Part shown: positions 1 to 64,000 of the stretch, piece by piece | Numbering within the stretch: the first letter of the stretch is position 1 | How the letters are laid out: every line of letters starts with the position of its first letter | NCBI GenBank assembly: GCA_049519175.1 | Contig: JBEKQZ010000002.1 | Coordinates: 70,782 to 134,781 of the forward strand | DNA from: Candidatus Levyibacteriota bacterium | Lineage (GTDB): Bacteria > Patescibacteriota > Microgenomatia > Levybacterales > UBA12049 | Direction of reading: 5' to 3' | DNA: 64,000 nucleotides | Position numbers and translations under genes: made by a program | Notes under the pieces: model-generated | The model's database searches: none | Told to the model about the DNA's origin: nothing | Seen by the model: only the letters and a program-made list of their open reading frames with translations

Positions 1-2
1 CA

Positions 3-341
3 AAACCAGCAGAAACAGAAGGCGAAGTACAAGTTAAATTTTCAATTAACCCTGAGCCTGAAGTCCCAGATGAACAAATAACGCCAGTTAAGCCAAGAAT
101 CGCTCAACCGCCAGTTGAAACATCGGCAACAGGCGAAAAACCGACAAAACCAGCCAGAAAAAGAAAACCACCAACCGAAACAGCCGTTAAACTTGCGACA
201 GCCGACAGAGGACTACGTCTTCCAGGAAATAAAACTGAAACACCCGAACAATCGGCAGCCAGAATAAGTCAAACCGCCAATAATGCCGTTGCCAATTTGC
301 AAAGAGCAGTTAGAGGAAAATCCTCTTCTTCAACTCAGTAA
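3..341 (+). CDS. 3' end of a Lys/Pro/Glu-rich hypothetical protein (5' end lies outside the window)
   Basis: Open frame 3 runs from the window edge to TAA at 339-341. It is not in the ORF track because it has no Met. Its composition resembles the next ORF (PEPKP-rich). Confidence 0.35.
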   Translation, partial: KPAETEGEVQVKFSINPEPEVPDEQITPVKPRIAQPPVETSATGEKPTKPARKRKPPTETAVKLATADRGLRLPGNKTETPEQSAARISQTANNAVANLQRAVRGKSSSSTQ

Positions 342-387
342 TTGCAATTATTTTTCAAGATTGTTTTAATAGGTTTGGAGGAAGATT

Positions 388-1062
388 ATGACAGATGCCG
401 CAATATTAGAAGGACTGGCCAGACCGGAACCAAGAGCAAAACCACAACCGCAAAAGCTGGTCAACACAGATACTTCTGCTGTGCCCGCTGCAGCGGAAAA
501 ATCAACAGCAGATCAACTCGCTGAGGCAACTACCATTGATGACACATTGCGGATTTTAAGAAGAACCGCTGAACCACCTCCGCCACTCACTTTTTGGCAA
601 AGATTAAGAGGCGGTAGAAAATCAAATTCAACACCTACTTCCATAACTCCTAAACCTGCGCCCGAACCTAAACCCGCACTTGAACCTGCGCCCGAACCTG
701 AACCCAAACCCGTACGCGAATCGGCTATAAAAACAAGGGCAACAGATGGCGGTGATGTATTAAGACCACCGGCAGAGATGTCATCAGAAGGTGTAGCGGA
801 AAGATTAAAGCAAGGACCAGGACCAATATTAACTGAGGAACAGAAAAAAACCGCACGAGTTGCTCAAGAGCGAATCGCTGCGGCGATAGAGAGTGGTTCG
901 ACTATTGGTAATGCCGGAGTTGGCGCCCTACAAAGAGATGAAGACCCCGCTGCCGCAGAAACTCTTGCTAAAATAACCATTAAACCGGCGGCAACGGTAG
1001 ATGAAGCCATTGAACAATTAGCAAAAACTGTGCCGGAAGAACAAAAACCATTTACTCCCTAA
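388..1062 (+). CDS. hypothetical protein with a PEPKPAPEP proline-rich linker
   Basis: 224-aa ORF with a low-complexity PAPEPKPALEPAPEPEPKP segment. No recognisable catalytic motif. Confidence 0.5.
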   Translation: MTDAAILEGLARPEPRAKPQPQKLVNTDTSAVPAAAEKSTADQLAEATTIDDTLRILRRTAEPPPPLTFWQRLRGGRKSNSTPTSITPKPAPEPKPALEPAPEPEPKPVRESAIKTRATDGGDVLRPPAEMSSEGVAERLKQGPGPILTEEQKKTARVAQERIAAAIESGSTIGNAGVGALQRDEDPAAAETLAKITIKPAATVDEAIEQLAKTVPEEQKPFTP

Positions 1063-1120
1063 CTATCAAATGACTTGCAAATTGTCCTCTAATGTGATTT
1101 AATAGGCCCCTAGTAAAATT

Positions 1121-1894
1121 ATGGTTGAAAATATAAGTGCATCAACAACTCAAATCGCTAATGTCGACATAGCCGGTGCTGCTGAAAAAGTATTAGATCC
1201 GGCCGATGCCGCAGTTAAAATATGGAAGAGTACGGCATCATACCGAAATCTTACGAGACCGTGGTGGAAGCCAGCCAAAAAATTTCCAAGACCCGCCTTT
1301 AAACTAGAACAACAGCTTTTGGGAGAAATACCCGCTAGTAAACGCATTACAACAAAGCAGTTCGGTCTCTTTCTGTCGGAAACTTGGAAAGTAGAGAAAA
1401 AAGCCAGAGCTCTGGAACGCAGAAAAGCGGCGGAAAAAGCCGCGCTATTAGCCAGGTCCCTAAGCATTTACCCTTACCGACCGGATTTAAGCGGAGATGA
1501 AACCGGTTTAGGGCTAGCCAAACCGACAATGGTAGAAGTAGGAAAGAATCGCTTTCCCGTAAAAGTCTGGCCACCGGAAAACGAAATCCGACGGTCAGTA
1601 GTAGCTTCAAAAGTGCGTGGCGAGAAACCCGAACGCGTTCATCTAAACGTAAGGGCTGAAAAAGCTCTCAAAGCAATTATATATTTCGTCACTGACCCGC
1701 TAAATAATGGTCTCACTGCCTTGAAATTAAATTGGAAATTAAATTGGTGGCCGGCGCTAAAAAGAGAGTTCTCTGACCAAAACGCTACTAAGGCGCCACA
1801 AGCAAAATTAAATAGAGCCTCATCATTCGAAATCCCTGAACACGAAACATATTTATCTCGCCGCATCCGGCTTGCGGAATCACCTAACGAATAA
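1121..1894 (+). CDS. hypothetical protein
   Basis: 257-aa ORF with no recognisable motifs. Confidence 0.45.
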   Translation: MVENISASTTQIANVDIAGAAEKVLDPADAAVKIWKSTASYRNLTRPWWKPAKKFPRPAFKLEQQLLGEIPASKRITTKQFGLFLSETWKVEKKARALERRKAAEKAALLARSLSIYPYRPDLSGDETGLGLAKPTMVEVGKNRFPVKVWPPENEIRRSVVASKVRGEKPERVHLNVRAEKALKAIIYFVTDPLNNGLTALKLNWKLNWWPALKREFSDQNATKAPQAKLNRASSFEIPEHETYLSRRIRLAESPNE

Positions 1895-1955
1895 CCTTCT
1901 GTAAAAATACATTTTGCCACTTTACAAACTTTTTTATTTTGCTAAACTAGTCTGA

Positions 1956-2189
1956 ATGACTGAAAAGTTTCGGCCTGATTTGAACCCGAATGAACCACGA
2001 GGAGCAGCAACCCCAGCGCCAGATTCCGCAGTTCCTCAAACATTTTCACCTTACACTTCCCATCGCGAAATCCCACATGAATGTGGCGATGCTTGCCTTC
2101 CCGGCAGCGGTGATCCAGATTCCTTCAATCCAGATACCGGTGGCTTTGATCATATTGTAATTAGATCAACGGGACCAACCGAAGACTAA
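1956..2189 (+). CDS. small hypothetical protein
   Basis: 77-aa ORF that is Cys/His/Asp rich. Confidence 0.2.
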   Translation: MTEKFRPDLNPNEPRGAATPAPDSAVPQTFSPYTSHREIPHECGDACLPGSGDPDSFNPDTGGFDHIVIRSTGPTED

Positions 2190-2233
2190 TTTTCTCTTGC
2201 ATTCTCCAAAAACTTGTGTCATTATAATTTTCT

Positions 2234-2968
2234 GTGGACGAACACAAACTAACCAAGAAAGAAAAGAAGGAATTACGCAAACTCGAGTGGCAGGAAAAAG
2301 CTAAACTTGAAGCTAGAAATGCAAAAATTAAAAAAAATGCACTGTGGATAGGCGTTGCTTTAATCTTTTTGATTGTGATTGGCGTTTTGTTTGCCGCCGT
2401 CTCCGGTCCTACAGCATCGACTACTCCGAGCATTACTATCGCGCCGGTTTCCAGTCGCGATATTTCTGCCGGCAATCCAAAAGCCAAAGTAACGCTGATT
2501 GAATACGCCGATTTTCAGTGTCCGGCTTGCGCCGTTTACCATCCGGTTGTCGACCAGTTACTGAACATCTATAAAAATAAGCTTTTTTATGTTTACCGTA
2601 TGTTTCCACTCGAACAAGCTCACCAAAATGCGCTCGTTTCCGCAGAAGCTGCTTACGCGGCTTACCAACAAAACGCTTTTTTTAGTTACGGCGACCTGCT
2701 TTTTGCCAAACAAAACGATTGGGCCACTTTACAAGACCCAACCGCCGTCTTTTTAAGCTACGCCCAGAGTTTAAAGCTGGACGTTACTAAATTTAAAACC
2801 GACCTGAATTCTTCTGCCACCCAAAAATATGTCAAGGATTCCGAAAACGAGGCTTTAAACGAAGGCATCAACTCCACTCCGAGCTTTTCTATTAACGGTA
2901 AACTGATTCAAAATCCCGACAACTTAGCGGATTTCCAGAAATTAATTAATGCAGCACTTTCTCAATAA
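2234..2968 (+). CDS. DsbA-like thiol:disulfide oxidoreductase (thioredoxin fold), membrane anchored
   Basis: N-terminal TM helix followed by the motif ADFQCPACAVYHP (CxxC of the DsbA family). A C-terminal thioredoxin-like region is present. Confidence 0.8.
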   Translation: MDEHKLTKKEKKELRKLEWQEKAKLEARNAKIKKNALWIGVALIFLIVIGVLFAAVSGPTASTTPSITIAPVSSRDISAGNPKAKVTLIEYADFQCPACAVYHPVVDQLLNIYKNKLFYVYRMFPLEQAHQNALVSAEAAYAAYQQNAFFSYGDLLFAKQNDWATLQDPTAVFLSYAQSLKLDVTKFKTDLNSSATQKYVKDSENEALNEGINSTPSFSINGKLIQNPDNLADFQKLINAALSQ

Positions 2969-3383
2969 CAGACTGATTTTTTATTCCGCGATTCTAGCCT
3001 TTTTGGGCTTTTTGGATTCTTTGTATTTGACCATTTCGCACTATAAAAACATTGTGCCGCCTTGCACCCTTCACGGTTGCGAAGCGGTTTTGACCAGCAG
3101 CTTTTCGACGATCGGCCCCATTCCCCTGGCGCTTTTCGGCGTGCTGTTTTATCTGGCGGTAATTATTATTTGTGTTTTAATTGTAACTGAGAAAAAAAAT
3201 GAACTTTTGAAATTTTTTCACTTTGCAGTTTTGGTCGGATTTTTATTTTCCGTGGTTTTATTCTTGATACAATTGCTGATTTTGAAATCTTTCTGCCAGT
3301 ATTGTTTACTCTCCGAAGTCATCGCCACGGGGCTTTTGATTCTCTCGTTTTTGCAACTCCGCGAAAACAAAAAAAATATTTAA
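2949..3383 (+). CDS. vitamin K epoxide reductase (VKOR) family membrane protein
   Basis: CTLHGC near the first TM helix and a CQYC motif near the last helix; 4-5 TM helices. It overlaps the stop of the DsbA-like gene, which is the classic DsbA-VKOR pairing. Confidence 0.75.
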   Translation: MQHFLNNRLIFYSAILAFLGFLDSLYLTISHYKNIVPPCTLHGCEAVLTSSFSTIGPIPLALFGVLFYLAVIIICVLIVTEKKNELLKFFHFAVLVGFLFSVVLFLIQLLILKSFCQYCLLSEVIATGLLILSFLQLRENKKNI

Positions 3384-3649
3384 TATTTCGTATTAAGCAA
3401 CCCGTATAATTCATTAAAAAACTTTATATTCGAGAAGGTAATTCATTTGCGAAAGAATTGAAAGACGGCTCTATATTCCATTTTATTTTATATTGAATTT
3501 CGTAGCCGGCTTTCATTTAGCGAACGGTGAGTTTTTGATAAATAAGTGAATTCTGGCGAGCGTCTTGAGCAAATGTGATTACCCTCGAGAATTCTAAATA
3601 AACCTCGGCGAAAAATTAGAAATTAGAAATTAAGAATTGAAATTTAAGG

Positions 3650-4222
3650 TTAGACGTATTCTTCGGCGCGTTTGTAGTTTTGGATTTCTTCCGGCGTAAA
3701 CCACAAAGCTTTTTCGACATTGGCTTCTTCCAAGCTGGCGGAAATGTGCACAAGATTGGTTACTCCCCGCTTCTCGGCGTTGGCATAAGCCGCCGAATCG
3801 GTCGAATAATCGCCGCGGATTGTCCCCGCCGGAGCGTCAACCGGCATTGTCGGTCCAGCCGCCGCAATCGCGTTGTCAACCGCGTGTTTTCCTTCCAAAA
3901 TCATCACTACCATCGGTCCGGATTTAACGTAATCAAATAGCCAACCTTTAACCATTTTGCCCAGTTCCATCGGGTCATCCGTCCCCAAGTCTTTTTTGGC
4001 GTCTTTACCGTATTGCGTGTAAGTTTTTAAAGTTTTTTCGCCCCACCTTAAGAGTGTTTTCGGGTCGTCGGCATTGTAGTGTTTGAGAAGTACTTCGTCC
4101 TTGGCCAAAACCATTTTCATGGCGACAATTTTTAACCCCATCCGCTCGAAGCGGCTGATTATTTTCCCAACCAAGCCTCTTTTGACTCCGTCGGGCTTAA
4201 CCATTACGCATGTCTGTTCCAT
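3650..4222 (-). CDS. ndk: nucleoside diphosphate kinase
   Basis: MEQTCVMVKPDGVKRGLVGKIISRFE...HISASLEEANVEKALWF matches the NDK signature with the active-site His. It is longer than typical NDKs and contains an internal insertion. Confidence 0.85.
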   Translation of the reverse strand: MEQTCVMVKPDGVKRGLVGKIISRFERMGLKIVAMKMVLAKDEVLLKHYNADDPKTLLRWGEKTLKTYTQYGKDAKKDLGTDDPMELGKMVKGWLFDYVKSGPMVVMILEGKHAVDNAIAAAGPTMPVDAPAGTIRGDYSTDSAAYANAEKRGVTNLVHISASLEEANVEKALWFTPEEIQNYKRAEEYV

Positions 4223-4224
4223 AG

Positions 4225-5508
4225 TTAAAATTTTAGCAACTTTTCAAAGCGTTGTCTATCAGGAAAATTACCGATAATCGCCAGATTCAATTGGCTTTGC
4301 TTAAAATACTTTTTGGCGGCCGCTTCAACCTCTTCCATAGTCACTTTGTCGATTTTGGCCATCAATTCTTCCGGCGTTTCAATTTTCTTTTCCAAAATCT
4401 CGGCCAGTCCATAAAACCAAGCAACAGCATGACTATTTTCAAGCCCTAAAACTATATGTCCTTTTAAAAACTCTTTGGCTTTGTTAAGTTCTTTTTCTGT
4501 TAGATTAGCTTTACCTTTGGAGAATTTAGAGTATTCTTCCATTATCACTTTTATTCCATCCTCAACTTTTTCTCTATCAAGTCCCGCTATTGAATATAAA
4601 GTACCGGCATCTTGGTAGTTTTCAGATGTTGTACCTACGTAATAGGCTAACCCTCTTTTTTCGCGAACTTCTGAAAATAGCCTCGAACTCATCCCTCCCC
4701 CCAGGATAGAAGCCAAAACTTGAAAAATGTGTTTTTCTTCGTCAACTATTGAAACTGTTCTAAAACCGACTGCCAAATGTACTTGTTCTGTATCTTTCTG
4801 TTTTATATTAAGAGCTGGTTTGATCTGGTTCTCAACTAGTTTTTTATATCTTAACGTATCGAAAGATTTCATTTTCCCGAAATACTTTTCAATTAGTTCT
4901 TCTACTCTTTCCGTGTCAATTCCACCCGCTACGACGACAGTTATATTATCTGCGCTGTATAAACTACCTATATAATCAACAAAATCCTGCCTGGTAATGT
5001 TTTTTATGACTTCTTTTCTCCCTCCAATATCCCATCCCATTGGAGTATCCCCATATAAAAGCTCGGGATAAAGATCAAGTATTTTCCTTGAAGGGGTATC
5101 TTCATAAAGATTTAGTTCTTGAATAATAACTCCTTTTTCTTTTTCAATTTCGATCTTATCCAGCTTGGAATTCTGTAGCATGTCCGAAAGCACATCTAGA
5201 GATAATTCCAAATGAGTTACGGGAGATTTGATATGATAACCAGTAAACTCTCTTTCTGTAAAAGCATTAAATTCACCACCTACTCCGTCTATCAATATTG
5301 CAATATCCTGGGCGGTTGGTCGTTTGGCGGTTCCCTTAAACGCCATATGCTCTAAAAAGTGGGAGATGCCGTTGTTCTGCCTGTTTTCGTAGCGGCTGCC
5401 GGCTCCAACCATTACCATGGCAGTGGCGCTTTCAAACGAAGGCATGGGAATCGTGATGACTCTTAAACCATTCTGGAGGACTTTTCGCGTATATTTCATC
5501 GACATCAT
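4225..5508 (-). CDS. M16 family zinc peptidase (insulinase/pitrilysin-like)
   Basis: Inverted zinc-binding motif HFLEHMAFKGT (HxxEH) near the N-terminus. Its 427-aa length is typical of M16B. Confidence 0.85.
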   Translation of the reverse strand: MMSMKYTRKVLQNGLRVITIPMPSFESATAMVMVGAGSRYENRQNNGISHFLEHMAFKGTAKRPTAQDIAILIDGVGGEFNAFTEREFTGYHIKSPVTHLELSLDVLSDMLQNSKLDKIEIEKEKGVIIQELNLYEDTPSRKILDLYPELLYGDTPMGWDIGGRKEVIKNITRQDFVDYIGSLYSADNITVVVAGGIDTERVEELIEKYFGKMKSFDTLRYKKLVENQIKPALNIKQKDTEQVHLAVGFRTVSIVDEEKHIFQVLASILGGGMSSRLFSEVREKRGLAYYVGTTSENYQDAGTLYSIAGLDREKVEDGIKVIMEEYSKFSKGKANLTEKELNKAKEFLKGHIVLGLENSHAVAWFYGLAEILEKKIETPEELMAKIDKVTMEEVEAAAKKYFKQSQLNLAIIGNFPDRQRFEKLLKF

Positions 5509-5544
5509 TATAGCAAGTTCTGTAAGATTTTAGAAGCCTTCCAA

Positions 5545-5778
5545 TTATTCAGGCTCTGCATGAGGAACGCTAGCTGAAAATTCTCCAGGATGAGCTTTAA
5601 CCCAAGCTTTCCATCGCTCGCCTGTTAGTGTTCCTGCTGATTCTGCCAACGGTTTTATTCCCCTTTCCTGCATCACTGTGGCAAGTCCCGGAACCTCATC
5701 AAGAACTGCCCATGGATCTTCTGGCTGTCCTACGGGTCGTGGAACAGATGATGGTAATTCGTGTATTTGCTTTGGCAT
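5545..5778 (-). CDS. small hypothetical protein
   Basis: 77-aa ORF. Its local GC is higher than its surroundings. No motif is recognisable. Confidence 0.25.
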   Translation of the reverse strand: MPKQIHELPSSVPRPVGQPEDPWAVLDEVPGLATVMQERGIKPLAESAGTLTGERWKAWVKAHPGEFSASVPHAEPE

Positions 5779-5825
5779 ATTGGAATTGATTTTATAACTT
5801 TTTTACCAGAAGTCAAGCCTTATTT

Positions 5826-7610
5826 TTACATATGTTCCGGGACGGTGACACCGAGAAGACTAAGCCCATTTTTAATAATTTGCCCTGTTCCAAGAGTTAA
5901 AGCCAAACGGAAATTTTCCCGGTCGCTCCCTATAATTTTATGTTTTTGATAAAAAAGATTGAATTTTTGAGCCAAATCAAATAAATACTCGCAGACAACG
6001 TTGGGAGAAAAAGTTGCTACAGAATTTTCGACTATTGCTTCAAACATGCTTATCTCGCGGAGCAAAGACAGCTCTTCGGAATTTAAATCTGGTATGTCCT
6101 TGAAATTAATTTGTTTGCCGGATTTCTGCCAAACGCTTTGCACCCTGACATAGGCATATTGCATATATGGACCCGAATTGCCCTGCATATTCAAAACATC
6201 ATCCCAATCAAACACAATATCTTGCTCCGAATCTCTTTTTAAATCATTCCACTTAAGTGCTCCAATGGCAACTTTCTGCGTAATATCTTCCCGTTTACTT
6301 TGTCCCCCGACAATATGAGTTGCTTTAATTTTATTTTCCTCATCAATTCCGACTCTCATTGCAATATTACCGGCTTTTTCAATTGCCATTTTTAACACGT
6401 CTTCCAGCCAAATCGTATTGCCTTTTCTGGTGGACATTTTTTCGTCTTTAAATCGGTAGTGACCGTGTCTTTTATGGATTCTCTGCCCTTCTTTAAACCA
6501 CCCCAGCATTTTTTCGGCTTCGAAAAGCTGTTTAAAATACAAGGTCTGCTCAGCCCCAACTTCATTAATTATAACTATGTCTTCCCCGTATTTCTCACGC
6601 CTGAACTTATCCGTCGCCAAATCCCTGGTCGCATACAAAGTGGCGCCGTCTTTTTTAATAATCATCAGCGGAGGGAATCTGTCTTCTGGGAAAAAGATTA
6701 ATTTTGCCCCTTGGCTTTCTTTGAGCAGCTTTTTGCTTTCAAGCTCTTCGACAACATCTTTTAGTCTATTTTCAAAATACGCTTCACCATAACCCAAACC
6801 ATTATTCTCGGTAAATTTAATGTTAAGCTCTTGATAAATTTTTGTGAATTCTTTTAATGACCAGTCTACGCATTTCTTCCACAGTCTTCTCGCTTCCGGA
6901 TCTCCATCTTCCAGTTTTTTGAACCATTCTCTGGCTTTATCTTCCAGTTCTGGATTTTTTTCTGCCTCCTCATGAAACCTTACATACAAATCAACCAATT
7001 CTTTTACGGGATTTTCCGATTTCTCAATTTCTTCTTCATTCCCCCAAGTTTTAATCGCATAAATCTGCTTTCCAAATTGTGTGCCCCAATCTCCAAGGTG
7101 ATTATCACGGAAAACTTTCCACCCATTTGCCGCGAGTAGATTCGCAATTGCATCTCCGATAATTGTTGACCTAAGATGGCCAACGGTGAAAGGTTTAGCT
7201 ATATTTGGCGAGGAATATTCAACAATAACTTTTTTGTTCGGATCGCAAAGTTTAGAACCAAATTGATCTTTTTGCTCCAAAACTTTTTTTAGCTGAGAAA
7301 GTAAATATTCTTTAGATAAATAAAAGTTAATGAAACCTGGATGTACGGCTTCAATTTTTTCAAACATTGATCTCTCGTTAAACGGTAAATCGTTAATTTT
7401 CCTTACTAGATACCCTGCGAGGTCATAAGTACCCTTAAATTTACCCTCTGATTTCGAAAGACTTCTGTAAATGACTAGAGCTATATTTGACGCAAAATCA
7501 CCATGTGATTTTTCTTTAGGTTGCTCAATCTTAAATGAGGACACTAGGGGAACTAAATCTGTGCTTATCTTCTTTAATAGTGAGTAAATTTTTGCTTTCG
7601 GCTCTTCCAT
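5826..7610 (-). CDS. argS: arginine--tRNA ligase
   Basis: Class I motifs are present: PNIAKPFTVGHLRSTIIGD (HIGH-like) and a C-terminal KMSTRKGN (KMSKS-like). The 594-aa length is typical. Confidence 0.9.
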   Translation of the reverse strand: MEEPKAKIYSLLKKISTDLVPLVSSFKIEQPKEKSHGDFASNIALVIYRSLSKSEGKFKGTYDLAGYLVRKINDLPFNERSMFEKIEAVHPGFINFYLSKEYLLSQLKKVLEQKDQFGSKLCDPNKKVIVEYSSPNIAKPFTVGHLRSTIIGDAIANLLAANGWKVFRDNHLGDWGTQFGKQIYAIKTWGNEEEIEKSENPVKELVDLYVRFHEEAEKNPELEDKAREWFKKLEDGDPEARRLWKKCVDWSLKEFTKIYQELNIKFTENNGLGYGEAYFENRLKDVVEELESKKLLKESQGAKLIFFPEDRFPPLMIIKKDGATLYATRDLATDKFRREKYGEDIVIINEVGAEQTLYFKQLFEAEKMLGWFKEGQRIHKRHGHYRFKDEKMSTRKGNTIWLEDVLKMAIEKAGNIAMRVGIDEENKIKATHIVGGQSKREDITQKVAIGALKWNDLKRDSEQDIVFDWDDVLNMQGNSGPYMQYAYVRVQSVWQKSGKQINFKDIPDLNSEELSLLREISMFEAIVENSVATFSPNVVCEYLFDLAQKFNLFYQKHKIIGSDRENFRLALTLGTGQIIKNGLSLLGVTVPEHM

Positions 7611-7723
7611 TTCACTTTCATTTTAGCACATCCAATTGAACAAATTTGCTGGACTTGCATTCAGCCCCGCTTTGGCCTAATATATTACCTAAGCTTTTGG
7701 ACTGCCGCCACTGCTGAATTTAT

Positions 7724-8449
7724 ATGTTATCTGTACTCGCTTATAATATTCATTTTGGGAAAAAATTAAATTTAATCGAAAAATGGCTACTCAAAAATCC
7801 AGCCAGATTTGACTTAGTCTGTCTACAAGAGTTTCCTTTTGACGAGAATTCTTCGCTTTTAACTACCTTTAAAAAACACGGCTTTGACTACAGATTCGCG
7901 CCTTCTTCATTTTTAACCAAACCGCTTTTGAAAAAGCAAAAATACGGAGAGCTAACAGTGTTTAAAAAAAACAAAATTCAGCTTCTGGATAGTTATGTTA
8001 TTAAACTCGGCGCCAATTTTTTGGAAAAAAGGTTTAGAATTGACGGACAAAAAACTTCACTACTTACCGTCTTTCGCTATCAGTATCAAAAAATTGTCAT
8101 CGCCAACTCCCAGCTTGTCTGTTACGCGCCCAATTCGCGCCGCATCAACCAGATTGCCAAAATTATTAAAAAAGTCGAGGCTTTAGACGACCACTCGCCG
8201 TTTTCAACCGTAATTTTGGGAGATTTTAATTACACTTCCCGCATCAGACAGAAAAAGCTGATTGAGTTTATGGCTAAAAACGACCTCGTAAATGCCTACA
8301 GAGCACACACTCACAAGTATTTTTTTATTCCCCAGCAGATTGATTATGTTTTTTACAACGGCTGTCATGTTGAAAACGTTAAAATCGGCAAAAGGATTAA
8401 ATATTCCGACCATTCTCCGGTTTGGTTCGACCTCGACTTGACGAAATAA
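7724..8449 (+). CDS. endonuclease/exonuclease/phosphatase (EEP) family protein
   Basis: Motifs LVCLQEF, GDFNYT and SDHSPVW match the EEP fold. Confidence 0.8.
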   Translation: MLSVLAYNIHFGKKLNLIEKWLLKNPARFDLVCLQEFPFDENSSLLTTFKKHGFDYRFAPSSFLTKPLLKKQKYGELTVFKKNKIQLLDSYVIKLGANFLEKRFRIDGQKTSLLTVFRYQYQKIVIANSQLVCYAPNSRRINQIAKIIKKVEALDDHSPFSTVILGDFNYTSRIRQKKLIEFMAKNDLVNAYRAHTHKYFFIPQQIDYVFYNGCHVENVKIGKRIKYSDHSPVWFDLDLTK

Positions 8450-8493
8450 TCCTCTTGCAATTTTTGGAAATTGCTGTTACGTTTAATATAGAT

Positions 8494-8859
8494 ATGAAAG
8501 TTCTCTTAATTGACGATGACTTGGATTTCGTTCACATCTTTGAAGCCGCGCTAAGTAAAGAAGGGTTTCAAACTGTTGCTAGTGGCACTGGCGAAGACGG
8601 TTTAGCTAAAGCCAAAAGCGAAAAACCGGATTTAATTTTACTCGACCAAGTGCTCCCCGACCTTTCCGGCAACGATGTTTTAAAAACTCTTAAGGCCGAC
8701 GACCAAACCAAAGTCATTCCGGTCATTTTCCTCTCCAATTTTAGCCAGGAGGAATTGGTCAAAGTCGCCTTGAATGAAGGCGCGGTCGATTATGTTTTTA
8801 AATATCAAGTTGAGCCAAAAGACGTCATCGCTAAAATAAAAGAAGTTCTAAAAGTTTAA
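8494..8859 (+). CDS. stand-alone response-regulator receiver domain protein
   Basis: MKVLLIDDDLDF...PDLILLDQVLPDLSGNDVLKTLKAD shows the CheY-like phospho-acceptor Asp and a conserved Lys. There is no output domain. The likely start is the ATG at 8494, inside the longer track ORF that starts at 8422. Confidence 0.8.
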   Translation: MKVLLIDDDLDFVHIFEAALSKEGFQTVASGTGEDGLAKAKSEKPDLILLDQVLPDLSGNDVLKTLKADDQTKVIPVIFLSNFSQEELVKVALNEGAVDYVFKYQVEPKDVIAKIKEVLKV

Positions 8860-8860
8860 T

Positions 8861-9175
8861 ATGCAACCAAACACCGATTACAAAAAGCTGTTAAGCGAAG
8901 TTATCCAAAAACAAATGGTTATTTTGGGCCCAAGCATTGCTTTGGCCAAAGCCAGAAATGTGAAAGGGCTGACGGTTGCCGACGACGGAACCGTCGTAAA
9001 CATCGACGGCCAACCGCAGGAATTAATTCAGGGTTTAATCGACCAGTTTGTCCAACTTTCAGGCTTGATTGTTAAAAAGACCATGGAACCATTGCTGTCG
9101 ATTTATCCAGACGGAGCAACTGACACATTAAAAGCGGCGGCGCCACCAGCGCCGACAGCGGAAGGAACAACCTAA
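8861..9175 (+). CDS. hypothetical protein
   Basis: 104-aa ORF tightly packed between the receiver and kinase genes. Confidence 0.4.
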   Translation: MQPNTDYKKLLSEVIQKQMVILGPSIALAKARNVKGLTVADDGTVVNIDGQPQELIQGLIDQFVQLSGLIVKKTMEPLLSIYPDGATDTLKAAAPPAPTAEGTT

Positions 9176-9523
9176 ATGATTGACACAACCAAACTTTTAG
9201 CCATTGCCGTTGAAGCGGGAGCTTTTATTTCTACTATGGCAGCACTGGTGGCGGCAGTGATTATGCTGCGGGTTACCCGTAAATTCGGCACCGGCATTTT
9301 GGCCAGCGGTTTTAAAGCCATTTCTTTCGGCGTTTTGTTTATCGCCTTAGGAATTTTGGTTGACGCCGTCCAAAATTACCTGCAAATCGAAGGTTTTACC
9401 GGCTTAGGACAATTTATTACCATTATTCTGTTTATTAAACTGATTTTGTTTGTCATCGGCACCTACATTATTGTTATCGGAAGCAAACGGACCGGCGACA
9501 AACTTGAATCGCTAACGAAATAA
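9176..9523 (+). CDS. small integral membrane protein
   Basis: 115 aa with 3-4 predicted TM helices. It starts 1 nt after the previous stop. Confidence 0.45.
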   Translation: MIDTTKLLAIAVEAGAFISTMAALVAAVIMLRVTRKFGTGILASGFKAISFGVLFIALGILVDAVQNYLQIEGFTGLGQFITIILFIKLILFVIGTYIIVIGSKRTGDKLESLTK

Positions 9524-9538
9524 TTTTCCAAACTGCCT

Positions 9539-11281
9539 ATGAGCCTCACTCTTTTTAACTACACCGGAGTGACAATTACTGTGGTTATGGCCGTCGTCCT
9601 GGTTGTATTGATTTTCAAACAAAAAAAGCAAAACCGCGAAATTCAAGCCAGAGAAAGTCTGGAAAGACAAAGGCTTTACCAAATTTCGATTTTAAAACAA
9701 ATTCAGGACAAAATCGGCTATTCGCTGGACATTGAGGAAATCGTTGATGTCATCACCGGCAGTTTAAAACACCTCTTTCCCTACTCAACTGTCGCCAGCA
9801 TTTTAATAAAAGAGAGCAAATTGGTGTTAAAAATTAATGTCGAAGAAACTGTCAGCACCAATTTTTTGGCAGAGGTTAAAAAAACCATGCTGGCATCTCT
9901 AAGCACTTTAATCGGCAATTTGCCCGGGGAAATTGAGCAAAAAGTGCAAGGCATACCGCTAGACGAAACTAAAAATGCTCCGGTCGCTTCGTTTTTTAAC
10001 ATTCCGCTAGTTATCGGCAACGATTTTGTCGGCTTGATTAACGTTTCGTCCAAAGAAAAACATTTTTACAAAGAAGACGAAGTCACCATCCTCTATCAAA
10101 TTGTCGACCAGGCTAGTAACGCACTTTTGAAACTTAAAAACGTGCTGGAAATCGAAAAAGGCAAACTGCTGTCAATGATTTCCAGTCTCGTCGACGGTGT
10201 TTTTATGGTTGACGCAAACCAAAACTTGTTGGTGATTAACGACGCCGCCAAAACTTTTTTGGGCTTAAAAACCGCCAATCCGGTCTTTACCGACTTGCTG
10301 GTTTCACTCGGCACACAGTATAATCTTTTGGATAAAATTAGCGACGCTTTGACAAGAAACACGCTGGTTGAAGACAAAGAAGTTACCATTAATGACAAAA
10401 TTTTCCAGATATTTATTACGCCGGTAATAAGTGCTAACCAAAATGAGTTGAATAAACCGCTCGGCGCCTCGATTCTTTTACACGACATTACGGTTGAAAA
10501 AAGCGTGGCGGCCATTAAGGAAGATTTTACCAATATGATGGTGCACGAACTACGCGCACCGCTAACCGCCATTAAAGATTCCGCCGAGTTGATGGTGGAG
10601 CTCTTGGATGAAGCCGGAAAATTGGAAAAAGATGAAGAAAAAAGGTTCCTAAATATCATTGACCAGCAATCCAAGAATTTATTGGGGCAAATCGGCCAGG
10701 TTTTAGACGCCGCCAAAATCGAAACCGGCAAATTTAGCATTAACAAAACGACTTCCGACATTGGAAAGGTTGTGACAGACGCGGTCGAGCCGTTTTTGCC
10801 TGAAGCGCGCAAAAAACAGATTTATTTATTGACTCAAATTAACTCGCCGCTGCCCAAAATTGATATTGATCCCCTACGCATTACCCAAGCGTTGAACAAT
10901 TTGATTTCTAACAGTCTTAAATTTACGCCGGTGAATGGAAAAATTGTGGTTTCGGTCAAAAATACTGACGAGGGGTTGAAAGTGGCGGTAACCGACAACG
11001 GCATCGGCATTCCGGAAGATGAACAGGCAGATTTATTCTCCAAGTATTACCAAATTAGAACCACGCCTCACCAGCTCGCCAAAAAAGGCACGGGACTAGG
11101 ATTATATATTACAAAAGGTATCGTAGAAGCACACGGCGGAATGGTTGGAGTTGAATCCGAAGGACTGAATAAAGGCACAACGATTTATTTCACTTTGCCG
11201 GTTGCCGAAGGCACGCCAACTATCATCCACTCGCACTTTCCACAAATGAATTCAACTCCCCTCTCCCAAACCGTGAACTAA
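9539..11281 (+). CDS. sensor histidine kinase (TM, GAF/PAS-like region, HisKA and HATPase_c)
   Basis: N-terminal TM helix. H-box HELRAPLTAIKDS, N-box LNNLISNSLKF, and G-boxes DNGIGIP and GTGLGLYITKGIVEAHGG are all present. Confidence 0.85.
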   Translation: MSLTLFNYTGVTITVVMAVVLVVLIFKQKKQNREIQARESLERQRLYQISILKQIQDKIGYSLDIEEIVDVITGSLKHLFPYSTVASILIKESKLVLKINVEETVSTNFLAEVKKTMLASLSTLIGNLPGEIEQKVQGIPLDETKNAPVASFFNIPLVIGNDFVGLINVSSKEKHFYKEDEVTILYQIVDQASNALLKLKNVLEIEKGKLLSMISSLVDGVFMVDANQNLLVINDAAKTFLGLKTANPVFTDLLVSLGTQYNLLDKISDALTRNTLVEDKEVTINDKIFQIFITPVISANQNELNKPLGASILLHDITVEKSVAAIKEDFTNMMVHELRAPLTAIKDSAELMVELLDEAGKLEKDEEKRFLNIIDQQSKNLLGQIGQVLDAAKIETGKFSINKTTSDIGKVVTDAVEPFLPEARKKQIYLLTQINSPLPKIDIDPLRITQALNNLISNSLKFTPVNGKIVVSVKNTDEGLKVAVTDNGIGIPEDEQADLFSKYYQIRTTPHQLAKKGTGLGLYITKGIVEAHGGMVGVESEGLNKGTTIYFTLPVAEGTPTIIHSHFPQMNSTPLSQTVN

Positions 11282-11623
11282 TTGACGCTAAAACTTTTCC
11301 CATCCAAAGCTACCTCAACCGTTCCGTCTTGGTCGGTCCTAAAGTATTTGATATTGTGGGACTTGAAAAAATCGAGCGCTTGAGTCGCTGGATGTCCATA
11401 ACGGTTATGGGCGCCGACCTAGATAATAGCGATGTCCGGATTGATTTGATTGAGAAAATAATCGCTCGTGCCGATCGCCGGCAAAAAGATATTGAGCGCT
11501 TAACTTTTTAATTGCTAATAATCCGGCAAAAGCTAGCGCTAGCGGCAGCCAGTATTTCTTAAGAAGGGGCAACCATTGGGCAAAAATGGCTTCAAAATCC
11601 ATACCTTCTTTAATATTATCAGA

Positions 11624-11736
11624 TTGCGGGGAGATTACAAAATTTTCGCTGCTTTCACTCGAATTTCCTAATTCCAGGTTCTAACTAAAACCGAATGAGC
11701 TGAAAGTAAGAAAATTTTCATAAGCGACCTAAGCAA
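11624..11736. repeat. copy A of a ~115-bp direct repeat flanking leuS; it carries two GAAAATTTTC palindromes
   Basis: ttgcggggagattacaaaattttcgctgctttcactcg ... gagctgaaagtaagaaaattttcataagcgacctaagca. A near-identical copy lies at 14131-14244. Confidence 0.7.
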
Positions 11737-11746
11737 TCCTAATTGA

Positions 11747-14122
11747 CTATCCAACTACAAAATTAATCAGTTTTCCTTCGACGTAAATTACTTTCTTAAT
11801 TGACTGGTTTTCGAGATATTTTGATACCTTTAGACTATGTTTTACGGCTTCTTCAATTTCTTTTTGTTCTTTAATTTTCGTATTTTGAATTGTGAGCGTA
11901 TCGCGGAGCTTTCCATTGACCTGCACCACGACTGACACCATTTCTTCAACTAAGTATTTTTCTTGATATAACGGCCAATTCTCTAAATGAATCGAGTTAG
12001 CACTTGTATTTATTAAGTGCCATAATTCTTCCGTAATGTGCGGCGCAAACGGCGCCAGCAATCTCAAAAGCGTGGCATATTCTTCTTTATCAACCTTTTC
12101 TTTAGCGCTTAAATAATTTAACCAGGTCATTAAAGCTGCCACCGCCGTATTAAACTGGAAATTATTTAAATCATCCCCTACTTTTTTAATGGTTTTGTGC
12201 ATCCGCACCGAATCTGACTGAGTTAATTTCGTTTCTGAAACTTTTTCGGAAAGCTCCCAAATTCTTTTTAAGAACCGGTAAATTCCCGAAATTGCACTAG
12301 TTGACCACGGAGAGGTGGCTTCATAAGGCATCATAAAACAAAGGTATAATCTGACCGCGTCGGCACCGTATTCCTTGACTACGTCATCGGGATTAACCAC
12401 GTTTCCCTTGCTTTTACTCATGCGGTTACCGTCCGGACCCAAAATTACTCCGTGCTGCACGCGTTTCTGAGCAAATTCGCTAAATTGAACTAGACCCAAA
12501 TCTTTGAAGAACTTCGTGAAAAACCGGGCGTATAAAGTGTGGCCCAAAGTATGCTCCGCTCCGCCAAAATAAACGTCAATCGGCATTAGCTGGCTAACTT
12601 TTTCTTGATTGAACGGACCATTTTTGAAATCTGGGGAGCAATAGCGGTAGTAATACCAGGCGCTGTCAAAAAAAGTATCCAGCGTTTCTGCGTCTCTTTT
12701 AGCTTTACCGCCGCATTTTGGACAACTGACATTAAGCCACTGCTCATCGGTTGCCAGCGGCGGCTTGCCTTTGGGTGTCCAATCAACGTTATACGGCAAT
12801 TCCACTGGTAATTTTTCTAAAGGAACAGGCACTAAACCGCATTTTTCACAGTGAATGATCGGCACGGGCGTTCCCCAATAACGCTGACGCGAAACCGACC
12901 AGTCGCGCAAATGATAGTTAACCATCTTTTTGCCCTCGGGTTTGGCTTTAAATGAAGTTTCAATAATTGGCAACTTGAACTTTTCGGCAAATTCTCTGTC
13001 TCGCTCGTCGGCAAACGGCACCGCCATAATCGCGCCCGTTCCGTAACCCGCCAGTACATAATCGGCAATCCAAACCGGAATCTCTTTGCCGGTCAGCGGA
13101 TTCTTAACATATTTGCCCGAGAACACTCCCGATTTGGTCCGGTCTTCTTTGCGCTCCATCTCGGTTTTCTTTTGCGCTTGCTTGATATAATCCTGAACTG
13201 CTTTGGTTTTGATGTTTTGCGCAAACGGATGTTCCGGCGCCACCACCATAAAAGTGGCCCCGTCGGTAGTCTCCGGCCTGGTCGTAAAAACCTCAATAGA
13301 TGACTTCTGACTACTAACTTCTGGCCTCTGACTACTTTTTATTGGAAATTGGAAATTGGAAATTGGAAATTGAAGTAGCATTCCTTCGCTTCTGCCGATC
13401 CAGTTGTTTTGTCCTTCCCGCACCTGTTTTGGCCAGCCCGCATCGCTTTGCGAAGTATTGCTGGCGGGCCATTCAACTTCCGGCTTGCCCACCGAAGCTT
13501 CAGCGGAGGTGGGCCAAATTAGCTTATCGGCGTATTTGGTAATGGCCAAAAACCACTGCTCTATTTCTTTTTGAATAACTTCCGTGCCACAACGCCAGCA
13601 TTTGCCGTTTTCGATATGCTCATTGGCCAGCACAGTTTGATCCGTTGGGCACCAGTTTGATAGTGCTTTTCCACGATATGCCACGCCTTTTTCAAACATT
13701 TTTAGAAAAATCCACTGGTTCCAGCGGTAATATTCCGGCAGACAAGTGACGACCTCGTGCGACCAGTCAATCATTGTACCCATAGTCGCGAATTGTTTTT
13801 CCATTGTCTCGACATTTTTAAGCGTCCAGTCTTTGGGATGCACTCCCCGCTTGATGGCCGCGTTCTCCGCCGGAAGCCCGAAAGCATCAAAGCCATTCGG
13901 AAAGAAAACATTTAAACCATTCATTCTTTTGTAGCGGGCATGTGCATCGGCCGGAGCAAAGGCAAACCAGTGTCCCATGTGTAAATCGCCGGAAGGATAC
14001 GGAAGCTCGACTAAATTATAATATTTTGGAGTTTTGGCAGATTCGTCGAATTTATACAATCCGTCTTTTTGCCATTTTTCTTGCCACTTCTTCTCAATTT
14101 CGCTGGGAAAATACCTTTTCAT
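11747..14122 (-). CDS. leuS: leucine--tRNA ligase
   Basis: HMGHWFAFAPADA (HIGH) and KMSKSKGN are present, with the CP1 editing-domain motif TTRPETTDGATF. 791 aa. It contains an in-frame (GGAAATT)4 tract just before CP1. Confidence 0.9.
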   Translation of the reverse strand: MKRYFPSEIEKKWQEKWQKDGLYKFDESAKTPKYYNLVELPYPSGDLHMGHWFAFAPADAHARYKRMNGLNVFFPNGFDAFGLPAENAAIKRGVHPKDWTLKNVETMEKQFATMGTMIDWSHEVVTCLPEYYRWNQWIFLKMFEKGVAYRGKALSNWCPTDQTVLANEHIENGKCWRCGTEVIQKEIEQWFLAITKYADKLIWPTSAEASVGKPEVEWPASNTSQSDAGWPKQVREGQNNWIGRSEGMLLQFPISNFQFPIKSSQRPEVSSQKSSIEVFTTRPETTDGATFMVVAPEHPFAQNIKTKAVQDYIKQAQKKTEMERKEDRTKSGVFSGKYVKNPLTGKEIPVWIADYVLAGYGTGAIMAVPFADERDREFAEKFKLPIIETSFKAKPEGKKMVNYHLRDWSVSRQRYWGTPVPIIHCEKCGLVPVPLEKLPVELPYNVDWTPKGKPPLATDEQWLNVSCPKCGGKAKRDAETLDTFFDSAWYYYRYCSPDFKNGPFNQEKVSQLMPIDVYFGGAEHTLGHTLYARFFTKFFKDLGLVQFSEFAQKRVQHGVILGPDGNRMSKSKGNVVNPDDVVKEYGADAVRLYLCFMMPYEATSPWSTSAISGIYRFLKRIWELSEKVSETKLTQSDSVRMHKTIKKVGDDLNNFQFNTAVAALMTWLNYLSAKEKVDKEEYATLLRLLAPFAPHITEELWHLINTSANSIHLENWPLYQEKYLVEEMVSVVVQVNGKLRDTLTIQNTKIKEQKEIEEAVKHSLKVSKYLENQSIKKVIYVEGKLINFVVG

Positions 14123-14130
14123 AAATTAAA

Positions 14131-14244
14131 ATTGCGGGAAGATTACAAAATTTTCGCTGCTTTCATCCGAATTCCTTGGTAATAAAAATCTACTGATACA
14201 GTATGAGCTGAAAGCGAGAAAATTTTCGCAAGCGACCTCAGCAC
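14131..14244. repeat. copy B of the leuS-flanking direct repeat
   Basis: ttgcgggaagattacaaaattttcgctgctttcatccg ... gagctgaaagcgagaaaattttcgcaagcgacctcagca. It is in the same orientation as copy A. Confidence 0.7.
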
Positions 14245-14313
14245 TTTCCTCTTATGCCTAGTATAGCATAACAATTATTTGACTTCCTAATCGTCTATGT
14301 GTAATCTTAAATT

Positions 14314-15129
14314 ATGGCTGAAGTTCATGATGTTTTAGCTTATAAAAAGCAGAGTAATTTTCGTGCTCTTTGGGAAGAATTCCAAGCTCAAGGAAGATTC
14401 GCTAAGGTTTTTATCTTTTTTACGTTTCTTGTTTCAATCTCCACTATGGCTCTGGCTGGTACAAGTTTAACTTTAATAAATTATGCTGCGGAACCAATCT
14501 CAACTATGCAAGCACCACAACAAACTTTACTTGCCTATGGAGGAAACCGGCGCTCTTATTGGACCAACAATTATCCTACGCCAACACCCACACCTACACC
14601 AGTACCTATACCTACAATAACTCCAATAACTAATACAGCAACTACCAACTTCACGACTACAACTACACCAACGCCAACAATAACACTTGCTCCTGCTCAA
14701 ACTTTAGCTGTTACGCCAACAATAACACCTGTTCCTGCTCAAACTTCAATTCCCACAGCAAATTCAATGCCCACAACAACCCCAACTCCTACCCCAATTC
14801 CAACTCCAACTCCAACTCCAACGCAAAACGCTATTCAACAAGCCCAACAATCTGTTGTTTCAACGATTGACAATCTTTTCCATATTCCTACGCCAACATA
14901 TTACTCCTCTCCTCAGGATTCTTTAGGAAATGATTCGTCAATACCCCTGCCACAGACTCCTACACCAATACCTACAAATATAACGCCTCGGGAAACAAAT
15001 TTTTTCAAATTTGCTTTTGATGTTATTGCTAAAGCTAACAATTCCGTAGTAAGCTTAGCAGGCAATCTTTTTTCAAGCATTCTAAAAGTCATTTTCCCTT
15101 CACCAATACAAATTAATAATAACCCTTAA
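14314..15129 (+). CDS. membrane-anchored Thr/Pro-repeat protein (PTPTPTP linker)
   Basis: N-terminal TM helix followed by long TPTPTPTP/IPT low-complexity stretches. Confidence 0.5.
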   Translation: MAEVHDVLAYKKQSNFRALWEEFQAQGRFAKVFIFFTFLVSISTMALAGTSLTLINYAAEPISTMQAPQQTLLAYGGNRRSYWTNNYPTPTPTPTPVPIPTITPITNTATTNFTTTTTPTPTITLAPAQTLAVTPTITPVPAQTSIPTANSMPTTTPTPTPIPTPTPTPTQNAIQQAQQSVVSTIDNLFHIPTPTYYSSPQDSLGNDSSIPLPQTPTPIPTNITPRETNFFKFAFDVIAKANNSVVSLAGNLFSSILKVIFPSPIQINNNP

Positions 15130-15176
15130 ATAGACATAGACTTGCAGTTTTAAGCTAAATTGCCTACGATAAGAGT

Positions 15177-15812
15177 ATGAAGATTCTTTTACAATCGCTA
15201 ATTCTAGTTTTGTCTTTCGTCTTTGTTTTTGTCTGGAAAGAAACGCCATTCGCCAGTTACACTGTCCCCCTAAGCGGACTCTTGATTGTTTTGTATATTT
15301 TGCTTTCGGCCAGGCAAAAAGGCAAAGGCTTTTTACAGATGGGCGGCGAAGGCCCATGGGGCATTTTCTTTTTAAACACCGTGATACTTTTGCTGATCTT
15401 TTCGACTGGTTCAATTGATTCGGTTTTATTCTTTTTGTTGTATTTCTTGGGTTTCGGCATTGCTTTTGTGTTTGAACCGGCGGTCACCTTTGTTTTTGTG
15501 CTGGGAGTGATTTTAGTTTTTGTTCCCGACGCCATCAAAGGCGATTTATTAGTAAATTCATTAAAACTTGGCTCGCTGCTTTTAATTTCTCCGCTCGCCT
15601 TTTTCTTTGGCAAAGAATACCGCAAAACCGACCAGCAGGATGAAGTAATTGAAGGCCTGGAAGAACGGACCAAAGAAGCCGCCGACACGATTTCCGAAGA
15701 TATCGAAGAAGTAATTAAAGACGAAAAAGCCGGTTTGAAAGACGAAGATATGGAGAAACTGAACGAAATTTTGGAAGAAACCGAAGACTTGAGAGAAGAA
15801 TCAAAGCATTGA
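15177..15812 (+). CDS. integral membrane protein with an acidic C-terminal tail
   Basis: 4-5 TM helices followed by a D/E-rich tail (EEAADTISEDIEEVIKDEKAG...). Confidence 0.5.
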   Translation: MKILLQSLILVLSFVFVFVWKETPFASYTVPLSGLLIVLYILLSARQKGKGFLQMGGEGPWGIFFLNTVILLLIFSTGSIDSVLFFLLYFLGFGIAFVFEPAVTFVFVLGVILVFVPDAIKGDLLVNSLKLGSLLLISPLAFFFGKEYRKTDQQDEVIEGLEERTKEAADTISEDIEEVIKDEKAGLKDEDMEKLNEILEETEDLREESKH

Positions 15813-15888
15813 TTCTTCAATTTCTAATTTCTAATTCTTGATTTCTAAATAAATCCCAATGTTTTAAAAATTTAAAATTGAAAATTCA

Positions 15889-16638
15889 ATGAAAATTAAA
15901 AATTGTAAATTAAAAATTGGCCTCGCTATACTTACTACTTGCTACTTAATACTTACTACTGCGCAGCCGGCGAGCGCTCAAACTATGAGCAACAGCAGCT
16001 ACATTATTCAAATGGGCAATTTAAATTCCATCTCGGGCGAACCGACCGGCTCCGGATATAAATTGAGCTATACTTCCGGGCAAACCGGTCCGGGACTTTA
16101 CTCCGGCACTAATTATAAAGTGCGCGCCGGCTTCCAATATATTTCCTCCATTATCCCCTTCCGCTTTAGCATCACTAACACCTTTATTGATTTTGGTATT
16201 GTCAGTCCGACTTCTCCGGTTTTAAGAACCAGCACTTTAACCATTTCCAACGGTTCCGCTTTTGGCTACCAAGTAACAGCTTCCGAGAATCATAATTTGC
16301 GAGTCAATAGTTCGGGCTTTGAAATTCCGCCGACTGCCTGCGGCGACTCCGGTCCGTCGTGCACGCCAACCTCTGCCGGCCCCTGGACCAGCACCTTAAC
16401 TTACGGCTTTGGTTATAGATGTGATAATCAGACCGGCACCGACTGTGACAGTCAGTTTTCCGACTCCACTTATTACAAACCGTTTATTGCTTCCCCGTCG
16501 GCAGTGGCAGTAATGAGTGGTACCAATGTTAGCAAAAACAGAGTTTCGCAAATCACTTACAAATTAAATATTTCCGGCTCCCAAGCGGCAGGATTGTATA
16601 CAAATGTTATCAATTACATAGCGACACCAACCTTTTAA
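15889..16638 (+). CDS. secreted surface protein with a WxL-like C-terminal module (small member)
   Basis: Signal peptide ending ...TTAQPASA-Q. The C-terminus ...YTNVINYIATPTF resembles the C-terminus of the 496-aa protein (YTATPSF). The 5' end is built from AAATTNN heptamers. Confidence 0.55.
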   Translation: MKIKNCKLKIGLAILTTCYLILTTAQPASAQTMSNSSYIIQMGNLNSISGEPTGSGYKLSYTSGQTGPGLYSGTNYKVRAGFQYISSIIPFRFSITNTFIDFGIVSPTSPVLRTSTLTISNGSAFGYQVTASENHNLRVNSSGFEIPPTACGDSGPSCTPTSAGPWTSTLTYGFGYRCDNQTGTDCDSQFSDSTYYKPFIASPSAVAVMSGTNVSKNRVSQITYKLNISGSQAAGLYTNVINYIATPTF

Positions 16639-16643
16639 GTATC

Positions 16644-17618
16644 ATGAATAAAGTATTAAGTATTAAGTATGGGAAAAGTTTTGGCCTAATCACGGCTGTC
16701 ATACTTACTACTTGTTACTTCATACTAAATACTGAGCCGGCGCACGCTCAATCCGTTGACCTGGGTATTTACCCGCCGGTTTTTCAAATTCAAGCCAACC
16801 CGCCCAGCGACGTAAAAATTCCTTTTTTCATTCAAAATTTCACCAATTCAAGTGTTCCTTTAACCATTTCTCTCAAGCCTTTCACCGCCGACCCGGCGGA
16901 AAATGGCAACATCACTTTTTTGGATGTCCCCGACTATGCCGACCCATATCTGCCGGAAAGAATTCAGGTTTTGGACGCGGATAATTCGGTTGGTGATTTC
17001 ATTCTCTCCCCGCAGCAGAAGAAAAATTTGACGCTGGAAGTGCAAATTCCCAGTAATGAACCCAAAGGCGATTATTACCTGGCATTAGTCTTTTCATCCA
17101 ACGCCGGCAATTCTGGCAATAACACCTCTTCCCAAGTAGCCACCAGCATTGCCAGCAACATTTTGCTTTCAATCGGTCCGGTCGGACCAACCAAAGGTGA
17201 CATTGAAGATTTTTCCACGCCGTTTTTTACCACTAAAGGTCCTGTTCCGTTTACGGTGAGCGTCAGAAATACCAGCGACCATTACCTTACGCCCAAAGGC
17301 TCAATTTTGCTGAAAAATATGTTTGGGCAAGCCATTGGGAAAGTGAATCTTTTACCGGTGAACATTTTGTCTAATACAGTACGCAAAATCCCCGATTCGC
17401 TTCAGACCAATTCGACAACGGCAGTTTGGCCGGAAAAATTCCTGATCGGACCTTATACCGCCATTTTGACTTTAGCGCTATCCGACAGCGGTCCGCTTTT
17501 TACCAGACAAATTATGTTTTTTGCCTTCCCGCTTGAATATTTAGTCGCGATTTTTCTGGTAATCGGCTTAATTATCTTTATCGCCGTCAGGGTAAGCGAA
17601 AACCGCAAAAGACTCTAA
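16644..17618 (+). CDS. DUF916-like cell-surface protein (N-terminal signal, C-terminal TM plus basic tail)
   Basis: Signal peptide MNKVLSIKYGKSFGLITAVILTTCYFILNTEPAHA. C-terminal TM LVAIFLVIGLIIFIAV followed by RVSENRKRL. It is a paralogue of the 19169 gene. Confidence 0.55.
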   Translation: MNKVLSIKYGKSFGLITAVILTTCYFILNTEPAHAQSVDLGIYPPVFQIQANPPSDVKIPFFIQNFTNSSVPLTISLKPFTADPAENGNITFLDVPDYADPYLPERIQVLDADNSVGDFILSPQQKKNLTLEVQIPSNEPKGDYYLALVFSSNAGNSGNNTSSQVATSIASNILLSIGPVGPTKGDIEDFSTPFFTTKGPVPFTVSVRNTSDHYLTPKGSILLKNMFGQAIGKVNLLPVNILSNTVRKIPDSLQTNSTTAVWPEKFLIGPYTAILTLALSDSGPLFTRQIMFFAFPLEYLVAIFLVIGLIIFIAVRVSENRKRL

Positions 17619-17673
17619 AAAACCTTGACAAACCCCAAAAAATACTTCATATTTAATTGTATAGTAGTATAAC

Positions 17674-19164
17674 GTGATAAAAAGATTAACTAAAAATTCA
17701 TCGATACTCGTCCTCTTTCTTTTAATTGCAGGAACATTTTTCACATCTAAGGCTAGCGCTTCTTCCCTCACTCAAGCATCCGACACTATTACTACCTCAA
17801 GACCTTCGGCTGCTGCTACTTTAAGCGCAAACCTTACTTCAAGCTCCACCGCAGCAGAAATCGGAGACAAAGGAGACATCTTTTTGGCTTCCGATTCTGC
17901 CATACTTTCCGCCGATACGGGAGAAACGTTGGAAAAAGTAACGGTCGCCTCGATGTCGGCAACCGGCGTTCCGATTCCTAGTCAGAAAATGGTTTATTTT
18001 ACCACCGCAACAGCAAATTCCCATCACGTCGGAGACGTTGTCATTGTTAATATTACCGCCACACACTTGATTAAATTTAATACCAATGCCGCCGTTCCGA
18101 GCGGAGGACATATCATTCTTACTTTTCCAACTACTAGCGCCAATACCGCTTCTCCTTCGGCCACCGGTTTTTCTTTTAACGGTCTTACGAGCGGCAATAT
18201 GAGCACTTATGTTCAGTGTAATCCGTCAAATGCCTGCGGCGGAAGCAGTCAAAGCGTTTCGGGTAATACCATTACTCTAACTACTACTGGAGCCGTTAGC
18301 GGCACTGTTTATATCTCGGTTGGCTGTCAAAGTGGCGTCAGCTCAAGCGGAATATGTACTACCCCGTCTCCGCTATTGATTAATCCTACCGTTTCTTCCA
18401 CCCAATGCTCCGGCTCAACCTGCACTGCCGGAGCGACAAATGACGTCTGGAAAATTACTGTTCAAACCACCGATACAAATAGCGTTACTCTTGATTCCGC
18501 CAGAGTAATCGTCGGAACAATTGAATCGGTTCAAGTCCAAGCGCAAGTCGAACCGACCTTAACTTTTGCCATCACCGGATTAGCTAATACGACCAATTAC
18601 AACACTACGGTTAGTCAGTGTGGTTCGGAAGCTTCCAACACCGGCATTGATTCCACTGCTACAACCGTTAATCTTGGAATTTTAAATAATGCGCAAATTA
18701 ACCGCGCCGCGCAAACTCTAACTGTTACTACCAACGAAGCTTTTGGTTATACCGTTACTGCTTCTTCTTCCGGACGTTTGATTAGCCCCGCGTCCGGCTT
18801 ATATCTTCCCGACGCCAACGGCGGCTCAGGTTTAACCACCAATCTTCTTCCCGCTCCAGCAGCCATGACCGCCGCCACTCCGGCTTTCGGCATTAGCCCT
18901 TGCGGAGTTGATGTTCCAACTTCCAGTCCCAACTGGGGAGGAACCGGGCAGACGGTTGCTTCAGGAGCTTTATTTGCTAACCCATGGAATAGCGCAGGAA
19001 ACGCCTACGCAATGACACTTGCTAGCTATACCGGCGGCCCTTCAAACGGAACTACAGCGACTCATGGAGTTACTTTGGTTAGATATGGCGCAACCGTTGC
19101 TGGAACAACGGCTTCCGGTGTCTATACAACAACTTTAACCTATACGGCGACGCCGTCATTCTAG
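17674..19164 (+). CDS. secreted Ser/Thr-rich surface protein with a WxL-like C-terminal module (large member)
   Basis: Signal peptide ...SKASA-SS. C-terminus YTTTLTYTATPSF. Thr/Ser/Gly-rich and β-rich. Confidence 0.55.
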   Translation: MIKRLTKNSSILVLFLLIAGTFFTSKASASSLTQASDTITTSRPSAAATLSANLTSSSTAAEIGDKGDIFLASDSAILSADTGETLEKVTVASMSATGVPIPSQKMVYFTTATANSHHVGDVVIVNITATHLIKFNTNAAVPSGGHIILTFPTTSANTASPSATGFSFNGLTSGNMSTYVQCNPSNACGGSSQSVSGNTITLTTTGAVSGTVYISVGCQSGVSSSGICTTPSPLLINPTVSSTQCSGSTCTAGATNDVWKITVQTTDTNSVTLDSARVIVGTIESVQVQAQVEPTLTFAITGLANTTNYNTTVSQCGSEASNTGIDSTATTVNLGILNNAQINRAAQTLTVTTNEAFGYTVTASSSGRLISPASGLYLPDANGGSGLTTNLLPAPAAMTAATPAFGISPCGVDVPTSSPNWGGTGQTVASGALFANPWNSAGNAYAMTLASYTGGPSNGTTATHGVTLVRYGATVAGTTASGVYTTTLTYTATPSF

Positions 19165-19168
19165 TATT

Positions 19169-20167
19169 ATGAATAAAGTATTAAGTATTAAGTATAGAAA
19201 AATTTTCGGCTTATTCATGGTCGTTATACTTACTATTGGCTACTTAATACTAAATACTGCACAGCCGGCGCTCGCCCAAGAAACAACCAGAACCGTCACC
19301 ATTTCTTACCCGACCATCGCTCAAAAACTTGACGCTGGCGGCCAGGCAGAAGGCATCACTAAAGTTACCAACAGAAGCGATACGACTCTAACTTTTAAAT
19401 TAGGCGTCCAGGATTTTATCGTTACTGATACCATTGGCACTCCTGAGTTTTTGCCACCGGGAACGTTGAATGATAAATATTCCGCCGCGGCTTGGATCGG
19501 AGCTACTCCCGATACTTTTACTTTAAAACCCGGAGATTCACAAACCATAAACTATTATATCCAAGTACCTCAAAATGCCAGACCGGGCGGACATTACGCC
19601 GCGCTTGTTTATTCGCCGGTCGTGGACAAAACCGTCAGCGGTTCCGGCAGCACCATTAACTCACAGCTTGGCTCTCTTTTTTACATCACCATCAACGGTC
19701 CGATTCACGAGCAAGCATTGGTCAGCAAGTTTTTCGCCAACCCTTTCCAGGAATATGGCCCGGTCAATGTTTTGACCCAACTTAAAAATCTCGGCGATTT
19801 ACACATCACGCCGCAAGGCACTATTACTGTCACCGGTTTATTCTTTAATCAGACCCAAAACTTGCCGACCCATAACATTTTTCCGGAAGCAGCCAGAGAT
19901 TTTAGCAATACTTTTGGACAGAGTCTGATGATTGGACCGTATAAAGCGGTACTCTTAGCCAGTTACGGCACTAATAATAATCTTCCGCTGATGGCGACCG
20001 TTTCTTTCTGGGTTTTCCCGTGGAGAATAACGCTGGTAATTGTGCTTGCGATAGTCGCTTTGATTCTCGGCGCATTATATCTTAAGAAAAGGAAAAAAGA
20101 CGACTCTAAAAAACCTCAAGAAGCCGAAGTTGAACCTGTAGCTACTCCAACCGAACAAGTGAAATAG
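19169..20167 (+). CDS. DUF916-like cell-surface protein (paralogue of 16644..17618)
   Basis: Nearly identical signal peptide MNKVLSIKYRKIFGLFMVVILTIGYLILNTAQPALA. C-terminal TM followed by KKRKKDDSKK. Confidence 0.55.
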   Translation: MNKVLSIKYRKIFGLFMVVILTIGYLILNTAQPALAQETTRTVTISYPTIAQKLDAGGQAEGITKVTNRSDTTLTFKLGVQDFIVTDTIGTPEFLPPGTLNDKYSAAAWIGATPDTFTLKPGDSQTINYYIQVPQNARPGGHYAALVYSPVVDKTVSGSGSTINSQLGSLFYITINGPIHEQALVSKFFANPFQEYGPVNVLTQLKNLGDLHITPQGTITVTGLFFNQTQNLPTHNIFPEAARDFSNTFGQSLMIGPYKAVLLASYGTNNNLPLMATVSFWVFPWRITLVIVLAIVALILGALYLKKRKKDDSKKPQEAEVEPVATPTEQVK

Positions 20168-20188
20168 CCTCTGGAGTTTCGACTTTGA

Positions 20189-21046
20189 CTAGTATCCCAT
20201 CCACCAACTGTGGTGCAACGGACGCTTCTTAAGAGGATTGACGAATCGCCTTCCCCACAATTTTCTGATCAGTATAATAATCAGGATAACGATTGGTATG
20301 ACAAGCCAAAGTGGATTCCAAAGCCAGTTCTTTAGAAAACGCAGCAGCTGCTCCCACCAATTATTCACCAAATTCGTCACTTGCTTTGGCTTAGAAATAG
20401 ATGTCAGTTGTAATTTTTTTGTCGGGCTTAAAGACTGTTTTTGTTTATATTCTGCCGTGGCGTACAAACTGTAGTTGCCGGCTTTCAGATTTTTTAAAGC
20501 AAACTCATAATAGCCAGTCGAGTCGGCATAAGTGGTAAGCAATTCCCCATTGACGTGCAAAGTGACTTCGGCTTTGGGCATAGTGTAACCAAAAGCCGTG
20601 GCGCTGCCGCCTTCATTAACGGTTGTTCTGGACAATCCTAAAGTCGGCGGAAGAAAAATGTCTTTCATAGTGACGGAAGCGGTTGCAGGCGGAATCGTAA
20701 AACACGTATAAGATTCGCCTATTCTTTTAAAATCTATCGCATCTAGGCAAAAGCCGGAGAAACCCTGTTTGATTAAAACTTGGTTAATTGTAAAGTCGCC
20801 CTGGGCGTCCGCGGTTGTTCCAATCATAAAAACTCCATTTGAAGTTAAAACAACCGAAGCGAAAGGCGAAATATAGCCGGACAAATTTAAATAGAATTGC
20901 CCCACCGAAGCCTGCACTGCAGTATGTAAAGATCCTGGTGGAATTGAAGACACCTGCGCCAAAGACTGAGAGCTTGGAATGATAAAAAATGCAATTGAAA
21001 TTAAAACAATCAGTAGTAATCTCTTCATTACTGATATTATGCTCAA
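20189..21046 (-). CDS. secreted protein with a C-terminal membrane anchor
   Basis: Signal peptide MKRLLLIVLISIAFFIIPSSQSLA. C-terminal TM LWLVIPIVILIIILI followed by RKLWGRR. Confidence 0.5.
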   Translation of the reverse strand: MSIISVMKRLLLIVLISIAFFIIPSSQSLAQVSSIPPGSLHTAVQASVGQFYLNLSGYISPFASVVLTSNGVFMIGTTADAQGDFTINQVLIKQGFSGFCLDAIDFKRIGESYTCFTIPPATASVTMKDIFLPPTLGLSRTTVNEGGSATAFGYTMPKAEVTLHVNGELLTTYADSTGYYEFALKNLKAGNYSLYATAEYKQKQSLSPTKKLQLTSISKPKQVTNLVNNWWEQLLRFLKNWLWNPLWLVIPIVILIIILIRKLWGRRFVNPLKKRPLHHSWWMGY

Positions 21047-21614
21047 AATCTAGCATATATTGCAAGCGAAAAACTATTTTACTATCAAATCTAAATGGCT
21101 TAAGCATTGAAGACTGCTTGAAAACTAACAAAACGTTGTTATATCAATCCAAATATACATTTTTTGTTAGATATCACTTCGACCCTCTAACTGCTAAAAA
21201 ACGACTAAATAATTCTATTGTTTAGCAATTCTTGTTAAGAAAATATATTTCCTTAATGTGTTTTTGCTGCAGAGAACTGACTACCATACCTTAACGCATC
21301 ACTAACAAATATAGGCCTTCTGATATATATTGATGTTTAATGATAGCTTAATTTAGGCAAAATTTAAAACCTTTTGTGCGTTAAAACAAAATAATTAGTC
21401 AGATTTTTCACAATTTTCCCAGAAAATCTACAATGATATAAAATACTACTTACCGCATCATATAAAAATACTCTAGGGCCTTGACAGCAATTTTCAAAAT
21501 TCTTTATTCTAATAGTATGTTAAGTTTTTTTCTTTTAAAGCCATATAAACAGTATAATCCGTATAATCTTGAAGCTAAACAGCTGTCCACCGAGAAAGTG
21601 GCTCGGTAATCAAA

Positions 21615-24600
21615 ATGGATTTATTAAATTTATTCAAAACCTATTTATTTTCACAGGAAGATAAATCTAGTAAGGTTACGGTTAAAAATTATTTATCGGA
21701 TATCAACCATTTCATCCACTGGTATGAAAACACTTTTACCAAAAGCTTTAATCCGAAAGAAATCTCCAGCTTAACTTTAAACGATTATCGAGCCAGTTGT
21801 TCTCAAGCGTTTTCCCCTAGTTCACTAGAACGACATTTTTCATCGCTTCGCAAGTTTTTTAAGTTCTTGCTGATTGAAAGCAAAATTTCCTTAAATCCAT
21901 TTGAAATTAAGAATTTAAAACTAGAAGCACAGCATGATCCGTGGCACATTAAAGATTTTAAAGATTTTCTCTATGTTAGCAACGCTTCGCATTTGACAAT
22001 CAAAAATTATTTAATTGATATTAAACAATTCATTACTTGGGTACAGGCAGTAACTGAATCAAATAATGTTTTGGGGGATATTGATTCGAAACTGATTGAA
22101 GAATATAAACAAAGACTGCTGGAGCAGGGAGATTTTTCGCCGGCGACGATTAACCGCAAGCTATCTTCGCTTCGCAAATATCTTGCCTGGGTACAAGCTA
22201 AAGGATTAGTCAGTCTGCAGCCATCAATTTCCAATTTCCAATTTCCAATTTCCAATCAATTGAGCAATGAGGCAATTGAACAACCTATCAACCAACAGCC
22301 AGCCGAAAGGAAGTACTCAGCTTTCCCTCCTTTTAGAATAGCTCAGAAGATATCAAATGCATTCATTTTTGCCTTAGACAGTGGTCTAATTATCTATTTG
22401 GCAAAACTGGTAGACCGAATTGAATACGCGCTTTGGAAAACCAAAGGCCAACCGGTTTTTGCTAAACTCAAAACGCAAAACGTAAAATTCAAAAATCTGA
22501 CTTCGAACTTCCAAATTCTAAATCCAGCGTCCAGCGTCCAGCGTCCAGCGTCCGTGAAAAACTTACCGAAATCTTTCTATGCCCCGCTGGAAATCTCTAC
22601 CAAATTTTTTCCGTGGTATAAAAAGGCTTGGATAACTGCCAGATATTCCCGACCAAAGTGGTATAAAACATATCATTCCTATCCAATTGTCCATTATTTA
22701 CACTTTGCGGTTTTGATTATCTTTTTAATCGCTATTAGCTTTGGTTTTTATAACGTGTTTTTTCAAAAAGGTAATCAATCACCAACTTTGGCTGCTAGCC
22801 CGGTTGCGCCGCTAAGAATTTTATCTTTTCAAGGAAGATTAACGGATAACAATGACAACCCAATTACGACACCAACCAACCTCCGTTTTGGCATTTATAC
22901 CAGCTCAAGTGCCACCGACTCTGCCAGCACCGCTATTTTCCCCTGGCAGGAAGTCGACACTGTTTCGCCCGACCAGGATGGAATTTTTAATGCCATCTTA
23001 GGCAACAACTCCCCAATTCCATCCACACTTTTTACGCAAAACAACGCGCTTTGGCTGGGTGTAACCGTTGGCACGACGCCGGAATTAACGCCCCGACAGC
23101 AACTGGCAACTGTTGCTTTTGCCACCAACGCCGAAACCTTGCAAGGAATGGTTCCAACCACTTCCAACCCAGCCGCCTATACCAACACGGTTTTAGCGCT
23201 TGACGGAACTGCCAGCTCGCCTACTCTAACCATTGGCGGACTTGTCGGCGCAACTTTTCAGGCCACCGGCGGACAATTTCAAATCTTAGGGACGCCGCTT
23301 TTGCTTGGCACGACTAATGGGTCTGGCGGAAACGTCATCATCGCGCCCGACGGCGCAGGATTGATTGACTTACAAAAACCGCTCGTTAATACTACAAACA
23401 ATAACAATTTGGCCGGCGCCGCGGGCGCAGTTGAAGTTGATGACACCTTTGGCATTTTAGCTACTAGCTCTGCCACGGCTTTTGTGCTTAACCAAAATGG
23501 CGCCGGAGATTTAATGGCGGCTTCCGCCTCCGGAATAACTAAGTTTAGAATTGCTAATACCGGACAAATTATTGCTCCCTATTACAATAGTTGCACTTTA
23601 AAAACTGACAGTAGTGGAAATATTACTTGTGGAAGCGCTGGCGGAGCGCAATTTTGGCAAGAATTATCCGGCGCTTTGTCCCCTTCCAATCTCGGTGACG
23701 ACGTTTTGCTTGGCAGTTCCAGCACTGCATCTGCCAAATTTGCTTTCACCGGCTTAATGGGAACCCAAACTCAAGCTTCATTTTCGGGACAGCTGATAGT
23801 GATGTCTGACAACGGTTATGGTGGCAATGTCGGCATCGGGACGACTACTCCTTCGGTCGCCTTGGATGTTGCCGGCGCCGGCAAATTCTCTTCCAACCTG
23901 ACCGCTTCCACCGGTAATATTTCTTTAGCTAATACTTCCGGCAATACTACCATCGGCAACGGCTCCGGAACACTGGCTTTATCATCTTCCGCTTTTAACG
24001 TCACGACCGGCGGAGCCGTCTCTGGAGTCACCACTCTATCTATGAATAATCAGCTGAGTAACTCCTACGCTAACACAGCTGCTATCAATTTAACCGGTAA
24101 TGCGGCTGGCATCACTTTCGGCGGCAGCGGAGCTAATCAAATCATCACCGGCGGAACCAATAATCTGGCGCTAATGCCGGGCGGCAACGTCGGTGTTAAT
24201 ACCACTTCTCCGTTAGCGCCCCTGGATGTTCGAGGAAATTCCAGTACTACCGCTGTTGCATCGGTTTCCGGTCAAACTTCCTTTGCCGCATTAGTCGCTA
24301 ACAACAACGGCGTTGGCGATTTATTCACCGCTTCTGCTTCGGGTTGGACCAGGTTTAGAATTACCAGCGCGGGCACAGTTTTACCCGGAGCGACAAATGC
24401 TCAAGATATTGGTTCAAGTTCTTTGCAATGGAACAATATTTACGCCAATAATTATTACCTTAATGGAGTTCCTCTAACTTTTGGCGGTTACTGGCAAAGA
24501 ACCGCCGGCAATCTTTCACCCGTCAATACCAATGACACTTTAGCTGCGACTTCTTCGGCCGCAACTGTAGCAACGTTTACCAGCAATAACCCAACCGGCA

Positions 24601-27600
24601 CACTGACTAACAATACTTTAATCCAACAGACCGGTGGCGGGACCGTTACCAATCTTTTGAATTTAACCCAAAGTGCCGGGGCAGTGACTAACGGCATCAC
24701 TTTTTCCGGAACGTTTACCAGCTTAATTAATGATTCGACTGTTTTTAACATTAGTAACAGCGGGGCAGTTAGTGGAGCATCACTGTTACTTAATGATACT
24801 GCCGGCACTAATACAACTGGCATTGGCACCGGCACCACCACCGGACAAGTCACTATCGGCGGCGGTTCGGGAACAGCGGCGGTTAACACCACTAGCTGGA
24901 AAGTGACCTCAGCTGGAGCTGTCTCCGGCTTAACCGACTTGACAGCTTCCGGAACTATCACTTTCTCTGGTTTCAGCAACAGTGATGGAGTAATTTACGC
25001 TAGCTCAGGAGTGCTTTACCAAACAGCGGCCGAGACATCATCGAGTAAATGTTTGGTCGGCGGCGCTACTGCTCCCGCCTGGGCTTCCTGCTCTACCGCA
25101 GCCAGCAATTACTGGCAAAGGACCGCCGGCAATCTTTCACCTGCCACTACCAATGACACTTTAGCTGCGACTAGCTCTGCCGCAACGGTAGCAACCTTTA
25201 CTACTAATAATCCAACCGGCACTTTAACCAACAATACTTTAATCCAACAGACCGGCGCCGGGACCGTCACCAATCTTTTGAATTTAACCCAAAGTAGCGG
25301 AACTGTTACTAACGCCCTGTCTATCAGCGGGACATTCGCTACCGATTTAATCAGCTCACCGACTCTGGTAGTTACTAATGCCGGCGCTGCTTCCGGCTTA
25401 ACCGGCTTATCTTCTTCCGGAACCATCATTTTCTCCGCTTTCAGCAACAGTGGTGGAGTAATTTACGCTAACGCAGGCGCTCTTGCCCAAACAGCTGCCG
25501 GTACCTCTAGTCAATGTTTGGTTGGCGGCGCTTCTGCTCCCACCTGGGCTTCGTGTTCAGCAGTTTCAAACAACTACTGGAGTTTAGTTAATGGTTATGG
25601 AGCTTCCAACGGTGGGTATATCACGCCCATCAACTCCACCGCTGACTTTTTACTCGGCGGGCAATCCACCGCGTCGGCTAAATTTGCAATCTTGAACCTG
25701 AATAGTGGAACACCGACAGCTACCATCGCCGGCAATTTAATAGTAATGCCCTACACCAGCGGCAGCAACGAATCTGGTGGCGGCATACAACTCGGTTCCA
25801 CCATCAATAGCAACAATGTTTTAAATACAGTAGCTCAAGGTGGTGGACCCAGCGGAAACCTGTATTGGGGAAATACACAATTGCTTGATTCAGCCAATCT
25901 CGGTAGTTTCGGAGCATCGTCGGTCAGTAATTCCGACGGAACTTTAACTATCTCCCCGACTACCGGAGCAGTTGTCGCTTCGCTTAACTTATCCCATGCC
26001 AATTCCTGGAGCGGCGCGCAGACTTTTACCGCCAGCACCAACTTCCCCAGCGGCATTTGGAACACCAGCGGAAACGTTGGCATCGGCATCATTTCTCCTT
26101 TGACGGCTCTTGATGTGCGGGGAAATTCCGGCACCACAGCGGTGGCTTCTGTATCGGGACAGACTTCCTTTGCTGCCTTGGTCGTCAATAACAACGGCGT
26201 TGGCGATTTATTCACCGCTTCTGCCAGCGGCTGGACCAGGTTTACGGTTTCCAACACCGGCGCCTTAACGTCAGCCGCTTACACTGGACAAAACGGAATA
26301 CTGTATGGCACCCAGACAACAGGCGTTATTACTCAAGCCACAACTGCCTCTACTGGCCTTTGCTTAATCTCCGGAGCTTCATCTCCAACCTGGTCTTCCT
26401 GCTCTACCGCGGCCAGCAACTATTGGCAATTGGCCGGAAATGCCATCTCGCCAAATACAACAAGTTATGATTTACTGATTGGTTCTGCATCTACCTCTTC
26501 GGCCGCTTTTGCTTTCACCGGACTCATGGGTAGTCAAACCCAAGCTTCTTTCAGTGGACAGTTTGTCGTGATGCCCAATAATGGTTACGGAGGGAATGCT
26601 TCCATTTCGGGAAATTTAACTATCGGTGCGCTGGGAACCAGCTCTTTACAAACTACCAGCGATCAGACTCTAACTATTGGCGGAAATACCACCGGCAACA
26701 TTACACTTTCCCCCTACAATGGCTCTAACGGAATCATCAATCTTAATGCTCCGACCATCAATACCAATGCTACCACCCTGGCTCTGGTTAACACCACTGC
26801 TCTCACTGTGAATTTTGCCGGTGCTGCCACTGCCTTGAACATGGGAGCTCCCACCGGCAGCGCATCCTTGTCGGCAACACTAGTTCTGGGAGGAACTACC
26901 AGCTCTACCATTGAACCGGGCAACGGCACTTTAAACTTTGGCTACAAATCCGGAGCTAACACTTGGGGAACAGCGATGACAATACGGGACAATACCGGTT
27001 ATGTGGGCATCGGCACAACCAGTCCCGGCGCAACGCTTGATGTCAGCGGTAATTCGGGAACAAAAGCGTTTGCCAATTTTTCGGGAAATACTTCTTTTGC
27101 CGGAGTAACAATTAACAACTCCGGCTCCGGTGACTTAATTGCTGCCTCTGCTTCGGGGACAACTGAATTCAAAGTCGATAATAGCGGCGATGTTTACGGC
27201 AGAGTTTGGAAAGATTTGGACAACACTGCTTATTATATGGATTTAAACACCACCGGCTATTCACTTTTAACCGCCGGTTCTGTCGGAATCGGAACAACAA
27301 GTCCAGGAGCACCGTTAGAAATATCCAACGGAACTCAGGCTAAAATTAATCTTACTAAGACTGGCACAACTGCAGGAACTGCGGCAATATATAACGATGG
27401 CAATCTACACATTACCGGTAGTAACGGAGGCAGTAATAATAGTGTATGGATTGATACAGACTCATCTAGCGGATCGTACTCTGTACATATAAATGCAAAC
27501 AGTACGGGAAGCAAAACGCTTTTACAGGAGGCTGGCGGCAATGTCGGAATTGGGACGACAACACCACAAGCAAGTTTAGATATTGCAAATGGTACAAGCC

Positions 27601-30188
27601 GCACTAATGGCTCCACTGCTCTTCTTTTGTACGGCACCGGCAATGGATCAGGAACTGCAGGAGCTTATTCTTATCCTGCTGAATTCGATACGCAAATTAC
27701 ATCAAATATAGAAAGATTGCAAATTGCAGGATATAAACATGACACAACAGCAGACTGGTCGGGCACAGGTTTTAGAATTCAATATGGAGTCGATAGTTCG
27801 TTTACAGACGGCAGCAAAGCTTATGTATACATCGGCTCAACTACCAGCTATAACGGACTAGTTGCGTTAGGAACGGCCGGAAGCGACAGATTGGTAGTTG
27901 ATAATAGCGGCAATGTCGGAATCGGAACAACAGGACCGGGAGATGGAGCAAATACAACAGGCGTGCTTTCGGTTGAGAATACTATTTGGTCGGAAAGTGG
28001 ACATTTCGGCAGTAACTCCGGTAATGGAGTAGTAGTTATAGATTCAGGCCCAAGTGGCACAAGTAATTATTCCATTATCTTTAGAACAGATAATACGTTG
28101 GGTAATATATCTGGCTACGTCGGCCAGGCAGCCGTCTACAATAACGGAAGAATTGCTATAAGAGGTGCAACTTATATTACCGGCGGTATTGACGTTGCTG
28201 AAATTATCAAGACCCAAGACCTTTCTGTTAATGCCGGCGACATTGTTTCACAGGACAGTAGCTCTCCGACAAGTGCTCAAAAATCGCAAACAGCTTATAG
28301 CCAAAACGTCTTAGGAATAATTTCAACTAATCCGGGAGTTATTCTCAATACTGGAGACAATTTTGAGACTCCCCTATCCCAAAATCAAGTTAAACTAGCT
28401 TTAACAGGACGCGTGCCGCTAAAAGTAACGTCTAAAAATGGCGTTATAAGCTTAGGCGATCCAATTACCTCATCTCCCGTCTCCGGATTTGGCATGAAAG
28501 CAACTCAGGCAGGACAAATCGTTGCTAGAGCAATGGAAACTTTCGACCCAAGCACGGCATTTTGTCAGGCTGTAAATTCAATCTCCGATATACAATGGCC
28601 GGCTGACGATGGAAATAATCCCGCGAAGCCATGTTTTAAATTACCAGATGGCTCATATGTTGGCAAAATAATGGCTTTACCGGAAAACTCTTGGTATGAT
28701 CCACAGGTGTATTTGACTTCAAGCGGAGATTTGAGTTTAGTTGACCAGACGGCGGCCGATACCGACTTTACTGTTCCTCACTACTTTACGTTGAACGACG
28801 CTTTGGGAAATCCCCTGCAAAGAGTCGGAGAATTTTCCGACGCCGCAATCGCGAATTTGCGGGTAGGATTGGTAAATGCCCAGCAGGTAACGACCACTGC
28901 TTTATCGGTTTCAACCGAAAATGTGACAATTGCCGGACAAAGTTTGCATAATTACATCGCTTCTATTGTTTCCGAACAACTGGCGAGCATTCAAAACCTA
29001 ACCTCTAATAATGTTGTCTCCCCGATTGCTTCGACCGACGAAATCCATACCAATTTTGTCTCGCCGGTTGATGATACTGCGCAAATTGGATTGAAACTGG
29101 ATAATAATAAATTGTCTGTTTTGAGCGGTAATTCTGCCAGCTCTTCGGCGATAGCCACCATTGATAATTCGGGCAACGCTAGTTTCAGCGGACAGCTAAC
29201 TTCCAATAGTTTGAACACAAACGACGCGACCGTGAGCGGAACTTTGCATGTCGGGAAAATTATCGCCGACGAAATCGTCGGCGCAACTCCGTCGGCAACT
29301 TACGTTACCAACGTCACCAATATCTATAATAGTAGCCCGTCTGCTTCTAATTCCGACTTTGGACTGATTGCCGACGCCGCTACCGTCGGCACTGCTTCAG
29401 CAGTCGGTAGTGAGCAGTCAGCGGCCAACGGCTACATTGACATCAGTTCTTACTCCGGACAACTGACGTATGTCCCAAATTTGGGCGCTGACAACGCCGT
29501 GTTTGGCCAAAATCTAACGGTGTTTGGAGAAACTTCCCTTTCCGATACTTCGATTGTCGGTCAACTTTCGGTCAACGGCAGCTTAATACTGGCCGATAAC
29601 TCGATTAATGTTTTGGGCAGTGATTTAAATCTGCAACCACTACGGCAAGGCGGACTGTCAATTATGGGCGGCTTAGTTTACATTGATACCGACGGAAACT
29701 TAAAAGTTGGCGGCAATGCCGAGTTTGCCAAAAATGTCACGGTCAATGGAACACTGGCAACCAATGTCATCAGTCCCCTGCCCGGCAATGATTTAAATGT
29801 GAATACCGGAAATTCCAATCTCCAAATTACGAATGCAAGCGATTCCGCTATTTTGAGCGTTAACAATTTAGGCGATTTGGTCGCCAGCGGAGCCGGAACA
29901 TTTAGTAAATTAAACCTTGGGCTGGTTCAGCCGGCGCTGGCCGTTTCCCAAACTGAAGTTGTTGCCACCGGCTCCGCCGGAACAGCCAACATTGCCCCCT
30001 ACCAAACTCAAGTAACAATTGATGACCCGGTCGTAACCGACAAGAGTTTGATTTACATCACGCCGACTTCCAGCACCAACAACCAGGTTTTGTATTTGCT
30101 AAAACAAGTGCCGGATGAATCTTTTACCGTCGGCTTACAAAATCCAAGTATCGCGCCAATTCCGTTCAATTGGATTATCGTAAATTAA
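21615..30188 (+). CDS. giant (2857 aa) membrane-anchored surface protein. The N-terminus has two tandem integrase-type SAM-like/core-binding domains, then one TM helix, then a repetitive Gly/Thr/Ser/Asn-rich β-helix or fibre-like ectodomain
   Basis: Residues ~1-100 (VTVKNYLSDINHFIHWYE...LERHFSSLRKFFKFLL) and ~120-200 (LTIKNYLIDIKQFITWVQ...INRKLSSLRKYLAWVQ) resemble the XerD/phage-integrase N-terminal domain. The TM helix is IVHYLHFAVLIIFLIAISFGFYNVFF. Repeated motifs include GNVGIGTTSP, P(L/A)LDVRGNS...GVGDLFTASASGWTRF and a ~200-aa repeat starting YWQRTAGNLSP. Confidence 0.85.
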   Translation: MDLLNLFKTYLFSQEDKSSKVTVKNYLSDINHFIHWYENTFTKSFNPKEISSLTLNDYRASCSQAFSPSSLERHFSSLRKFFKFLLIESKISLNPFEIKNLKLEAQHDPWHIKDFKDFLYVSNASHLTIKNYLIDIKQFITWVQAVTESNNVLGDIDSKLIEEYKQRLLEQGDFSPATINRKLSSLRKYLAWVQAKGLVSLQPSISNFQFPISNQLSNEAIEQPINQQPAERKYSAFPPFRIAQKISNAFIFALDSGLIIYLAKLVDRIEYALWKTKGQPVFAKLKTQNVKFKNLTSNFQILNPASSVQRPASVKNLPKSFYAPLEISTKFFPWYKKAWITARYSRPKWYKTYHSYPIVHYLHFAVLIIFLIAISFGFYNVFFQKGNQSPTLAASPVAPLRILSFQGRLTDNNDNPITTPTNLRFGIYTSSSATDSASTAIFPWQEVDTVSPDQDGIFNAILGNNSPIPSTLFTQNNALWLGVTVGTTPELTPRQQLATVAFATNAETLQGMVPTTSNPAAYTNTVLALDGTASSPTLTIGGLVGATFQATGGQFQILGTPLLLGTTNGSGGNVIIAPDGAGLIDLQKPLVNTTNNNNLAGAAGAVEVDDTFGILATSSATAFVLNQNGAGDLMAASASGITKFRIANTGQIIAPYYNSCTLKTDSSGNITCGSAGGAQFWQELSGALSPSNLGDDVLLGSSSTASAKFAFTGLMGTQTQASFSGQLIVMSDNGYGGNVGIGTTTPSVALDVAGAGKFSSNLTASTGNISLANTSGNTTIGNGSGTLALSSSAFNVTTGGAVSGVTTLSMNNQLSNSYANTAAINLTGNAAGITFGGSGANQIITGGTNNLALMPGGNVGVNTTSPLAPLDVRGNSSTTAVASVSGQTSFAALVANNNGVGDLFTASASGWTRFRITSAGTVLPGATNAQDIGSSSLQWNNIYANNYYLNGVPLTFGGYWQRTAGNLSPVNTNDTLAATSSAATVATFTSNNPTGTLTNNTLIQQTGGGTVTNLLNLTQSAGAVTNGITFSGTFTSLINDSTVFNISNSGAVSGASLLLNDTAGTNTTGIGTGTTTGQVTIGGGSGTAAVNTTSWKVTSAGAVSGLTDLTASGTITFSGFSNSDGVIYASSGVLYQTAAETSSSKCLVGGATAPAWASCSTAASNYWQRTAGNLSPATTNDTLAATSSAATVATFTTNNPTGTLTNNTLIQQTGAGTVTNLLNLTQSSGTVTNALSISGTFATDLISSPTLVVTNAGAASGLTGLSSSGTIIFSAFSNSGGVIYANAGALAQTAAGTSSQCLVGGASAPTWASCSAVSNNYWSLVNGYGASNGGYITPINSTADFLLGGQSTASAKFAILNLNSGTPTATIAGNLIVMPYTSGSNESGGGIQLGSTINSNNVLNTVAQGGGPSGNLYWGNTQLLDSANLGSFGASSVSNSDGTLTISPTTGAVVASLNLSHANSWSGAQTFTASTNFPSGIWNTSGNVGIGIISPLTALDVRGNSGTTAVASVSGQTSFAALVVNNNGVGDLFTASASGWTRFTVSNTGALTSAAYTGQNGILYGTQTTGVITQATTASTGLCLISGASSPTWSSCSTAASNYWQLAGNAISPNTTSYDLLIGSASTSSAAFAFTGLMGSQTQASFSGQFVVMPNNGYGGNASISGNLTIGALGTSSLQTTSDQTLTIGGNTTGNITLSPYNGSNGIINLNAPTINTNATTLALVNTTALTVNFAGAATALNMGAPTGSASLSATLVLGGTTSSTIEPGNGTLNFGYKSGANTWGTAMTIRDNTGYVGIGTTSPGATLDVSGNSGTKAFANFSGNTSFAGVTINNSGSGDLIAASASGTTEFKVDNSGDVYGRVWKDLDNTAYYMDLNTTGYSLLTAGSVGIGTTSPGAPLEISNGTQAKINLTKTGTTAGTAAIYNDGNLHITGSNGGSNNSVWIDTDSSSGSYSVHINANSTGSKTLLQEAGGNVGIGTTTPQASLDIANGTSRTNGSTALLLYGTGNGSGTAGAYSYPAEFDTQITSNIERLQIAGYKHDTTADWSGTGFRIQYGVDSSFTDGSKAYVYIGSTTSYNGLVALGTAGSDRLVVDNSGNVGIGTTGPGDGANTTGVLSVENTIWSESGHFGSNSGNGVVVIDSGPSGTSNYSIIFRTDNTLGNISGYVGQAAVYNNGRIAIRGATYITGGIDVAEIIKTQDLSVNAGDIVSQDSSSPTSAQKSQTAYSQNVLGIISTNPGVILNTGDNFETPLSQNQVKLALTGRVPLKVTSKNGVISLGDPITSSPVSGFGMKATQAGQIVARAMETFDPSTAFCQAVNSISDIQWPADDGNNPAKPCFKLPDGSYVGKIMALPENSWYDPQVYLTSSGDLSLVDQTAADTDFTVPHYFTLNDALGNPLQRVGEFSDAAIANLRVGLVNAQQVTTTALSVSTENVTIAGQSLHNYIASIVSEQLASIQNLTSNNVVSPIASTDEIHTNFVSPVDDTAQIGLKLDNNKLSVLSGNSASSSAIATIDNSGNASFSGQLTSNSLNTNDATVSGTLHVGKIIADEIVGATPSATYVTNVTNIYNSSPSASNSDFGLIADAATVGTASAVGSEQSAANGYIDISSYSGQLTYVPNLGADNAVFGQNLTVFGETSLSDTSIVGQLSVNGSLILADNSINVLGSDLNLQPLRQGGLSIMGGLVYIDTDGNLKVGGNAEFAKNVTVNGTLATNVISPLPGNDLNVNTGNSNLQITNASDSAILSVNNLGDLVASGAGTFSKLNLGLVQPALAVSQTEVVATGSAGTANIAPYQTQVTIDDPVVTDKSLIYITPTSSTNNQVLYLLKQVPDESFTVGLQNPSIAPIPFNWIIVN

Positions 30189-30189
30189 A

Positions 30190-31944
30190 ATGAACATACA
30201 AAATCTAAAGAAAATCGTTAGTCTTATCACGCTTCCTCTAGTTTTTTTTAACGTGTTCCTTACCTTTTATTCCACTGTTCCTGAAATTATTCATGATCTT
30301 GGACGACATATCCTACTGGGAAGCATTATCGTTCATACTGGGAATGTTCCCAAAATTAATTTATTATCTTACGCTTTCGCAAATTATCCATTTATTAATT
30401 CCCACTGGCTTTCAGAAGTAATTTTCTATATTGTCGACAGTCTATTTGGTCTCCATGGCTTACTAATTTTAACGACAATTATTTCCCTTTTGAGTTTTGG
30501 GTTAATTTATCTCGTAGCTATAAAACAGACAAGAATAAAATTTGAAAATTTATATTTGCTAAATTTTACTGCGCTTCTTTATCTAGGAATTTACATGGAC
30601 AGACCTGGGATCAGACCTGAAATCTTTAGTTATTTTATTTTATCGATTTTTATGTACATTTTGTACAAGTATAAGAATGGATACACAAAATTAATTTTCC
30701 TTTTAATTCCTCTTGAAGCTTTATGGGTAAATTCACATATTTACTTTTTAATTGGTGTCGTCGTTGTGGGAGTATTTTTGCTTGATGAGCTTTGGAGTAA
30801 TAGAAACGACTTAAAAATCTACTTGGAGACCCAAAAAATAAGGAATTTTATCCTTGTATTCATCGGAGTCATATTGGTAACTTTTTTGAACCCAAACACT
30901 TATAAAGGAACCTTGTTCTCGCTTGATTTCTTTTCTAATTACGGCATACAACCAAGTGAAAATTTTAACATTTTTTACTTCTACTTAAACCCTCCAATTA
31001 CTACTGGAATGCTCATCTTTAGCATTACCGCTATTGTTCTCATTCTATTTCTCTTTCTTTATAAAAAGAGATGCTTTCTAGACGTTGTCTTAAGCTTAGG
31101 TTTTATTGCTTTCGCTATGATCGCCGTAAGAAATGTTGCCGTTTTTGTTTTCACTACTCTTCCAATATTTGTCTCCGCTCTCCTAAGCCTTGATCTTTTG
31201 CAGAAAAAGAAAATTTTAATTCTTCTTACTTTTTTCATTTGTATCTTTATCTTTATTGCTGAGATAAACATCTTACAAGCAAGAAGATCTCTTGATTTAG
31301 ACACTACTAATGCAGATAAACAGGCTTTGGATTTTTTTATTAAAAATAACGTGCATGGCCCTATCTATAACAATTTTGGTATTGGGAGCTATATTGCCTA
31401 CAGGCTATACCCGAAAGAAAAACCCTTTATTGACGAGCGCCCGGAAGCATACCCGACAGATTTTTTTGTCAATTCTTATGAAAAAACACAATTCGATATG
31501 AAAGCTTTTAATTCAATGGCAGAAAAATATCAATTCAACTCTGCCATACTTGTCTTATCAAATGATTCATCTTCTCATAAACAGATCCAAAATTTTATTA
31601 ATAACCCCTCTTGGAAAACGATCTATTTTAACCCGGCAGTGGTAATTTTTGTTAAAAACACACTTGAAAACAACTCGCTTATTAAAAAATATGGAATGTC
31701 CGAAAGCAACTTTAAAATTAGCAATATTTTTAACGACTTTTATTACTTAGGTAACCTTGCAACGTTATTTAATGAATTAGGATGGCTAGAACAAGAAATA
31801 TATATAGATAAATTAATAATTAATATTGCGCCCAACTATTGTCCTACTCTAGAAAGGCTAGCTGAAATCAATCACGTTCAAAAAATAAATTATGGCTCTT
31901 ATTTACAAAAATATAATAGATATTGCGGAGAACTTTTCTTTTGA
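30190..31944 (+). CDS. polytopic membrane protein, possibly a GT-C-fold glycosyltransferase
   Basis: 584 aa with ≥10 TM helices. Its start overlaps the stop of the giant gene (ATGA). No soluble catalytic domain is recognisable. Confidence 0.55.
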   Translation: MNIQNLKKIVSLITLPLVFFNVFLTFYSTVPEIIHDLGRHILLGSIIVHTGNVPKINLLSYAFANYPFINSHWLSEVIFYIVDSLFGLHGLLILTTIISLLSFGLIYLVAIKQTRIKFENLYLLNFTALLYLGIYMDRPGIRPEIFSYFILSIFMYILYKYKNGYTKLIFLLIPLEALWVNSHIYFLIGVVVVGVFLLDELWSNRNDLKIYLETQKIRNFILVFIGVILVTFLNPNTYKGTLFSLDFFSNYGIQPSENFNIFYFYLNPPITTGMLIFSITAIVLILFLFLYKKRCFLDVVLSLGFIAFAMIAVRNVAVFVFTTLPIFVSALLSLDLLQKKKILILLTFFICIFIFIAEINILQARRSLDLDTTNADKQALDFFIKNNVHGPIYNNFGIGSYIAYRLYPKEKPFIDERPEAYPTDFFVNSYEKTQFDMKAFNSMAEKYQFNSAILVLSNDSSSHKQIQNFINNPSWKTIYFNPAVVIFVKNTLENNSLIKKYGMSESNFKISNIFNDFYYLGNLATLFNELGWLEQEIYIDKLIINIAPNYCPTLERLAEINHVQKINYGSYLQKYNRYCGELFF

Positions 31945-31977
31945 TACAGTTTTTATTCTTGACATTATACTTTTAAG

Positions 31978-34146
31978 TTGATAAGTTTAGAACACATGCA
32001 AAACGAACAACAGAAATTGGAAATCGTCAATTACATCGAGCGGGCTTCAATTGTGATTTTAGGACTGCTGTTTATCCTCTTTCCGGTGTTTTTAACCAAT
32101 TTGACGACTGACTATTTTATCCTGCCAAAACAAGCGCTGGTTATTTTTGCCTGCATCGCGGTCATGATTTTATACGGCGTCAAAACTTTACTGCTGGAAA
32201 AAGTCCGGATTAGAAGAACGCCTTTTGACTTGGCTGTCATTCTTTTCTTGGCCGCGATTTTGCTATCGTCAATCTTTTCCGCAGCTTGGGCTGATTCGCT
32301 AAATAATTTTATTCCCGTGCTTTTTGCCGGTCTGCTCTATTTTGGTATCGTTTACAATGCCACCAACGGAAAAGCGGTGATGCTTTTGATCGGCAGCCTT
32401 TTAACCGGCGCTTGCCTTTTGGCCGTTATGCCGATTCTTGCGCATTTGCAAATTTACGTTTTACCCTATGATTTTACCAAAGTCACCGTTTTCACTCCCA
32501 CCGGCTCAAATTTAGACCAAGTTTTGTATTTACTATTTGTCTTGCCAGTTAGCGTCTACTTTGTCTTACCGTTTTTGCTCAAAAAACAGGCGAGCAAAAT
32601 TTTCAGCGAGAAAAAAGAAGATCTGGTTAAAATCTTCGGTTTTGGTTTAGCCGGCATAATCATTCTAATCGGACTTGCCGTATCAATCTATAATTTAATA
32701 CAACCTAATGGATTCATTATTCTCCCGCTTGAAACCGGCTTTCAGACCGCTTTCGCCGCCATTTCGCAAGACGCCGGCCGGACTTTGCAGGGCTTTTTGT
32801 TCGGTAACGGTTTCGGCGAATATCTTTTAGCTTTTGCCAAATTTAAACAGGCTAGTTTTAACGCTAATCCGACGCTGTGGGGACTTGGTTTTATTCATTC
32901 TTCCAGCTTTGTCTTGGAACTTTTGGCAACCACCGGCATACTGGGATTTTTGAGTTTTCTTTATCTTTGCTACAGAGTTATCCGCGAAAGACCACTGTTT
33001 GTACCGGTCATCATCATTTTGGCAGCCGCTTTTATCCTACCTTTAACTTTTATTAGCTTAGCCCCTTTGTTTTTCCTGTTGGCAATTTACGCCGCCTTAC
33101 GCGGGCTATCCAACGACCAGAAATATTTTGACGTTGAACTGGAACTGGTAGCTTTTAAAAAAGGCTTGATTACGTTTACGACCGAGGGTGAAAAAAGAAA
33201 GGACTACGGAAAAATTCTTTCCTATTCTATTTTTGGCATCATTCTAATTGTGGTAGTATTACTTGGCTTCCTAAGTTTTGACTTCCTTTCTACCAACGTC
33301 ACTTTTAACAAAGCTTTAGTTGCTGCCGACCAAAATAACGGCCAACTCACTTATACTTATGAAAATGCCGCCGTCAGTAGTTTTACCGGTAAATACAATG
33401 ACAGCTACTTTAGGACTTTTTCGCAAACCAACCTGGCGTTGTCCAATTCGCTGGCGGCTTCCGTTCCACAAGGAGCTAGCCCAAGCGCCCAAACCCAGCA
33501 AACGATTTATACGCTTGTCCAACAATCAATCAATGCCGGAAGACAAGCCACGACCTTATCCTCGCAAAATCCGCTGGACTGGCAAAATCTAGCCTACATT
33601 TATAGAAATCTAATTGGCTTTGGACAGAATGCCGACCAATTCGCAATCGCCGCCCAACAGCAAGCGATTCAACTTGACCCGGCCAACCCGCAGGAATATA
33701 TTAGTTTGGGCGGAATTTACTACCAATTGGGAACCTGGGATAAAGCCTTGGCACAATTTCAACAAGCGGCGGCCTTGAAATCTGATTTTCCTAACGCCTA
33801 CTACAACATCGCTCATACTTTAATTCAACAAGGAGATCTAAAAGGTGCACTGGCGCAACTTGAAACCGTTAAATCTTTGGAAACAAACGACCCAACCAAT
33901 CTGGCTAAAGTCAATGCTGAGATTACGCAACTGCAAGCGCAGATAAACAAACAAGGAGTTGGGGGACAAACAACCACAGGCAACGGACAGACAACTTTAT
34001 CGACCAATCCGCCAACAGAGAATCTACCGAAACAGAATCCGCCGGTAAAAATTCCGGCGCCGGAAGCGACTATTACGCCAACCACTACTCCAACTCCGAC
34101 AACCGAAGGGGGAACTCCTCTTCCTACCGCCACCCCAACACAATAA
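31978..34146 (+). CDS. O-antigen ligase/polymerase-like (Wzy_C-type) membrane protein with C-terminal TPR repeats and a TP-rich tail
   Basis: ~12 TM helices with a large periplasmic loop. C-terminal TPR-like repeats (AYIYRNLIG..., YISLGGIYYQLGTWDKALAQFQQA, AYYNIAHTLIQQGDLKGALAQL). Ends in a TPTTTPTPTTEGGTP tail. Confidence 0.6.
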   Translation: MISLEHMQNEQQKLEIVNYIERASIVILGLLFILFPVFLTNLTTDYFILPKQALVIFACIAVMILYGVKTLLLEKVRIRRTPFDLAVILFLAAILLSSIFSAAWADSLNNFIPVLFAGLLYFGIVYNATNGKAVMLLIGSLLTGACLLAVMPILAHLQIYVLPYDFTKVTVFTPTGSNLDQVLYLLFVLPVSVYFVLPFLLKKQASKIFSEKKEDLVKIFGFGLAGIIILIGLAVSIYNLIQPNGFIILPLETGFQTAFAAISQDAGRTLQGFLFGNGFGEYLLAFAKFKQASFNANPTLWGLGFIHSSSFVLELLATTGILGFLSFLYLCYRVIRERPLFVPVIIILAAAFILPLTFISLAPLFFLLAIYAALRGLSNDQKYFDVELELVAFKKGLITFTTEGEKRKDYGKILSYSIFGIILIVVVLLGFLSFDFLSTNVTFNKALVAADQNNGQLTYTYENAAVSSFTGKYNDSYFRTFSQTNLALSNSLAASVPQGASPSAQTQQTIYTLVQQSINAGRQATTLSSQNPLDWQNLAYIYRNLIGFGQNADQFAIAAQQQAIQLDPANPQEYISLGGIYYQLGTWDKALAQFQQAAALKSDFPNAYYNIAHTLIQQGDLKGALAQLETVKSLETNDPTNLAKVNAEITQLQAQINKQGVGGQTTTGNGQTTLSTNPPTENLPKQNPPVKIPAPEATITPTTTPTPTTEGGTPLPTATPTQ

Positions 34147-34526
34147 ATAGTATTTCGTATTTAGTATCAAGTGTTTAGCGCCAATAAAACTTGCCAATTC
34201 GTATGCTCTCCGTTTCTTTTGCGATCGAACAAAGAGCGTTAAGTTTTGCGAAATGAGAGAATCAGGGGGAACCCGTGAATTCGGAGGGGGTGTTATCACC
34301 CGATGAACGAATTGAGCAAAATAGCTCGACTTCGCCCGCAAAAAGTTTTGTGTTACTTTCCAAAAAGTAACAAATATAATTTAAAGCTACAGCTTTGCGA
34401 AAAAAAGAAGAAGAGAGTTGTTTCCCACAAAAAACACATCCTAAAAGTATATTGGAATAAACTCAGGAGAAAAACAGGCAATAACAACCTTAATACTAGA
34501 TATTTGTTACTTAATATTAGTTACTA

Positions 34527-34832
34527 TTACGCTGGTCTTTGTTTTCTGAAACAATCCCTACAAAGAACTGGTCTGTCGCCTTTTGGTTTGAATGGAACTG
34601 TATCCGGTTTGCCGCATTCTGCGCACGTTATTTCAAACGATTGCCTTGGGGCCATCCCTCTACCTTCATTCATTCTGGCTTTTTTTAAAGCTCTACAATC
34701 GGGACATCTAACTGGCTCGTTTTCGAACCCTTTGTCGTGATAGAATTTTTGCTCGGACGCGGTCCAAACGAATTCTTTACCGCAATCTCTACAAATTAAT
34801 GTTTTATCTTGGAAATCCATGGTGTGTATCAA
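34527..34832 (-). CDS. tandem CxxC zinc-ribbon protein
   Basis: CRDCGKEF...CPDCRA and CAECGKPD...CRDCF: four CxxC pairs in 101 aa. Confidence 0.55.
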   Translation of the reverse strand: MIHTMDFQDKTLICRDCGKEFVWTASEQKFYHDKGFENEPVRCPDCRALKKARMNEGRGMAPRQSFEITCAECGKPDTVPFKPKGDRPVLCRDCFRKQRPA

Positions 34833-35021
34833 AATTTAAATCTCAACTTGCGTTGAAAATTAAAAATTGAAAATTGATGTGTCACCTCCTTTCTGAACTT
34901 TCATGTATATTTTTCCCTTTTCTCCTGTTTTTTAGTTCAGAAAGAATCGAGGAACTGATACCATAAGTACTACTTGCAAGTATAGAGGCAAAATGGAGAA
35001 ATAGCAAGTACGACCAATTTG

Positions 35022-35092
35022 TGGACCTGAGGGGAATCGGACCCCTTACTCCTCCATGCCATGGAGGCGTGTTACCGGTATACCACAGGCCC
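35022..35092 (-). tRNA. tRNA-Ala (anticodon GGC)
   Basis: Reverse complement GGGCCTGTGGTATACCGGTAACACGCCTCCATGGCATGGAGGAGTAAGGGGTCCGATTCCCCTCAGGTCCA. Acceptor stem 7 bp with the G3:U70 Ala identity pair. Anticodon stem CCTCC/GGAGG with loop AUGGCAU. T-arm AGGGG/CCCCU. CCA is not encoded. The D-stem is imperfect. Confidence 0.65.
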
Positions 35093-35096
35093 CGGG

Positions 35097-35167
35097 TGGA
35101 CTTACCGAGAATCGAACTCGGAACTGCGCAATGCGAATGCGCCGGTATACCATTTACCTATAAGCCC
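35097..35167 (-). tRNA. tRNA-Ala (anticodon CGC)
   Basis: Reverse complement GGGCTTATAGGTAAATGGTATACCGGCGCATTCGCATTGCGCAGTTCCGAGTTCGATTCTCGGTAAGTCCA. G3:U70 present. Anticodon stem GCGCA/UGCGC with loop UUCGCAU. T-loop TTCGATT. It is in tandem, 4 nt from the GGC copy. Confidence 0.7.
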
Positions 35168-35245
35168 GCTCTCGAATATAGTTCCAAGGGATATTTTATC
35201 ACAAAAGTTGAACCTAAACTAGCCTACTATAAAAAGGGTGAAGGT

Positions 35246-36958
35246 CTATTTCTTAATTTCCTTTAGTAACTGGAGATTTGCTTGAGACGGATCCAATTTA
35301 TAAGCTCTATTGGCATAAAATAAAGCCGATGCTGTCGCTCCTTTCTCAAAATACGCCGTAGCCATCAGCTGATTTAAGGTTATATTTTGTGGAGAAAGTG
35401 CTAGCGGTTTCTTAAGAAAGCTAATTATAATATCCGGATCTTTTTCTACCTGATAAAAGAAAAGTGCAATATTGTCATATGAGTTTATATTATTTTTATT
35501 TTGTAGCATGTCATAAAAAAGTTTCTTTGATGCGGAAATTTGTCCATCAGCTGCCAATACTAATCCAAGATTAGCTCGAATCTGTAAATAATTCGGTTCG
35601 AGTGCTACTGCTTTTTTTAGATACTTTAGGCTTTCTTTTACATTGCCCAATTTTATTAACGCAGACGCGTAATCGTTGTCCATCGGAGCAGAGTTTTCAT
35701 ATAAAACATCGTGTGCGCCCAGCGTATAATTGCTATACCAATTCCCTATCCGCACGTAAGTTCTAATCATCGCCAAAGGAATGAAAATTAAAGCTACAAC
35801 AACCATTAGCCAAACAAATTTCTGGTAATTAATAAGCTTTGCAATTACTAATCCGGCAAAACCCAGCACGCCGATTATGGGCACATACACCCATCTTTCG
35901 GCCACTGTTCCATCCAAGGGGATTATGTTGGAAAGCATCGCAAAACCTATGATTATCCAAAAAAAGAAAAAAGCTAGATATCGGGATTTATATTTAAAAA
36001 ATAAGCTGACTAAAATAATAGCGACCATTATTACCACTACGAGAGAAAAATAGAACCTTGGATCGGAAAATCCGGAAATTATGTCTCTCTGCGACGCATA
36101 TAAATCTTTAGGGAAAATAATCAGCCGAGTATACGAAGCTAACTCATAAGGCAATGTAAATAATCTGACTATTAAAGGCGCCCGCGCAATAGGCGAAACG
36201 ACTATGGAATTCTGTTGACTCAAAAGGATTGCGGCAACTTTAAAACGGAGAAAACCGTAGATTAGTAACGGTACTAATCCAAAAGAAATTGTAATTTTAT
36301 TTATTTTTTTATAGACCAAACAAAGACTGGGAACGAGAATTACAGTTAAAATTCCTGTTTCTTTACCCAACAGACTGCAAAGAACAAAAACGCAGATTAG
36401 AATAATTCTTCTTAATGAATATTTACTATGACAATAGTCTATGGTCAGAATTAAAGCTGCTAAAAGGAAAAATACCACCAGCAGCTCTTGCGTGCTGGCG
36501 ATATAGGCAACGCTTTCGACTTGAACCGGATGAACTAAAAAAATTAAGGCCAGAAAAAAGCTGATTGTCTGCACATATTTAATTTTTGTTATCGCGAAAA
36601 ATTTCTTGAAGAATATAAACAATAAAATTGAATTGCAAATGTGTAATGCAAGATCGAATAAATGAAAAACCCAAGCTTGAGCTCCGAAAACTGAATAGAT
36701 AAGGGAGTATGTAATTGGCATCAGCGGTTTGTAATATATACCCTGACCATTCTCAAATGTGCTGGTTGCAAACATTGTGGGAATGTTGGAGAGACTATGC
36801 ACCAAAGGGTTTACAAGGATTTGCCATTCATCATCTTGGACAAAACCGTTAAATAAACTCCTGAAATAAAGTAAAAAGCCGATTATAACCAAAAACGTGA
36901 TGGGATAAAGCGGAAAAGAGAATTCAAGTTTATCGACATATTTCTTCAACGTTTTCAT
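35246..36958 (-). CDS. polytopic membrane protein with C-terminal TPR repeats (GT-C / O-antigen-ligase-like architecture)
   Basis: ~12 TM helices N-terminally. The C-terminal ~170 aa contain TPR-like repeats (YASALIKLGNVKESLKYLKKAVALEPNY..., ALFYANRAYKLDPSQ). Confidence 0.6.
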   Translation of the reverse strand: MKTLKKYVDKLEFSFPLYPITFLVIIGFLLYFRSLFNGFVQDDEWQILVNPLVHSLSNIPTMFATSTFENGQGIYYKPLMPITYSLIYSVFGAQAWVFHLFDLALHICNSILLFIFFKKFFAITKIKYVQTISFFLALIFLVHPVQVESVAYIASTQELLVVFFLLAALILTIDYCHSKYSLRRIILICVFVLCSLLGKETGILTVILVPSLCLVYKKINKITISFGLVPLLIYGFLRFKVAAILLSQQNSIVVSPIARAPLIVRLFTLPYELASYTRLIIFPKDLYASQRDIISGFSDPRFYFSLVVVIMVAIILVSLFFKYKSRYLAFFFFWIIIGFAMLSNIIPLDGTVAERWVYVPIIGVLGFAGLVIAKLINYQKFVWLMVVVALIFIPLAMIRTYVRIGNWYSNYTLGAHDVLYENSAPMDNDYASALIKLGNVKESLKYLKKAVALEPNYLQIRANLGLVLAADGQISASKKLFYDMLQNKNNINSYDNIALFFYQVEKDPDIIISFLKKPLALSPQNITLNQLMATAYFEKGATASALFYANRAYKLDPSQANLQLLKEIKK

Positions 36959-37005
36959 TTAACAATTGAGAGTATGCCACAAAAATCCAAATAGTGTCAA
37001 TCACC

Positions 37006-37974
37006 CTATTGTAGATACGGAAGGGGGTCAACAGTAACGTCGTTAATTCTGATTTCAAAATGGACGTGCGGCCCGGTGGTTCTTCCGGTTAAACCAATCC
37101 AGCCGATAACCGTCTGTCCCCCAACCACCTGCTGCCCAACGCTCACGTTAACTGCTTCCATATGGGCATATAAAGTTTTGTAACCGCCGCCATGGTCAAT
37201 GACGACGTCATTACCGTATCCATAGTTGTAGCCGCCGGTGTTGACCTCCGCGACTACTCCCGACTTAGCCGCAATAATCGGCGTTCCGTAAGGCGCGGCC
37301 AAATCCAAAGCCTCATGATACCAGGAAGCAAACTGGGTAATAATGCCGTGCACCGGCCAGGTAAATCCGGAAGCCGAAAACGACGTCGCACTTGGACCCT
37401 GGGCAATATAGACTTGCGGCTGGATAAACGGCTGCTCCGAAGGCTCAACACCGTTTGGAACAATCAACATCTGCCCGGTAACCAAAGAAAATGTCTCGGG
37501 ATTGGCAAAATCGTTAAACGGAAAATCGACAATTCCCTGCGGATCTGTGGCAAACTTTTTCGCGATTGAATAGACCGTGTCACCGCTTTGCACTTTATAG
37601 GAAATGCCGGTTACCGGCAAAATCTGCAGGGTGTCCCCGACATTAATATTGTCGTTGGACAAACTATTCGCCCACCGCACCGTGTCGGCGGAAATTCCGA
37701 ATTTTTGCGCAATGGTGGAAACCGTATCCCCGCTTTGCACGGTGTAAGTAATGGTTTTATCTCTGGGCTTTTGCGAAATTTGCGTGCCGAAAACATCCTC
37801 GCCAACCGCGATTGAGCTATTAGAAGGAGAATTAATTTTGGCGGAAACCGAGGAATTTTGCGAAAAAACGGGATAAGTGCTGGCTAAAAAGGGCGCGATA
37901 ATCACGCCGGCGGTTAAAACTCCCATGGTTGCCAAGTGCAAAAAAGGCCGGCTGTAGCGGCCTCTTTTAATCAT
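37006..37974 (-). CDS. LysM-domain M23 (LytM-type) peptidoglycan endopeptidase
   Basis: Signal/TM at the N-terminus. Two LysM repeats (YTVQSGDTVSTIAQKFGISADTVRWAN; YKVQSGDTVYSIAKKF). The C-terminal M23 domain has HEALD...YGYGNDVVIDHGGGYKTLYAHM...GPHVHFEI. The track ORF extends to 38157, but the ATG at 37974 (MIKRGRYSRPF..., followed by a TM helix) is the more plausible start. Confidence 0.8.
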   Translation of the reverse strand: MIKRGRYSRPFLHLATMGVLTAGVIIAPFLASTYPVFSQNSSVSAKINSPSNSSIAVGEDVFGTQISQKPRDKTITYTVQSGDTVSTIAQKFGISADTVRWANSLSNDNINVGDTLQILPVTGISYKVQSGDTVYSIAKKFATDPQGIVDFPFNDFANPETFSLVTGQMLIVPNGVEPSEQPFIQPQVYIAQGPSATSFSASGFTWPVHGIITQFASWYHEALDLAAPYGTPIIAAKSGVVAEVNTGGYNYGYGNDVVIDHGGGYKTLYAHMEAVNVSVGQQVVGGQTVIGWIGLTGRTTGPHVHFEIRINDVTVDPLPYLQ

Positions 37975-38190
37975 AAAGAACTTGACCAAAATATTCTTGT
38001 AGGTTTCAAAAATAATACTGGACGAAACCAGCCTCTCTTTAAAATAATGGCTGAAGAAATTTAAAAAGTCGGGAAACGCAGACACAAATTTTTGCGCAGG
38101 CAAAAATAAGTTTAAGACTCGTCTTTTATTCATTTTGGGTGATATAAATGGTATCAAAATAAAGCCGGAGTGTCAATTTTCGGAGCGGAG

Positions 38191-39528
38191 CTACGACGGT
38201 TTAAGCGAATCTAAAAACTCTTCATTGGTTTCGGTTTTTTCCAGTTTCTCAATTAACAGTTGTGTCCGTTCTTCTTCACCCAACATATAAAGCATTCTTC
38301 TCATGACTGTTAGTTTTTGTAAAAGCTCCGGGGCAAGAATTAGTTCCTCCTGCCTGGTGCCGGAAGCTTCGATGTCAATGCTTGGGTAAACCCGTCTGTC
38401 GGCCAATTTTCTGTCCAAATGCAATTCCATATTGCCGGTGCCTTTGAATTCCTCGTAAATTAAATCGTCCATCCTAGAGCCGGTATCCACCAAAGCCGTG
38501 CCGATGATGGTTAATGAACCACCTTCCTGGCAATTTCTGGCGGCGCCAAAAAATTTCTTGGCCGGCCACAAAGCGGCCGGATCAAAACCTCCGGACAGCG
38601 TTCGCCCAGATGGAGCGACCGACAAATTGTAAGCTCTAGCCAAACGGGTAATCGAATCCAAAAGGATAATGACGTCTTTACCCATTTCCACCATTCTCTT
38701 TGCCCGGTCAAGCGTAATTTCAGCCACCCTGGTTTGGTCTTCCGGCGGCTCGTCAAAATTAGAAGCGACCACTTCACCTTTGACCGAAGACATAATATCG
38801 GTGACTTCTTCCGGCCGCTCTCCGATTAAAGCCGCCATTAAATGCGCTTTAGGAAAATTTTGCGAGATTCCGGCCGCCAATTCTTTGAGAATTGTCGTTT
38901 TGCCGGCTTTTGGCGGAGAGACAATCATCCCTCTTTGACCAAAACCAATCGGCGCAATTAAATCGATAATCCTGGTCGACAATGGTTTTTTGCCGGTCGT
39001 CAAAACCACTTGTTTTTTGGGATAAATCGGCACCAGTTCGTCAAAATACGGTCGGTTTAGCGAATCGTCGGCGTTAATTTCGTTGACTTTCTCCACTTTT
39101 AAAAGCCCGAAATACCGCTCGGTGTCTTTGGGCGGACGGCCAACGCCTTCGACCAAATCCCCCGGCCTAAGCATAAAGCGCCTAATTTGCGACTGGGAAA
39201 TATAAATATCGCGTTGCGAAGGAATAAAGCGCGGTCGTAAAAAGCCGTGTCCTTCGGGTTGAATATCCAAAAAGCCTTTGACGACTTGGGTGGGAACTGG
39301 TTGTTGCTCGTAGCGGTCTTGATATTCCCGTGGGGCAACCGGTCTTGGCTCGACATAAGTTGATTGAACCGGCCCTGCAACGACTTCCGGCTCTTTTACA
39401 ACTGCTTCAGCTACAGGAGTTTCCTCCGCTGTTTTGGTTGGTTTTCCAACAATCTCCTCAATTGAAGTTTTTTTAGCTGGTTCGACTTGCACTGAGCTTG
39501 TCGAATGTGCTTTCTTTTTGACTGGCAT
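38191..39528 (-). CDS. rho: transcription termination factor Rho
   Basis: Walker A GKTTILKELAAGIS and the RecA-like core, with a Rho RNA-binding region. The ~100-aa low-complexity N-terminal extension is typical of many Rho proteins. Confidence 0.9.
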   Translation of the reverse strand: MPVKKKAHSTSSVQVEPAKKTSIEEIVGKPTKTAEETPVAEAVVKEPEVVAGPVQSTYVEPRPVAPREYQDRYEQQPVPTQVVKGFLDIQPEGHGFLRPRFIPSQRDIYISQSQIRRFMLRPGDLVEGVGRPPKDTERYFGLLKVEKVNEINADDSLNRPYFDELVPIYPKKQVVLTTGKKPLSTRIIDLIAPIGFGQRGMIVSPPKAGKTTILKELAAGISQNFPKAHLMAALIGERPEEVTDIMSSVKGEVVASNFDEPPEDQTRVAEITLDRAKRMVEMGKDVIILLDSITRLARAYNLSVAPSGRTLSGGFDPAALWPAKKFFGAARNCQEGGSLTIIGTALVDTGSRMDDLIYEEFKGTGNMELHLDRKLADRRVYPSIDIEASGTRQEELILAPELLQKLTVMRRMLYMLGEEERTQLLIEKLEKTETNEEFLDSLKPS

Positions 39529-39677
39529 AAATGTTATAAATCTGAAACTAAAGGGAATTTGCTTTGAAGACTCTTAAAGCAAGCTCATTACATCATACTA
39601 TACTCGTTTTGTCAAGTGGTGAACTTAAACTAATTGCTAACTTTGTAATTCAACCGCTTGACATAAGCCTATAACGC

Positions 39678-40415
39678 GTGTTATGCTCCAATCCTGCTCC
39701 TGCCACAAACATTAATAAGAAAATGATGAAGAAAATATTCTCTATATTACTACTTGTTGCGGCTTTGAGCATTTTACCAAGGCCTACTTACGCCGATTGC
39801 CAGGCCTTATATGGCGGCGGACAGACTTGCACGTCTTACAGCTTCTCCTTGCAAAAATTTGTCCAGGTTCCCGGCCTTTCCTGGGGGAATTTCGTTAACA
39901 ACCTTTCGGTCAATGACCCGAAATTTTCTCTGTCGCAAACCGTCAATTTTCAAATTGTGGTCACTAACACCGGCTCCAACGACATTTCCAGCGTTACCGT
40001 TGTTGATACTTTTCCGCAGTTTGTCAGCTTTGTCGCCGGCCCCGGCAGTTTTAATACCAATAATAACACTTTGACTTTTGTCGTCAATAATTTGAACGTC
40101 GGACAAAACCAAACTTTTAATTTAAGCGGCAAAATTGCCAACTCCGGAGTTCCACAAGGTATTACTTGCGTTGTTAACCAAGCGGCAGGAACCGATAACA
40201 ACGGCGACACCAACACGGCTTCCAGCCAACTATGCATCCAAAATGTTACTAGCCCGACGCCAACGCCGGTGCTTTTGCCGATCGCGCAGGTCAAAACTAC
40301 TCCCCCAACGGGACCAGAAATGATTCCATTGGCTTTACTTTTCCCCGGAGCTTTAGGGGGATTATTCTTAAGAAGAAAATCTCAAAAATCTATTGTTAAA
40401 GGAGGTGAAAAATAA
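39678..40415 (+). CDS. secreted DUF11-like (conserved-repeat) surface protein with a C-terminal sorting-signal-like tail
   Basis: Signal peptide (likely start MMKKIFSILLLVAALSILPRPTYA at ~39720). VVTNTGSNDISSVTVVDTFPQFVSFV is DUF11-like. The C-terminus TPPTGPEMIPLALLFPGALGGLFLRRKSQKS has a motif, a hydrophobic segment and a basic tail. Confidence 0.5.
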   Translation: MLCSNPAPATNINKKMMKKIFSILLLVAALSILPRPTYADCQALYGGGQTCTSYSFSLQKFVQVPGLSWGNFVNNLSVNDPKFSLSQTVNFQIVVTNTGSNDISSVTVVDTFPQFVSFVAGPGSFNTNNNTLTFVVNNLNVGQNQTFNLSGKIANSGVPQGITCVVNQAAGTDNNGDTNTASSQLCIQNVTSPTPTPVLLPIAQVKTTPPTGPEMIPLALLFPGALGGLFLRRKSQKSIVKGGEK

Positions 40416-41020
40416 TGAAAGGTAAAGAAATAGCAAAAGCATTCCTTATCGCTGGAGGTCTTGGAATAGCAGGAGGAGGATGCAGTAGCGCTCCAGCACC
40501 AACACCAGAGAAAATCTACGTCACTCCAGCACCAACCGTAACGCCAGAAATTATATATGTAACTCCAGCGCCAGGTTGCGATAACGGGTGTGCAGTAGAA
40601 ACTCCAGCGCCTATGCTAAAAGATATCCTAGGGGAACCAAACGTACCTTATACAACTACCGGTTGGTATCTTGTGGACGGTGACGTTTTCGTACAAGCTC
40701 CCGGATGTCAGTTAGCTGATAGAACTTTTGACGATGGTAGATTAACAGGACAGGCAACAGTCGTTCCTCCAGGGACTCGAATTGAAGGACAATGGGGATT
40801 TGATGCTCATCCTTTAGCTCCTGCTGGAGAGGTACCATTAAATGTTAACTCTGATAATATTCTGAGTTATATCCAAAGCGACTCACAGCAAAGAATGCAA
40901 GCTACGTTACACGATTCACGAGGAAATTACCATCTTACTTCAATTAGAGTAAGTTTGTTAAACCCTGATGGAACGCTTAGTGTTCTCGAAACTGTAACAC
41001 CAACGCCACAAGGAAACTAG
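40415..41020 (+). CDS. putative lipoprotein
   Basis: MKGKEIAKAFLIAGGLGIAGGGCSS has a lipobox-like GGC, followed by a TPAP-rich linker. Confidence 0.5.
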   Translation: MKGKEIAKAFLIAGGLGIAGGGCSSAPAPTPEKIYVTPAPTVTPEIIYVTPAPGCDNGCAVETPAPMLKDILGEPNVPYTTTGWYLVDGDVFVQAPGCQLADRTFDDGRLTGQATVVPPGTRIEGQWGFDAHPLAPAGEVPLNVNSDNILSYIQSDSQQRMQATLHDSRGNYHLTSIRVSLLNPDGTLSVLETVTPTPQGN

Positions 41021-41082
41021 TTCCTTGTTTAACGTTTAAACGCTAAAAAAGGCGGGATAAACCCTGCCTTTTTGGGTTAACT

Positions 41083-44000
41083 ATGAATATCAAATATGTG
41101 TTGTTAAGCAAACTTAAAACTTATTGGCCGATTGTTGTACTTTTGACAATTGCTTTGGTTTTGTGCGCCAAAAATTATACCCCCGGCACTTTCCTTTCCG
41201 GCTGGGATACTTTACATCCAGAATTTAACTTCGGTTTGGCTTTCCAAAGATACCTTACCGGCGTTTTTCGGGTTGAACAGGGCTTGGGAGCAGTCGCCGC
41301 ACACTCCGATATGGCCGATTTGCCCCGGCTGATTATTCTTTACATTTCTCATTTTATTTTACCGTTGGATTTTCTCCGTTATTTTTACATGTTTTTGAAC
41401 GTCATCATCGGCACTCTGGGAATGTATTTCTTTTTGCACAAACATGTTCTCAAACAAAAAACCGCCAGTTTCCTTGGAGCACTGTTTTACTTTTTGAACA
41501 TTGGAACAATGCAAATTTTTAATGTCCCCTTTGAAATGTTTATTACTCTTTTTATGACTTTACCGTTGCTTTTTTACTTTGCCACCGGTTATTTAAGTGA
41601 ACCTAACCGAAGAGGGAAAAATTTACTCTTTTTCTGCGTTTTTGCATTACTCAATAGTCCTTCCGCCTATGCGGCAACACTCTGGTATGTCTTTTTTGCC
41701 GCCTTTTTTATCTACTTCTTGACCTTTGCTTTAGTGTATAAAAAAGAATACCGGGAAACGCTAAAACATTTTTGGATCTTAACAATTGCGCTTTTGGCGG
41801 TCAATCTTTTCTGGCTGGCGCCCAATATTTACTTTGTTTTATATCATGCCAAAGATGTTCAAGGGGCCAATATCAATCTACTTTTTTCCGACCAAGCCTT
41901 TCTTAAAAATAAGGAGTTCGGCACACTTGGCAATTTACTGTTATTAAAAAGTTTTTATTTTGACTGGAACATTTATCAAGGCCACAACGTTTTTACCGAC
42001 CTTTTACTTCCCTATATTGACTACCTGAAGAACATTTTCGTCTTGATTTTAAGCTATGGTTTGGGTTTATGTTTTTTGACGGGAATTTTCTTGTCGGCCA
42101 GGAAATTGCGACTAAAATTCGTTCCGTTAGTAGTGCTGTTATGTTTCTGTCTATTTTTTTTAGTCAACGCTAATTCCCCCACCGCGCCAATTTACAACCT
42201 TTTCCAGAACCATTTTCCCTTTTTTAAAGAGGCTTTTCGCTTCCCCGACGATAAAATTTTGAACCTTTACGTTTTCCTGGTTTCCATTTTCTTTGGCTTT
42301 TTTGCTTTATTTGTAATTGAGACGTTAAAGAAAATTAATCTGAAACTTGAGGCTATTTTTGCCATAATTGTTGCCTTACTGATTATTTTCTACAGTCTTC
42401 CTTCGTTTGCCGGCAATTTTATCAATACCGATATGCGCGTCAAAATTCCTAACTCTTATTTCCAACTGTTTGACTACTTAAACACACAGCCGGAAACGCT
42501 GCGCGTTGCTAATCTACCGATTAATTCGCCATATGGTTGGGTTTATTACAATTGGGGCTATCAAGGGGCGGGCTTTCTCTATTTTGGCATCAAACAACCG
42601 CTTCTAGACCGGGATTTTGACCGCTGGAGCCCTTACAATGAGTCTTATTACCGGGAAATGTCTTATGCGATTTATAAAAATGACGAGAGTTTGCTAAAAA
42701 GCGTTATTAATAAATACCAAATTGGTTTTATTCTGATTGATAAAAGCGTAGTCGATCCGCAAAACCCCAAAAGCATTCTCTATTTTGACCAAAGCAAAAA
42801 ACTGATCGAAGCAAGCGGACTTTTGCAAACCGAACATGATTTTGGCAATATCGAACTATTTAAATTAAAAACTGATCCCAATATTATTACCACAGTTAAT
42901 ACCAAAGTGAATGTTTCACCTACGACTAACACCATTTACGAAGATTTTGTCTACAACCAAATTGGCGATTATATTTCCTCTCCAACCATTAAAGGCTTCG
43001 ACAACCAATTTTATCCTTTCCGGGATTTAATCGACAACCAATCCAAACTGCACAATAATATTTTGAGTATAAATGCCGATGACATAACCTTGAATCCTTT
43101 AAAACCGGTCCAAAACTTTCCGTCCGGGCAGCTTGCAAACTATTTTACTGTTATTCCGGCAGATTTAATTGTCGAAAAAAACGGCGGCAGCCTAAATCTC
43201 TCCTTGTATCCCAACGTGCCAACTTTTGATAAGCTTTCCGCCGCTTCGCCATTTCAGACAACTTTGGATATTGGTCAGACAAGCAATGATCTTGCGCTTT
43301 CGGTCAACCAAAACGAGTTGCTTAATCTTGCTGATTTGCCCGAAAATACGCCTCTGGCTATCACCAAGGTTAATCTGCAAAACAGCGACAACACGATTAG
43401 TATTTTCGACAACAGTAATTCCGTTTCGCTTACTAATGTTGCAATGGTCATTAATCCTTTCTTTTCCTCCTGCGACGGAAAGATGGCACCGCAAACAACT
43501 ATCACGCCAAACGCAATTCAAATTAAAGGCATTGGAGATATTTGTATTTTGATTCCTTATGGTTTTTTTCAAACACAGATTAGCGGACAAAACGCTAATA
43601 TTTTGACTAATTTTAGCTTCCAATTCAACGGCAACGCCCAAATAAATTCCTGCCTTTTTGATCAACAAACTTCCAGCTGCATTTATTACAAAAATCCGGT
43701 CAGAACCGGCAATATTGCTTCTTTTCCTTATGTGCTGGATACAAACAAAGTCTCTTCAACTGCGCTTAGAATTATTCTCCAAGCTAATCAAACTAGCCCA
43801 ACTACCTACCTTTTGAGCAATTTAAACGCTTCTTACGCAACTTCTCTTGCCGATGTTAGTATTACCAAAGATTTTATTGATAGCCTTTTTCTGCAAAACC
43901 AACTGATTTCCTTTAGTCATATTTCTCTGCCGAAAAACATTATTTACAACCCCGGTTTTACCGTTACCAACATACAGAAATTTAGTAACGATTGTCCATC

Positions 44001-44808
44001 GCCTGCTGCCGGTGCCCAAAAATCAATCGTGAACATTAACGGAACAGCTGAAGTAAAATATAGCGCTAATAATGGCAGCTTTTGTGACCATTTTTCCTAC
44101 CAGAATCTCCCCCACAATCAAGCATATCTACTGGTGGTAAATTCTCAGAACGAAACCGGTTTGCCTTTAACTTTGTGTGTAAAAAATTACACTTCCGGAA
44201 GGTGCGACATTTATGCTAATTTATCAAGTTTTAAGACTCTTGATAAAGACGTTTTCTTACTTCCGCCGATGGATGGCAGTGGCAGCGGATACGACGTGGA
44301 TCTCTCCAATTTAGGCATTAAAGACACTCCAGCGGTCAATTATTTGTCTTCCGTTGACTTTATTCCTATTCCCTACACTCTTTTGCAAAATATTCAGACC
44401 GCAAACCAAAACGGTAAAATTAATCTAACCGGAAAAATCGAAAAAATAACTAAATATTCTTCCGCTTTTTATCTGGTGAAAACCGACGGCAATCCGACTA
44501 TTGTAAACCTTAATCTTTCGTATGAAAAAGGCTTCCGGGCCTACTATCTTAACTGTTCCTCAAACTTTTCCTGTGCTATCAAAGGCAGTCTAGCACCTTT
44601 CTTTATAAAAGAAATTACCCAACACGTTTTGGTCAATAATTGGTCAAACGGTTGGCTGGTAAATGGCGAAAATCAAATTGTGATAATCTTTCTTCCGCAA
44701 TATTTGGAGTATTTGGGCTTTATTCTACTTTTCGTGCCTGTTCTGCTAGTTTTAGTAAAAGTTTTAGCCTCAAAAGCAATGAAAAAGAAGCCGCTTAGGG
44801 TTGACTGA
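41083..44808 (+). CDS. large (1241 aa) membrane protein: N-terminal polytopic GT-C-like domain, ~800-aa extracytoplasmic region, C-terminal TM anchor
   Basis: ~13 TM helices in the first 450 aa. A long soluble region follows. A final TM (FILLFVPVLLVLVKVLA) is followed by a KKKPLRVD tail. Confidence 0.6.
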   Translation: MNIKYVLLSKLKTYWPIVVLLTIALVLCAKNYTPGTFLSGWDTLHPEFNFGLAFQRYLTGVFRVEQGLGAVAAHSDMADLPRLIILYISHFILPLDFLRYFYMFLNVIIGTLGMYFFLHKHVLKQKTASFLGALFYFLNIGTMQIFNVPFEMFITLFMTLPLLFYFATGYLSEPNRRGKNLLFFCVFALLNSPSAYAATLWYVFFAAFFIYFLTFALVYKKEYRETLKHFWILTIALLAVNLFWLAPNIYFVLYHAKDVQGANINLLFSDQAFLKNKEFGTLGNLLLLKSFYFDWNIYQGHNVFTDLLLPYIDYLKNIFVLILSYGLGLCFLTGIFLSARKLRLKFVPLVVLLCFCLFFLVNANSPTAPIYNLFQNHFPFFKEAFRFPDDKILNLYVFLVSIFFGFFALFVIETLKKINLKLEAIFAIIVALLIIFYSLPSFAGNFINTDMRVKIPNSYFQLFDYLNTQPETLRVANLPINSPYGWVYYNWGYQGAGFLYFGIKQPLLDRDFDRWSPYNESYYREMSYAIYKNDESLLKSVINKYQIGFILIDKSVVDPQNPKSILYFDQSKKLIEASGLLQTEHDFGNIELFKLKTDPNIITTVNTKVNVSPTTNTIYEDFVYNQIGDYISSPTIKGFDNQFYPFRDLIDNQSKLHNNILSINADDITLNPLKPVQNFPSGQLANYFTVIPADLIVEKNGGSLNLSLYPNVPTFDKLSAASPFQTTLDIGQTSNDLALSVNQNELLNLADLPENTPLAITKVNLQNSDNTISIFDNSNSVSLTNVAMVINPFFSSCDGKMAPQTTITPNAIQIKGIGDICILIPYGFFQTQISGQNANILTNFSFQFNGNAQINSCLFDQQTSSCIYYKNPVRTGNIASFPYVLDTNKVSSTALRIILQANQTSPTTYLLSNLNASYATSLADVSITKDFIDSLFLQNQLISFSHISLPKNIIYNPGFTVTNIQKFSNDCPSPAAGAQKSIVNINGTAEVKYSANNGSFCDHFSYQNLPHNQAYLLVVNSQNETGLPLTLCVKNYTSGRCDIYANLSSFKTLDKDVFLLPPMDGSGSGYDVDLSNLGIKDTPAVNYLSSVDFIPIPYTLLQNIQTANQNGKINLTGKIEKITKYSSAFYLVKTDGNPTIVNLNLSYEKGFRAYYLNCSSNFSCAIKGSLAPFFIKEITQHVLVNNWSNGWLVNGENQIVIIFLPQYLEYLGFILLFVPVLLVLVKVLASKAMKKKPLRVD

Positions 44809-44888
44809 CAACGTTTTTTATGCTAAGCTTAACACACACAAAATGATAACTGCCCTACACTAATCCATAGCAACCTCTGTCTAGATTT

Positions 44889-45647
44889 ATGAAAAATACA
44901 AAACCATTAATATCTATACTATTGCCCGTTCACAACTCGGCGGCCACGCTTGCAGAGTGCATTCAGAGTTTATTGAATCAGTCTTACAAGGAAATTGAAA
45001 TTATCGCCATTGATGACTTTTCTTCAGACAATTCCCGCTCAATTCTAAACGCTCTGAAGAAAATTGATAAAAGACTTAAAATTCACAAAAATGTCAAACG
45101 CTACGGCGTTTCGGTAACGCTGAACCGGCTGGTAAAGCTGGCCAAAGGCAATTTTATCGCTTTTATGGATACCGACGATATTTCTAGCCCTAACCGATTA
45201 AAAAAACAGTTGAATTTTTTGCTGAAAAACCCGGATGTCGTGGCGGTTGGCTCACAATGCACTTTTATCGACAGCGTAGGTAAAAAAATCGGCCGCAGCG
45301 ACTTCCCAACCGCAAGTGCTCTCATTTACCAAAATCCGCTCCACGGCATTTCCATGCAGTTTGAAACGGTGTTAATTAATAAAACCCTACTTCCCAAAGA
45401 TGTCTTGAAATTTACCGACTCCAATCCGTTTATTTACAGCGACATTTTTATGAAGCTAATGCCCTATGGAAAATTTGCTAATCTTGAAGATTTCCTGCAT
45501 TTCCATCGCAATGACCCGAAGATTTATCTTTCCGACGTTAAAAGGAATATTATTGCGCTGGTTAAGCTTTGGATAAAATCTAAGGCTTTTTATGATTACC
45601 AGCCGCCGCTTCGTTCCTTCTTCTCCCCGCTCATCAAACCCGCCTAA
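44889..45647 (+). CDS. family 2 glycosyltransferase
   Basis: ISILLPVHNSAATLAECIQSLLNQSYKEIEIIAIDDFSSDNS: GT2 N-terminal signature with the DxD region. Confidence 0.8.
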   Translation: MKNTKPLISILLPVHNSAATLAECIQSLLNQSYKEIEIIAIDDFSSDNSRSILNALKKIDKRLKIHKNVKRYGVSVTLNRLVKLAKGNFIAFMDTDDISSPNRLKKQLNFLLKNPDVVAVGSQCTFIDSVGKKIGRSDFPTASALIYQNPLHGISMQFETVLINKTLLPKDVLKFTDSNPFIYSDIFMKLMPYGKFANLEDFLHFHRNDPKIYLSDVKRNIIALVKLWIKSKAFYDYQPPLRSFFSPLIKPA

Positions 45648-45652
45648 CCCAT

Positions 45653-46516
45653 TCAAAGACCGCGTCGGAACATCTGTTGACGGGATTTTTCTGGAAACAT
45701 AGCATCGCGCTGCTTATCCGATAATTCTCCTGAAATTCTAAATCTTGTAATGGGATTTCTTAATGTCCCGAAGAACAAGCGCATTACAGCCTCTTTCCCA
45801 TACTTTCCCACCAACTCGTTAACAAAATCAATCTCAATGTCATGGCTATTACTCATACCCAGAAGCCTGTCAATAACATCTACTGCAATAAAATCAGCCG
45901 CCAGCTCTTCCCATGCAAGTGGTAAATTCCGAGCATGATATTTATGTCCTAATTCATGCGCTACTGCAGGAATATATCTTATACAATTCCAGAAATCCGA
46001 TGGGACGATATCATAGTCTTTAACCCCAGGGTACTTACTTACCCTTTCTTTCTCTTTAGCAGAAAGAGAAGCATAGTCTCTAGAAAGATTTGCGGGCATA
46101 TCTTCCCAAAACTTGGGGTCAATAGTAATTAGTGGGAATCCAATTTTTGATTCATTAAAAGATTTACCACGAACATCTTCACGGCCTAAATCTGGGGGGA
46201 TAAAAAAATAATCGGGATCAATACCATTTTCCTCACAGTAATCGGCCGCTAGGCGTATTCCTAATTCATCATCTTGCTTCGTAAGTATAATATTTTTACT
46301 TGCTCCCCTGCCGCTCTCCCTAGCCTTTGCTGGCATATATTGTCCAAAATCAGCCTCAATGATACCACAAAAAACTGGAGCGATTCTAGCAATAGCTCTG
46401 TCAAGTTTAGGAGAAGCTTCCGATGCCTCAGTTCTTAGTCTATCTCCTAGATCTTTTGCTTCTCCTGCTTCTGCCATAGATGAACTAATAATCTCAATAA
46501 AACTAGTCCGTGTCAA
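45653..46516 (-). CDS. hypothetical protein with an HExxH zinc-metallopeptidase motif (ImmA/IrrE-like)
   Basis: Motif VAHELGHKYHARN. 287 aa. There is no signal peptide. Confidence 0.45.
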   Translation of the reverse strand: MTRTSFIEIISSSMAEAGEAKDLGDRLRTEASEASPKLDRAIARIAPVFCGIIEADFGQYMPAKARESGRGASKNIILTKQDDELGIRLAADYCEENGIDPDYFFIPPDLGREDVRGKSFNESKIGFPLITIDPKFWEDMPANLSRDYASLSAKEKERVSKYPGVKDYDIVPSDFWNCIRYIPAVAHELGHKYHARNLPLAWEELAADFIAVDVIDRLLGMSNSHDIEIDFVNELVGKYGKEAVMRLFFGTLRNPITRFRISGELSDKQRDAMFPEKSRQQMFRRGL

Positions 46517-46540
46517 TTGTGTTTGCCAACATGCAGCCGA

Positions 46541-46696
46541 ATGCCTGAAAGGTTGAGTGAATGCGTCAGGGGAATTCCTCAGACAGCGAAGCTAGATTGA
46601 GGAAGGGGTGAAATTACCCGACAAATGAACGAAACCTTGAAAGCATGAGGCAAGACTTGGCAAGAGTTTTTGATTCTTTTTGCGGAAAAAAGAATA
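46541..46696. ncRNA. copy 1 of a ~150-nt conserved structured element (candidate cis-regulatory RNA or small RNA). It lies immediately upstream of the minus-strand HExxH gene
   Basis: ~85% identical to 47890-48044. Three stems show compensatory changes between the copies: aaggtt/aacctt versus aagatt/aatctt; cctca/tgagg versus ccgca/tgcgg; and the GCGG-loop hairpin attcttttt/aaaaagaat versus gcgtctttt/aaaagacgc. Confidence 0.45.
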
Positions 46697-46884
46697 AAGA
46701 CTGACTTTGTCAAGAGGAAAAATAAAATGTCCCCCAGTTATCCACATCTTTTGACTAAAAATAGAAAAGACCGCCAAATCAATCCAAACGATACACTATT
46801 TACTATGAGTTCTCGTGGATTTTCTTTATTTTTGGGCTATAGGTTTGAATACAACCAGAAGTTGTGATACAATTCTTGTAGATT

Positions 46885-47031
46885 ATGAAATTTAAGTTTT
46901 TAAGCACCAAAGGCAAGACAGCAGTTAAAACAATCGCCGACTACAAACAACAAATCTTAGTGAAGCAAGGCGCAGAACAATTTAAAAAGCTCTTGGAAAA
47001 AGGGATTAGTATTCCGGTAGTTTTGCTCTAA
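46885..47031 (+). CDS. possible 48-aa small basic protein
   Basis: ATG at 46885 to TAA at 47029-47031 (MKFKFLSTKGKTAVKTIADYKQQILVKQGAEQFKKLLEKGISIPVVLL). It is below the ORF-track cutoff. It is followed by a hairpin terminator at 47270-47310. Confidence 0.2.
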   Translation: MKFKFLSTKGKTAVKTIADYKQQILVKQGAEQFKKLLEKGISIPVVLL

Positions 47032-47269
47032 ACTCTAGCTAAATACTAGAAGAGCATCGCTTTCGTTACTTGGATAATAAGCTCTTTGTACGATAAGCAA
47101 TGCTCTTGGAAAAAGGGTAATTAGTCCTTTAGGCAGGAAATAAAACTAATTACCTATTTAGAGTTAATAGCAAATAAATAAAAAGTTGTCAAGGAAAATT
47201 GATGAGGCCAAAAGTTATCGATTAACTTGATTTAGATTGATATTTTTATATCAATATTTGGAAGCTAGA

Positions 47270-47310
47270 ATGGTGATACGACGATTGGGCAGGTTGTCGT
47301 ATCACCTTTT
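47270..47310 (+). terminator. intrinsic-terminator-like hairpin
   Basis: ggtgatacgaca-ttgggcagg-ttgtcgtatcacc (12-bp perfect stem) followed by ttttt. Confidence 0.5.
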
Positions 47311-47316
47311 TAGAAT

Positions 47317-47829
47317 CTAGGAAATGCCATTAAGTTTTTCCCACTTCTTAATAAGCTCGAGCGACTCATTTTCAAAATACGGTAAATAAACTAATTCAAT
47401 CTTTCTATTATTCTCCTCGTTAAGCTTATCTTTATCCGTTCTTCCCTCATAATAGCCTTTTGAAACCATTTCTGAAGTTTTTCCACAACCGTAAACAATC
47501 CTAGAAATCCCCGCCCAATATGCAACCGAGAAACACATCGTGCAACAAGCTAAGCTTTCATAAAGAGTTGCTCCAGACAAGTTAGTTGTTTTAAGAGTTT
47601 TACATGCTTCTCTAATTGCCGCTGTTTCAGCATGACTGGTGGGATCGTGAAACAAAGAACCTAAACTTAAGCCTTCGCTGATAACCTTCCCATCTTTAAC
47701 AACGACTGCGCCTGCAGGGAAACCGCCTTGATCGACAGATTTTTCCGCCTGTTCAAAAGCAAGTTTTAGATAATCTTTATCGCTCACGGTAAAATTATAG
47801 CAGTTTTTTGGAGAAGAGAATGCGGCCAT
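47317..47829 (-). CDS. CMP/dCMP-type zinc deaminase (guanine or tRNA-adenosine deaminase family)
   Basis: HAETAAIREACK...SLACCTMCFSVAYWAGISRIVYG matches the H(A/C)E ... CxxC zinc-binding signature. Confidence 0.75.
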   Translation of the reverse strand: MAAFSSPKNCYNFTVSDKDYLKLAFEQAEKSVDQGGFPAGAVVVKDGKVISEGLSLGSLFHDPTSHAETAAIREACKTLKTTNLSGATLYESLACCTMCFSVAYWAGISRIVYGCGKTSEMVSKGYYEGRTDKDKLNEENNRKIELVYLPYFENESLELIKKWEKLNGIS

Positions 47830-47889
47830 GTTAATGATAAATGATTAAGGATTACTGATTAATGAATTTTTTCGTCCGTCCGCAGATGA

Positions 47890-48044
47890 CTGCATGAAAG
47901 ATTGAGTGAATGCGTCAGGGGAATTCCGCAGATCACGAAGTGAGATTGCGGAAGGGGTGAAATTACCCGACAAATGAACGAAATCTTGAAAGCTGGAAGC
48001 AAGGCAGGACGAGAGTTTTGGGCGTCTTTTGCGGAAAAAGACGC
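47890..48044. ncRNA. copy 2 of the conserved structured element. It lies immediately upstream of the minus-strand deaminase gene
   Basis: See copy 1. The same stems are retained with compensatory substitutions. It lies 60 bp from the deaminase start codon. Confidence 0.45.
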
Positions 48045-48050
48045 AAGGAT

Positions 48051-48866
48051 TTAAAGAAGTTTCTTGGAGAATAAGATTCTTCCCGCCGAAGTTTGAATAA
48101 CTCTTGAGACAACCACGTCTAATTCTTTACCCAAATCTTGAGCGGCATTTTCAATTACGATCATCGTTCCGTCGTCTAAATACCCTACTCCTTGAGTCTG
48201 ATCTTTACCGATATGTTGAATCTGAATATGCAAAGTTTCCCCCGGAACTGCAATAATTTTTAGAACGTTTGCCAAAGTATTCATGTTGACTGCAGAAACT
48301 CCGCCGATGCTTCCCTTTTTCTCCAAGTTATAATCGCAGGTAATCAACCTGCCTTTATTTAATTTGGCTGCCTGAATCAATTTTTCGTCAACTTCTTTTA
48401 ATTTATCCAAACCCATCAATTTTTCTTTTTCCTGGGAAATTGCGATTAGCTTAATGCCTTTAACTTTTTTCACTTTTTCCAAAAGCTCCAAGCCTTTTCT
48501 GCCTTTTTCCCGTCTGACCAAGTCTTTGGAATCGGCAATGTGTTTTAACTCCAACAGAATACTTTCCAAAACGACGAAATTGCCGCGGAAAAGTCCTAAA
48601 TTGATAACGTCAAAAATTCTGCCGTCAATAATGGCGGACGTGTCCAAAAAAATGGCGCCGTCCAAATGCCCGTTGGGTTTTTTCTTTTTTTTATTATTTG
48701 AACGTCGAAGCGGCAGTCTTCTGGCCACAGTTTTGGCCACTTCATCGGCCAGCATTGCGACGAACCGCGGCGAGAAATGAACGCCCTTTTCGGTCGTCTG
48801 CACCGCCGGAATATTTTCTTCCATGACTTTTTTTTGCGCTTTTATAATTTCTTTTTTCCCTTTCAT
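48051..48866 (-). CDS. PIN and TRAM domain protein (YacL-like)
   Basis: PIN region IFLDTSAIIDGRIFDV...VVLESILLELKHIAD. C-terminal TRAM-like GETLHIQIQHIGKDQTQGVGYLDDGTMIVIENA. Basic N-terminal extension. Confidence 0.75.
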   Translation of the reverse strand: MKGKKEIIKAQKKVMEENIPAVQTTEKGVHFSPRFVAMLADEVAKTVARRLPLRRSNNKKKKKPNGHLDGAIFLDTSAIIDGRIFDVINLGLFRGNFVVLESILLELKHIADSKDLVRREKGRKGLELLEKVKKVKGIKLIAISQEKEKLMGLDKLKEVDEKLIQAAKLNKGRLITCDYNLEKKGSIGGVSAVNMNTLANVLKIIAVPGETLHIQIQHIGKDQTQGVGYLDDGTMIVIENAAQDLGKELDVVVSRVIQTSAGRILFSKKLL

Positions 48867-48876
48867 GAATCTTTAA

Positions 48877-50211
48877 TTATTTATCTTTCGTTAGTATTCT
48901 AACAACTTCCTCGATCGAATGGTAGTTTTTCGGCGTAATAATTTTTGTAAATCCCAATTTTTTCGCTTCTTTAATCCGTTTTTCCAAAAACGGCGGAGTC
49001 CGCAACTCTCCTAATAAACCGACCTCGGCAATTCCCACTACCCTAGATAAATTTATATTTTTAATACTTGAGAGAATGCTTAAACAAATTCCTAAATCGC
49101 ATGCAGGGTCGTTAAGTTTTAATCCGCCGGCAACATTGACGAATACATCCATCTGTTCAACCGGCAATCTAGCGTGCTTCTGTAAGACCGCCAGTAGCAA
49201 TTCCAAGCGTTTATAATCAACGCCGCTGGCGATACGTCGTGGCATGGGTAATCTTGAATAAACTAACAAGGCCTGAACTTCGACCAACAGTGCTCTTGTC
49301 CCCTCTAAATTGGCGACAAGAACGGAACCAGGGCCGTTTCCTTTGGTTAAAAATAATTGTTCCGGGTTTTTAATTTCGGTCATCCCATTTTCCTGCATCG
49401 CGAAAATTCCCACTTCGTCGATTGGTCCGAAGCGGTTTTTTAGACAGCGTAAAATTCGGGTGCCGGTATTTTTTTCTCCCTCCAAAAACAACACCGTATC
49501 CACCATATGCGACAAAATCATCGGCCCGGCCACCATTCCCTCTTTGGTCACGTGGCCAACCAAAACGGTCGGGATATTTAAGGTTTTAGCCGTTTTGATA
49601 AATTCTGCCGCGGCATACCTAACTTGTCCGATACTTCCCGACAAACCGGTTAAACTTTCCGACTCCATCGTTTGAATAGAATCGATGATGACAAGAGCCG
49701 GTTTTGTTTGCGCGATTAAATCAACAATGACGTTGGTATCGGTTAACGACACTAGAAAAAGCGACTCATTTTCTAGATTTTTGGTTAACCTAACCGCCCT
49801 AAGTTTTATTTGCTGCTCCGATTCTTCGCCGGAAATATACAGAACAGTTTTTTTCTTCAAACTAACATTTAAGGCCGCCTGCAAAAGCAATGTTGATTTG
49901 CCGATTCCCGGATCTCCCGCTAACAAAACTACACTTCCGGGAACTATTCCTCCACCCAAAACACTATCCATTTCCGAAAATCCTGTTGTGAACCTATCGC
50001 TATCTTGATGAGTAATTTCTGACAAAATATGTGGCTTTATGTCCGCTTGGCTTTTGTGATTTGTGATTTGTGATTTAGAAATTGATGAAGAAGTTTTAAA
50101 TTCTTTTAAAGTGTTCCACATTCCGCACTCCGGGCATTTTCCTAAAAACGCCGGGCTGTCGTAGCCGCATTCCTGACAGACAAATGAAGTTTCTATTCTT
50201 GCCATAATCAT
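48877..50211 (-). CDS. radA: DNA repair protein RadA/Sms
   Basis: N-terminal C4 zinc ribbon CQECGYDSPAFLGKCPECGMW. Walker A GDPGIGKSTLLLQ. KNRFG motif. C-terminal Lon-protease-like domain. The likely start is MIMARIETSF at ~50211, and the track ORF extends further upstream. It contains (GTGATTT)3 in its linker. Confidence 0.9.
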   Translation of the reverse strand: MIMARIETSFVCQECGYDSPAFLGKCPECGMWNTLKEFKTSSSISKSQITNHKSQADIKPHILSEITHQDSDRFTTGFSEMDSVLGGGIVPGSVVLLAGDPGIGKSTLLLQAALNVSLKKKTVLYISGEESEQQIKLRAVRLTKNLENESLFLVSLTDTNVIVDLIAQTKPALVIIDSIQTMESESLTGLSGSIGQVRYAAAEFIKTAKTLNIPTVLVGHVTKEGMVAGPMILSHMVDTVLFLEGEKNTGTRILRCLKNRFGPIDEVGIFAMQENGMTEIKNPEQLFLTKGNGPGSVLVANLEGTRALLVEVQALLVYSRLPMPRRIASGVDYKRLELLLAVLQKHARLPVEQMDVFVNVAGGLKLNDPACDLGICLSILSSIKNINLSRVVGIAEVGLLGELRTPPFLEKRIKEAKKLGFTKIITPKNYHSIEEVVRILTKDK

Positions 50212-50323
50212 TAATTTGATGGGTGGCACGGGTGGAAAGGCTCCAGACAGCGCACAGTCAGTGAATCGTGAACGAGCACTGGCGGGATGGAAACCCGGGA
50301 CAGGACCCATCTTCTGCTAATTT

Positions 50324-51424
50324 TTACCGGTATCCCATTGGCTTTTCCGTTAACACCGGAACCAAAATAACTCTATGTCTTTTATTGTCTACTTCAACCA
50401 CCGTGGCGGTAATTTGGGAGCCTTCGGAGTAAGTAACGGTGACCGGAATTTTTTCCTTTTTAATAAAACCTTCAATCCCCTTTTCTAGATTAACTAACAC
50501 TCCGCTGGATAAAACTTTGGAAACGCTACCCGAAACTCGCTGATCCGGACTATAACTTTTCAGTTTCTCCGCAAACGGATCAGCGGTTAAAGCTTTAATC
50601 GAAAGGTTGACTCTTTTTGATTCGCGGTCAAAACCAATAATTTTAGCCTTAATTTTGTCTCCCGCTTTATAACTTTCCGGAATGGTGGCCAATTTCTCCC
50701 AGGAAATTTCCGAAATATGTACAAAGCCTTCGACGACACTTTTATCAGACAGCTCCATCAGTAAGAAAATGCCAAACGGCGCGACGTTAGAAATCGTCGC
50801 CTCAACTTCCTGCCCAACTTTTAAACTGTTGGTCGCTTTGACAAAATCTTCGGCGGCGACGGTGGCTTTTTGCGAAAAAATCACTTTGCGTAATGGTCGG
50901 CTTAATTCAATCACCGTTACTTTAATTTCTTTGCCAACTAACTCTTGCGCATTCTGCAGAAACGTCGTTTGTGAATTTGGCAAAAATCCCGTCATTCCGT
51001 CTTTGGTGGACACCAAAAATCCGCCCTTCGTCAACTCCCCAACCAACACGTCAATCTGTTCTTTATTTTGTTTGAGTTCTTCCAATCTGACCCAAACGCG
51101 GTCGTCATTAAAGCGCCTGAGCGATACCACCGGATTGCCGTAATCCGATTCCGGATTTAAAACCGTCACTGTTACTTTGTCGCCAATTTTGAGGCTACTT
51201 AAAAGGCTTTTTAAAATCCGCTTGTCTTTTTCCATCACCAGTGCTTCGGTTTTGGCACCGATGTCCACCAGAATTTCTCCGGAAGTTAATTTGGTAACTA
51301 CGCCGGTTACAATTTGTCCCTTGGAAACATTAACAAAGCTGGTTTTGTGCGTTGCTAAAAGCTCCGCCATCGTCGTCGGTTTACTTGAGGATTGTGATTT
51401 GGAATTTGTGATTTGTTTTGCCAC
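50324..51424 (-). CDS. S1-domain RNA-binding protein (four S1 repeats; ribosomal protein S1-like)
   Basis: Repeated S1-like units (GQIVTGVVTKLTSGEILVDIG..., GQEVEATISNVAPFGIFL..., GDKIKAKIIGFD...). 366 aa, shorter than the canonical six-domain RpsA. Confidence 0.75.
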   Translation of the reverse strand: MAKQITNSKSQSSSKPTTMAELLATHKTSFVNVSKGQIVTGVVTKLTSGEILVDIGAKTEALVMEKDKRILKSLLSSLKIGDKVTVTVLNPESDYGNPVVSLRRFNDDRVWVRLEELKQNKEQIDVLVGELTKGGFLVSTKDGMTGFLPNSQTTFLQNAQELVGKEIKVTVIELSRPLRKVIFSQKATVAAEDFVKATNSLKVGQEVEATISNVAPFGIFLLMELSDKSVVEGFVHISEISWEKLATIPESYKAGDKIKAKIIGFDRESKRVNLSIKALTADPFAEKLKSYSPDQRVSGSVSKVLSSGVLVNLEKGIEGFIKKEKIPVTVTYSEGSQITATVVEVDNKRHRVILVPVLTEKPMGYR

Positions 51425-51503
51425 TCATTTATTTACCTTTCGTTTTAAGATTTCTTAAGTATACCACGTAATTGCCTGCCAAACAATAACGGTTGTTTAA
51501 AAT

Positions 51504-53240
51504 TTAGGGGTTGGTGATAAAAGTTTCGCAGAATTTTTGCGCCGTTTGAGTTTCAATGCTAAAATCGCTAATTTGCAAATCCGTTGGATAACCCTTTAGG
51601 CTGAAATTTTGACAAAGTTTGTCGTTAAAGATGTCGTAGCTTTGCCCACCATCCGAGAGCCTGGGAATAACCACCCGCTGGTAATTTTTCGGCAAAGCCC
51701 CGCAATTAAAATCATAAATAATTGTCCCCTTGAGTTTGGTCGGATCAATTGTATTATTACAGCCTAAAAACTGAACGTTTCCAAAGACAAACTCTTTATC
51801 TTTATAAATTGCTTTTACTTTTGCCAAAGTATTCTGGTTATAACTATTGGTATAAAAAATGTATTTTTTAAAAACATCGGGGACAGCCGGAGTGTAAATT
51901 GTAATTCGCTGTTTATCTTCGCTCGCCAATGCTACGTATTTGGACAAAAGTCTGGTTGGAAAATCAAACCCCCCTTGTAAAGAGAACTGGAAAAAATAAA
52001 TGTTCACAAAGTTAAGAAAAAGCAGTAGGTAAAGCAAAATTATCAATGCCGAAACTCCATAAAAAGCCCATTTGTTTTTAAAAAATCCAAGCGTTTCATC
52101 TATCCCAACGGCAATTAAAATTATGGCAAACGGGAAAAGTAATGTAATATGGGGAGCGAAATTTTCTAAACTGGCAGTATGCAGAACATGCGGCAAAAGA
52201 GCAATAAGACTAAGACTGACTAAGAGAAAAAATAATTTGGTTTTTCTTTTGTAAGCCGCAGCTAGACCAAAAATTAAAAAGACTGCGTCTAGAACATAGA
52301 ATAAACCCTGCCTAATAAGGGCAAAAAAATTATCCCCAGTTAAAAATAAATAGTTAAAAGAAGTTGTATCGAAAGTCTTTGTAAAAATTATCTTTAGGTA
52401 TTCGGTCATTTTATTCTCAAAGATATTTGCTAACGGAGTTTGCATGGTTATTTTCCTGACGGCATCCACCTGTGCCGACAAAATCGGCGCGTTAGGCGTA
52501 AAAATTTCACTTAGTCGTGAGCCTGAAATTTGTTTAAGTGCAAACACATACACCGCAACGATTAAGATACTGAAGCCAAAAACGATTGCGTATTGCTTTA
52601 GAAATTGCTTTTTGTTGGTAAAGTAACAATACAAAATAGCAATTGCAACTAATGGTAAAAAGATTAATTTTGTCGCAATGTAAGAATAAAAGGCTAAGTA
52701 TAAAATAGGGACTGACCACAAAATTTTCCAACCTTTGGCTTTTAGCAGAATATAAATTCCCATCAGGAAAAAAAGTGTCGCCGGCACTTGTTCGTAATCC
52801 GTCCGGCCGATGTAGATAAACCAGGGATTGATGGCGGCAATTAACCCCGCAATCACCCCTACTCTACTACCAAAAAATTCTTTGGCAATTAGATAAACGA
52901 ATAAAACAGTTACAACGCTCAAAAACGCAAATGTGACTCTGGCGTTGAAAAGCGAAAACTGCAAGAAACCAACAATTGGCGTTAGTAGAAAATATGGCAA
53001 TTCTGCCTGTGGCGTAGTGTAAGCCGGGTAGTGAAAAATAAAGGCGGACAGCGGATTCCAGGTACCGCTAATATCACTGCCTGTTAAAAAGATGGCCTTG
53101 GCGTTAAAAACATAGGTTAACTCGTCTCCGCCAATGCCGACCGGAATTTTATCAAGCCACAAAAAGCGCAAAACTGCAGCCAAAACAACTATTAAAAGAA
53201 CAAAAATGATTTCTTTATTTATTTTTCGTAAATATTCCAT
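51504..53240 (-). CDS. GT-C family membrane glycosyltransferase (GT39/ArnT/PMT-like)
   Basis: ~12 TM helices. First periplasmic loop contains GIGGDELTYVF (acidic DE motif). Large C-terminal soluble domain. Confidence 0.65.
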   Translation of the reverse strand: MEYLRKINKEIIFVLLIVVLAAVLRFLWLDKIPVGIGGDELTYVFNAKAIFLTGSDISGTWNPLSAFIFHYPAYTTPQAELPYFLLTPIVGFLQFSLFNARVTFAFLSVVTVLFVYLIAKEFFGSRVGVIAGLIAAINPWFIYIGRTDYEQVPATLFFLMGIYILLKAKGWKILWSVPILYLAFYSYIATKLIFLPLVAIAILYCYFTNKKQFLKQYAIVFGFSILIVAVYVFALKQISGSRLSEIFTPNAPILSAQVDAVRKITMQTPLANIFENKMTEYLKIIFTKTFDTTSFNYLFLTGDNFFALIRQGLFYVLDAVFLIFGLAAAYKRKTKLFFLLVSLSLIALLPHVLHTASLENFAPHITLLFPFAIILIAVGIDETLGFFKNKWAFYGVSALIILLYLLLFLNFVNIYFFQFSLQGGFDFPTRLLSKYVALASEDKQRITIYTPAVPDVFKKYIFYTNSYNQNTLAKVKAIYKDKEFVFGNVQFLGCNNTIDPTKLKGTIIYDFNCGALPKNYQRVVIPRLSDGGQSYDIFNDKLCQNFSLKGYPTDLQISDFSIETQTAQKFCETFITNP

Positions 53241-54826
53241 ACTGTTTCCACGCTATCATAAAATTTTATTTTTGCTGAAGGCGTTGCCGTATAATTGCAG
53301 TTTACTTGAGCAATATAAACTACTTTTGGCGGAATTTGTGAAAGACAGTCTTCGTAAAAAGCAAAATTAGCAAATTTGATTGGCGTTTTGTTGATGTTTG
53401 CCTGCACTAATTTGGGGTCTAGTTGGTTATAGAAAGCGTAGTGTAAAAAAGTATTGTCGGTTGCGCCCGAAACGATAACATTCTTGCCTTCTTTTTGATA
53501 TTTAGTTATTTTGAACACTAAGTCCTGGGTTGATCTGGAAAAATATTTGGCGTTGGTTTGCGACCAATCATAATAATACTGCGCCACATAACCGGTGACC
53601 GAATAAAGATAACAGCAAACGATGACGGCAAAAATTAGATATTTGAGCTCCTTTCTTTTACAGAATATGACAAGAAAGTAGATGCCGGCGCCAACAAAAA
53701 CGCTTAACCAAAGTGGCATTAAGCCGGACCGCGCCGTCCAGGTCGGAGAATTTACTCCAAGAGCTGATGGTAAAGGAGAAATTAGCAGTAAGCATAAGAT
53801 TAAACAAAATTCCCGGCGCTTTTTCCAGAATAAATAGAATAACCCAACGAAAAGTAGCGGCGCTTCAAACAGATACAGCTCGCCTCTTCCCCAGATTGAA
53901 TAGATACCGCTGGCTTCCTGATCTAAAAATAGATACTGCGGTGAAAATGCCGTTAGATAATTTGTCGCAAAAGTTTTTGTCCAATAAGTGAATTTGTTGT
54001 GATACAAAGTTTGAATAATTTTTGGCTCGTTGGTCGCCCGTCTTTCCAATTCCACGCTTAAAGCTGTTTGTTGCTTATCTAAAAAGAAAAATGGTGCCCC
54101 ACCGGCTGACCAATACTGAGATGCACCCTGCGTTGCGCTAAGATAAGCAAATGACCCAAGAGCAAGAAAAAGCGTAAGGATAATCAACAATAAATGCTTC
54201 TTACCTAACTCTTTAAACTTGTACCAGGCGAGGATAAAAAGGATTGGGATAACCAAAATCTTCGTACCGGCATAAGCATAAGAGGCGATAAAAAAGAAAA
54301 ACATCGAAAGTAGGAAAAATTTGGTCTTCCTGGGAAAATAGATAAAAAGAGCTATTGCCAAAATGTAGAAAAATATGGCTAAATTTATCTCGATTACGAA
54401 CCTGGAAAGTTGAAGATCCCAAACGGAAACAGCAAAGACAAAGCTGGAAAATAGCGCGATTAAATTATTGTTAACCAGCTTTTTAACGACAAAATACAAA
54501 AGTATTACCGAAGCAATGCTCGCCAAAGCAAAAGGCAATCTTGCGGTAAAAGGATTTAAGGGTAGAAACAAGAAAAAAAGAGCGGACAAATAAAAAGGCG
54601 CTTGGGCACCACTACTTCCCTGCTCTATATGAAAAACCGCGGGTAAAAAATTTCCAAACGCATCCCTGCCAGTGTGCGCAAGTGAATAAGCCGTGTAAGA
54701 AATTCTAATTTCATCATCCGACATGCTGATTGGCACAAGTCCTAAATGCCATAAACGCAAAACCGCAGCTAAAAGAACTATTAAAAACAAAGGGAGAAGC
54801 GCTAATAAATTCTTTTTGGATATCAT
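53219..54826 (-). CDS. GT-C family membrane glycosyltransferase (GT39/ArnT/PMT-like), tandem paralogue
   Basis: Same architecture as the upstream gene. First loop is ISMSDDEIRISYTAYSLAHTGRD. The two genes overlap by 22 nt. Confidence 0.65.
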   Translation of the reverse strand: MISKKNLLALLPLFLIVLLAAVLRLWHLGLVPISMSDDEIRISYTAYSLAHTGRDAFGNFLPAVFHIEQGSSGAQAPFYLSALFFLFLPLNPFTARLPFALASIASVILLYFVVKKLVNNNLIALFSSFVFAVSVWDLQLSRFVIEINLAIFFYILAIALFIYFPRKTKFFLLSMFFFFIASYAYAGTKILVIPILFILAWYKFKELGKKHLLLIILTLFLALGSFAYLSATQGASQYWSAGGAPFFFLDKQQTALSVELERRATNEPKIIQTLYHNKFTYWTKTFATNYLTAFSPQYLFLDQEASGIYSIWGRGELYLFEAPLLFVGLFYLFWKKRREFCLILCLLLISPLPSALGVNSPTWTARSGLMPLWLSVFVGAGIYFLVIFCKRKELKYLIFAVIVCCYLYSVTGYVAQYYYDWSQTNAKYFSRSTQDLVFKITKYQKEGKNVIVSGATDNTFLHYAFYNQLDPKLVQANINKTPIKFANFAFYEDCLSQIPPKVVYIAQVNCNYTATPSAKIKFYDSVETVWNIYEK

Positions 54827-54852
54827 TAGTCTAATAATACCATATCTGAGGC

Positions 54853-55245
54853 TTATTTTGGTTTTCTCGCCCGCTCAAGAATACCCCTGATAGCTTCATT
54901 TAGATCGGTTACTCCTCCATCATCCGGCCATGTAATCTTCATCTCAATTCCTTTTTGATTAATCCCAGCAAGTGTTAGGAAGAATCCTTTTATTTCGTCA
55001 GCTAAGATTTCCGGGTCAAGTTGATTTCCTGCCATTTTTTCTATCGCTTCTAAGTCACGGTCGACTTCTTGGGGATTTACCGCCGGATGATTAATTGAGG
55101 CTTCTAACTTTGCATGCAAATCATCAGGCGTTGTTAATGAATCTACTTCTTGAGCAAAACGAGCTCCCCGGGCGGCAAAACGTTCGCTAGCATCAATAAG
55201 CTTACCTCCTGAACCTGCTTTTTCGGCACTAGTTGAATCTGCCAT
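54853..55245 (-). CDS. hypothetical protein (GC-atypical island, gene 3)
   Basis: 130-aa acidic protein. Coding GC is visibly higher than neighbouring genes. Its own TTTACA ... GTTATCA promoter-like sequence lies upstream. Confidence 0.5.
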   Translation of the reverse strand: MADSTSAEKAGSGGKLIDASERFAARGARFAQEVDSLTTPDDLHAKLEASINHPAVNPQEVDRDLEAIEKMAGNQLDPEILADEIKGFFLTLAGINQKGIEMKITWPDDGGVTDLNEAIRGILERARKPK

Positions 55246-55304
55246 ATTATCCGTGATGATAACACTTCGGTATTTTTTTGTAAAGCAACCTTTTATAAAG
55301 ACAG

Positions 55305-55910
55305 TTATGCAGTAAACTGAGGCATGTTTGGGGGAGTTCGCAACCGCTCTCTTCTTCGGCTAGCTCTTTCAGCCAGCTGCTTTTTTCTGTTAACAACATG
55401 TGCGTAAAACTCCGTCATCCCCTCTCCCGCAAAGGGCGCTATCTCGACATCTTCCGAAAATAAATCCAAAACAGTATCGCCTGTTTTAAATTCATCCAGA
55501 ATTCCATCTCTTCTTAAAACCAGCTCGCTACCATTTTGCCTGCATTGCTCAATTAGATCTCTATAGCCATTCACTCTTCTTGCAAAATCATCAACCTCAA
55601 ATGTTTCAGCTTCAAAAAAGACTACTTCCCGACTAATACTTGCCTCTGTGTTAAAACTCATAGGTCTTCCAGATAGCGGCTTTACTGTCCCCACCATCCT
55701 TCGCATTGTTCTCGCCCCATAGGCTTCGGTATCGACAAATTGTGCAATAATATTAAGCGGCTGAACTGCTGAAGCAAAATTTCTCTGGTCTCCAGCACTA
55801 AGCGGATTTACATCTTTCCGCAAAAACACAAATTGAACATCAACGAAATGCGCTTCTATAACTTCTAAGTCTACTGGTATTTCTGACTTATTTCCTGCCA
55901 TGGGCCGCAT
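55305..55910 (-). CDS. hypothetical protein (GC-atypical island, gene 2)
   Basis: 201 aa with no recognisable motif. The conserved motif gggattttttgtgggcaaTTGACAaag lies ~25 bp upstream. Confidence 0.5.
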   Translation of the reverse strand: MRPMAGNKSEIPVDLEVIEAHFVDVQFVFLRKDVNPLSAGDQRNFASAVQPLNIIAQFVDTEAYGARTMRRMVGTVKPLSGRPMSFNTEASISREVVFFEAETFEVDDFARRVNGYRDLIEQCRQNGSELVLRRDGILDEFKTGDTVLDLFSEDVEIAPFAGEGMTEFYAHVVNRKKQLAERASRRRERLRTPPNMPQFTA

Positions 55911-55932
55911 GATAACATCGGCGACTATTCTT

Positions 55933-55965
55933 TGTCAATTGCCCACAAAAAATCCCTAAGGAAAT
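55933..55965 (-). promoter_or_regulatory. promoter with a conserved upstream motif (copy 2)
   Basis: On the minus strand: gggattttttgtgggcaaTTGACAaagaatagtcgccgatgttatcATG. The -35 box is TTGACA, and the start codon abuts the -10 region, which is leaderless-like. Confidence 0.5.
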
Positions 55966-55994
55966 CTTGATTTAAAGATTTAAGAAGCACTTCT

Positions 55995-56468
55995 TTAAAA
56001 AACTGTAATAACCGGCGGTAGCTGTCTTGCTTTTTCAAGAAATTCTCTCATCTCTCTTTTTCCACTAGAAAAAACTATCCTACTTAATATTTCTTTCCCT
56101 GATTGTTTCCGGGCACTTTTCGCTAAGCCTAACCTGCTACGCTCATAAACTTGCTGTGCTAATATCATGTTTAATTTCTCGCTCAAGCAGCCGGGCGCTA
56201 CTGTTTCGTTTCTTTCTTCCCCCGACCTTGGATCTACAAACAGCAAAATAGCCTCATCTTCTCTCAATTTTATTTCTCTTGTTGCCGCTGAAGGCTCTGG
56301 AGCAACGATTAGTTTTGTTGCGGCGATTTCTGCATCATTCATTCCCGCCAATAAACACAACTCTCTTAAACGACCCGGATTTTCTTCAACGCGGTAAGGG
56401 AGTTTCTGAAAGTCGCCAATACGTACAATAAAAGGGGTAACCCCTGGATTGCTTACTGTTTCTACCAT
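55995..56468 (-). CDS. hypothetical protein (GC-atypical island, gene 1)
   Basis: 157 aa. A perfect TTGACA-17 nt-TATAAT promoter ends 9 nt upstream of the ATG. Confidence 0.5.
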   Translation of the reverse strand: MVETVSNPGVTPFIVRIGDFQKLPYRVEENPGRLRELCLLAGMNDAEIAATKLIVAPEPSAATREIKLREDEAILLFVDPRSGEERNETVAPGCLSEKLNMILAQQVYERSRLGLAKSARKQSGKEILSRIVFSSGKREMREFLEKARQLPPVITVF

Positions 56469-56477
56469 AAGGCTTGG

Positions 56478-56528
56478 ATTATATTTGTATTATTGAACTT
56501 TGTCAATTTACCCACAAAAAATCCCCCA
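56478..56528 (-). promoter_or_regulatory. consensus sigma70-type promoter with a conserved upstream motif (copy 1)
   Basis: On the minus strand: gggattttttgtgggtaaaTTGACAaagttcaataatacaaaTATAATccaagccttATG. This is exactly the TTGACA-17-TATAAT consensus. Confidence 0.6.
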
Positions 56529-56565
56529 CATAAAATAATGTGAGGGATGAATTAAAAACAAAAAA

Positions 56566-56680
56566 TTTCTGGCAATGACCCATTGTCCCAACATAATGTT
56601 AGTATCGTAGGCGCTGAAACGTTTCACTTCTCTGTTCGGAATGGGAAGAGGTGGTGCCGCTTCGCACAAATTACCAGAAA
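56566..56680 (-). rRNA. rrf: 5S ribosomal RNA
   Basis: Reverse complement ...GGCACCACCTCTTCCCATTCCGAACAGAGAAGTGAAACGTTTCAGCGCCTACGATACTAACATTATGTTGGGACAATGGGTCATTGCCAG. It has the CCGAAC...GAAGTGAAAC loop C/helix III signature, and the terminal helix pairs. Confidence 0.7.
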
Positions 56681-56873
56681 ATTTCTATCTTCAATTTTTA
56701 AAGTTCTGTTGACTCTTTAAAAGGTGAAGAGAAGGATACTTAATCTACTCTAAAAACCATTAGTACGGGTAAGCTCAACACTTTACAGTGCTTCCACCGC
56801 CCGCCTATCAACCTCGTAGTCTACAAGGGGTTTTATCCAGCTTGCGCTGAAACGATATCTTATCTCGGAGGCC

Positions 56874-56904
<31 letters not shown>

Positions 56905-57045
56905 GGTTGGGAATCTAGCTACCCAGCGATGCTCTTATTCAGAAACAACTGGCACACCAGGGATTCCCTCATCCCAGTCCTCTCGTACTAGGGACGAATC
57001 TCCTCAAATATCAACGATTATACAGGATAGAGACCGAACTGTCTT

Positions 57046-57141
<96 letters not shown>

Positions 57142-57458
57142 CGACTTGTTACCAAGCGCTCTGACTATACCTTCATCCCCTATCATCTTTGTAAGGGGAG
57201 CTAGTCTTTTATAGAAGTTATAAATTTGTTTTTGAAACAAGCACTTCTATCTTCAGTCGCCTAAGGCGACATCCAGTCGATACGGGCCCACTCACAATAA
57301 ATTGTGAGGGGTTCCCTCGGTGTTGTCCAAAAAACTTTTGGAGTTCACCGATTTTGACTAGTCTATTTTATTATTCCAACGCATTCTCTACAGATGCGTT
57401 CTTTCGAATAACCAGGCTTAAGAATTTTTTCTTAGGCGCCCCGATGTAAATTACATAA
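57142..57458 (-). other. ORF-less group I-type intron in 23S domain V, at about E. coli position 2500
   Basis: The exon sequence GGCACCT|...|CGATGTCGGCTCATCACATCC is split by ~317 nt of non-rRNA sequence. Confidence 0.6.
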
Positions 57459-57500
57459 GGTGCCAAACCGCATCGTCGCTGTGGACGCTTGGATGCGATC

Positions 57501-57533
<33 letters not shown>

Positions 57534-58012
57534 AAGCTGTATGCCTACCACTAGGCAATACAGGATCACTAACATCGACTTTCGTCCCTGCTCGACTTGT
57601 AGGTCTCGCAGTCAAGCTGGCTTATGCGTTTGCACTATCACTTCGATTTCCATCCGAAGTTAGCCAACCTTTATACGACTCCGTTGCGTTGTAGGAGTCA
57701 ATCGCCCCAGTTAAACTGCCCGCCAGACAATGTCCCTCTGCCGAATTTTTGTGCGGCAAGGGGTAATGATTGCATATTCCAAAGAGAGGTATTTCATATT
57801 TCGCCAAAGCTCCCTCCTATTCTAAACAGTTAGAATATACTTTCAAATGCCAAGCTACAGTAAAGCTCCCGGGGTCTTTTTGTCCATGTATAATTAGGCC
57901 GCGTCTTCACGGCCATCTCAATTTCGCCGAGTAAATGTTCAAGACAGTTATTCACTCATTCTACCTTTCGTGCGGGTCGGAACTCGCCCGACAAGGAACT
58001 TCGCTCATTATG

Positions 58013-58980
58013 TTATTCCTAGATTTACGAATCTAGACTCTCCGATTCGCATCGGAGTTCGGACTATATCTTGTCGCCAAAGGCGACTTCTGCGTTTAGT
58101 CTCTGAGGATTTCCTACAAATTTGTAGGATCTTTCCTGCTGATTGGCTCCACCAAACAGATTATCAGTTCGAAATTAAATCGAACTACCGTTGGATACTG
58201 AGCTATTCCAGCATATAGCAGAATTTCTAAAACACTTTTCTAAGGCAACGATTGCCACCATAGAACAGTTCACATTGTTACTTGCTCTGATTGGCTACAG
58301 AGTCTCATGGTCGTCCATGAGGTCGGACTATATCATCATCGTCTCTTAAGACGAGTTTAGCGTATAGTCTCTGAGGATCCCTTCATCGGAAAATATATCA
58401 TTATATTCATATTTTCTTGTTCTTCCTTTACCTTCATTCAATTTTTCTCTTAAACGTAAAATTTTCCTTAAACCCTTAACATTTCTGTGTTCTCCACTTT
58501 CAACAAATTTTGCAATTTCACAAAAAATTTTAAAGTTACTAATTTTACTTTTAGAAAGTAATGGATATTTAGAAAAATATGGAATAACTCTTTCAACTAT
58601 TTCTTTAGAGTTTGTTGTGTCCAGAGAATGCAAGCCATCCCTTCTTGTCTTGATAATTCCACATCCTAATTCTTTTTTTAATATATAAAGAACTGATGGA
58701 TCTTTTTGTGAAACATTGAAACTTAAAACGATTTGCCAGTTAACTTTATAATCACTTTTTTTACGAAGTGATACATTAAAGCTACCTTCTCCTTCTACAA
58801 ACCCTGCTATAAAATAGCCTAAATTTTTCCGATCAAGGTCTTTCCTGCTGATTGTCTGCACTGGACGTTTTTTCACTAAGTTAAATATAACATAGTAACG
58901 CCAGATACTTCAACCGTCTGTTGTATAACAGTTACGGTACAGGTTTTCCAGCATATAGCTAAATTTTACAACTACAATTG
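58013..58980 (-). other. group I intron(s) in 23S domain IV, at about E. coli positions 1917-1931. Contains a homing-endonuclease ORF
   Basis: Exon ...GTAACTATAA is interrupted, and exon sequence resumes at ...GAGCGAAGTTCCTTGTCGGG. There are internally duplicated segments (ggactatatc...tctctgaggat twice; ccagcatatagc twice). These suggest two adjacent introns rather than one. Confidence 0.55.
58346..58876 (-). CDS. LAGLIDADG homing endonuclease (intron-encoded)
   Basis: LGYFIAGFVEGEGSFNVSL is a LAGLIDADG motif. 176 aa, which is the single-motif homodimer size class. It lies inside the 23S intron. Confidence 0.8.
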   Translation of the reverse strand: MKKRPVQTISRKDLDRKNLGYFIAGFVEGEGSFNVSLRKKSDYKVNWQIVLSFNVSQKDPSVLYILKKELGCGIIKTRRDGLHSLDTTNSKEIVERVIPYFSKYPLLSKSKISNFKIFCEIAKFVESGEHRNVKGLRKILRLREKLNEGKGRTRKYEYNDIFSDEGILRDYTLNSS

Positions 58981-61073
58981 CTTATAGTTACTGCTGCCGT
59001 TTACTGGAGCTTATATCACAAACTGACATCTTGCGACGTTTTATTCACGATATTTGACTTACCAGCACTGGGCAGGTGTCAGCCCCTATACTTTGCCTTT
59101 CGGCTTTGCAGGGACCTGTGTTTTAGATAAACAGTTGGTAAATAAACTTTTGCTGCGGCCGCGTTCTTACACGCGGCAAGACATATCCCAAAGGTTACGT
59201 CTAGCTTTTTTGCCGAGTTCCTTGAACATCTTTCTCTCGATCGCCTTAGTCTTCTCGACCAATCCACCTGTGTCGGTTTGCGGTACGGAAAAATATGAAT
59301 TTTGACCCGCCTTGCGGCGGATCCTAATGAAATTTTTCTGGGAAACTGAAAGCTACTAAATCGGAATTATTGCTAACCCCTTTCATTTGCAGCTTGATTA
59401 AACACGGTAATGGATTTGCCAATTACCACTATCTCACTGCTTAGACCAAACGTATTCGGCTTAGCTCTTCCACTTTCGTCCTTCCCTTAGATTATTCATA
59501 CCTTGTAGTCGAATTTCAACGACTTAACCATCGGGCTACGCCCCTTTAACGAGACACACCCTTAGGACCGACTAACCCTCCGCTGACTTACATTGCGGAG
59601 GAAACCTTGGATATTCGGCGTTTAGGATTCTCACCTAAATTTCGCTACTCATACCGGCATTCTCACTTCTATCCGCTCCACCAAACCTTACAATTCGGCT
59701 TCACTGCAAATAGAACGCTCCCCTACCAATCGCATTGCTGCGAGTCTCCAACTTCGGCAAATAGCTTAATCCTCGGTTTATTTTTCGCGCCAGATATCAT
59801 CCTCCAGTGAGCTGTTACGCTTTCTTTAAAAGATGGCTGCTTCTAAGCCAACTTCCTGGTTGTCTATGAAATCTGACTTCGTTCAAAACTTAGCTATTAT
59901 TTAGAGGCCTTAGATGGGAGTTTGGGTTGTTTCCCTCTCGACTCATCGGCTTAGCCCGACAAGACTGACTAGTAGCATAATTACATCTGCATTCGAAGTT
60001 TGATTAGTTCCTACATCTTGCGACGCAAGTAACCATTCAGTGCTCTACCTCAGTGTAAAATTAACTACCGCTATACCTAGATATATTTCGGGGAGAACCA
60101 GCTATCTCTGGGTTCGTTTGGCATATTGCCCCTAACCTCAGGTCATCCCAACCAATTGCTGCTGATACGGGTTCGGGCCTCCTGCTAACTTTCGTTAACA
60201 TTCACCCTGCCCAAGGTTAGCTCACCCAGTTTCGGGTCTAATGATTGCAACTAATTGCCCAGTTAGGGCACGCTTTCACTCTGCCTCCCCAAGACAAGCT
60301 TGGTTAAGCTAACGCTGCAATCAATAACTCACCGGTTCATTCTTCAATAGGCACGACGTTATACCCTTGCGGGCACTTCGTCTGCTTGTTAGCCGACAAT
60401 TTCAGTTCTATTTCATTCCCCTCCCGGGGTGCTTTTCACCTTTCCCTCGCGGTACTAGTTCACTATCGGTAGACTTTGATATTTAGTCTTGGAACGTGGC
60501 CGCCCCAGATTCCCACAGGGTTTCACCGTACCCCATGGTACTTAGGAACAAACTATCGTAAATTTTCATTTCGCATACGAGCCTTTCACTCTCTGTGGAA
60601 GACCATTCCGGGTCTTTCTGCTATAAAAATTTAATCGAATATCGTCTGCCCTGCAACACCACAATAAATTGTGGTTTAGACTGTTCCGCTTTCGCTCACC
60701 GCTACTGACGGAATCTCATATGATTTATTTTCCTGGCGTTACTTAGATGTTTCAGTTCACGCCGTTCCCAGCCAAAAGTTATATACATCCTTACGGACAT
60801 AAGTTCATTTCTGGCTACCGCGTAAAACGCGGTGGGTTCCCCCATTCGGACACCGCTGGATCAAAGGTTGATGGCACCTCCCCAACGAGTATCGCCGCCG
60901 TCTGCGTCCTTCCTCGGTCAAAGCCTCCTAGGCATCCATTATCGGCATTATAAGTAGATTAAAAATCTTCTCTTCACTTTTCAAAGAGCCAACTCATCTT
61001 TTGTCTAGCAAGTAGCGGCCACGCGTGTGGCAAGCGCTACTTGCTAAACAGTAACTAATAATAGTTACTAACC

Positions 61074-61149
61074 TGGTGGACCGTGGCGGACTCGAACCGC
61101 CTACCTCTTCATTGCAAATGAAGTGTTCTACCAGGTGAACTAACGGCCC
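61074..61149 (-). tRNA. tRNA-Ala (anticodon UGC), CCA encoded
   Basis: Reverse complement GGGCCGTTAGTTCACCTGGTAGAACACTTCATTTGCAATGAAGAGGTAGGCGGTTCGAGTCCGCCACGGTCCACCA. It is a clean cloverleaf with G3:U70. It sits ~110 nt upstream of the 23S 5' end, in the usual spacer position for this tRNA. Confidence 0.85.
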
Positions 61150-61380
61150 ATCTCCGTTTGAGTCCAAAATAAAAAAGAACTTATGAACTATCTAGAGGAA
61201 TTTACTTAAAGAAGGCACAGAAACCGCTTAGGCGGTTGAAAAGTTTAATTTTCTTAGTGTCATCATAAAATAAATTCCTCCCGATCGAAATACATCGGGA
61301 TTCATTCACGTATATGTGATATTAACATACAGCTAATAGTATGTCAACAGTATGTCGATAGGCATCGAGCGAGAAGAAAT

Positions 61381-61698
61381 CTATTTTAATGGAGTCAATA
61401 GAATATTTATATATGATACGAATGTTGCAATGTTATTTATAACAATGGGAAGTACCGCTATTACTGTAAAAAGCGTTAAAAGTAAAAGTAAATAATTAGT
61501 TTTACTCGCTCTTTTTTCTAAAACGACTTGATGTATAGCTAATATTTTAATTAAATGTTTTATAATATCTAAATTTTGTTCTTCCGCAGCGGGGTTTTTA
61601 CGCAAGGCATTTGCTTCTCGTATAGAATCTTTGACAAACTCCAACATTGGTTTTTTAAGTTGTTGTTTGGCCTCATTCTCTATTTCAACTTCAGTCAT
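61381..61698 (-). CDS. small hypothetical protein with a C-terminal TM segment
   Basis: 105-aa ORF in an AT-rich region. Confidence 0.35.
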   Translation of the reverse strand: MTEVEIENEAKQQLKKPMLEFVKDSIREANALRKNPAAEEQNLDIIKHLIKILAIHQVVLEKRASKTNYLLLLLTLFTVIAVLPIVINNIATFVSYINILLTPLK

Positions 61699-61746
61699 AT
61701 TTTAATTCCCAACCTTGCGATATAAGTCTTGTTTTGCACCATAAAG

Positions 61747-62118
61747 CTAATTTGATTTAAGTAAGCAGCTTAAGCCAAGTAGGCAATAAACAAAACCCAC
61801 GTTCTTATGCAGTTCGCTTCGGTATTTAAAATTGAAGACAATAGTCTTTTCAAGGCTTGTCTTCATAGCTGATATATGAGGGCAGTCTTCTAAGCACTGC
61901 TGTTTGTATACTTTGTCTAACCCCTTCTCAACTAATTCTTTTGGAAAATTAGTACATCCACTATTGCAGAGCTCATCCATCGTTTTAAACGTATCAGCGA
62001 GTTTGTTATTTACTAGTTTATAATCGCTAGCGTTTTGCCAGGCAAATGGAAACGTAGCAACTATAATAACTAAGATTGTTACGATGATTGCAAAGATTAT
62101 GTATCTATTATTTTTCAC
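61747..62118 (-). CDS. small Cys-rich membrane-anchored hypothetical protein
   Basis: N-terminal TM helix and 6 Cys in 123 aa. Confidence 0.4.
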   Translation of the reverse strand: MKNNRYIIFAIIVTILVIIVATFPFAWQNASDYKLVNNKLADTFKTMDELCNSGCTNFPKELVEKGLDKVYKQQCLEDCPHISAMKTSLEKTIVFNFKYRSELHKNVGFVYCLLGLSCLLKSN

Positions 62119-62234
62119 TACTAACTTTTTATACGCTTATCCGAAGCTGAAGTCAATTAGATAATTTTGTCTTTCGGGGCTGGATTATTTCCCGCCGTTT
62201 TCCTTTTTGACAAAATTGTGTATAATGTCAACAT

Positions 62235-62528
62235 ATGAAAAAAGCACAATTCCAATTTGCATTACCCGTTTCCATACTAAGAGAAGGCGATAGTTTTATT
62301 GCTTATACTCCCGCTTTGGATTTATCAACTGTGGGAGATACCTTGGAGCAAGCTCAAAAAAGATTTGAAGAAGCCGTACAACTTTTTTTTGAAGAAATTA
62401 CAGAAGAAGGTACGGTAAATGAGGCATTAGCAGAGCTTGGTTGGCAAAAAGCCGATAATCAACTTACGCCACCCGTTGTAATTTCTCATCAAACAGAAAC
62501 TTTTTCAGTTCCTCGATTTGCTCTATAA
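62235..62528 (+). CDS. hicB: HicB-family antitoxin (UPF0150-like)
   Basis: FQFALPVSILREGDSFIAYTPALDLSTVGDTLEQAQKRFEEAVQLFFEE fits the HicB/UPF0150 fold pattern. It is immediately followed by a HicA-like gene. Confidence 0.6.
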   Translation: MKKAQFQFALPVSILREGDSFIAYTPALDLSTVGDTLEQAQKRFEEAVQLFFEEITEEGTVNEALAELGWQKADNQLTPPVVISHQTETFSVPRFAL

Positions 62529-62531
62529 AAT

Positions 62532-62762
62532 ATGCCTAATTTAACCCCTCTTAATTGGAAAGAATTTGAAAAATTTCTTTTATATGTAGGCTGTGAATTT
62601 AAGCGGCAAAGAGGAGATCATAAGGTTTATTGGAGGTCGGGTTTAAAAAGGCCCATTATTCTCCCAACTTACAAAAATCTTCCAATATTTATCATAAGAA
62701 ATAATCTAAGAACCTTAGGAATAACTGTTGAAGAATATTTAGAAATATTGAAGAAGATATGA
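62532..62762 (+). CDS. hicA: HicA-family mRNA-interferase toxin (YcfA-like)
   Basis: LTPLNWKEFEKFLLYVGCEFKRQRGDHKVYWRS...RPIILPTYKNLP...LRTLGITVEEYLEIL shows the HicA pattern (the conserved Gly-x-His, '...P.H...', '...lgi'). Confidence 0.6.
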   Translation: MPNLTPLNWKEFEKFLLYVGCEFKRQRGDHKVYWRSGLKRPIILPTYKNLPIFIIRNNLRTLGITVEEYLEILKKI

Positions 62763-62767
62763 AACGG

Positions 62768-62789
62768 GGCTGGATTATTTCCCGCCTTC
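62768..62789. repeat. conserved ~22-bp inter-cassette element (copy R2). Other copies are R1 at 62176-62197, R3 at 63137-63159 and R4 at 63421-63441
   Basis: cggggctggattatttcccgcc (R1, R2), ccggggctagattattccccgcc (R3), ggctaaattattccccggcc (R4). On the minus strand each copy overlaps or directly follows a gene's stop codon. Confidence 0.6.
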
Positions 62790-63086
62790 TCTTGTCATGG
62801 AGCTAATCTCACCGGATGCAGTATCCTCTGATGCCAGATCAGCAAGGGCTCTTGTTGCCCAAAGACGACCCAATCGATTCCCAGTTTGCATATAATCGGC
62901 TATTGCATCTATCAATTTTTCTCGTAATTCAATGCCCTTTTCGACAGTGAATCCTTCACGTCGAGCCAAGGAATAATCTGTAAAAGGTCTTCCTATTTCA
63001 GGGCCATATCTTGCTATATAAGGCTTTCTTGTCTCGGCTCTTCTATGTGCTTCTTGTCTTCGTGAGCTATCTCCTTCAGGTGGCAT
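62775..63086 (-). CDS. hypothetical protein
   Basis: 103 aa, Arg-rich. Its last codons (REGGK*) are encoded by the R2 repeat element. Confidence 0.4.
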   Translation of the reverse strand: MPPEGDSSRRQEAHRRAETRKPYIARYGPEIGRPFTDYSLARREGFTVEKGIELREKLIDAIADYMQTGNRLGRLWATRALADLASEDTASGEISSMTREGGK

Positions 63087-63160
63087 GACGCGATTATATT
63101 GCTGAAATAATTACTTGTCAACAAAAGAAATCTCCGGGGCTAGATTATTCCCCGCCCTTT

Positions 63161-63397
63161 TTATTTTAATAACCCTGATAGCTTAAGCGCGTTGAATGAA
63201 AGATATGCAAGGACGACAGCCGCAACCAAACTTAACCACGCCGGCACATCCCAACCTGCATAAACCATATTCCAGCCTAAAACAACTCTTAAAAGGTGCA
63301 AAAGTCCAACAATTGCAAATACTACTCCCGCTACTTTGTAGAACATTTTTGAGGATAACATTTTTCTCACCCCCTTCTTTCTTAAGATTGGCACCAA
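63161..63397 (-). CDS. small membrane protein
   Basis: 78 aa with two predicted TM helices. Confidence 0.35.
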   Translation of the reverse strand: MVPILRKKGVRKMLSSKMFYKVAGVVFAIVGLLHLLRVVLGWNMVYAGWDVPAWLSLVAAVVLAYLSFNALKLSGLLK

Positions 63398-63441
63398 CTG
63401 ATTAAAATGTCAAATCGTGGCTAAATTATTCCCCGGCCAAT

Positions 63442-64000
63442 TCAATTTCCAGCCGGTAAACCGACCAAGGGTACAAACCGAACTCCAAACATTTGTTTTA
63501 TAATTAATTCCTTTTCCTGCTTAACTCCGAGCACCAAATTTTGATCCCCCTCTACTTTTCCAATGGGAATTACTATTCTGCCGCCAACTTTAATTTGCTC
63601 GATTAAAGCAGGGGGTATTTCTTTTTCTGCTGCTGCGGTAACGATAATCGTATCAAAAAGCGCTCTTTCGGGAATACCCAAAATACCATTACCGGTATAA
63701 ACCGTAACATTTTTATAGCCATGTGTTGCAAGTCTTTCCTGTGCTGTTTGTGCTAAATCAGGATTGTTTTCAATAGTATCTACTTCTTTTGCACAAAAAG
63801 ATAAAAGCGCAGCCGTGTATCCCGAAGCGGTTCCAACCTCTAAAACCCGCTCATTGCCTGTTAATCCAAGAGCTTCTATCATTTCTGCAATGACTGAAGG
63901 TTGACTGATTGAAGAATCTTTTCCTAAGGGAATTACTTCGTCGGAATATGCTAAGTGTTGAAAGGCTGGAGGCGCAAAATTAGCTCTATCAACAACTTCG
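63442..64000 (-). CDS. pcm: protein-L-isoaspartate O-methyltransferase (N-terminus lies beyond the window edge)
   Basis: VLEVGTASGYTAALLSFCAKEV is SAM-binding motif I of PIMT. Translating past the track's Met gives ...VDRANFAPPAFQHLAYSDEVIPLGKDSSISQPSVIAEMIEAL, the canonical PIMT N-terminal region. The ORF is open to position 64000. Confidence 0.85.
   Translation of the reverse strand, partial: EVVDRANFAPPAFQHLAYSDEVIPLGKDSSISQPSVIAEMIEALGLTGNERVLEVGTASGYTAALLSFCAKEVDTIENNPDLAQTAQERLATHGYKNVTVYTGNGILGIPERALFDTIIVTAAAEKEIPPALIEQIKVGGRIVIPIGKVEGDQNLVLGVKQEKELIIKQMFGVRFVPLVGLPAGN

Follow-up and report, generated by a model that had tools for sequence, protein, structure and literature searches.

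Heptanucleotide arrays in loops, linkers and tails of Levyibacteriota proteins: a probable lineage-wide mutational habit

Results

Heptanucleotide arrays in the window

The DNA analysed, referred to below as the window, is a stretch of 64,000 nucleotides from Candidatus Levyibacteriota, an uncultured CPR lineage (contig JBEKQZ010000002.1). Heptanucleotide arrays lie within leuS, a giant gene, radA and a ribosomal protein S1-like gene:

11747–14122, minus strand: leuS, leucyl-tRNA synthetase, 791 aa (ORF, translation, Pfam tRNA-synt_1/Anticodon_1)
13341–13372, minus strand: perfect (AATTTCC)4.6 in the coding sense, (ATTGGAA) on the plus strand (TRF, 100% matches, score 64)
13301–13340, minus strand: degenerate heptamer-phased continuation of the leuS insert, encoding KSSQRPEVSSQKSS (period-7 scan)
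21615–30188, plus strand: giant ORF, 2857 aa (ORF, Pfam, translation, homologues)
22225–22256, plus strand: perfect (CAATTTC)4.6 (TRF, 100%)
22459–22553, plus strand: about 13 heptamer-phased units with a perfect (TCCAGCG)4.4 end at 22523–22553 (TRF, period-7 scan)
48877–50205, minus strand: radA/sms, 442 aa from MARIETSF (Pfam Zn_ribbon_LapB 8–35, AAA_25 63–223, ChlI 345–427)
50053–50076, minus strand: perfect (AAATCAC)3.4 in the coding sense (TRF, 100%)
50324–51424, minus strand: ribosomal protein S1-like gene, 366 aa, GTG start (Pfam S1, four stretches)
51389–51419, minus strand: degenerate (AAATCAC AAATTCC AAATCAC) (TRF: 51392–51416, 3.6 copies, 77% matches)

Others lie between genes or over gene starts:

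3613–3644, no strand: intergenic (AAATTAG)4.7, with stop codons on both strands (TRF)
15819–15960, plus strand: three adjoining arrays at the gene at 15889 (TRF, scan, translation, RNA fold)
16635–16736, plus strand: inverted array pair, 5' end of the 16644 gene (TRF, scan, hairpin fold)
19163–19258, plus strand: inverted array pair of the same kind, 5' end of the paralogous 19169 gene (TRF, scan)
34148–34178, no strand: degenerate (TAGTATT)4.4 just past the stop of gene 31978–34146 (TRF, scan)
34853–34877, no strand: intergenic (TTGAAAA)3.6 (TRF)
47831–47865, no strand: intergenic (TTAATGA)5.0 (TRF, scan)

Period 7 is the dominant tandem period in the window, as seen with TRF and a period-7 scan. 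With a looser criterion (at least 15 matches in 21, expectation from Markov-1 shuffles), 19 period-7 tracts were observed in the window for 0.7–1.4 expected, and no tract of period 8, 10, 11, 13 or 15 was found there. Perfect tracts of at least three copies numbered four at period 7 and none at period 5 or periods 8–15. The arrays are long SSRs: head-to-tail heptamers, perfect at 3.4–4.6 copies, in numbers beyond chance. Their units are A+T-rich (AATTTCC, AAATCAC, AAATTAG and others) and the encoded peptides include QFPISNFQFPIK and SQITNHK. Rfam matched only rRNA, tRNA and a group I intron, and none of the arrays.

All tracts given in a preliminary description of this DNA are present, their coordinates being exact or off by 1–3 nt in TRF. 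These include the intergenic runs, recovered at 3613–3644, 15819–15848, 15867–15919 and 34853–34877. The peptides quoted for leuS, radA, the S1 gene and the giant ORF agree with the translations. The leuS tract, described as a four-copy repeat, is real, but it extends over about 11 heptamer-phased units at 13301–13372, of which the last four are perfect.

The arrays of leuS and the giant gene

The leuS product aligns over its full length with T. thermophilus LeuRS 1h3n (E 2e-207). The array falls in a gap of this alignment, with ILFPVEG on one side and KEVRIPVFTTRPDT on the other. This site is the CP1 hairpin loop that stands at the entry to the editing domain of LeuRS, and the encoded peptide QFPISNFQFPI stands immediately N-terminal to TTRPET (translation around the array: ...LLQFPISNFQFPIKSSQRPEVSSQKSSIEVFTTRPET). 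The units of the degenerate stretch 13301–13340 read TGACTTC TGACTAC TAACTTC TGGCCTC TGACTAC TTTTTAT. L004, the closest orthologue, lacks this stretch; its loop is 45 nt shorter than that of the window, and it has (CAATTCT)3.7 at the site of the (CAATTTC)4.6 of the window. The window array corresponds to the seed CAATTTCCAAT (QFPI) of the relative L006 plus exactly 21 nt. Both CAATTTCCAAT in L006 and CAATTTCCAATTTC in L078 are ordinary codons for QFPI(S).

The giant ORF starts with two Phage_int_SAM-like domains (Pfam) followed by linkers; a probable membrane helix was read by eye, and the large C-terminal part is without annotation. Its array at 22225–22256 is identical to the leuS 32-mer and agrees with it in coding sense; the product, SISNFQFPISN, lies directly C-terminal of the second SAM-like domain, in a linker that is hypervariable in homologues. 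In the array at 22459–22553, the 5' units are degenerate (AAACTCA AAACGCA AAACGTA AAATTCA and so on), whereas 22523–22553 scores 100% in TRF; the (TCCAGCG)4.4 region encodes PASSVQRPAS. At this site L169, which is 70% identical, has a degenerate heptamer-like stretch of nearly equal length. An inversion between the identical inverted 32-mers of leuS and the giant gene was ruled out, all long contigs and L171/L172 being colinear.

The radA linker and the S1 tail

The radA product is 444 or 414 aa long according to gene callers. Its array encodes KSQITNHKSQ (translation ...SKSQITNHKSQ) in the linker between the Zn-ribbon and the ATPase domain. In relatives, other heptamer units occupy the same place, with at least eight radA linkers having differing units. 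In L085, L117, L119 and L110, the conserved motif WN(T/S)L(K/R)E is followed by an F codon, at which the array begins. The radA array region of strain L173 (92% genome identity) is 100% identical to that of the window. Homogenisation was considered from the comparison of the window with radA of L084 and dropped, as 6 differences over 21 nt are not clearly above the gene-wide divergence of 17%.

The S1-like gene is labelled ribosomal protein S1 by the sources, and its array encodes the N-terminal tail KQITNSKSQ (translation VAKQITNSKSQ). This tail is exactly 21 nt longer than those of L086 and L087. In strain L173 and protein P0080, the tail array is a perfect (AAATTCA) of about 4.4 copies; L173 (92% genome identity) thus has a tail longer by 12 nt than that of the window and built on a new unit. 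The tails of L093, L109, L116 and L117 have yet other units, and at least 12 S1 tails with differing heptamer units were found among relatives. L109 and L116 share a site at which both have a perfect tract, 38 nt long in the former and 35 nt in the latter, and the units of the two tracts differ. The two genes are 77% identical (flank divergence about 22%), and the arrays are nonetheless perfect.

Intergenic and start-codon arrays

The genes at 15889, 16644 and 19169 are paralogous secreted-protein genes, with arrays over their start codons and signal peptides. At 15889, (AATTTCT)4.3 lies past the stop of the upstream gene, (AAAATTG)8 spans the start codon, and (TACTTAC)4.6 forms the hydrophobic core of the signal peptide (MKIKNCKLKIGLAILTTCYLILTT). 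The RNA fold of the region has an energy of −15.5 kcal/mol (z −2.2). In the pair at 16644, MNKVLSIKY is the translation of (AAGTATT)n and ILTTCYFILNT that of its complement (AATACTT)n; the two arms form a hairpin of −26.3 kcal/mol (z −2.0). The hairpin at 19169, whose second arm had its end placed by eye, has −22 kcal/mol (z −1.7). Single arrays have RNA structures no better than shuffles (z +0.55, −0.64, +1.2). A protein of 217 aa instead of 249 aa, P0083, was considered as a phase-OFF allele of the 15889 gene and ruled out: the DNA over the 5' arrays is identical, so that the difference in length is only a start-codon call.

The array at 47831–47865 is directly upstream of the start of a dCMP deaminase gene on the minus strand (47317–47829). 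Intergenic arrays are often inverted pairs with matched arm lengths, including those in the S1–radA spacer of many relatives, and L108 has inverted arrays that resemble AAACTGA/TAACTGA.

Stability among assemblies and strains

Eight other contigs, from at least six samples and three pipelines (MEGAHIT k141, JGI and Logan), agree over the arrays covered. Seven are base-for-base identical to the window, and L168 has five substitutions and no gaps. The k=31 Logan contig L164 ends within the giant-gene array and within the leuS array. No change in heptamer copy number was found at the arrays covered in these eight assemblies of the strain, or at the nine arrays covered in L171/L172, which are 96.5–99.3% identical. 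The one tandem-repeat polymorphism seen among these strains lies in a hexamer array, whose length changes by 12 nt. Copy number and unit differ from the window in L004, in L084–L119 and in the S1 tail of L173.

Distribution, units and lengths of the arrays

Among radA relatives of at least about 60% identity (294 kb), 107 period-7 tracts were found for 4.6 expected. In a comparison of a few hundred kb per group, grouped by MAG labels, CPR-labelled leuS loci had 51 tracts for 4.6 expected and Chloroflexi-labelled loci 18 for 1.2, whereas Firmicutes-labelled loci were without period-7 excess (5 for 6.4). In 462 kb of Microgenomates-type loci, TRF returned 174 rows at period 7, 17 at period 6 and 44 at period 9. 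About 60% of the period-7 arrays (107 of 174) are within long ORFs, as are 22 of the 26 long perfect ones, and the hosts include aminoacyl-tRNA synthetase and ribosomal protein genes. The density is 0.28 per kb in coding and 0.88 per kb in non-coding DNA; this deficit of about 3-fold is about equal to that expected from frame filtering alone.

The 53 perfect tracts comprise 32 different canonical units, and no conserved ends, shared flanking motif or target duplication were seen around perfect arrays. Some units recur at unrelated loci, such as the AATTTCT type, or AATTTCC in leuS, the giant gene and L018. Array lengths have a mode at 31–33 nt and a second cluster at 49–53 nt, with almost none between. 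Both clusters also exist in arrays barred from coding (9 of 24 with stops in six frames). Frame selection as the only cause of the 31–33-nt mode was rejected, since six-frame-blocked arrays show it too. The clustered lengths hint that steps of 21 nt are intrinsic or that the module is a defined one. Imperfect four-unit arrays have a common internal pattern, divergence being greatest at unit 3.

Discussion

Given the observed period-7 excess, local seeds, 21-nt steps at two sites, recurrence at hot spots, renewal, strain-level stability and lineage distribution, the arrays are probably heptanucleotide SSRs made in place by slippage-type misalignment duplication that favours a 7-nt register, followed by selection. 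On this reading they are a lineage-wide mutational habit, neither switch nor parasite. Replication slippage as the molecular step, and likewise the reason for the 7-nt register, is what we infer. Ordinary sequence would supply the seed, a short direct repeat with 7-nt spacing such as CAATTTCCAAT (codons for QFPI) in leuS, to which unit copies would then be added. Survivors within genes would be those that keep the frame (net +21 nt or equivalent), have no sense-strand stops in the three phases, and are confined to a tolerant loop, linker or terminal tail. Since successive units of a 7-nt array fall in each of the three phases, three units make a fixed 7-residue peptide: QFPISNF from AATTTCC, KSQITNH from AAATCAC. 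In the clean +21-nt differences, leuS versus L006 and S1 versus L086/L087, the added DNA copies the adjacent resident unit and is not of foreign sequence. Frameshifted intermediates are impassable in leuS, so that, if slippage is at work, one event must add three units there or buffering must exist.

Arrays would then decay by point mutation and be rebuilt by contraction and re-expansion, so that the same sites would come to hold different, often perfect, units in different lineages. Perfect arrays amid flanks diverged by about 22% imply continual renewal; this argument is built on L109/L116 and L173. The encoded peptides would have no specific function beyond providing spacer, tail or signal-peptide material. 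At 3–5 copies, arrays would be stable over strain-level divergence and would thus not switch genes. A bolder proposition, doubtful although worth entertaining, is that arrays in CPR and Chloroflexi are built in quanta of three 7-nt units per step (21 nt, two helical turns), coding or not, as a replisome- or repair-specific signature possibly shared with cyanobacteria, and that proteins of these reduced genomes owe much of their new linker, terminal-tail and even signal-peptide sequence to it.

The preliminary description had considered the tracts as recent insertions, in essential genes, of a selfish or slippage-generated motif tolerated in linkers. Local duplication is supported by the local seeds and the +21-nt steps. 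The sites are the LeuRS CP1 hairpin loop, the linker between the RadA Zn-ribbon and ATPase, and the S1 N-terminal tail, and the arrays are tolerated because they are sited in loops, linkers and tails. In the comparison with orthologues that had been set beforehand, relatives were found to lack the same peptide encoded by non-repetitive DNA, which favours that description. Recent is right for the perfect tracts, which are young; the positions themselves are long-standing hot spots, where many lineages have heptamer arrays of other units. leuS and the S1 gene are indispensable, whereas radA is normally not essential. A selfish motif finds no support, given the 32 units among 53 perfect tracts, the lack of conserved ends or target duplications around them, and the derivation of units from local conserved codons.

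The same evidence bears on the proposal that pre-formed modules of about 21–31 nt are delivered by specialised machinery, for instance a reverse transcriptase, a recombinase or a repair polymerase reiterating a 7-nt template, and that the arrays are selfish or enzyme-made, not a by-product of ordinary replication. Inverted array pairs are common in intergenic DNA and plain slippage does not predict them. Their frequency and matched arm lengths would suit such modules, as would the quantised lengths (31–33 and 49–53 nt, strictly non-coding arrays included), the reappearance of some units at unrelated loci and the imperfect four-unit arrays, all most divergent at unit 3. However, the similarity of units 1 and 4 is partly an artefact of the choice of alignment ends. 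Unit diversity without conserved flanks or target duplications, units visibly taken from local conserved codons, and a Pfam scan of 27 window ORFs that revealed no reverse transcriptase, transposase or unusual polymerase make pre-formed modules unlikely.

It is quite improbable that the arrays are selected functional elements, be they peptides with a role, DNA iterons, or RNA hairpins acting in translation or termination. Inverted pairs do fold as hairpins and recur in the S1–radA spacer of many relatives, but the z-scores, about −2, are marginal, and single arrays are unstructured beyond shuffled controls. Intergenic units carry stops in all frames and are often directly 3' of stop codons; as to peptides, those encoded at the same site are wholly different between relatives and missing in some.

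Contingency loci, in which frequent copy-number slippage switches or tunes expression at least of the genes at 15889, 16644 and 19169 and of the giant gene, are very improbable. The architecture at the three paralogous secreted-protein genes, with arrays over start codons and signal peptides, is compatible with a frame switch, the giant gene encodes a surface protein, and neuO shows that in-frame heptanucleotide arrays can switch (PMC13001214). Yet heptamer copy number is constant in eight assemblies and in strains of 96.5–99.3% identity, where a hexamer array did vary; the arrays have 3–5 copies only, and many are imperfect. leuS and the S1 gene are indispensable, and switching them off is impossible. 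As copy number is constant across assemblies and strains, the arrays do not behave as phase switches. The preliminary description had reached this view, with which the nine invariant arrays and the radA region identical at 92% agree.

Sequencing or assembly artefacts, which that description had named as a way in which it could fail, are practically out of the question even though tandem repeats are a known source of assembly errors and a k=31 Logan contig breaks inside two arrays, since at least six samples assembled with MEGAHIT k141, JGI and Logan give identical sequence, reading frames all stay open, imperfect arrays that are unable to collapse in assembly share the same features, and the arrays are far shorter than reads and final k-mers.

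In-place duplication in a 7-nt register would have consequences for coding DNA. Repeats of non-3n units are expected to be purged from it, above all from indispensable genes, yet here such genes commonly carry them, across a whole uncultured radiation. Ordinary codons would be turned into new loop, linker, tail and signal-peptide sequence, 7 residues per step, which offers a concrete mutational route to many lineage-specific insertions of CPR proteins. The arrays are also a warning for assembly and annotation: a k=31 assembly was interrupted at the two identical 32-nt arrays, and the starts chosen by gene callers differ beside arrays. They constitute a large new dataset on why some bacterial lineages favour a 7-nt slippage register, a question dating from 1990 and 2007, and the unexpected quantisation of lengths by 21 nt may point to the mechanism.

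Heptanucleotides are over-represented among long prokaryotic SSRs, for which polymerase slippage was proposed (Mrazek, Guo & Shah 2007, per PMC4692102, PMC4679880). As in that survey, as it is related in these two papers, the 7-nt class here is the most abundant, lineage-specific and diverse in its units. In the same accounts, coding SSRs have mostly 3n units, whereas about 60% of period-7 arrays here are in long ORFs; the arrays here are also short (mostly 3–5 copies) with clustered lengths, unlike those described. Judged from PMC4692102 and PMC4679880, CPR bacteria do not figure in the survey, and no literature on heptamer repeats in CPR was found.

The neuO (AAGACTC)n of E. coli K1 prophage CUS-3 is a contingency locus with 3–53 copies, hypermutable in cultures (PMC13001214). 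There too the heptamers are translated in frame as a 7-residue repeat, only copy numbers divisible by three giving the full-length product (PMC13001214); but neuO is an ON/OFF switch in a dispensable gene, whereas the arrays here have 3–5 copies, are strain-invariant and lie in indispensable genes. Borg tandem repeats, a source of disordered regions in proteins, are similarly perfect, fast-evolving ORF segments, low in complexity and linker-like, of independent local origin, but their units in ORFs are all divisible by three (PMC9879509), whereas with 7 nt the frame is kept by unit number alone. TAACTGA heptamers of marine Beggiatoaceae and some cyanobacteria adjoin start and stop codons, as here, with three-frame stops one way and occasional translation the other way; that system has one favoured unit and is mostly intergenic (PMC4679880), whereas many units, mostly coding, are found here.

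The STRR heptamers of Calothrix, Nostoc and Anabaena resemble the present ones in their many dispersed arrays, several unit families and occasional inverted pairs. The STRR1–3 units of heterocystous cyanobacteria are CCCCAGT, TTGGTCA and CAACAGT, and STRR heptamers are also present within a variable helix of the essential rnpB. An STRR unit is given as GGGGA(T/C)T (PMC4692102). A perfect array of 26 GGGGATT units has been reported in Nostoc. STRR units are G+C-richer than those found here, and their arrays can be much longer and are mainly intergenic. No canonical STRR unit was seen in the window, and the host is a member of Levyibacteriota, not a heterocystous cyanobacterium. The present arrays are dispersed and abundant, yet 107 of 174 are in long ORFs, although the density per kb is 3-fold higher in non-coding DNA.

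Rickettsia palindromic elements (RPE) are said to have been described by Ogata and co-workers (Ogata et al. 2000) as selfish DNA inserted in frame in protein genes. Like them, the heptamer arrays provide extra peptides in surface loops of essential proteins through DNA-level processes rather than selection on the protein. An RPE is a defined mobile sequence of about 100–150 nt, whereas heptamer arrays are without common sequence and come from local codons. Separately, an RPE-like element of 150 nt was observed in leuS of the relatives L006 and L078, and once, in intergenic position, in the window.

Heptanucleotide arrays in the window

The tracts placed by the preliminary description in leuS, the giant gene, radA, the S1 gene and intergenic runs were all recovered by TRF, and the peptides attributed to them match the translations.

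Heptanucleotide arrays in the window (TRF)
13341-13372, leuS (host ORF 11747-14122, minus strand): attggaa x4.6, zero mismatches
22225-22256, giant gene, array 1: (CAATTTC)4.6
22523-22553, giant gene, array 2: (TCCAGCG)4.4
50053-50076, radA: (TTTGTGA)3.4
51392-51416, S1 gene: array, 77%
3613-3644, 15819-15919 and 34853-34877: degenerate AAATTNN-type runs

The leuS gene is a 791-codon ORF for a complete leucyl-tRNA synthetase (Pfam; E 2e-207 to T. thermophilus LeuRS). Its unit reads AATTTCC in the coding sense, and the encoded stretch is ...GMLLQFPISNFQFPIKSSQRPEVSSQKSSIEVFTTRPET... by translation. The insert is longer than first reported: on the + strand the four perfect units are preceded by TGACTTC, TGACTAC, TAACTTC, TGGCCTC, TGACTAC and TTTTTAT, so that the entire 13301-13372 insert is heptamer-phased.

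Among perfect tracts of at least three copies with periods of 5-15, four have period 7, and the only other one is a hexamer. When the requirement is relaxed to 15 matches in 21, there are 19 period-7 tracts versus 0.7-1.4 in Markov-1 shuffles, and none in the window at periods 8, 10, 11, 13 or 15. Nine of the 19 lie entirely within ORFs, four are intergenic and six reach or cross the start or stop of a gene, half of the latter also extending into the 5' end of the next gene.

Source and reliability of the sequence

The nearest leuS genes in species-representative genomes are from Candidatus Levyibacteriota MAGs (85% and 74% amino-acid identity), followed by other Microgenomates/Patescibacteria. 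Proteins of the contig are labelled Levyibacteriota by NCBI. The 23S rRNA gene, with its group I intron and LAGLIDADG ORF, shows CPR hallmarks; heptamer arrays are absent from the rRNA genes.

rRNA region of the window
56567-60960: 5S and 23S rRNA genes, the 23S being 4.2 kb owing to insertions
58040-58273: group I intron within the 23S
58346-58876: LAGLIDADG ORF within the 23S
61074-61149: tRNA-Ala(TGC)

The possibility of an assembly artefact was checked with eight other overlapping contigs (JGI, ENA MEGAHIT k141, Logan) from at least six samples. Seven are identical over each array covered, and the remaining one shows 5 substitutions without any gap. The arrays are genuine, with reliable copy numbers. 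A Logan k=31 contig corresponds exactly to positions 13344-22253, ending within the leuS and giant-gene arrays. This break is expected for k=31, as the two arrays are identical 32-nt inverted repeats, 8.85 kb apart. No inversion between them was found in any longer contig or in related strains.

Positions of the arrays within the proteins

In an alignment with 1h3n, the LeuRS insert occupies a gap flanked by ILFPVEG and KEVRIPVFTTRPDT, at the turn of the hairpin leading into the CP1 editing domain. The RadA array encodes residues 43-52 of 442, in the stretch that links the zinc ribbon (8-35) to the ATPase domain (starting at 63), and that of S1 encodes residues 3-11, N-terminal to the first S1 domain. 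The giant protein begins with two Phage_int_SAM-like domains (Pfam; 2-97 and 112-195). Array 1 (residues 203-213) directly follows the second domain, and array 2 (residues 283-312) precedes a hydrophobic stretch at ~355-380, read from its sequence as a probable membrane helix. In three secreted-protein genes, the charged n-region and hydrophobic core of the signal peptide are array-encoded; two of these, 16644 and 19169, are clear paralogues. All these sites are places where added residues are likely tolerated.

In the two paralogues, the n-region MNKVLSIKY and the h-region ILTTCYFILNT are encoded by complementary arrays (16635-16736; 19163-19258), and the transcripts are predicted to pair there as a hairpin spanning codons 3-30 (-26.3 and -22 kcal/mol; z -2.0 and -1.7). 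The giant protein (21615-30188, 2857 residues) has a very large unannotated part beyond its domains, linkers and probable helix. Its tandem domains are of the integrase core-binding type, and it is named 'site-specific integrase' in databases, yet a catalytic domain was not detected. Its homologues are nearly all truncated, on short contigs.

Comparison with orthologues

The leuS loop has 13 residues in distant relatives (FPVQDSEHKITVF, FPVEDSNLKIKIF), and is shorter and without repeat in L005, the 74% identical relative. In L004 (85%), it carries (CAATTCT)3.7 at the length of the 13-residue form. With (CAATTTC)4.6 and six degenerate units, the window loop is 45 nt longer than that of L004. 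The codons for QFPI(S) are CAATTTCCAAT in relative L006 and CAATTTCCAATTTC in relative L078; the perfect tract of the window equals the L006 sequence plus exactly 21 nt.

Many relatives have arrays of differing units in the radA linker after WN(T/S)L(K/R)E, several of them beginning at the F codon after the conserved E. Ahead of TMAELL, the S1 tail carries arrays in at least 12 relatives; those of L086 and L087, without array, are exactly 7 residues shorter than that of the window.

Arrays at orthologous sites in relatives
radA linker, L085: AGTTCAA x4.6
radA linker, L088: AAATCTC x4.7
radA linker, L119: TTCCAAA x3
radA linker, L110: 14-nt double unit
radA linker, L084, L092 and L100: degenerate
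S1 tail, L109: AAATATC x5.4
S1 tail, L116: CAAAGTT x5
S1 tail, L117: AATTCAA/G x5
S1 tail, L093: AGTTCAG x4.7

Both giant-gene sites are hypervariable linkers in homologues: the perfect repeat of the window corresponds to a degenerate heptamer-like stretch in L169, and (GATTAAA)3 lies nearby in L170. For leuS, radA, the S1 gene and the giant gene, relatives do not encode the same peptide by non-repetitive DNA, the finding that the preliminary description had named as pointing to an ancient protein feature. The L169 giant gene (70% identical) also contains an in-frame TAG at ~1130, where all homologues have Trp (FPWYKKAW). The downstream frame is still conserved, and possible explanations for the TAG are a nonsense mutation, recoding or an error of sequencing.

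Renewal and stability

The S1 genes of L109 and L116 are only 77% identical, yet at one shared position each carries a perfect tract (38 nt in L109 and 35 nt in L116), built from different units. At this identity an inherited tract is expected to have decayed in both, which indicates recent regeneration in each lineage. In the L173/P0080 strain, 92% identical to the window, the S1 array is perfect ((AAATTCA) ~4.4 copies, +4 residues) versus degenerate in the window; the radA array region of this strain, compared over 91 nt, matches the window at 100%. No change was found in the nine heptamer arrays covered by strains L171 and L172 (96.5-99.3% identical). Arrays thus turn over on a scale of several percent sequence divergence and are not hypermutable.

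The sole tandem-repeat polymorphism between the window and L171/L172 is a hexamer array at 14777-14822 (CAACTC; TCCAAC x4 perfect at 14799-14822) in gene 14314-15129, with two units (12 nt) fewer in these strains (267 residues versus 271).

Distribution among lineages

Period-7 tracts by group of loci (sequence; observed; expected from shuffles)
radA relatives at or above ~60% identity: 294 kb; 107; 4.6
CPR-labelled leuS loci: 168 kb; 51; 4.6
Chloroflexi-labelled loci: 161 kb; 18; 1.2
Firmicutes-labelled loci: 216 kb; 5; 6.4

Over 462 kb of Microgenomates-type loci, TRF returned 174 rows of period 7, 17 of period 6 and 44 of period 9. The 53 perfect tracts reduce to 32 canonical units, which are A+T-rich, and share no common flanks. 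Array density is 0.28 per kb in long ORFs versus 0.88 elsewhere, an ORF depletion of only ~3-fold.

On the Microgenomates contig L108, inverted arrays at 8344-8455 and 10956-11090 have AAACTGA/TAACTGA-like units that recall the TAACTGA repeats of Beggiatoaceae. Chloroflexi-labelled loci L029, L017 and L039 have arrays of CAGTGAT-, CCTGAAA- and GGACCGT-type, which, in our impression, may resemble cyanobacterial STRR units.

Mechanism

A heptamer array runs through all three codon phases, and a given unit and strand always yield one and the same cyclic peptide of 7 residues. Hence QFPISNF is common to leuS and the giant gene, and KSQITN(H/S) to radA and S1. The best-supported reading is duplication in place, selective filtering, and decay with re-expansion. 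Short direct repeats 7 nt apart would be duplicated in place; selection would then filter for frame, absence of stop codons in all three sense-strand phases and a tolerant position; decay would be followed by contraction and re-expansion. We infer replication slippage as the molecular step, and the reason for the 7-nt register is likewise a matter of inference. For other bacteria, a hypothesis based on the polymerase footprint has been put forward (Mrazek 2007, as relayed in PMC4692102 and PMC4679880).

This simple scheme leaves some features unexplained, and they keep alive an alternative that is judged unlikely, namely that quanta of 21 nt are deposited by a dedicated activity or by one specific to the replisome. 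De-duplicated array lengths peak sharply at 31-33 nt (4.4-4.7 copies), with hardly any between 40 and 48 nt and a further cluster at 49-53 nt. Coding arrays fit a 1.x-copy seed plus three units, but of 24 arrays blocked by stop codons in every one of the six frames, 9 also measure 31-33 nt. Many intergenic arrays are inverted pairs with matched arms, as at 15819-15919 and 16635-16736 in the window, in the S1-radA spacer of L092, L094, L104 and L110, and at other places in L108 and L116. Finally, an indispensable gene must have gained three units in a single step, or frameshifted intermediates must somehow have been buffered.

The preliminary description of the tracts was accurate, and its interpretation as slippage-generated or selfish insertions that are not switches was mostly right; its 'selfish' option is dropped.

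Relation to known repeats

The arrays are members of the known class of over-represented heptanucleotide SSRs. They are similar to cyanobacterial STRRs but differ in unit sequence and host, which excludes strict membership. The neuO array of 7-nt units is translated in like manner, but the window arrays did not show the variability of a contingency locus in the assemblies and strains compared. Rickettsia RPEs and Borg tandem repeats are alike in outcome, as their new peptide segments also stem from DNA-level processes; however, the window arrays show no hallmarks of a mobile element, and the length of their unit is not divisible by three. A literature search found no account of such arrays in CPR genomes. 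What is new is short, quantised, largely intragenic heptanucleotide arrays, recurrent at orthologous permissive sites across Microgenomates. They would gain interest should the 21-nt quantisation of non-coding arrays and the distribution over CPR, Chloroflexi and Cyanobacteria prove true of whole genomes.

Other repeats and inserts

A 158-nt sequence, unrelated to the leuS element described below, has two intergenic copies (46533-46690 and 47882-48039; 83-84% identical) flanking a dCMP deaminase gene.

An element of ~150 nt lies in frame at three or four different leuS sites in L078 and L006.

Copies of the ~150-nt element
L078: 3644-3803, 3965-4124, 4695-4854, 5780-5939
L006: 834-984, 1120-1281, 2727-2877
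Window: 3444-3571, minus orientation, intergenic, 74% identity over 129 nt

Its translation is always ..SRFSDDARSS..SLSESLSS..AFDSPQSELPP, with stops in other frames, and it has a central palindrome, TCGCTAAGCGA. It resembles the Rickettsia palindromic elements and may be an in-frame mobile element of this kind in CPR. The window copy is 37 nt away from a heptamer array. The window leuS has a second lineage-specific insert at 13405-13442 (residues ~205-229), TSAEASVGKPEVEWPASNTSQSDAG versus EDPEVD in L004, which contains a 1.9-copy duplication of 20-nt period and is free of heptamers. In L006 and L078 this site is occupied by the ~150-nt element.

Follow-up and report, generated by a model that had tools for sequence, protein, structure and literature searches.

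The four-gene cassette at positions 15889-20167 of the window (the whole 64-kb stretch of DNA analysed here) is probably, with a likelihood of roughly 0.7, an operon for a divergent Pam-type pilus in a bacterium of the Levybacteria lineage (Microgenomates/CPR). On the best reading its products are a PamT-like subunit and a PamA-like pilin, together with two chaperones resembling PamC/D, and the chaperone-like partner shows a clear relationship to DUF916/WxLIP proteins from the WxL clusters of Firmicutes. A chaperone-like component linking Pam pili to these clusters appears to be unreported. In Ca. [quoted passage not shown] Pam homologues have been reported in two classes, Microgenomatia being one of them (10.64898/2026.03.03.709456). 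A preliminary description of this DNA held such loci to be undescribed in CPR bacteria, a statement now outdated because that preprint and the NCBIfam models NF058579 and NF058581 cover this kind of locus, including in Microgenomatia. Comparison with M. amalyticus was made through the NCBIfam models and the descriptions in the preprint rather than through Pam protein sequences or structures, and entries 25PZ and 25QA were not among the results of our PDB searches.

The cassette and its neighbourhood

The features of the locus are as follows.

15177..15812, + strand: polytopic membrane protein of 211 aa, with several hydrophobic segments and an acidic C-terminal tail
15889..16638, + strand: small type 1 protein, 249 aa, PamT-like single-domain subunit (NF058579 and NF058581 matches)
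16638-16734, + strand: direct repeat of 97 nt, 85% identical to 19163-19259, with a partial copy at 15923-15981
16644..17618, + strand: type 2a, 324 aa, membrane-anchored WxLIP/PapD-like putative chaperone (AF2, Foldseek, PF06030, hhalign)
17674..19164, + strand: large type 1 protein, 496 aa, GTG start, PamA-like two-domain pilin (NF058581, AF2 model)
19169..20167, + strand: type 2b, 332 aa, paralogous membrane-anchored putative chaperone (PF06030, 16.6 bits)
20189..21046, - strand: convergent 285-aa protein with a signal peptide, two Ig-like domains and a C-terminal TM segment (242-260)
21615..30188, + strand: giant protein of 2857 aa (Phage_int_SAM_1, 65.5 bits, two stretches)

The exact ORFs bear out the earlier account of four co-oriented genes alternating between two protein types: they are closely packed (gaps of 5, 55 and 4 nt), each subunit gene has a type 2 gene directly after it, and the window holds exactly two genes of each type. 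The same order recurs in dozens of genomes at 40-80% protein identity, which places the cassette beyond chance; the named relatives are Levybacteria/Levyibacteriota of the Microgenomates group. Among 57 bracketed loci, the large pilin and type 2b occur together in 26 and never apart (type 2b in 26/26 loci with the large pilin and 0/31 without it), and type 2b is presumed to be the cognate partner of the large pilin. The MNKVLSIKY signal peptide said to be common to the type 2 proteins is indeed there, and can be seen at the DNA level too, as the 97-nt repeat takes in the start codon of both genes and the stretch coding for their signal peptides. The mature type 2 proteins are far less alike than the repeat, with only 26% identity as against 85% (type 2a against type 2b over the full length, BLASTP E 1e-23), and in another genome (L037) the signal peptides differ between the paralogues.

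The gene for the 211-aa membrane protein is a conserved upstream neighbour, detected ahead of the small type 1 gene at 69 of the 80 related loci; the protein has no Pfam match and only sub-threshold NCBIfam matches (E >= 0.065). On the other side, the 285-aa protein carries a conserved cytoplasmic tail (..HHSWWMGY) and Pfam matches to CarboxypepD_reg (32.9 bits) and Big_6 (24.1 bits), and its gene occurs in 32/57 bracketed loci, among them each of the 26 complete ones. Its architecture fits the description of PamR, making it a candidate PamR-like terminator or anchor. The giant protein consists of two cytoplasmic tyrosine-recombinase SAM-like domains, a TM segment (358-376) and an extracellular region of ~2480 aa ending in a conserved ..FNWIIVN. 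Its gene was detected beside the cassette in 57/80 loci, most of the others stopping at a contig edge, so that the neighbourhood of cassettes and giant proteins, which the preliminary description had proposed looking for in related genomes, is a recurrent one. The giant fibre-like gene is noted as context and not as an established member of the system.

In 25 of the 57 bracketed loci the small subunit stands alone with a single type 2 gene, directly upstream of the giant gene, which is odd if the small subunit is merely a tip pilin and counts against a pilus. This arrangement, the frequent adjacency to the giant gene and the strong conservation of the small protein, the most conserved component of the cassette (62-100% identity in the top 120 matches), would suit an accessory module that folds, caps or docks the adjacent giant surface protein, with the large pilin block as an optional add-on and no independent pilus. 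We consider such a module quite improbable, given that the giant protein has its own N-terminal TM anchor and, by HMM, neither a type 1-like domain nor a detectable donor motif, that the small protein matches PamT, and that synteny alone does not demonstrate an interaction.

Type 1 proteins and the Pam models

The two type 1 proteins end as previously described, in NYIATPTF (249 aa) and TYTATPSF (496 aa), and have a C-terminal domain in common (hhalign 97.4-98%, E 1e-11 to 2e-13, 143-151 columns), although BLASTP finds only 38% identity over 60 aa. In the small protein, a signal peptide (aa 1-30, ...PASA|QT) is followed by a very conserved N-terminal region (aa 31-85) and the pilin-type domain (aa ~86-249), in which Cys 151, 158, 178 and 186 are invariant (Levybacteria alignment A4). 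The large protein has a signal peptide, an all-beta N-terminal domain (aa ~30-285), the linker strand VEPTLTFAITG (aa ~292-302) and a C-terminal pilin-type domain (aa ~325-496); the linker is the family's most conserved segment by conserved columns, and a putative donor strand. Paired Cys are found in both proteins, with eight Cys in the mature large one.

Matches to the Pam models run through both families. The small protein scores 36.7 bits with NF058579 (PamT) and 26.3 bits with NF058581 (Pam_pilin_C), covering the whole 148-position model, and the large protein scores 25.9 bits with NF058581 (residues 329-496 on model positions 3-148 of 148). Close homologues of the small protein match NF058581 in 41/41 and PamT in 40/41 cases, and diverse representatives in 118/129 and 85/129, respectively, from a family of 1501 representatives (50% clustering); 47/49 large homologues match NF058581 (best E 5.1e-11). 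The best E-value for PamT among the small relatives is 1.2e-16, and those for Pam_pilin_C across the type 1 families are 5e-11 to 8e-12. All NCBIfam scores lie far under the curated cut-offs (26 here against 55 bits for Pam_pilin_C, 37 against 240 for PamT), which counts against the pilus reading. The AF2 model of the large protein (pLDDT 80.1) gave only weak whole-chain Foldseek matches (CfaB, E 0.078; TasA, E 0.074), which also counts against it, and a Pfam search of the large protein found no domains.

Because every curated-model sequence match is under its cut-off, and Ig-like folds attract spurious matches (e.g. RbmA, CEP192, transglutaminase), one could suppose that the cassette encodes secreted Ig-like adhesins and membrane proteins with no relationship to Pam and WxLIP proteins, which they would resemble only in a generic beta-sandwich fold, through convergence and without a common mechanism. 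This is very hard to reconcile with matches that are family-wide and cover the models over their full length, with strictly paired subunit and chaperone genes in conserved synteny, and with an architecture, a pair of Ig domains followed by a TM helix, found in both WxLIP and PamC/D.

Type 2 proteins and the WxL question

The type 2 proteins were proposed to be DUF916-like, with a C-terminal TM segment and basic tail, and this has held up. Each has a single hydrophobic 19-mer (297-315 in the 324-aa protein, 287-305 in the 332-aa protein) followed by a basic tail, KKRKK in type 2b. In type 2a, a signal peptide precedes a DUF916-like beta-sandwich (aa ~37-152), a poorly conserved, low-confidence loop (aa ~152-167), the highly conserved strand SNILLSIGP, a second beta-sandwich (aa ~185-295), the TM helix (297-323) and the basic tail; the AF2 model (pLDDT 85.8) shows the two beta-sandwiches and the C-terminal helix. 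PF06030 (WxLIP_PGBD) scores 26.2 bits with type 2a, against a gathering score of 27.3, and matches 55/55 type 2 homologues tested (best E 8.6e-11), while hhalign aligns type 2 with verified Firmicute WxLIPs over 128 columns (91.5% probability, E 8.8e-7). The top PDB fold matches of type 2a are the E. faecium WxLIP structures 9i1y and 9i25 (9i25_C; Foldseek E 2.5e-11), followed lower down by RbmA and then the chaperone-usher chaperones CfaA, CsuC, Caf1M, FimC, SafB and DraB. DUF3324, for which a check had been suggested, is absent from the type 2 proteins and their homologues (Pfam search, conservation profile), as is the WxLIP motif NQIDKxxxYFDLK from the type 2 proteins.

Firmicute WxL/Csc clusters contain a small WxL protein, a large WxL protein and a WxLIP composed of DUF916, DUF3324 and a TM segment (PMC10599100, PMC9772566). 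The likeness to their logic seen at the outset stands, in that the cassette has a small single-domain protein, a large one that shares this domain at its C-terminus and a two-Ig partner anchored by a TM segment. The WxL-like nature claimed for the type 1 proteins is not supported, since the similarity amounts to collinear motifs and is not significant. PF13731 gave zero matches with either type 1 protein of the window at E<=10 and 0/49 with large homologues at E<=1, and is not among the families listed for 129 small representatives; conversely, the Pam models matched 0/21 verified WxL proteins. Type 1 against WxL reaches at best 3.9% probability in hhalign (E 0.011), and unrelated control pairs score likewise. 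A verified 1112-aa large WxL protein is likewise without a PF13731 match, so that the lack of one argues only weakly against a distant relationship.

A non-filamentous surface complex of WxL/Csc type, in which the WxLIP-like type 2 protein tethers a small and a large adhesin by strand complementation for adhesion or polysaccharide binding, without polymerisation, is conceivable, if unlikely. It would account for the WxLIP-like type 2 proteins (by Pfam, hhalign and fold), the identical cluster composition and the collinear motifs (GYQVT vs GWxLxV; YTNVINYIATP vs YttTLTWxLxDTP), for an alignment score exceeding 100 shuffled nulls (z 5.75), and for the rank of type 1 above other ORFs of the same loci with a WxL HMM. 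It sits poorly with the PF13731 and hhalign results and the missing DUF3324 and NQIDK motif; moreover, the weak alignments are collinear only in part, 9i25_A (the WxL chain) lies outside the best 50 fold matches of the large pilin model, and it is the CPR-specific Pam models that match type 1 and pass over true WxL proteins. The two readings may be compatible, should WxL clusters and Pam pili belong to a single superfamily.

For the Pam-type pilus, a mechanism can be proposed by analogy with the M. amalyticus cryo-EM and the WxLIP-WxL complex. All products would be exported by Sec. The C-terminal helix would keep the type 2 proteins anchored in the cytoplasmic membrane, where they would act as PapD/WxLIP-like chaperones, each capturing its cognate type 1 protein and supplying a beta-strand to the incomplete Ig-like domain at that protein's C-terminus. 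The small PamT-like subunit may start or cap the fibre, and the large PamA-like subunit would polymerise by lending its VEPTLTFAITG linker to the C-terminal domain of the subunit before it (donor-strand exchange). The product would be a thin linear filament through which the bacterium contacts a host cell or a surface, perhaps terminated and anchored by the convergent Ig-TM protein, as proposed for PamR.

Comparison with known systems

As in chaperone-usher systems, the type 2 fold matches the chaperones from CfaA to DraB, and donor-strand complementation and exchange are the presumed mechanism. Unlike them, the Levybacteria system has no outer membrane or usher, its chaperone is membrane-anchored, and an inter-domain linker would serve as donor strand in place of an N-terminal extension; PapD_N/C and fimbrial Pfam matches were absent from the cassette proteins.

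WxL clusters resemble the cassette in the DUF916 domain of type 2 (at sequence and profile level), in its overall architecture of two Ig domains and a TM helix (at fold level), in the small single-domain protein and the large one ending in the same domain, in the C-terminal box Y-x3-[LIV]-x-aromatic-x-[AL]-x-P, and in a partner predicted to supply the one strand that the beta-sandwich of the other protein lacks. They differ in that type 1 lacks PF13731 and significant profile-profile similarity to WxL, with both Trp of the dual motif replaced (Tyr-x-Val, Tyr-x-Ala), and that type 2 lacks the DUF3324 signature and NQIDKxxxYFDLK. In addition, the Levybacteria locus has no LPxTG partner and its host is an ultrasmall CPR bacterium and not a Firmicute.

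Relative to the M. amalyticus Pam pilus, which has four subunit genes, the Levybacteria cassette has two, in strict alternation with chaperone genes; ATP synthase, CorB and MFS genes were not found among the scanned neighbours. The subunit number and the lack of ATP synthase genes count against a pilus. The candidate anchor gene runs convergently, roughly half of the related genomes retain just the small subunit and one chaperone, and in this lineage the filament is a prediction. The two systems are alike in their CPR hosts, in secreted subunits with a common C-terminal domain of truncated-Ig type matching NF058581, in a single-domain subunit of ~240 aa matching PamT, and in a large subunit in which, as in PamA/PamB, a conserved linker strand connects an all-beta N-terminal domain to the C-terminal domain. 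Both also have PapD-like two-domain partners with a C-terminal TM helix (PamC/PamD), an Ig-domain TM anchor (a candidate here) and a giant fibre-like protein nearby, and both are without an usher. With Pam-model scores far under the curated cut-offs, the Levybacteria cassette represents a distinct, deeply divergent clade.

Gene composition and conservation of the cassette

CPR (Patescibacteria) bacteria rely on contact with host cells, and most of their surface appendages lack annotation. The cassette considered here had been described, on inspection of the DNA, as an alternation of WxL-like and DUF916-like genes resembling the csc/WxL loci of Firmicutes. Four co-oriented open reading frames on the + strand, encoding two distinct protein types, are indeed present, as are the two C-terminal tails quoted for type 1 (NYIATPTF and TYTATPSF).

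Features of the cassette and its neighbours (coordinates, strand, description)
15177-15812, + strand, polytopic membrane protein, 211 aa, whose C-terminal tail is strongly acidic; no family match
15889-16638, + strand, small type 1 protein, 249 aa
16644-17618, + strand, type 2a protein, 324 aa
17674-19164, + strand, large type 1 protein, 496 aa, GTG start
19169-20167, + strand, type 2b protein, 332 aa
20189-21046, - strand, convergent Ig-TM protein, 285 aa, with a signal peptide, two Ig-like Pfam matches and a C-terminal TM segment
21615-30188, + strand, giant protein, 2857 aa, matching Phage_int_SAM_1 at 65.5 bits

The four cassette genes are separated by gaps of 5, 55 and 4 nt. HMMs of both types found no further type 1 or type 2 copy in the whole 64-kb window, and a scan for promoters and terminators gave no signal above chance. 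In three of the four genes, the part that codes for the signal peptide is a DNA repeat (16638-16734, 19163-19259 and 15923-15981), with 85% identity over stretches of 97 nt and 59 nt, despite the mature type 2 proteins being only 26% identical. Together with the paralogues of another genome (L037), which have no common signal peptides, the repeat suggests that gene conversion took place recently in this lineage; such homogenisation within a genome was not seen in a small, crudely extracted sample of other genomes.

The small type 1 protein has 1190 close matches, one of them named Candidatus Levybacteria, and its family comprises 1501 representatives at 50% clustering. Among GTDB carriers, those with informative names are almost all Levybacteria/Levyibacteriota (Microgenomates group), and the remainder bear generic titles ('Patescibacteria group bacterium') or a few isolated other labels. 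All of the source names checked for these proteins read 'hypothetical protein'. Many records titled 'uncultured Gammaproteobacteria bacterium isolate binchicken_/SRP..._co...' (L039, L043-L048 and others) carry the locus with the same synteny; these titles look like placeholder or wrong organism names.

Synteny is established across 80 related loci, in which the order is LeuRS (- strand), the 211-aa membrane protein, small type 1, type 2, an optional block of large type 1, type 2b and the convergent Ig-TM protein, and the giant gene. The small gene and the giant gene bracket 57 of the 80 loci; of the other 23, most are cut off by the end of a contig. The full block occurs in 26 of the 57 bracketed loci; a minimal form, with the small subunit and one type 2 gene and nothing else before the giant gene, in 25; and an intermediate, to which only the Ig-TM protein is added, in 6. 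The large type 1 gene and type 2b are never found apart in these loci, which argues for cognate subunit-chaperone pairs. The deeply divergent cassette is a conserved, syntenic feature of Levybacteria and represents a large family, and its full and minimal forms, with the adjoining giant fibre-like gene, give rise to testable hypotheses on which parts are the core.

An association of such cassettes with giant proteins, raised in the preliminary description, is borne out by all 57 loci readable on that side. The giant protein begins with two cytoplasmic SAM-like domains of the tyrosine-recombinase type, without a catalytic domain, followed by one TM segment (358-376) and ~2480 extracellular residues, and its C-terminus is conserved as ..(F/I)NW(I/L/W)I(V/I)N in 9 of 10 complete orthologues. 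In effect, a surface fibre carries a DNA-binding-type module at the end that lies in the cytoplasm. Neither the giant protein nor any other ORF of the window contains a type 1-like domain. The 211-aa protein lies upstream of the cassette in 69 of the 80 loci and could be a membrane component of the system. The Ig-TM protein co-occurs with the large type 1 protein, and has a conserved cytoplasmic C-terminal tail, HHSWWMGY here and HHWWMKGVGY or HHHWMKGVGY in relatives (L091-L109). A second possible set of surface proteins is found at 39678-44808 (+ strand), comprising a 245-aa protein with a DUF11-type repeat (TIGR01451, 29 bits) and proteins of 201 and 1241 aa that have no family match.

Probable relationship to the Pam pilus system

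The Pam pilus is known from Candidatus Mycosynbacter amalyticus, where PamA and PamB were recognised as pilins by cryo-EM; the pam operon also codes for the single-domain PamT, a putative tip, for PamC and PamD, both FimC/PapD-like and each with a TM helix at the C-terminus, and for the RbmA-like PamR, in which two FnIII domains precede a C-terminal TM helix (10.64898/2026.03.03.709456). Homologues have been reported only in CPR, mainly in Saccharimonadia and Microgenomatia, those of Microgenomatia through a language-model search only, and the NCBIfam models NF058579 and NF058581 derive from the same 2026 preprint (10.64898/2026.03.03.709456). The present locus is most probably a deeply divergent member of this system and would work in the same way.

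By BLASTP, the small and large type 1 proteins are similar at only 38% over 60 aa; hhalign of their family profiles gives 97.4-98% probability (E 1e-11 to 2e-13, 143-151 columns), and this profile-profile alignment identifies a C-terminal domain common to both. Pfam has no match for either protein. NF058581 ('Pam pilus system pilin subunit') aligns with residues 96-249 of the small protein (26.3 bits, model positions 2-148 of 148) and residues 329-496 of the large (25.9 bits, positions 3-148 of 148), and NF058579 ('CPR-type pilus protein PamT') with residues 11-133 of the small protein (36.7 bits). These matches fall well short of the curated cut-offs (26 against at least 55 bits for NF058581, 37 against at least 240 bits for NF058579). 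At E<=0.01, NF058581 matches 47 of 49 large type 1 homologues (best E 5.1e-11). Close homologues of the small protein match NF058581 in 41/41 cases and NF058579 in 40/41, and among 129 diverse representatives the figures are 118 (best E 7.8e-12) and 85 (best E 1.2e-16), respectively. Homology to the Pam models is shown, with an end-to-end alignment of the C-terminal pilin domain and matches at E<=0.01 throughout the family, in small and large proteins alike.

The AF2 model of the 496-aa protein (pLDDT 80.1) is all-beta from ~30 to 285, followed by a strand at 296-302 and then the C-terminal domain. No stretch of the family is more conserved than the one that contains this strand (V286, V288, Q289, E293, P294, T297, F298, I300, G302). 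Predicted secondary structure and conservation fit the pilin plan of N-terminal beta-sandwich, linker strand and C-terminal domain; whole-chain Foldseek returned weak multi-domain matches only. PDB sequences yielded no meaningful match to type 1 or type 2 in sequence or profile searches. Four cysteines of the small protein, invariant in the Levybacteria alignment, and eight in the mature large protein would fit the disulfides that PamA and PamB are reported to have.

The mature N-terminus of the small protein (aa 31-85, window 15981-16140) is conserved as strongly as its C-terminal domain. It starts directly after the predicted cleavage site and contains three loose repeats, Ser/Thr/Gly-rich and then Tyr (SNSSY, GSGYKLSY, SGTNYKV), for which self-complementation or host binding are conceivable. 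A public gene call of the identical protein (P0241) begins at Met33, giving 217 aa and no signal peptide; the longer 249-aa form is supported by the length of most homologues (240-260 aa).

Full-length identity between the two type 2 proteins is 26% (E 1e-23). Each has an N-terminal signal-like segment, one C-terminal hydrophobic 19-mer (297-315 in type 2a, 287-305 in type 2b) and a basic tail, in agreement with the preliminary description. Their likeness to DUF916 also held: PF06030 (WxLIP_PGBD, that is DUF916) scores 26.2 bits for the 324-aa protein (gathering score 27.3) and 16.6 bits for the 332-aa protein, and was found in 55 of 55 homologues (best E 8.6e-11). In the AF2 model of type 2a (pLDDT 85.8), two beta-sandwich domains are followed by a helix at the C-terminus (297-323). 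The top PDB match of this model by Foldseek is the Enterococcus faecium WxLIP 9i1y (E 2.5e-11), then 9i25_C ('WxLIP ... bound to long WxL'), RbmA and many chaperones of chaperone-usher systems, including CfaA, CsuC, Caf1M, SafB, FimC and DraB (E 1e-9 to 4e-7). The PapD models PF00345 and PF02753 (PapD_N/C) match neither protein. Type 2 has the fold of a FimC/PapD-like chaperone, together with a TM helix at the C-terminus. A loop of the model that is poorly conserved and of low confidence (~152-167) is followed by SNILLSIGP, among the most conserved strands of the family; loop and strand would correspond to the F1-G1 loop and the G1 donor strand of chaperone-usher chaperones. From the PF06030 matches, and the fold matches to both WxLIP and chaperone-usher chaperones, it follows that the earlier label 'DUF916/WxLIP-like' and the membrane-anchored PapD-like chaperone of the preprint (PamC/PamD) converge on one description.

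Strand exchange, polymerisation and the order of subunits would, we infer, proceed as follows. All components would be exported by Sec. The type 2 proteins would stay in the membrane, each complementing the open C-terminal domain of its cognate subunit with a strand. The large subunit would then polymerise, its own linker strand replacing the chaperone strand in the preceding subunit, and the small subunit would start or cap the fibre, with the Ig-TM protein perhaps ending and anchoring it. Minimal loci retain the small subunit and its type 2 partner, which a pure 'tip' role for that subunit does not explain.

Evidence for and against a WxL identity

Assignment of type 1 to the WxL family, as first proposed, was compared with 29 Firmicute-type WxL loci retrieved from metagenomes by the WxLIP motif NQIDKxxxYFDLK. 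Three checks verified these controls: small WxL proteins scored 140-244 bits on PF13731, their partners carried PF06030 and PF11797, a WxL protein profile found the solved chain 9i25_A (E 4.9e-9), and a control WxLIP found 9i1y and 9i25_C (E 1e-43). PF13731 is absent at E<=10 from both type 1 proteins of the window and at E<=1 from all 49 large homologues, and WxL is missing from the families listed for the 129 diverse small representatives. The positions of the WxL tryptophans are occupied by Tyr. The negative PF13731 result is nevertheless weak, since a verified 1112-aa large WxL protein (L005:10338-13676, - strand) is itself missed by the model. Another verified large WxL protein (L027:940-3594, + strand) is barely detected, at 30.8 bits. 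Pfam PF13731 under-detects this large class relative to the small WxL proteins.

Type 1 and WxL profiles were aligned by hhalign in many set-ups (small/small, large/large, merged alignments, a profile of 129 sequences, permissive mact, global mode). Over 103 collinear columns, the best alignment reaches a score of 22.4 and 3.9% probability (E 0.011); in it, GYQVT falls on the first of the two WxL motifs and YTNVINYI falls on the other. It scores above 100 column-shuffled nulls (z 5.75) and above the reversed profile. Unrelated control pairs, however, reach 23-27 (type 1 C-terminal domain against type 2, 27.0; type 2 against WxL, 23.7), and the alignment was rejected as proof of homology, as these controls score equally. 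A WxL HMM ranks type 1 above the other ORFs of the same loci, with no enrichment of type 2 or Ig-TM proteins; this is only suggestive, because family members are not independent and the placements on type 1 are only partly collinear. In the reverse direction, the Pam models match none of 21 verified WxL proteins, and 9i25_A is not among the 50 best fold matches of the large type 1 model. The logic of a WxL cluster (small, large and TM-anchored partner) is matched, with two partners; type 1 is not demonstrably WxL, and a remote relationship to that family is conceivable.

For type 2, the resemblance to verified WxLIPs covers the DUF916 domain only (hhalign 91.5%, E 8.8e-7). DUF3324 (PF11797), the second domain of WxLIP, was found in 0 of 55 homologues; a second Ig-like domain sits at its position and has no similarity to DUF3324, the WxLIP HBD (hhalign 0.11%). 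The NQIDKxxxYFDLK motif near the DUF916 N-terminus is absent from the CPR family, where it falls in an 11-residue gap (YPPV-----------FQIQA).

Pam pili, WxL clusters and other known systems

A broader proposal is that the Pam pili of CPR and the WxL/Csc clusters of Firmicutes are branches of one ancient, usher-less monoderm system, built on a membrane-anchored chaperone and a strand-complemented subunit. We hold it tentatively, at somewhat less than even odds (roughly 0.4). Under this proposal, DUF916 proteins (WxLIP) may be PapD-like chaperones, and the WxL and Pam C-terminal domains may be homologous incomplete Ig folds in which W-x-L has become Y-x-V/A. The chaperone half of the link is supported; the subunit half is only suggestive. 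Were the proposal true, donor-strand exchange might also be how the WxL proteins of Enterococcus, Listeria and Lactobacillus assemble, and CPR would not be alone in having Pam components, contrary to the conclusion of the preprint (10.64898/2026.03.03.709456). If the subunits are related too, the literatures on Pam pili and on WxL virulence and adhesion describe one system, and models of WxL proteins as passive peptidoglycan-bound platforms need revisiting. The preprint makes no mention of WxL or DUF916 (10.64898/2026.03.03.709456), and no published link between WxL clusters and strand-exchange or strand-complementation pili was found in the literature searched; the link from Pam chaperones to WxLIP emerged as a by-product of the analysis and is modestly novel.

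Compared with the Pam system of M. amalyticus, the locus falls below the NCBIfam cut-offs and differs in operon make-up; for PamR it has a candidate counterpart in the convergent 285-aa Ig-TM protein. With the Firmicute WxL clusters it has the DUF916 component and the cluster logic in common, but it lacks the WxL, DUF3324 and NQIDK signatures. With chaperone-usher pili, only the chaperone fold and the presumed mechanism are common, and no usher was present among the neighbours scanned. Whereas the PapD-family chaperones of those pili are periplasmic, the chaperone-like proteins of this locus are anchored in the membrane.

Follow-up and report, generated by a model that had tools for sequence, protein, structure and literature searches.

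The open reading frame at positions 21615–30188 (plus strand) of the 64-kb window, by which we mean the whole stretch of DNA analysed, is real and encodes a giant protein of 2,857 aa. Taken as a whole, the evidence makes it probable that this protein is a surface fibre of a Levybacteria-like CPR bacterium, anchored in the membrane in type-II (N-in, C-out) orientation. From its N-terminus it runs through two core-binding (SAM-like) domains, a basic linker of ~160 aa, one signal-anchor helix and an acidic ectodomain of ~2,470 aa. Pfam, the fold search, the topology and the ectodomain length agree with the original prediction of two integrase-type domains joined to a ~2,400-aa fibre. Among the three functions suggested there, the best fit is a fibre for attachment or recognition, whose tail perhaps regulates, and our best reading is a host-recognition fibre that is possibly autoregulated via its own tail. 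The features of the locus are as follows.

15889–20167, plus strand: probable Pam-type pilus operon (NCBIfam profiles, termini, synteny)
20189–21046, minus strand: divergent Big/CarboxypepD_reg protein with signal peptide and C-terminal TM anchor (Pfam, termini)
21481–21510, plus strand: promoter-like site TTGACA-18-TATTCT (consensus scan, 10/12 matches)
21543–21579, plus strand: conserved 35-nt cis-element ATATAAACAGTATAATCCGTATAATCTTGAAGCTAAA (three in-phase repeats; conservation in relatives)
21615–30188, plus strand: giant gene (ORF call, 2,857 aa)
21618–21905, plus strand: SAM-like/core-binding domain 1, aa 2–97 (Pfam, AlphaFold, fold matches)
21948–22199, plus strand: SAM-like/core-binding domain 2, aa 112–195 (Pfam, AlphaFold, fold matches)
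22215–22685, plus strand: basic, predicted cytoplasmic linker, aa 201–357 (pI 10.1, AlphaFold, conserved motif)
22686–22763, plus strand: predicted single transmembrane signal-anchor helix, aa 358–383 (hydropathy and flanking charge)
22764–24614, plus strand: conserved membrane-proximal part of the ectodomain, aa 384–1000 (tblastn across 82 loci)
24615–28124, plus strand: variable, internally duplicated shaft, aa ~1000–2170 (DNA repeats, motifs, PHROG tail-fibre matches)
28182–28709, plus strand: G2-like beta domain, aa ~2190–2365 (homology to a Peptidase_G2-matching ORF, fold matches)
29412–30185, plus strand: conserved C-terminal module, aa 2600–2857 (51 loci; pLDDT 90–95)
30190–31944, plus strand: 584-aa polytopic membrane protein (hydropathy; GC 0.32)
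31978–34146, plus strand: conserved partner, a 722-aa polytopic membrane protein with C-terminal TPR repeats and a Pro/Thr-rich tail (Pfam, hydropathy)

Residues 1–220 match Phage_int_SAM_1 (PF02899) at 75.2 bits against a cutoff of 22.3 (Pfam E 5e-21), and the match falls in two stretches, aa ~2–97 and 112–195, in line with the two copies originally proposed. SAM_4 and SAM_5 also score above their cutoffs, and Phage_int_SAM families were the only ones in Pfam to match this N-terminus. The NCBIfam XerD/XerC models (~295 positions) match at E 7e-20, but over their first ~90–118 positions only, giving 71 bits against cutoffs of ~330. A fold search was needed because phmmer found no match for residues 1–220 among PDB sequences. 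The AlphaFold model has a pLDDT of 93–98 across both domains, and its top Foldseek matches, 2a3v, 5vfz, 1z19, 3nrw (TM 0.72, rmsd 2.0 Å) and 5hxy, are all tyrosine-recombinase core-binding domains.

The two domains are 31% identical to each other (E 5e-13) and have their recognition-helix motifs in common. The motif pattern first reported for them was located in the sequence as VKNYLSDINHFIHW with FSSLRKFFKFL and IKNYLIDIKQFITW with LSSLRKYLAWV. Helix B of domain 1 carries T22-V-K24-N-Y, and domain 2 carries T128-I-K130-N-Y and N180-R-K-L-S-S-L-R187, both family-invariant. Among 82 relatives, T[VIL]KNY is retained by 81 in the first domain and by at least 69 in the second, with K130, N131, R181, K182 and R187 invariant in the family. 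The absence of a following catalytic domain holds as well: Pfam detected no Phage_integrase domain (PF00589; R-K-H-R-H-Y active site) at E ≤ 0.1 on the whole giant protein. As a catalytic domain is missing altogether, the family is misnamed in databases as ‘site-specific integrase’. It shares with XerC/XerD and phage integrases an N-terminal core-binding four-helix domain, by sequence and by fold, but differs from them in having that domain duplicated in tandem and no catalytic domain behind it.

The linker that follows (aa 201–357) has a pI of 10.1, a conserved YSxFPPxRxxQK motif and a long amphipathic helix (aa 238–276). It leads into IVHYLHFAVLIIFLIAISFGFYNVFF (aa 358–383; Kyte-Doolittle (KD) hydropathy 2.41), the string already proposed as the single TM helix. 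No signal peptide was found on the giant protein, and there are seven K/R in the 30 residues before this helix versus three in the 30 after it. Across 37 relatives, the equivalent segment has a median KD of 1.99 and 0.1 charged residues, with flanks averaging 2.9 versus 1.5 K/R. Topology derived from these hydropathy and charge rules supports a predicted single TM helix with the N-terminus inside. We rejected a two-span topology, in which the SAM domains would lie outside, because the weaker hydrophobic helix at aa 248–266 is not TM-like across the family, with a median KD of 1.19, ~2.4 charged residues within it and basic residues on both sides.

The ectodomain has a pI of 4.2, a K+R content of 2.5% and paired Cys loops, features that we take as likely signs of an extracellular location. 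It is, as described in the original prediction, rich in Gly, Thr, Ser and Asn and repetitive: the Gly+Thr+Ser+Asn+Ala fraction is 0.51–0.67 from aa 400 to 2200, GxVGIGT units lie at aa 737, 857, 1795, 1975 and 2099, and the long unit ...LDVRGNS..TTAVASVSGQTSFAALV.NNNGVGDLFTASASGWTRF is present in two copies that are 75% identical as DNA. The membrane-proximal part begins LSFQGRLTD..., and tblastn detects aa 384–1000 in 79 of 82 loci. The shaft beyond it (aa ~1000–2170), with GNVGIGTT units and CxxGGxxxPxWxSC loops, is found in just 27–39 of the 82; its internal DNA repeats are 68–84% identical, and the fibre middle varies in length by duplication.

The proposed likeness to phage tail fibres is borne out by several kinds of search. 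PHROGs returned two weak tail-fibre matches (E 9e-7), profiles matched lambda J and the mosaic adhesive trimer (MAT) structures 8ol4 (E 0.0013) and 8ond (E 0.0086) of Bdellovibrio, where the similarity rests on the short GNVGIGTT motif, and Foldseek matched tailspikes, lambda J, phi29 gp12, an R-pyocin fibre and a GalNAc lectin. Viral matches at E ≤ 0.001 numbered 71, including a preneck appendage protein. Pfam found nothing at E ≤ 1 in seven overlapping fibre segments of the window copy, and we count against our explanation that this copy lies below every Pfam threshold in the fibre.

Towards the C-terminus, a G2-like region with a pLDDT of ~90 keeps D2193-V-A-E2196, the D and E of which are nearly invariant in the family. 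It is homologous to an ORF from another locus that matches Peptidase_G2 at E 1e-9, and Foldseek places it with phi29 gp12 (3suc/3gqh, probability 0.99–1.0); a viral preneck appendage protein matches at E 5e-8. PF11962 (Peptidase_G2) is matched by 19 of 36 orthologous segments (best E 2.6e-11), and the window segment, which has no match above the Pfam threshold, is 34% identical to a matching orthologue. We regard the region as a candidate intramolecular-chaperone autoprocessing region. The phi29 gp12 pre-neck appendage and its Peptidase_G2 autochaperone are similar in their beta-rich domain and in a conserved D-x-A-E motif near the fibre C-terminus; they differ in that the window copy stays under the Pfam threshold, ~500 more conserved residues follow and cleavage is putative. 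The C-terminal module (aa 2600–2857) occurs in 51 loci at a median identity of 46% and ends in a confident beta-sandwich (aa ~2786–2857; pLDDT 90–95).

A close parallel outside CPR bacteria is with the MATs of Bdellovibrio bacteriovorus (8ol4, 8ond, 8onf). Like the MATs, the giant protein would be a long surface fibre made of phage-tail-fibre-type segments, with the GNVGIGTT...L.V.G unit in common, and some of each carry intramolecular-chaperone domains: S74 in MATs, and S74 and G2 annotations among the relatives of the giant protein. With its MATs, a bacterium living on other bacteria recognises the surfaces of its prey. They have a cleavable signal peptide and, after it, a conserved beta-rich N-terminal domain of ~130 aa, which is proposed to bind the surface of the predator (PMC10769870). 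In place of these, the giant family has the tandem core-binding module, predicted to be cytoplasmic, and a TM anchor. The receptor-binding tips of MATs and phages are variable. In the giant family it is the middle that varies and the C-terminus that is conserved, which we likewise count against our explanation. By analogy with phage fibres and MATs, the ectodomain (modelled by AlphaFold as a monomer) would form a trimeric fibre, and its conserved G2-like and C-terminal part may serve as an intramolecular chaperone that is possibly cut near D2193.

The giant protein is not unique but a member of a large family. Searches for proteins with the N-terminal doublet, which the original prediction had proposed for other CPR genomes, found at least 204 representative clusters sharing the module at E ≤ 1e-30 and at least 369 loci in reference genomes, mostly from Levybacteria. 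Cluster lengths are typically 1,300–1,700 aa and reach 6,048 aa, complete genes encode 1,346 to over 3,796 aa, and ~45 of 50 complete genes contain the N-terminal module, TM, fibre, G2-like region and C-terminal module in one ORF. Most relatives are annotated ‘site-specific integrase, partial’ and are usually contig-end fragments. Recognition of the family, which is abundant in Levybacteria and related lineages yet hidden under an integrase name, corrects hundreds of annotations that would otherwise inflate integrase and mobile-element counts in CPR genomes. CPR bacteria account for a large part of the diversity of bacteria, and the majority seem to live in attachment to other cells; to our knowledge, very little is known of their host-recognition and gene-regulation machinery. 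In this family we have a candidate for a host-recognition fibre, analogous to the MATs.

Genomic context points in a similar direction. Pam-like genes lie upstream of the fibre gene in 53 of 55 loci, and the Big/CarboxypepD_reg gene is present in 22 of the 55. The probable pam operon of the window encodes secreted pilin-like proteins (15889–16638, 17674–19164) interleaved with chaperone-like proteins (16644–17618, 19169–20167) that have a signal peptide and a C-terminal TM anchor. Its profile matches lie below curated cutoffs: 36.7 bits against 240 for CPR_pilus_PamT (NF058579; E 3e-9) and 26 bits against 55 for CPR_Pam_pilin_C (NF058581; E 6e-6 and 9e-6). For WxLIP_PGBD, ORF 16644 scores 26.2 bits, just under the Pfam cutoff of 27.3, and ORF 19169 has an E of 0.008. 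[quoted passage not shown] From its identical genomic position, beside Pam-type pilin and chaperone genes, we infer that this protein belongs to the giant family. The preprint and its supplement contain no domain analysis, accession or function for it, and the preprint makes no mention of integrase-type domains, a TM anchor or a cis-element. The architecture of the giant protein was also not described in the literature searched (on the Pam pilus, giant Patescibacteria proteins, and Phage_int_SAM with transmembrane), and the SAM-SAM-TM-fibre order is not mentioned in the giant-gene preprint. The fibre and the putative Pam-type pilus encoded beside it would work together when the cell recognises or attaches to a host or a surface.

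Upstream of the giant gene we newly recognised the cis-element ATATAAACAGTATAATCCGTATAATCTTGAAGCTAAA, which consists of three (G)TATAATC copies with a 10-bp period followed by CTyGArGCT and is a candidate operator and/or promoter. It is the single such site in the window. The element is found in 69–78 of 82 related loci and is ~90% conserved, while the proteins are 35–45% identical. Relaxed matches in 1.27 Mb of loci lie upstream of a family gene, on the same strand, in 77 of 80 cases, and a metagenome search with the element alone returned 120 contigs, with the family gene downstream in 107 of the 115 that were assessable. As the element is nearly confined to one gene, we rejected the idea that a general promoter motif alone explains it. 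We also rejected a known RNA motif as the content of the leader: no Rfam family covers the element or leader, all matches being far under gathering scores. The TATTCTAAT block of the promoter-like site recurs 5′ of the repeats in relatives, a similar motif (≤ 2 mismatches) being present in 51 of 78 loci, mostly 37–38 nt before the first repeat.

Membrane regulators of the ToxR/CadC/TcpP type have an OmpR-type winged helix and small periplasmic sensor domains. The giant protein is like them in its cytoplasmic N-terminal DNA-binding-type domain, single TM helix and extracytoplasmic domain, but has the integrase core-binding fold in place of the winged helix and a ~2,470-aa fibre outside, with its regulatory role hypothesised. 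Tentatively, and with the balance somewhat against it, we propose that the membrane-tethered domains bind the three (G)TATAATC repeats upstream of their own gene, giving autoregulation or, in the manner of a one-component regulator, coupling fibre export, assembly or contact to transcription. The element–gene association, specific in both directions, counts for this hypothesis, and the recognition-helix motifs common to the two domains fit a direct-repeat target with one helical turn per repeat.

A precedent is offered by E. coli FliZ, which represses by binding extended −10-like DNA and for which R108 is essential (PMC3367168). FliZ also has a PF02899 domain with no recombinase catalytic domain, and its −10-like promoter targets resemble the three −10-like hexamers of the candidate site. 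R108 aligns with K24 and K130, both invariant or nearly so; this correspondence was taken from a MAFFT and Pfam-register alignment rather than from hhalign, which gave the family profile a probability of 5% against FliZ and a doubtful register. Binding would occlude the −10-like repeats much as FliZ does. FliZ differs in being soluble, 183 aa long and single-domain, in acting globally and in discriminating via C(−13), whereas the giant protein has two domains, a membrane tether, a giant ectodomain and essentially one candidate site per genome. More speculatively, and we think it rather unlikely, the fibre could be a single-polypeptide transmembrane signalling device, in which tandem FliZ-like domains on the promoter repeats set transcription according to how much of the fibre is exported, assembled or host-engaged; were it trimeric, three tails could meet three repeats. 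If true, it would be the first transcription factor to combine a membrane tether with an integrase core-binding domain and would give CPR bacteria their first defined protein/operator pair, with transcription of a very costly gene tuned to fibre state. The gene-specific element makes the protein–DNA hypothesis directly testable with a 200-residue fragment and a 40-bp duplex, with no need for cultivation.

The main alternative keeps the surface fibre but has SAM-like domains that do not bind DNA. They would instead serve in the cytoplasm for protein interaction or anchoring, perhaps by docking to partners from secretion, pilus or cytoskeleton or by holding the long precursor in an export-competent state, and the triple TATAAT would be a strong or specialised promoter for RNA polymerase or a separate regulator. 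We consider this account, with the docking and export roles included in it, doubtful but a genuine contender. The element may be no more than an unusual promoter for RNA polymerase or another factor, because its TATAAT hexamers are perfect and a gap of at least 12 nt always separates its end from the start codon, a spacing of the third TATAAT compatible with a −10 box. At one related locus (L185), moreover, the element precedes a different surface protein gene without SAM domains, so the domains, if they bind the element, must be able to act in trans. The domains are also mildly basic (pI 8.2–9.1) and DNA binding is a putative function. Set against this, contacts of helices B and D with DNA are established in the structures of Cre, lambda Int and XerD. 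The invariant K24/K130, N131, R181, K182 and R187 occupy polar or basic positions of these same helices, which contact DNA in tyrosine recombinases and FliZ (PMC3367168). A 35-nt block ~90% conserved before one gene family is also longer and more specific than a sigma-70 promoter needs, and its 10-bp phasing implies repeated recognition on one helix face.

Rather than regulating, the domains could hold chromosomal or incoming DNA under the fibre, for example linking host contact with the uptake of DNA or with positioning of the nucleoid. Such a nucleic-acid anchor would fit with the pair of DNA-binding-type domains, their long basic linker and the reliance of CPR bacteria on scavenged nucleotides, and in one relative (L002) ComEC and ComEA genes lie ~8–10 kb upstream. 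However, leuS and the pam operon intervene between those competence genes and the fibre gene, no DNA uptake machinery is conserved in the locus, and the highly specific conserved site beside the gene points to sequence-specific rather than general binding. We therefore consider the anchor improbable. A domesticated or decaying mobile-element remnant, in which chance joined a prophage integrase to a tail-fibre gene and the N-terminus has no selected function, is highly improbable despite phage-type homologues for both halves and the integrase labels of relatives, since the architecture, synteny and invariant residues persist over at least 204 clusters and 369 genomes and since, as also led us to reject an origin of the locus from phage, the window has the genes of an ordinary chromosome (ArgRS, LeuS, Rho, RadA and rRNA) and neither the element nor the C-terminal domain was found in 2.9 million viral contigs.

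Of the two genes downstream, the first had been described as a 12-TM protein translationally coupled to the giant gene. The close junction stands, stop and start being 1 nt apart (TAAAATG), but the 584-aa product shows ~8 hydrophobic peaks instead of 12, and it was found in 0 of 82 related loci; it lies outside the conserved system, and the coupling is local. The second, originally called an O-antigen-ligase/TPR protein, keeps the TPR half of its description (E 1e-12), the only part that a profile of this 722-aa protein matched in PDB, whereas the ligase half is weakly backed: Wzy_C was not detected in the window copy and occurs in 3 of 24 orthologues. The protein has ~12 hydrophobic peaks, and its gene lies directly 3′ of the fibre gene (~30–340 nt) in most of the 29 loci having this partner.

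The fibre gene is one unbroken ORF (window 21615–30188, plus strand; 2,857 codons). The original prediction had read its product as two integrase-type core-binding (SAM) domains, a single TM helix and a giant fibre, with no catalytic domain. This architecture is correct, and both of the tests it named, a match of the N-terminus to integrase domains and an N-terminus inside the cell, came out in its favour. Over residues 1–220 the Pfam model Phage_int_SAM_1 scores 75.2 bits against a cutoff of 22.3, in two stretches (~2–97 and 112–195), and the SAM_4 and SAM_5 models likewise exceed their thresholds. The NCBIfam XerD, XerC and XerA models match through their positions 1 to 90–118 only, at ~71 bits against cutoffs of ~330. 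The protein is not a recombinase: the defining catalytic domain was looked for with Pfam over all 2,857 residues and is absent.

Structural modelling was performed using AlphaFold with 37 homologues, giving pLDDT scores of 93–98 across both SAM domains, each of which comprises four helices. The top Foldseek matches in the PDB are tyrosine-recombinase core-binding domains without exception.

Foldseek matches of the N-terminal domains
2a3v: VchIntIA integron integrase
5vfz: Brujita integrase
1z19, 2oxo: lambda integrase
5hxy: XerA
3nrw: isolated Haloarcula domain (TM 0.72, rmsd 2.0 Å over 89 residues)

Domains 1 and 2 of the window protein share 31% identity (E 5e-13). An alignment of 37 sequences shows no variation at K130, N131, Y132, D135, N180, R181, K182 or R187, and the motif T[VIL]KNY occurs in 81 first domains and at least 69 second domains among 82 related loci.

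The TM helix named in the original prediction corresponds to residues 358–383 (KD 2.41), and the protein lacks an N-terminal signal peptide. Seven K/R and no acidic residue occur in the 30 residues preceding the helix, and three K/R in the 30 that follow it. A weaker hydrophobic stretch at residues 248–266 was also examined, since a protein that crossed the membrane twice would have its SAM domains on the outside. In 37 relatives the median KD of this stretch is 1.19; it contains ~2.4 charged residues and is flanked by basic residues on both sides. The second segment has a KD of 1.99 and 0.1 charged residues, with 2.9 vs 1.5 K/R in its flanks. These family-wide properties reject the two-span topology. 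In the AlphaFold model the stretch belongs to a 39-residue helix; most plausibly it is amphipathic or interfacial. The cytoplasmic linker has a pI of 10.1; the ectodomain has a pI of 4.2 with only 2.5% K+R, and carries three CxxGGxxxPxWxSC loops. From hydropathy and the positive-inside rule we conclude that this is a predicted single-pass type II membrane protein, N-in and C-out.

The fibre itself has the Gly/Thr/Ser/Asn-rich composition and phage-tail-fibre-like repeats first described for it. No Pfam model reaches threshold on the fibre of the window protein, yet several independent results point the same way. PHROG tail-fibre families match it (E 9e-7 and 4e-5). When the last 688 residues were searched as a profile, a GNVGIGTT...L.V.G unit linked them to the Bdellovibrio MAT structures 8ol4 and 8ond, and the lambda tip attachment protein J was hit as well. 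The AlphaFold model of these residues is confident only at ~2190–2365 and ~2786–2857. Its fold matches are tailspikes, lambda J, R-pyocin fibres, a GalNAc lectin, and the phi29 gp12 premature spike with its C-terminal autochaperone fragment (3suc, 3gqh). It has 71 matches (E ≤ 0.001) in a viral structure library; top-ranked among them are a preneck appendage protein (E 5e-8, TMt 0.62), tail fibres and intramolecular-chaperone proteins. Pfam Peptidase_G2 was found on the orthologous segment in 19 of 36 relatives, to one of which the G2-like segment of the window protein is 34% identical. This segment retains the nearly invariant D2193-x-A-E2196. Precomputed annotation also assigns Peptidase_S74 or G2 to close homologues of the C-terminal part. 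Phage fibres with such domains are trimers whose C-terminal chaperone is often cleaved away, and phi29 gp12 is cleaved beside an Asp, with an essential Glu nearby. MAT fibres with such domains are also trimers that often lose the chaperone by cleavage (PMC10769870).

The family is large and mis-annotated. An exhaustive phmmer search with residues 1–400 returned 204 clusters (50% identity representatives) at E ≤ 1e-30, mostly of 1,300–1,700 aa with a maximum of 6,048 aa; in nearly all, the alignment starts at residue 1 and spans the complete N-terminal module. When one genome per GTDB species was scanned, at least 369 family loci were confirmed, the best 80 of which are Levybacteria-type MAGs; many TPA records bear a placeholder ‘Gammaproteobacteria’ title. 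A word-indexed search found 60 clusters, mostly contig-end fragments that go under the names ‘site-specific integrase, partial’ or ‘recombinase XerD’; their sources are Levybacteria, ‘Patescibacteria group’ and a number of Saccharimonadales MAGs.

In 50 complete genes (1,346–3,710 aa; some truncated copies exceed 3,796 aa) the order is invariable: SAM, SAM, linker, TM, proximal ectodomain, variable middle, G2-like region and conserved C-terminal module. The middle of the window protein (aa 1000–2170) is matched in only 27–39 of the 82 loci, the protein ends in 51–82. Since the middle is this patchy and DNA duplications inside the window gene are 68–84% identical, the window copy is an expanded member of the family. 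Because the C-terminal ~660 residues are conserved and the middle is variable, we infer that the former are an assembly module and not the specificity determinant. In a 1.14-Mb Levybacteria chromosome (OY970292.1; loci L001/L046, 10001–14627) the family gene is split into ORFs of 677 and 868 aa with a 14-nt overlap; a frameshift, whether programmed or from assembly, or decay to a pseudogene could account for this.

The region 5′ of the fibre gene is 568 nt, long by CPR-genome standards. Within it, window 21543–21579 retains 86–96% identity (BLASTN) to related loci where the proteins are only 35–45% identical. Anchored alignment of 78 distinct loci gave the consensus ATAAtcnGTATAATCcGTATAATcTcGaggCTaaa, in which (G)TATAATC recurs three times, every 10 bp, ahead of a conserved CTyGArGCT. 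The original prediction did not mention this element (35 nt, ~90% conserved). It occurs once in the 64-kb window and recurs among the reference-genome loci L003–L082 and the metagenome contigs L083–L202. It is almost exclusive to the 5′ region of family genes. The related loci (1.27 Mb) have 80 relaxed matches, of which 77 lie just 5′ of a family gene on its strand. The pattern alone retrieved at least 120 metagenome contigs; of the 120 listed, 107 encode a family N-terminus 3′ of the element in the same orientation and five are too short for judgement. Of the remaining eight, L112 encodes a divergent member and the short contig L186 may do so as well, while the matches in L159, L182 and L174 are chance-like. 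In L092 and L113 a small gene (four-helix-bundle type, ...LTDQMRRAATSITSNIAEGFGR...) is inserted 3′ of the element, ahead of where the fibre gene would be expected and before the contig end; such an insertion may explain loci where the element lies 300–1,000 nt from the start codon. The true exception is L185 (6734–6765), where the full element and a TTCGGGAAT block precede a non-family gene for a signal-anchored surface protein (>429 aa, MKLFKFLSKLL...) without SAM domains, a hint of a small regulon or of promoter swapping. A scan of 2.9 million viral contigs yielded no match to the element, and it has no Rfam family.

The distance from the element to the start codon is at least 12 nt and typically ~30–70 nt. 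A TATTCTAAT block lies 5′ of it in 51 of the 78 loci, mostly at a spacing of 37–38 nt, and in the window forms part of TTGACA-18-TATTCT. The repeats could be a −10 region or part of the early transcribed region. A second motif, TTTTCACA (window 21405–21412), recurs in 1–3 copies on either side of the element in many loci (28 of 78 within −70 to +61). TTCGG(G/T)AAT and CTGCC blocks stand immediately 5′ of the start codon in many loci, and the window has a CCGAG-N7-CTCGG hairpin at 21590–21606.

The pairing of protein module and cis-element is of main interest here, as it permits a concrete and cheap experiment. E. coli FliZ (183 aa) has one PF02899 domain (E 8e-15) and no catalytic domain. It represses sigma-S promoters by binding sequences resembling the extended −10 element TCTATACTTAA, and its essential R108 lies in a helix equivalent to DNA-binding helix 2 of integrase core-binding domains (PMC3367168). 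There is thus precedent for a core-binding domain that reads −10-like DNA. In a MAFFT alignment in the Pfam register, FliZ T-V-R108-E-Y corresponds to T-V-K24-N-Y in domain 1 and T-I-K130-N-Y in domain 2, and in both DNA-facing helices it is exactly the polar and basic positions that the family conserves. Motifs common to both domains would suit a direct repeat in which each unit spans one helical turn. We raise, as a tentative and somewhat doubtful proposal, that the cytoplasmic SAM domains bind the triple repeat 5′ of their own gene. Such binding would predict autoregulation of a very costly gene or, alternatively, a link from export, assembly or contact to transcription like that of ToxR/CadC-type bitopic regulators. 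It would have to be able to work in trans, since the L185 element serves a gene without SAM domains. Overall, the closest functional parallel of the protein is an adhesive fibre of the MAT or phage type, here combined with an anchor of a new kind and a FliZ-type tail.

Genes 5′ of the fibre gene (window position)
15177: small polytopic protein
15889: secreted PamT-like and pilin-C-like protein
16644: signal-peptide protein with C-terminal TM and weak WxLIP_PGBD match
17674: secreted pilin-C-like protein
19169: second signal-peptide protein with C-terminal TM
20189, minus strand, divergent: Big/CarboxypepD_reg protein with C-terminal TM

This layout agrees with the Pam pilus operon recently described in CPR, whose pilins assemble by donor-strand exchange with membrane-anchored PamC/PamD chaperones and which consistently co-localises with ‘a tail fibre-like protein’, given no further detail (bioRxiv 10.64898/2026.03.03.709456). 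That unnamed neighbour is the nearest mention we found in the searchable literature, in which no description of the SAM-SAM-TM-fibre architecture turned up. We term the window operon Pam-type because its NCBIfam Pam scores are below cutoffs. Among 55 loci with sufficient upstream sequence, 53 have PamT-like and WxLIP-like genes 5′ of the fibre gene and 49 have leuS. A histidine kinase gene (HisKA and HATPase_c; 9539–11281, plus strand), ~10 kb 5′ of the fibre gene, keeps its position in 13 of the 55.

On the 3′ side, a 584-aa polytopic membrane protein (30190–31944) separates the fibre and TPR genes. It does abut the fibre gene as predicted, with stop and start 1 nt apart (TAAAATG), but it is not a conserved partner: it has no homologue in the 82 related loci, no Pfam or NCBIfam match, and a GC content of 0.32 vs ~0.42 for the window. 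It is probably a recent local insertion. The predicted O-antigen-ligase/TPR protein is indeed a polytopic TPR protein, directly 3′ of the fibre gene (~30–340 nt) in most of the 29 loci that have it, but the ligase label is weak, since Wzy_C matches the membrane part in only 3 of 24 orthologues.

The window is chromosomal and CPR-like, encoding aminoacyl-tRNA synthetases, Rho, RadA and a 4.2-kb 23S rRNA gene with a group I intron (56740–60960, minus strand; further coordinates 58040–58273 and 58346–58876). A 176-aa ORF close to the intron, inside the rRNA span, may be a homing endonuclease. A 5S rRNA gene (56567–56678) and tRNA-Ala(TGC) (61074–61149) were also located, together with a tRNA-Ala pair (GGC and CGC anticodons; 35021–35167, minus strand) separated by 2 nt. 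A 1,241-aa ORF (41083–44808, plus strand) with no Pfam match at E ≤ 1e-5 may be another large uncharacterised protein.
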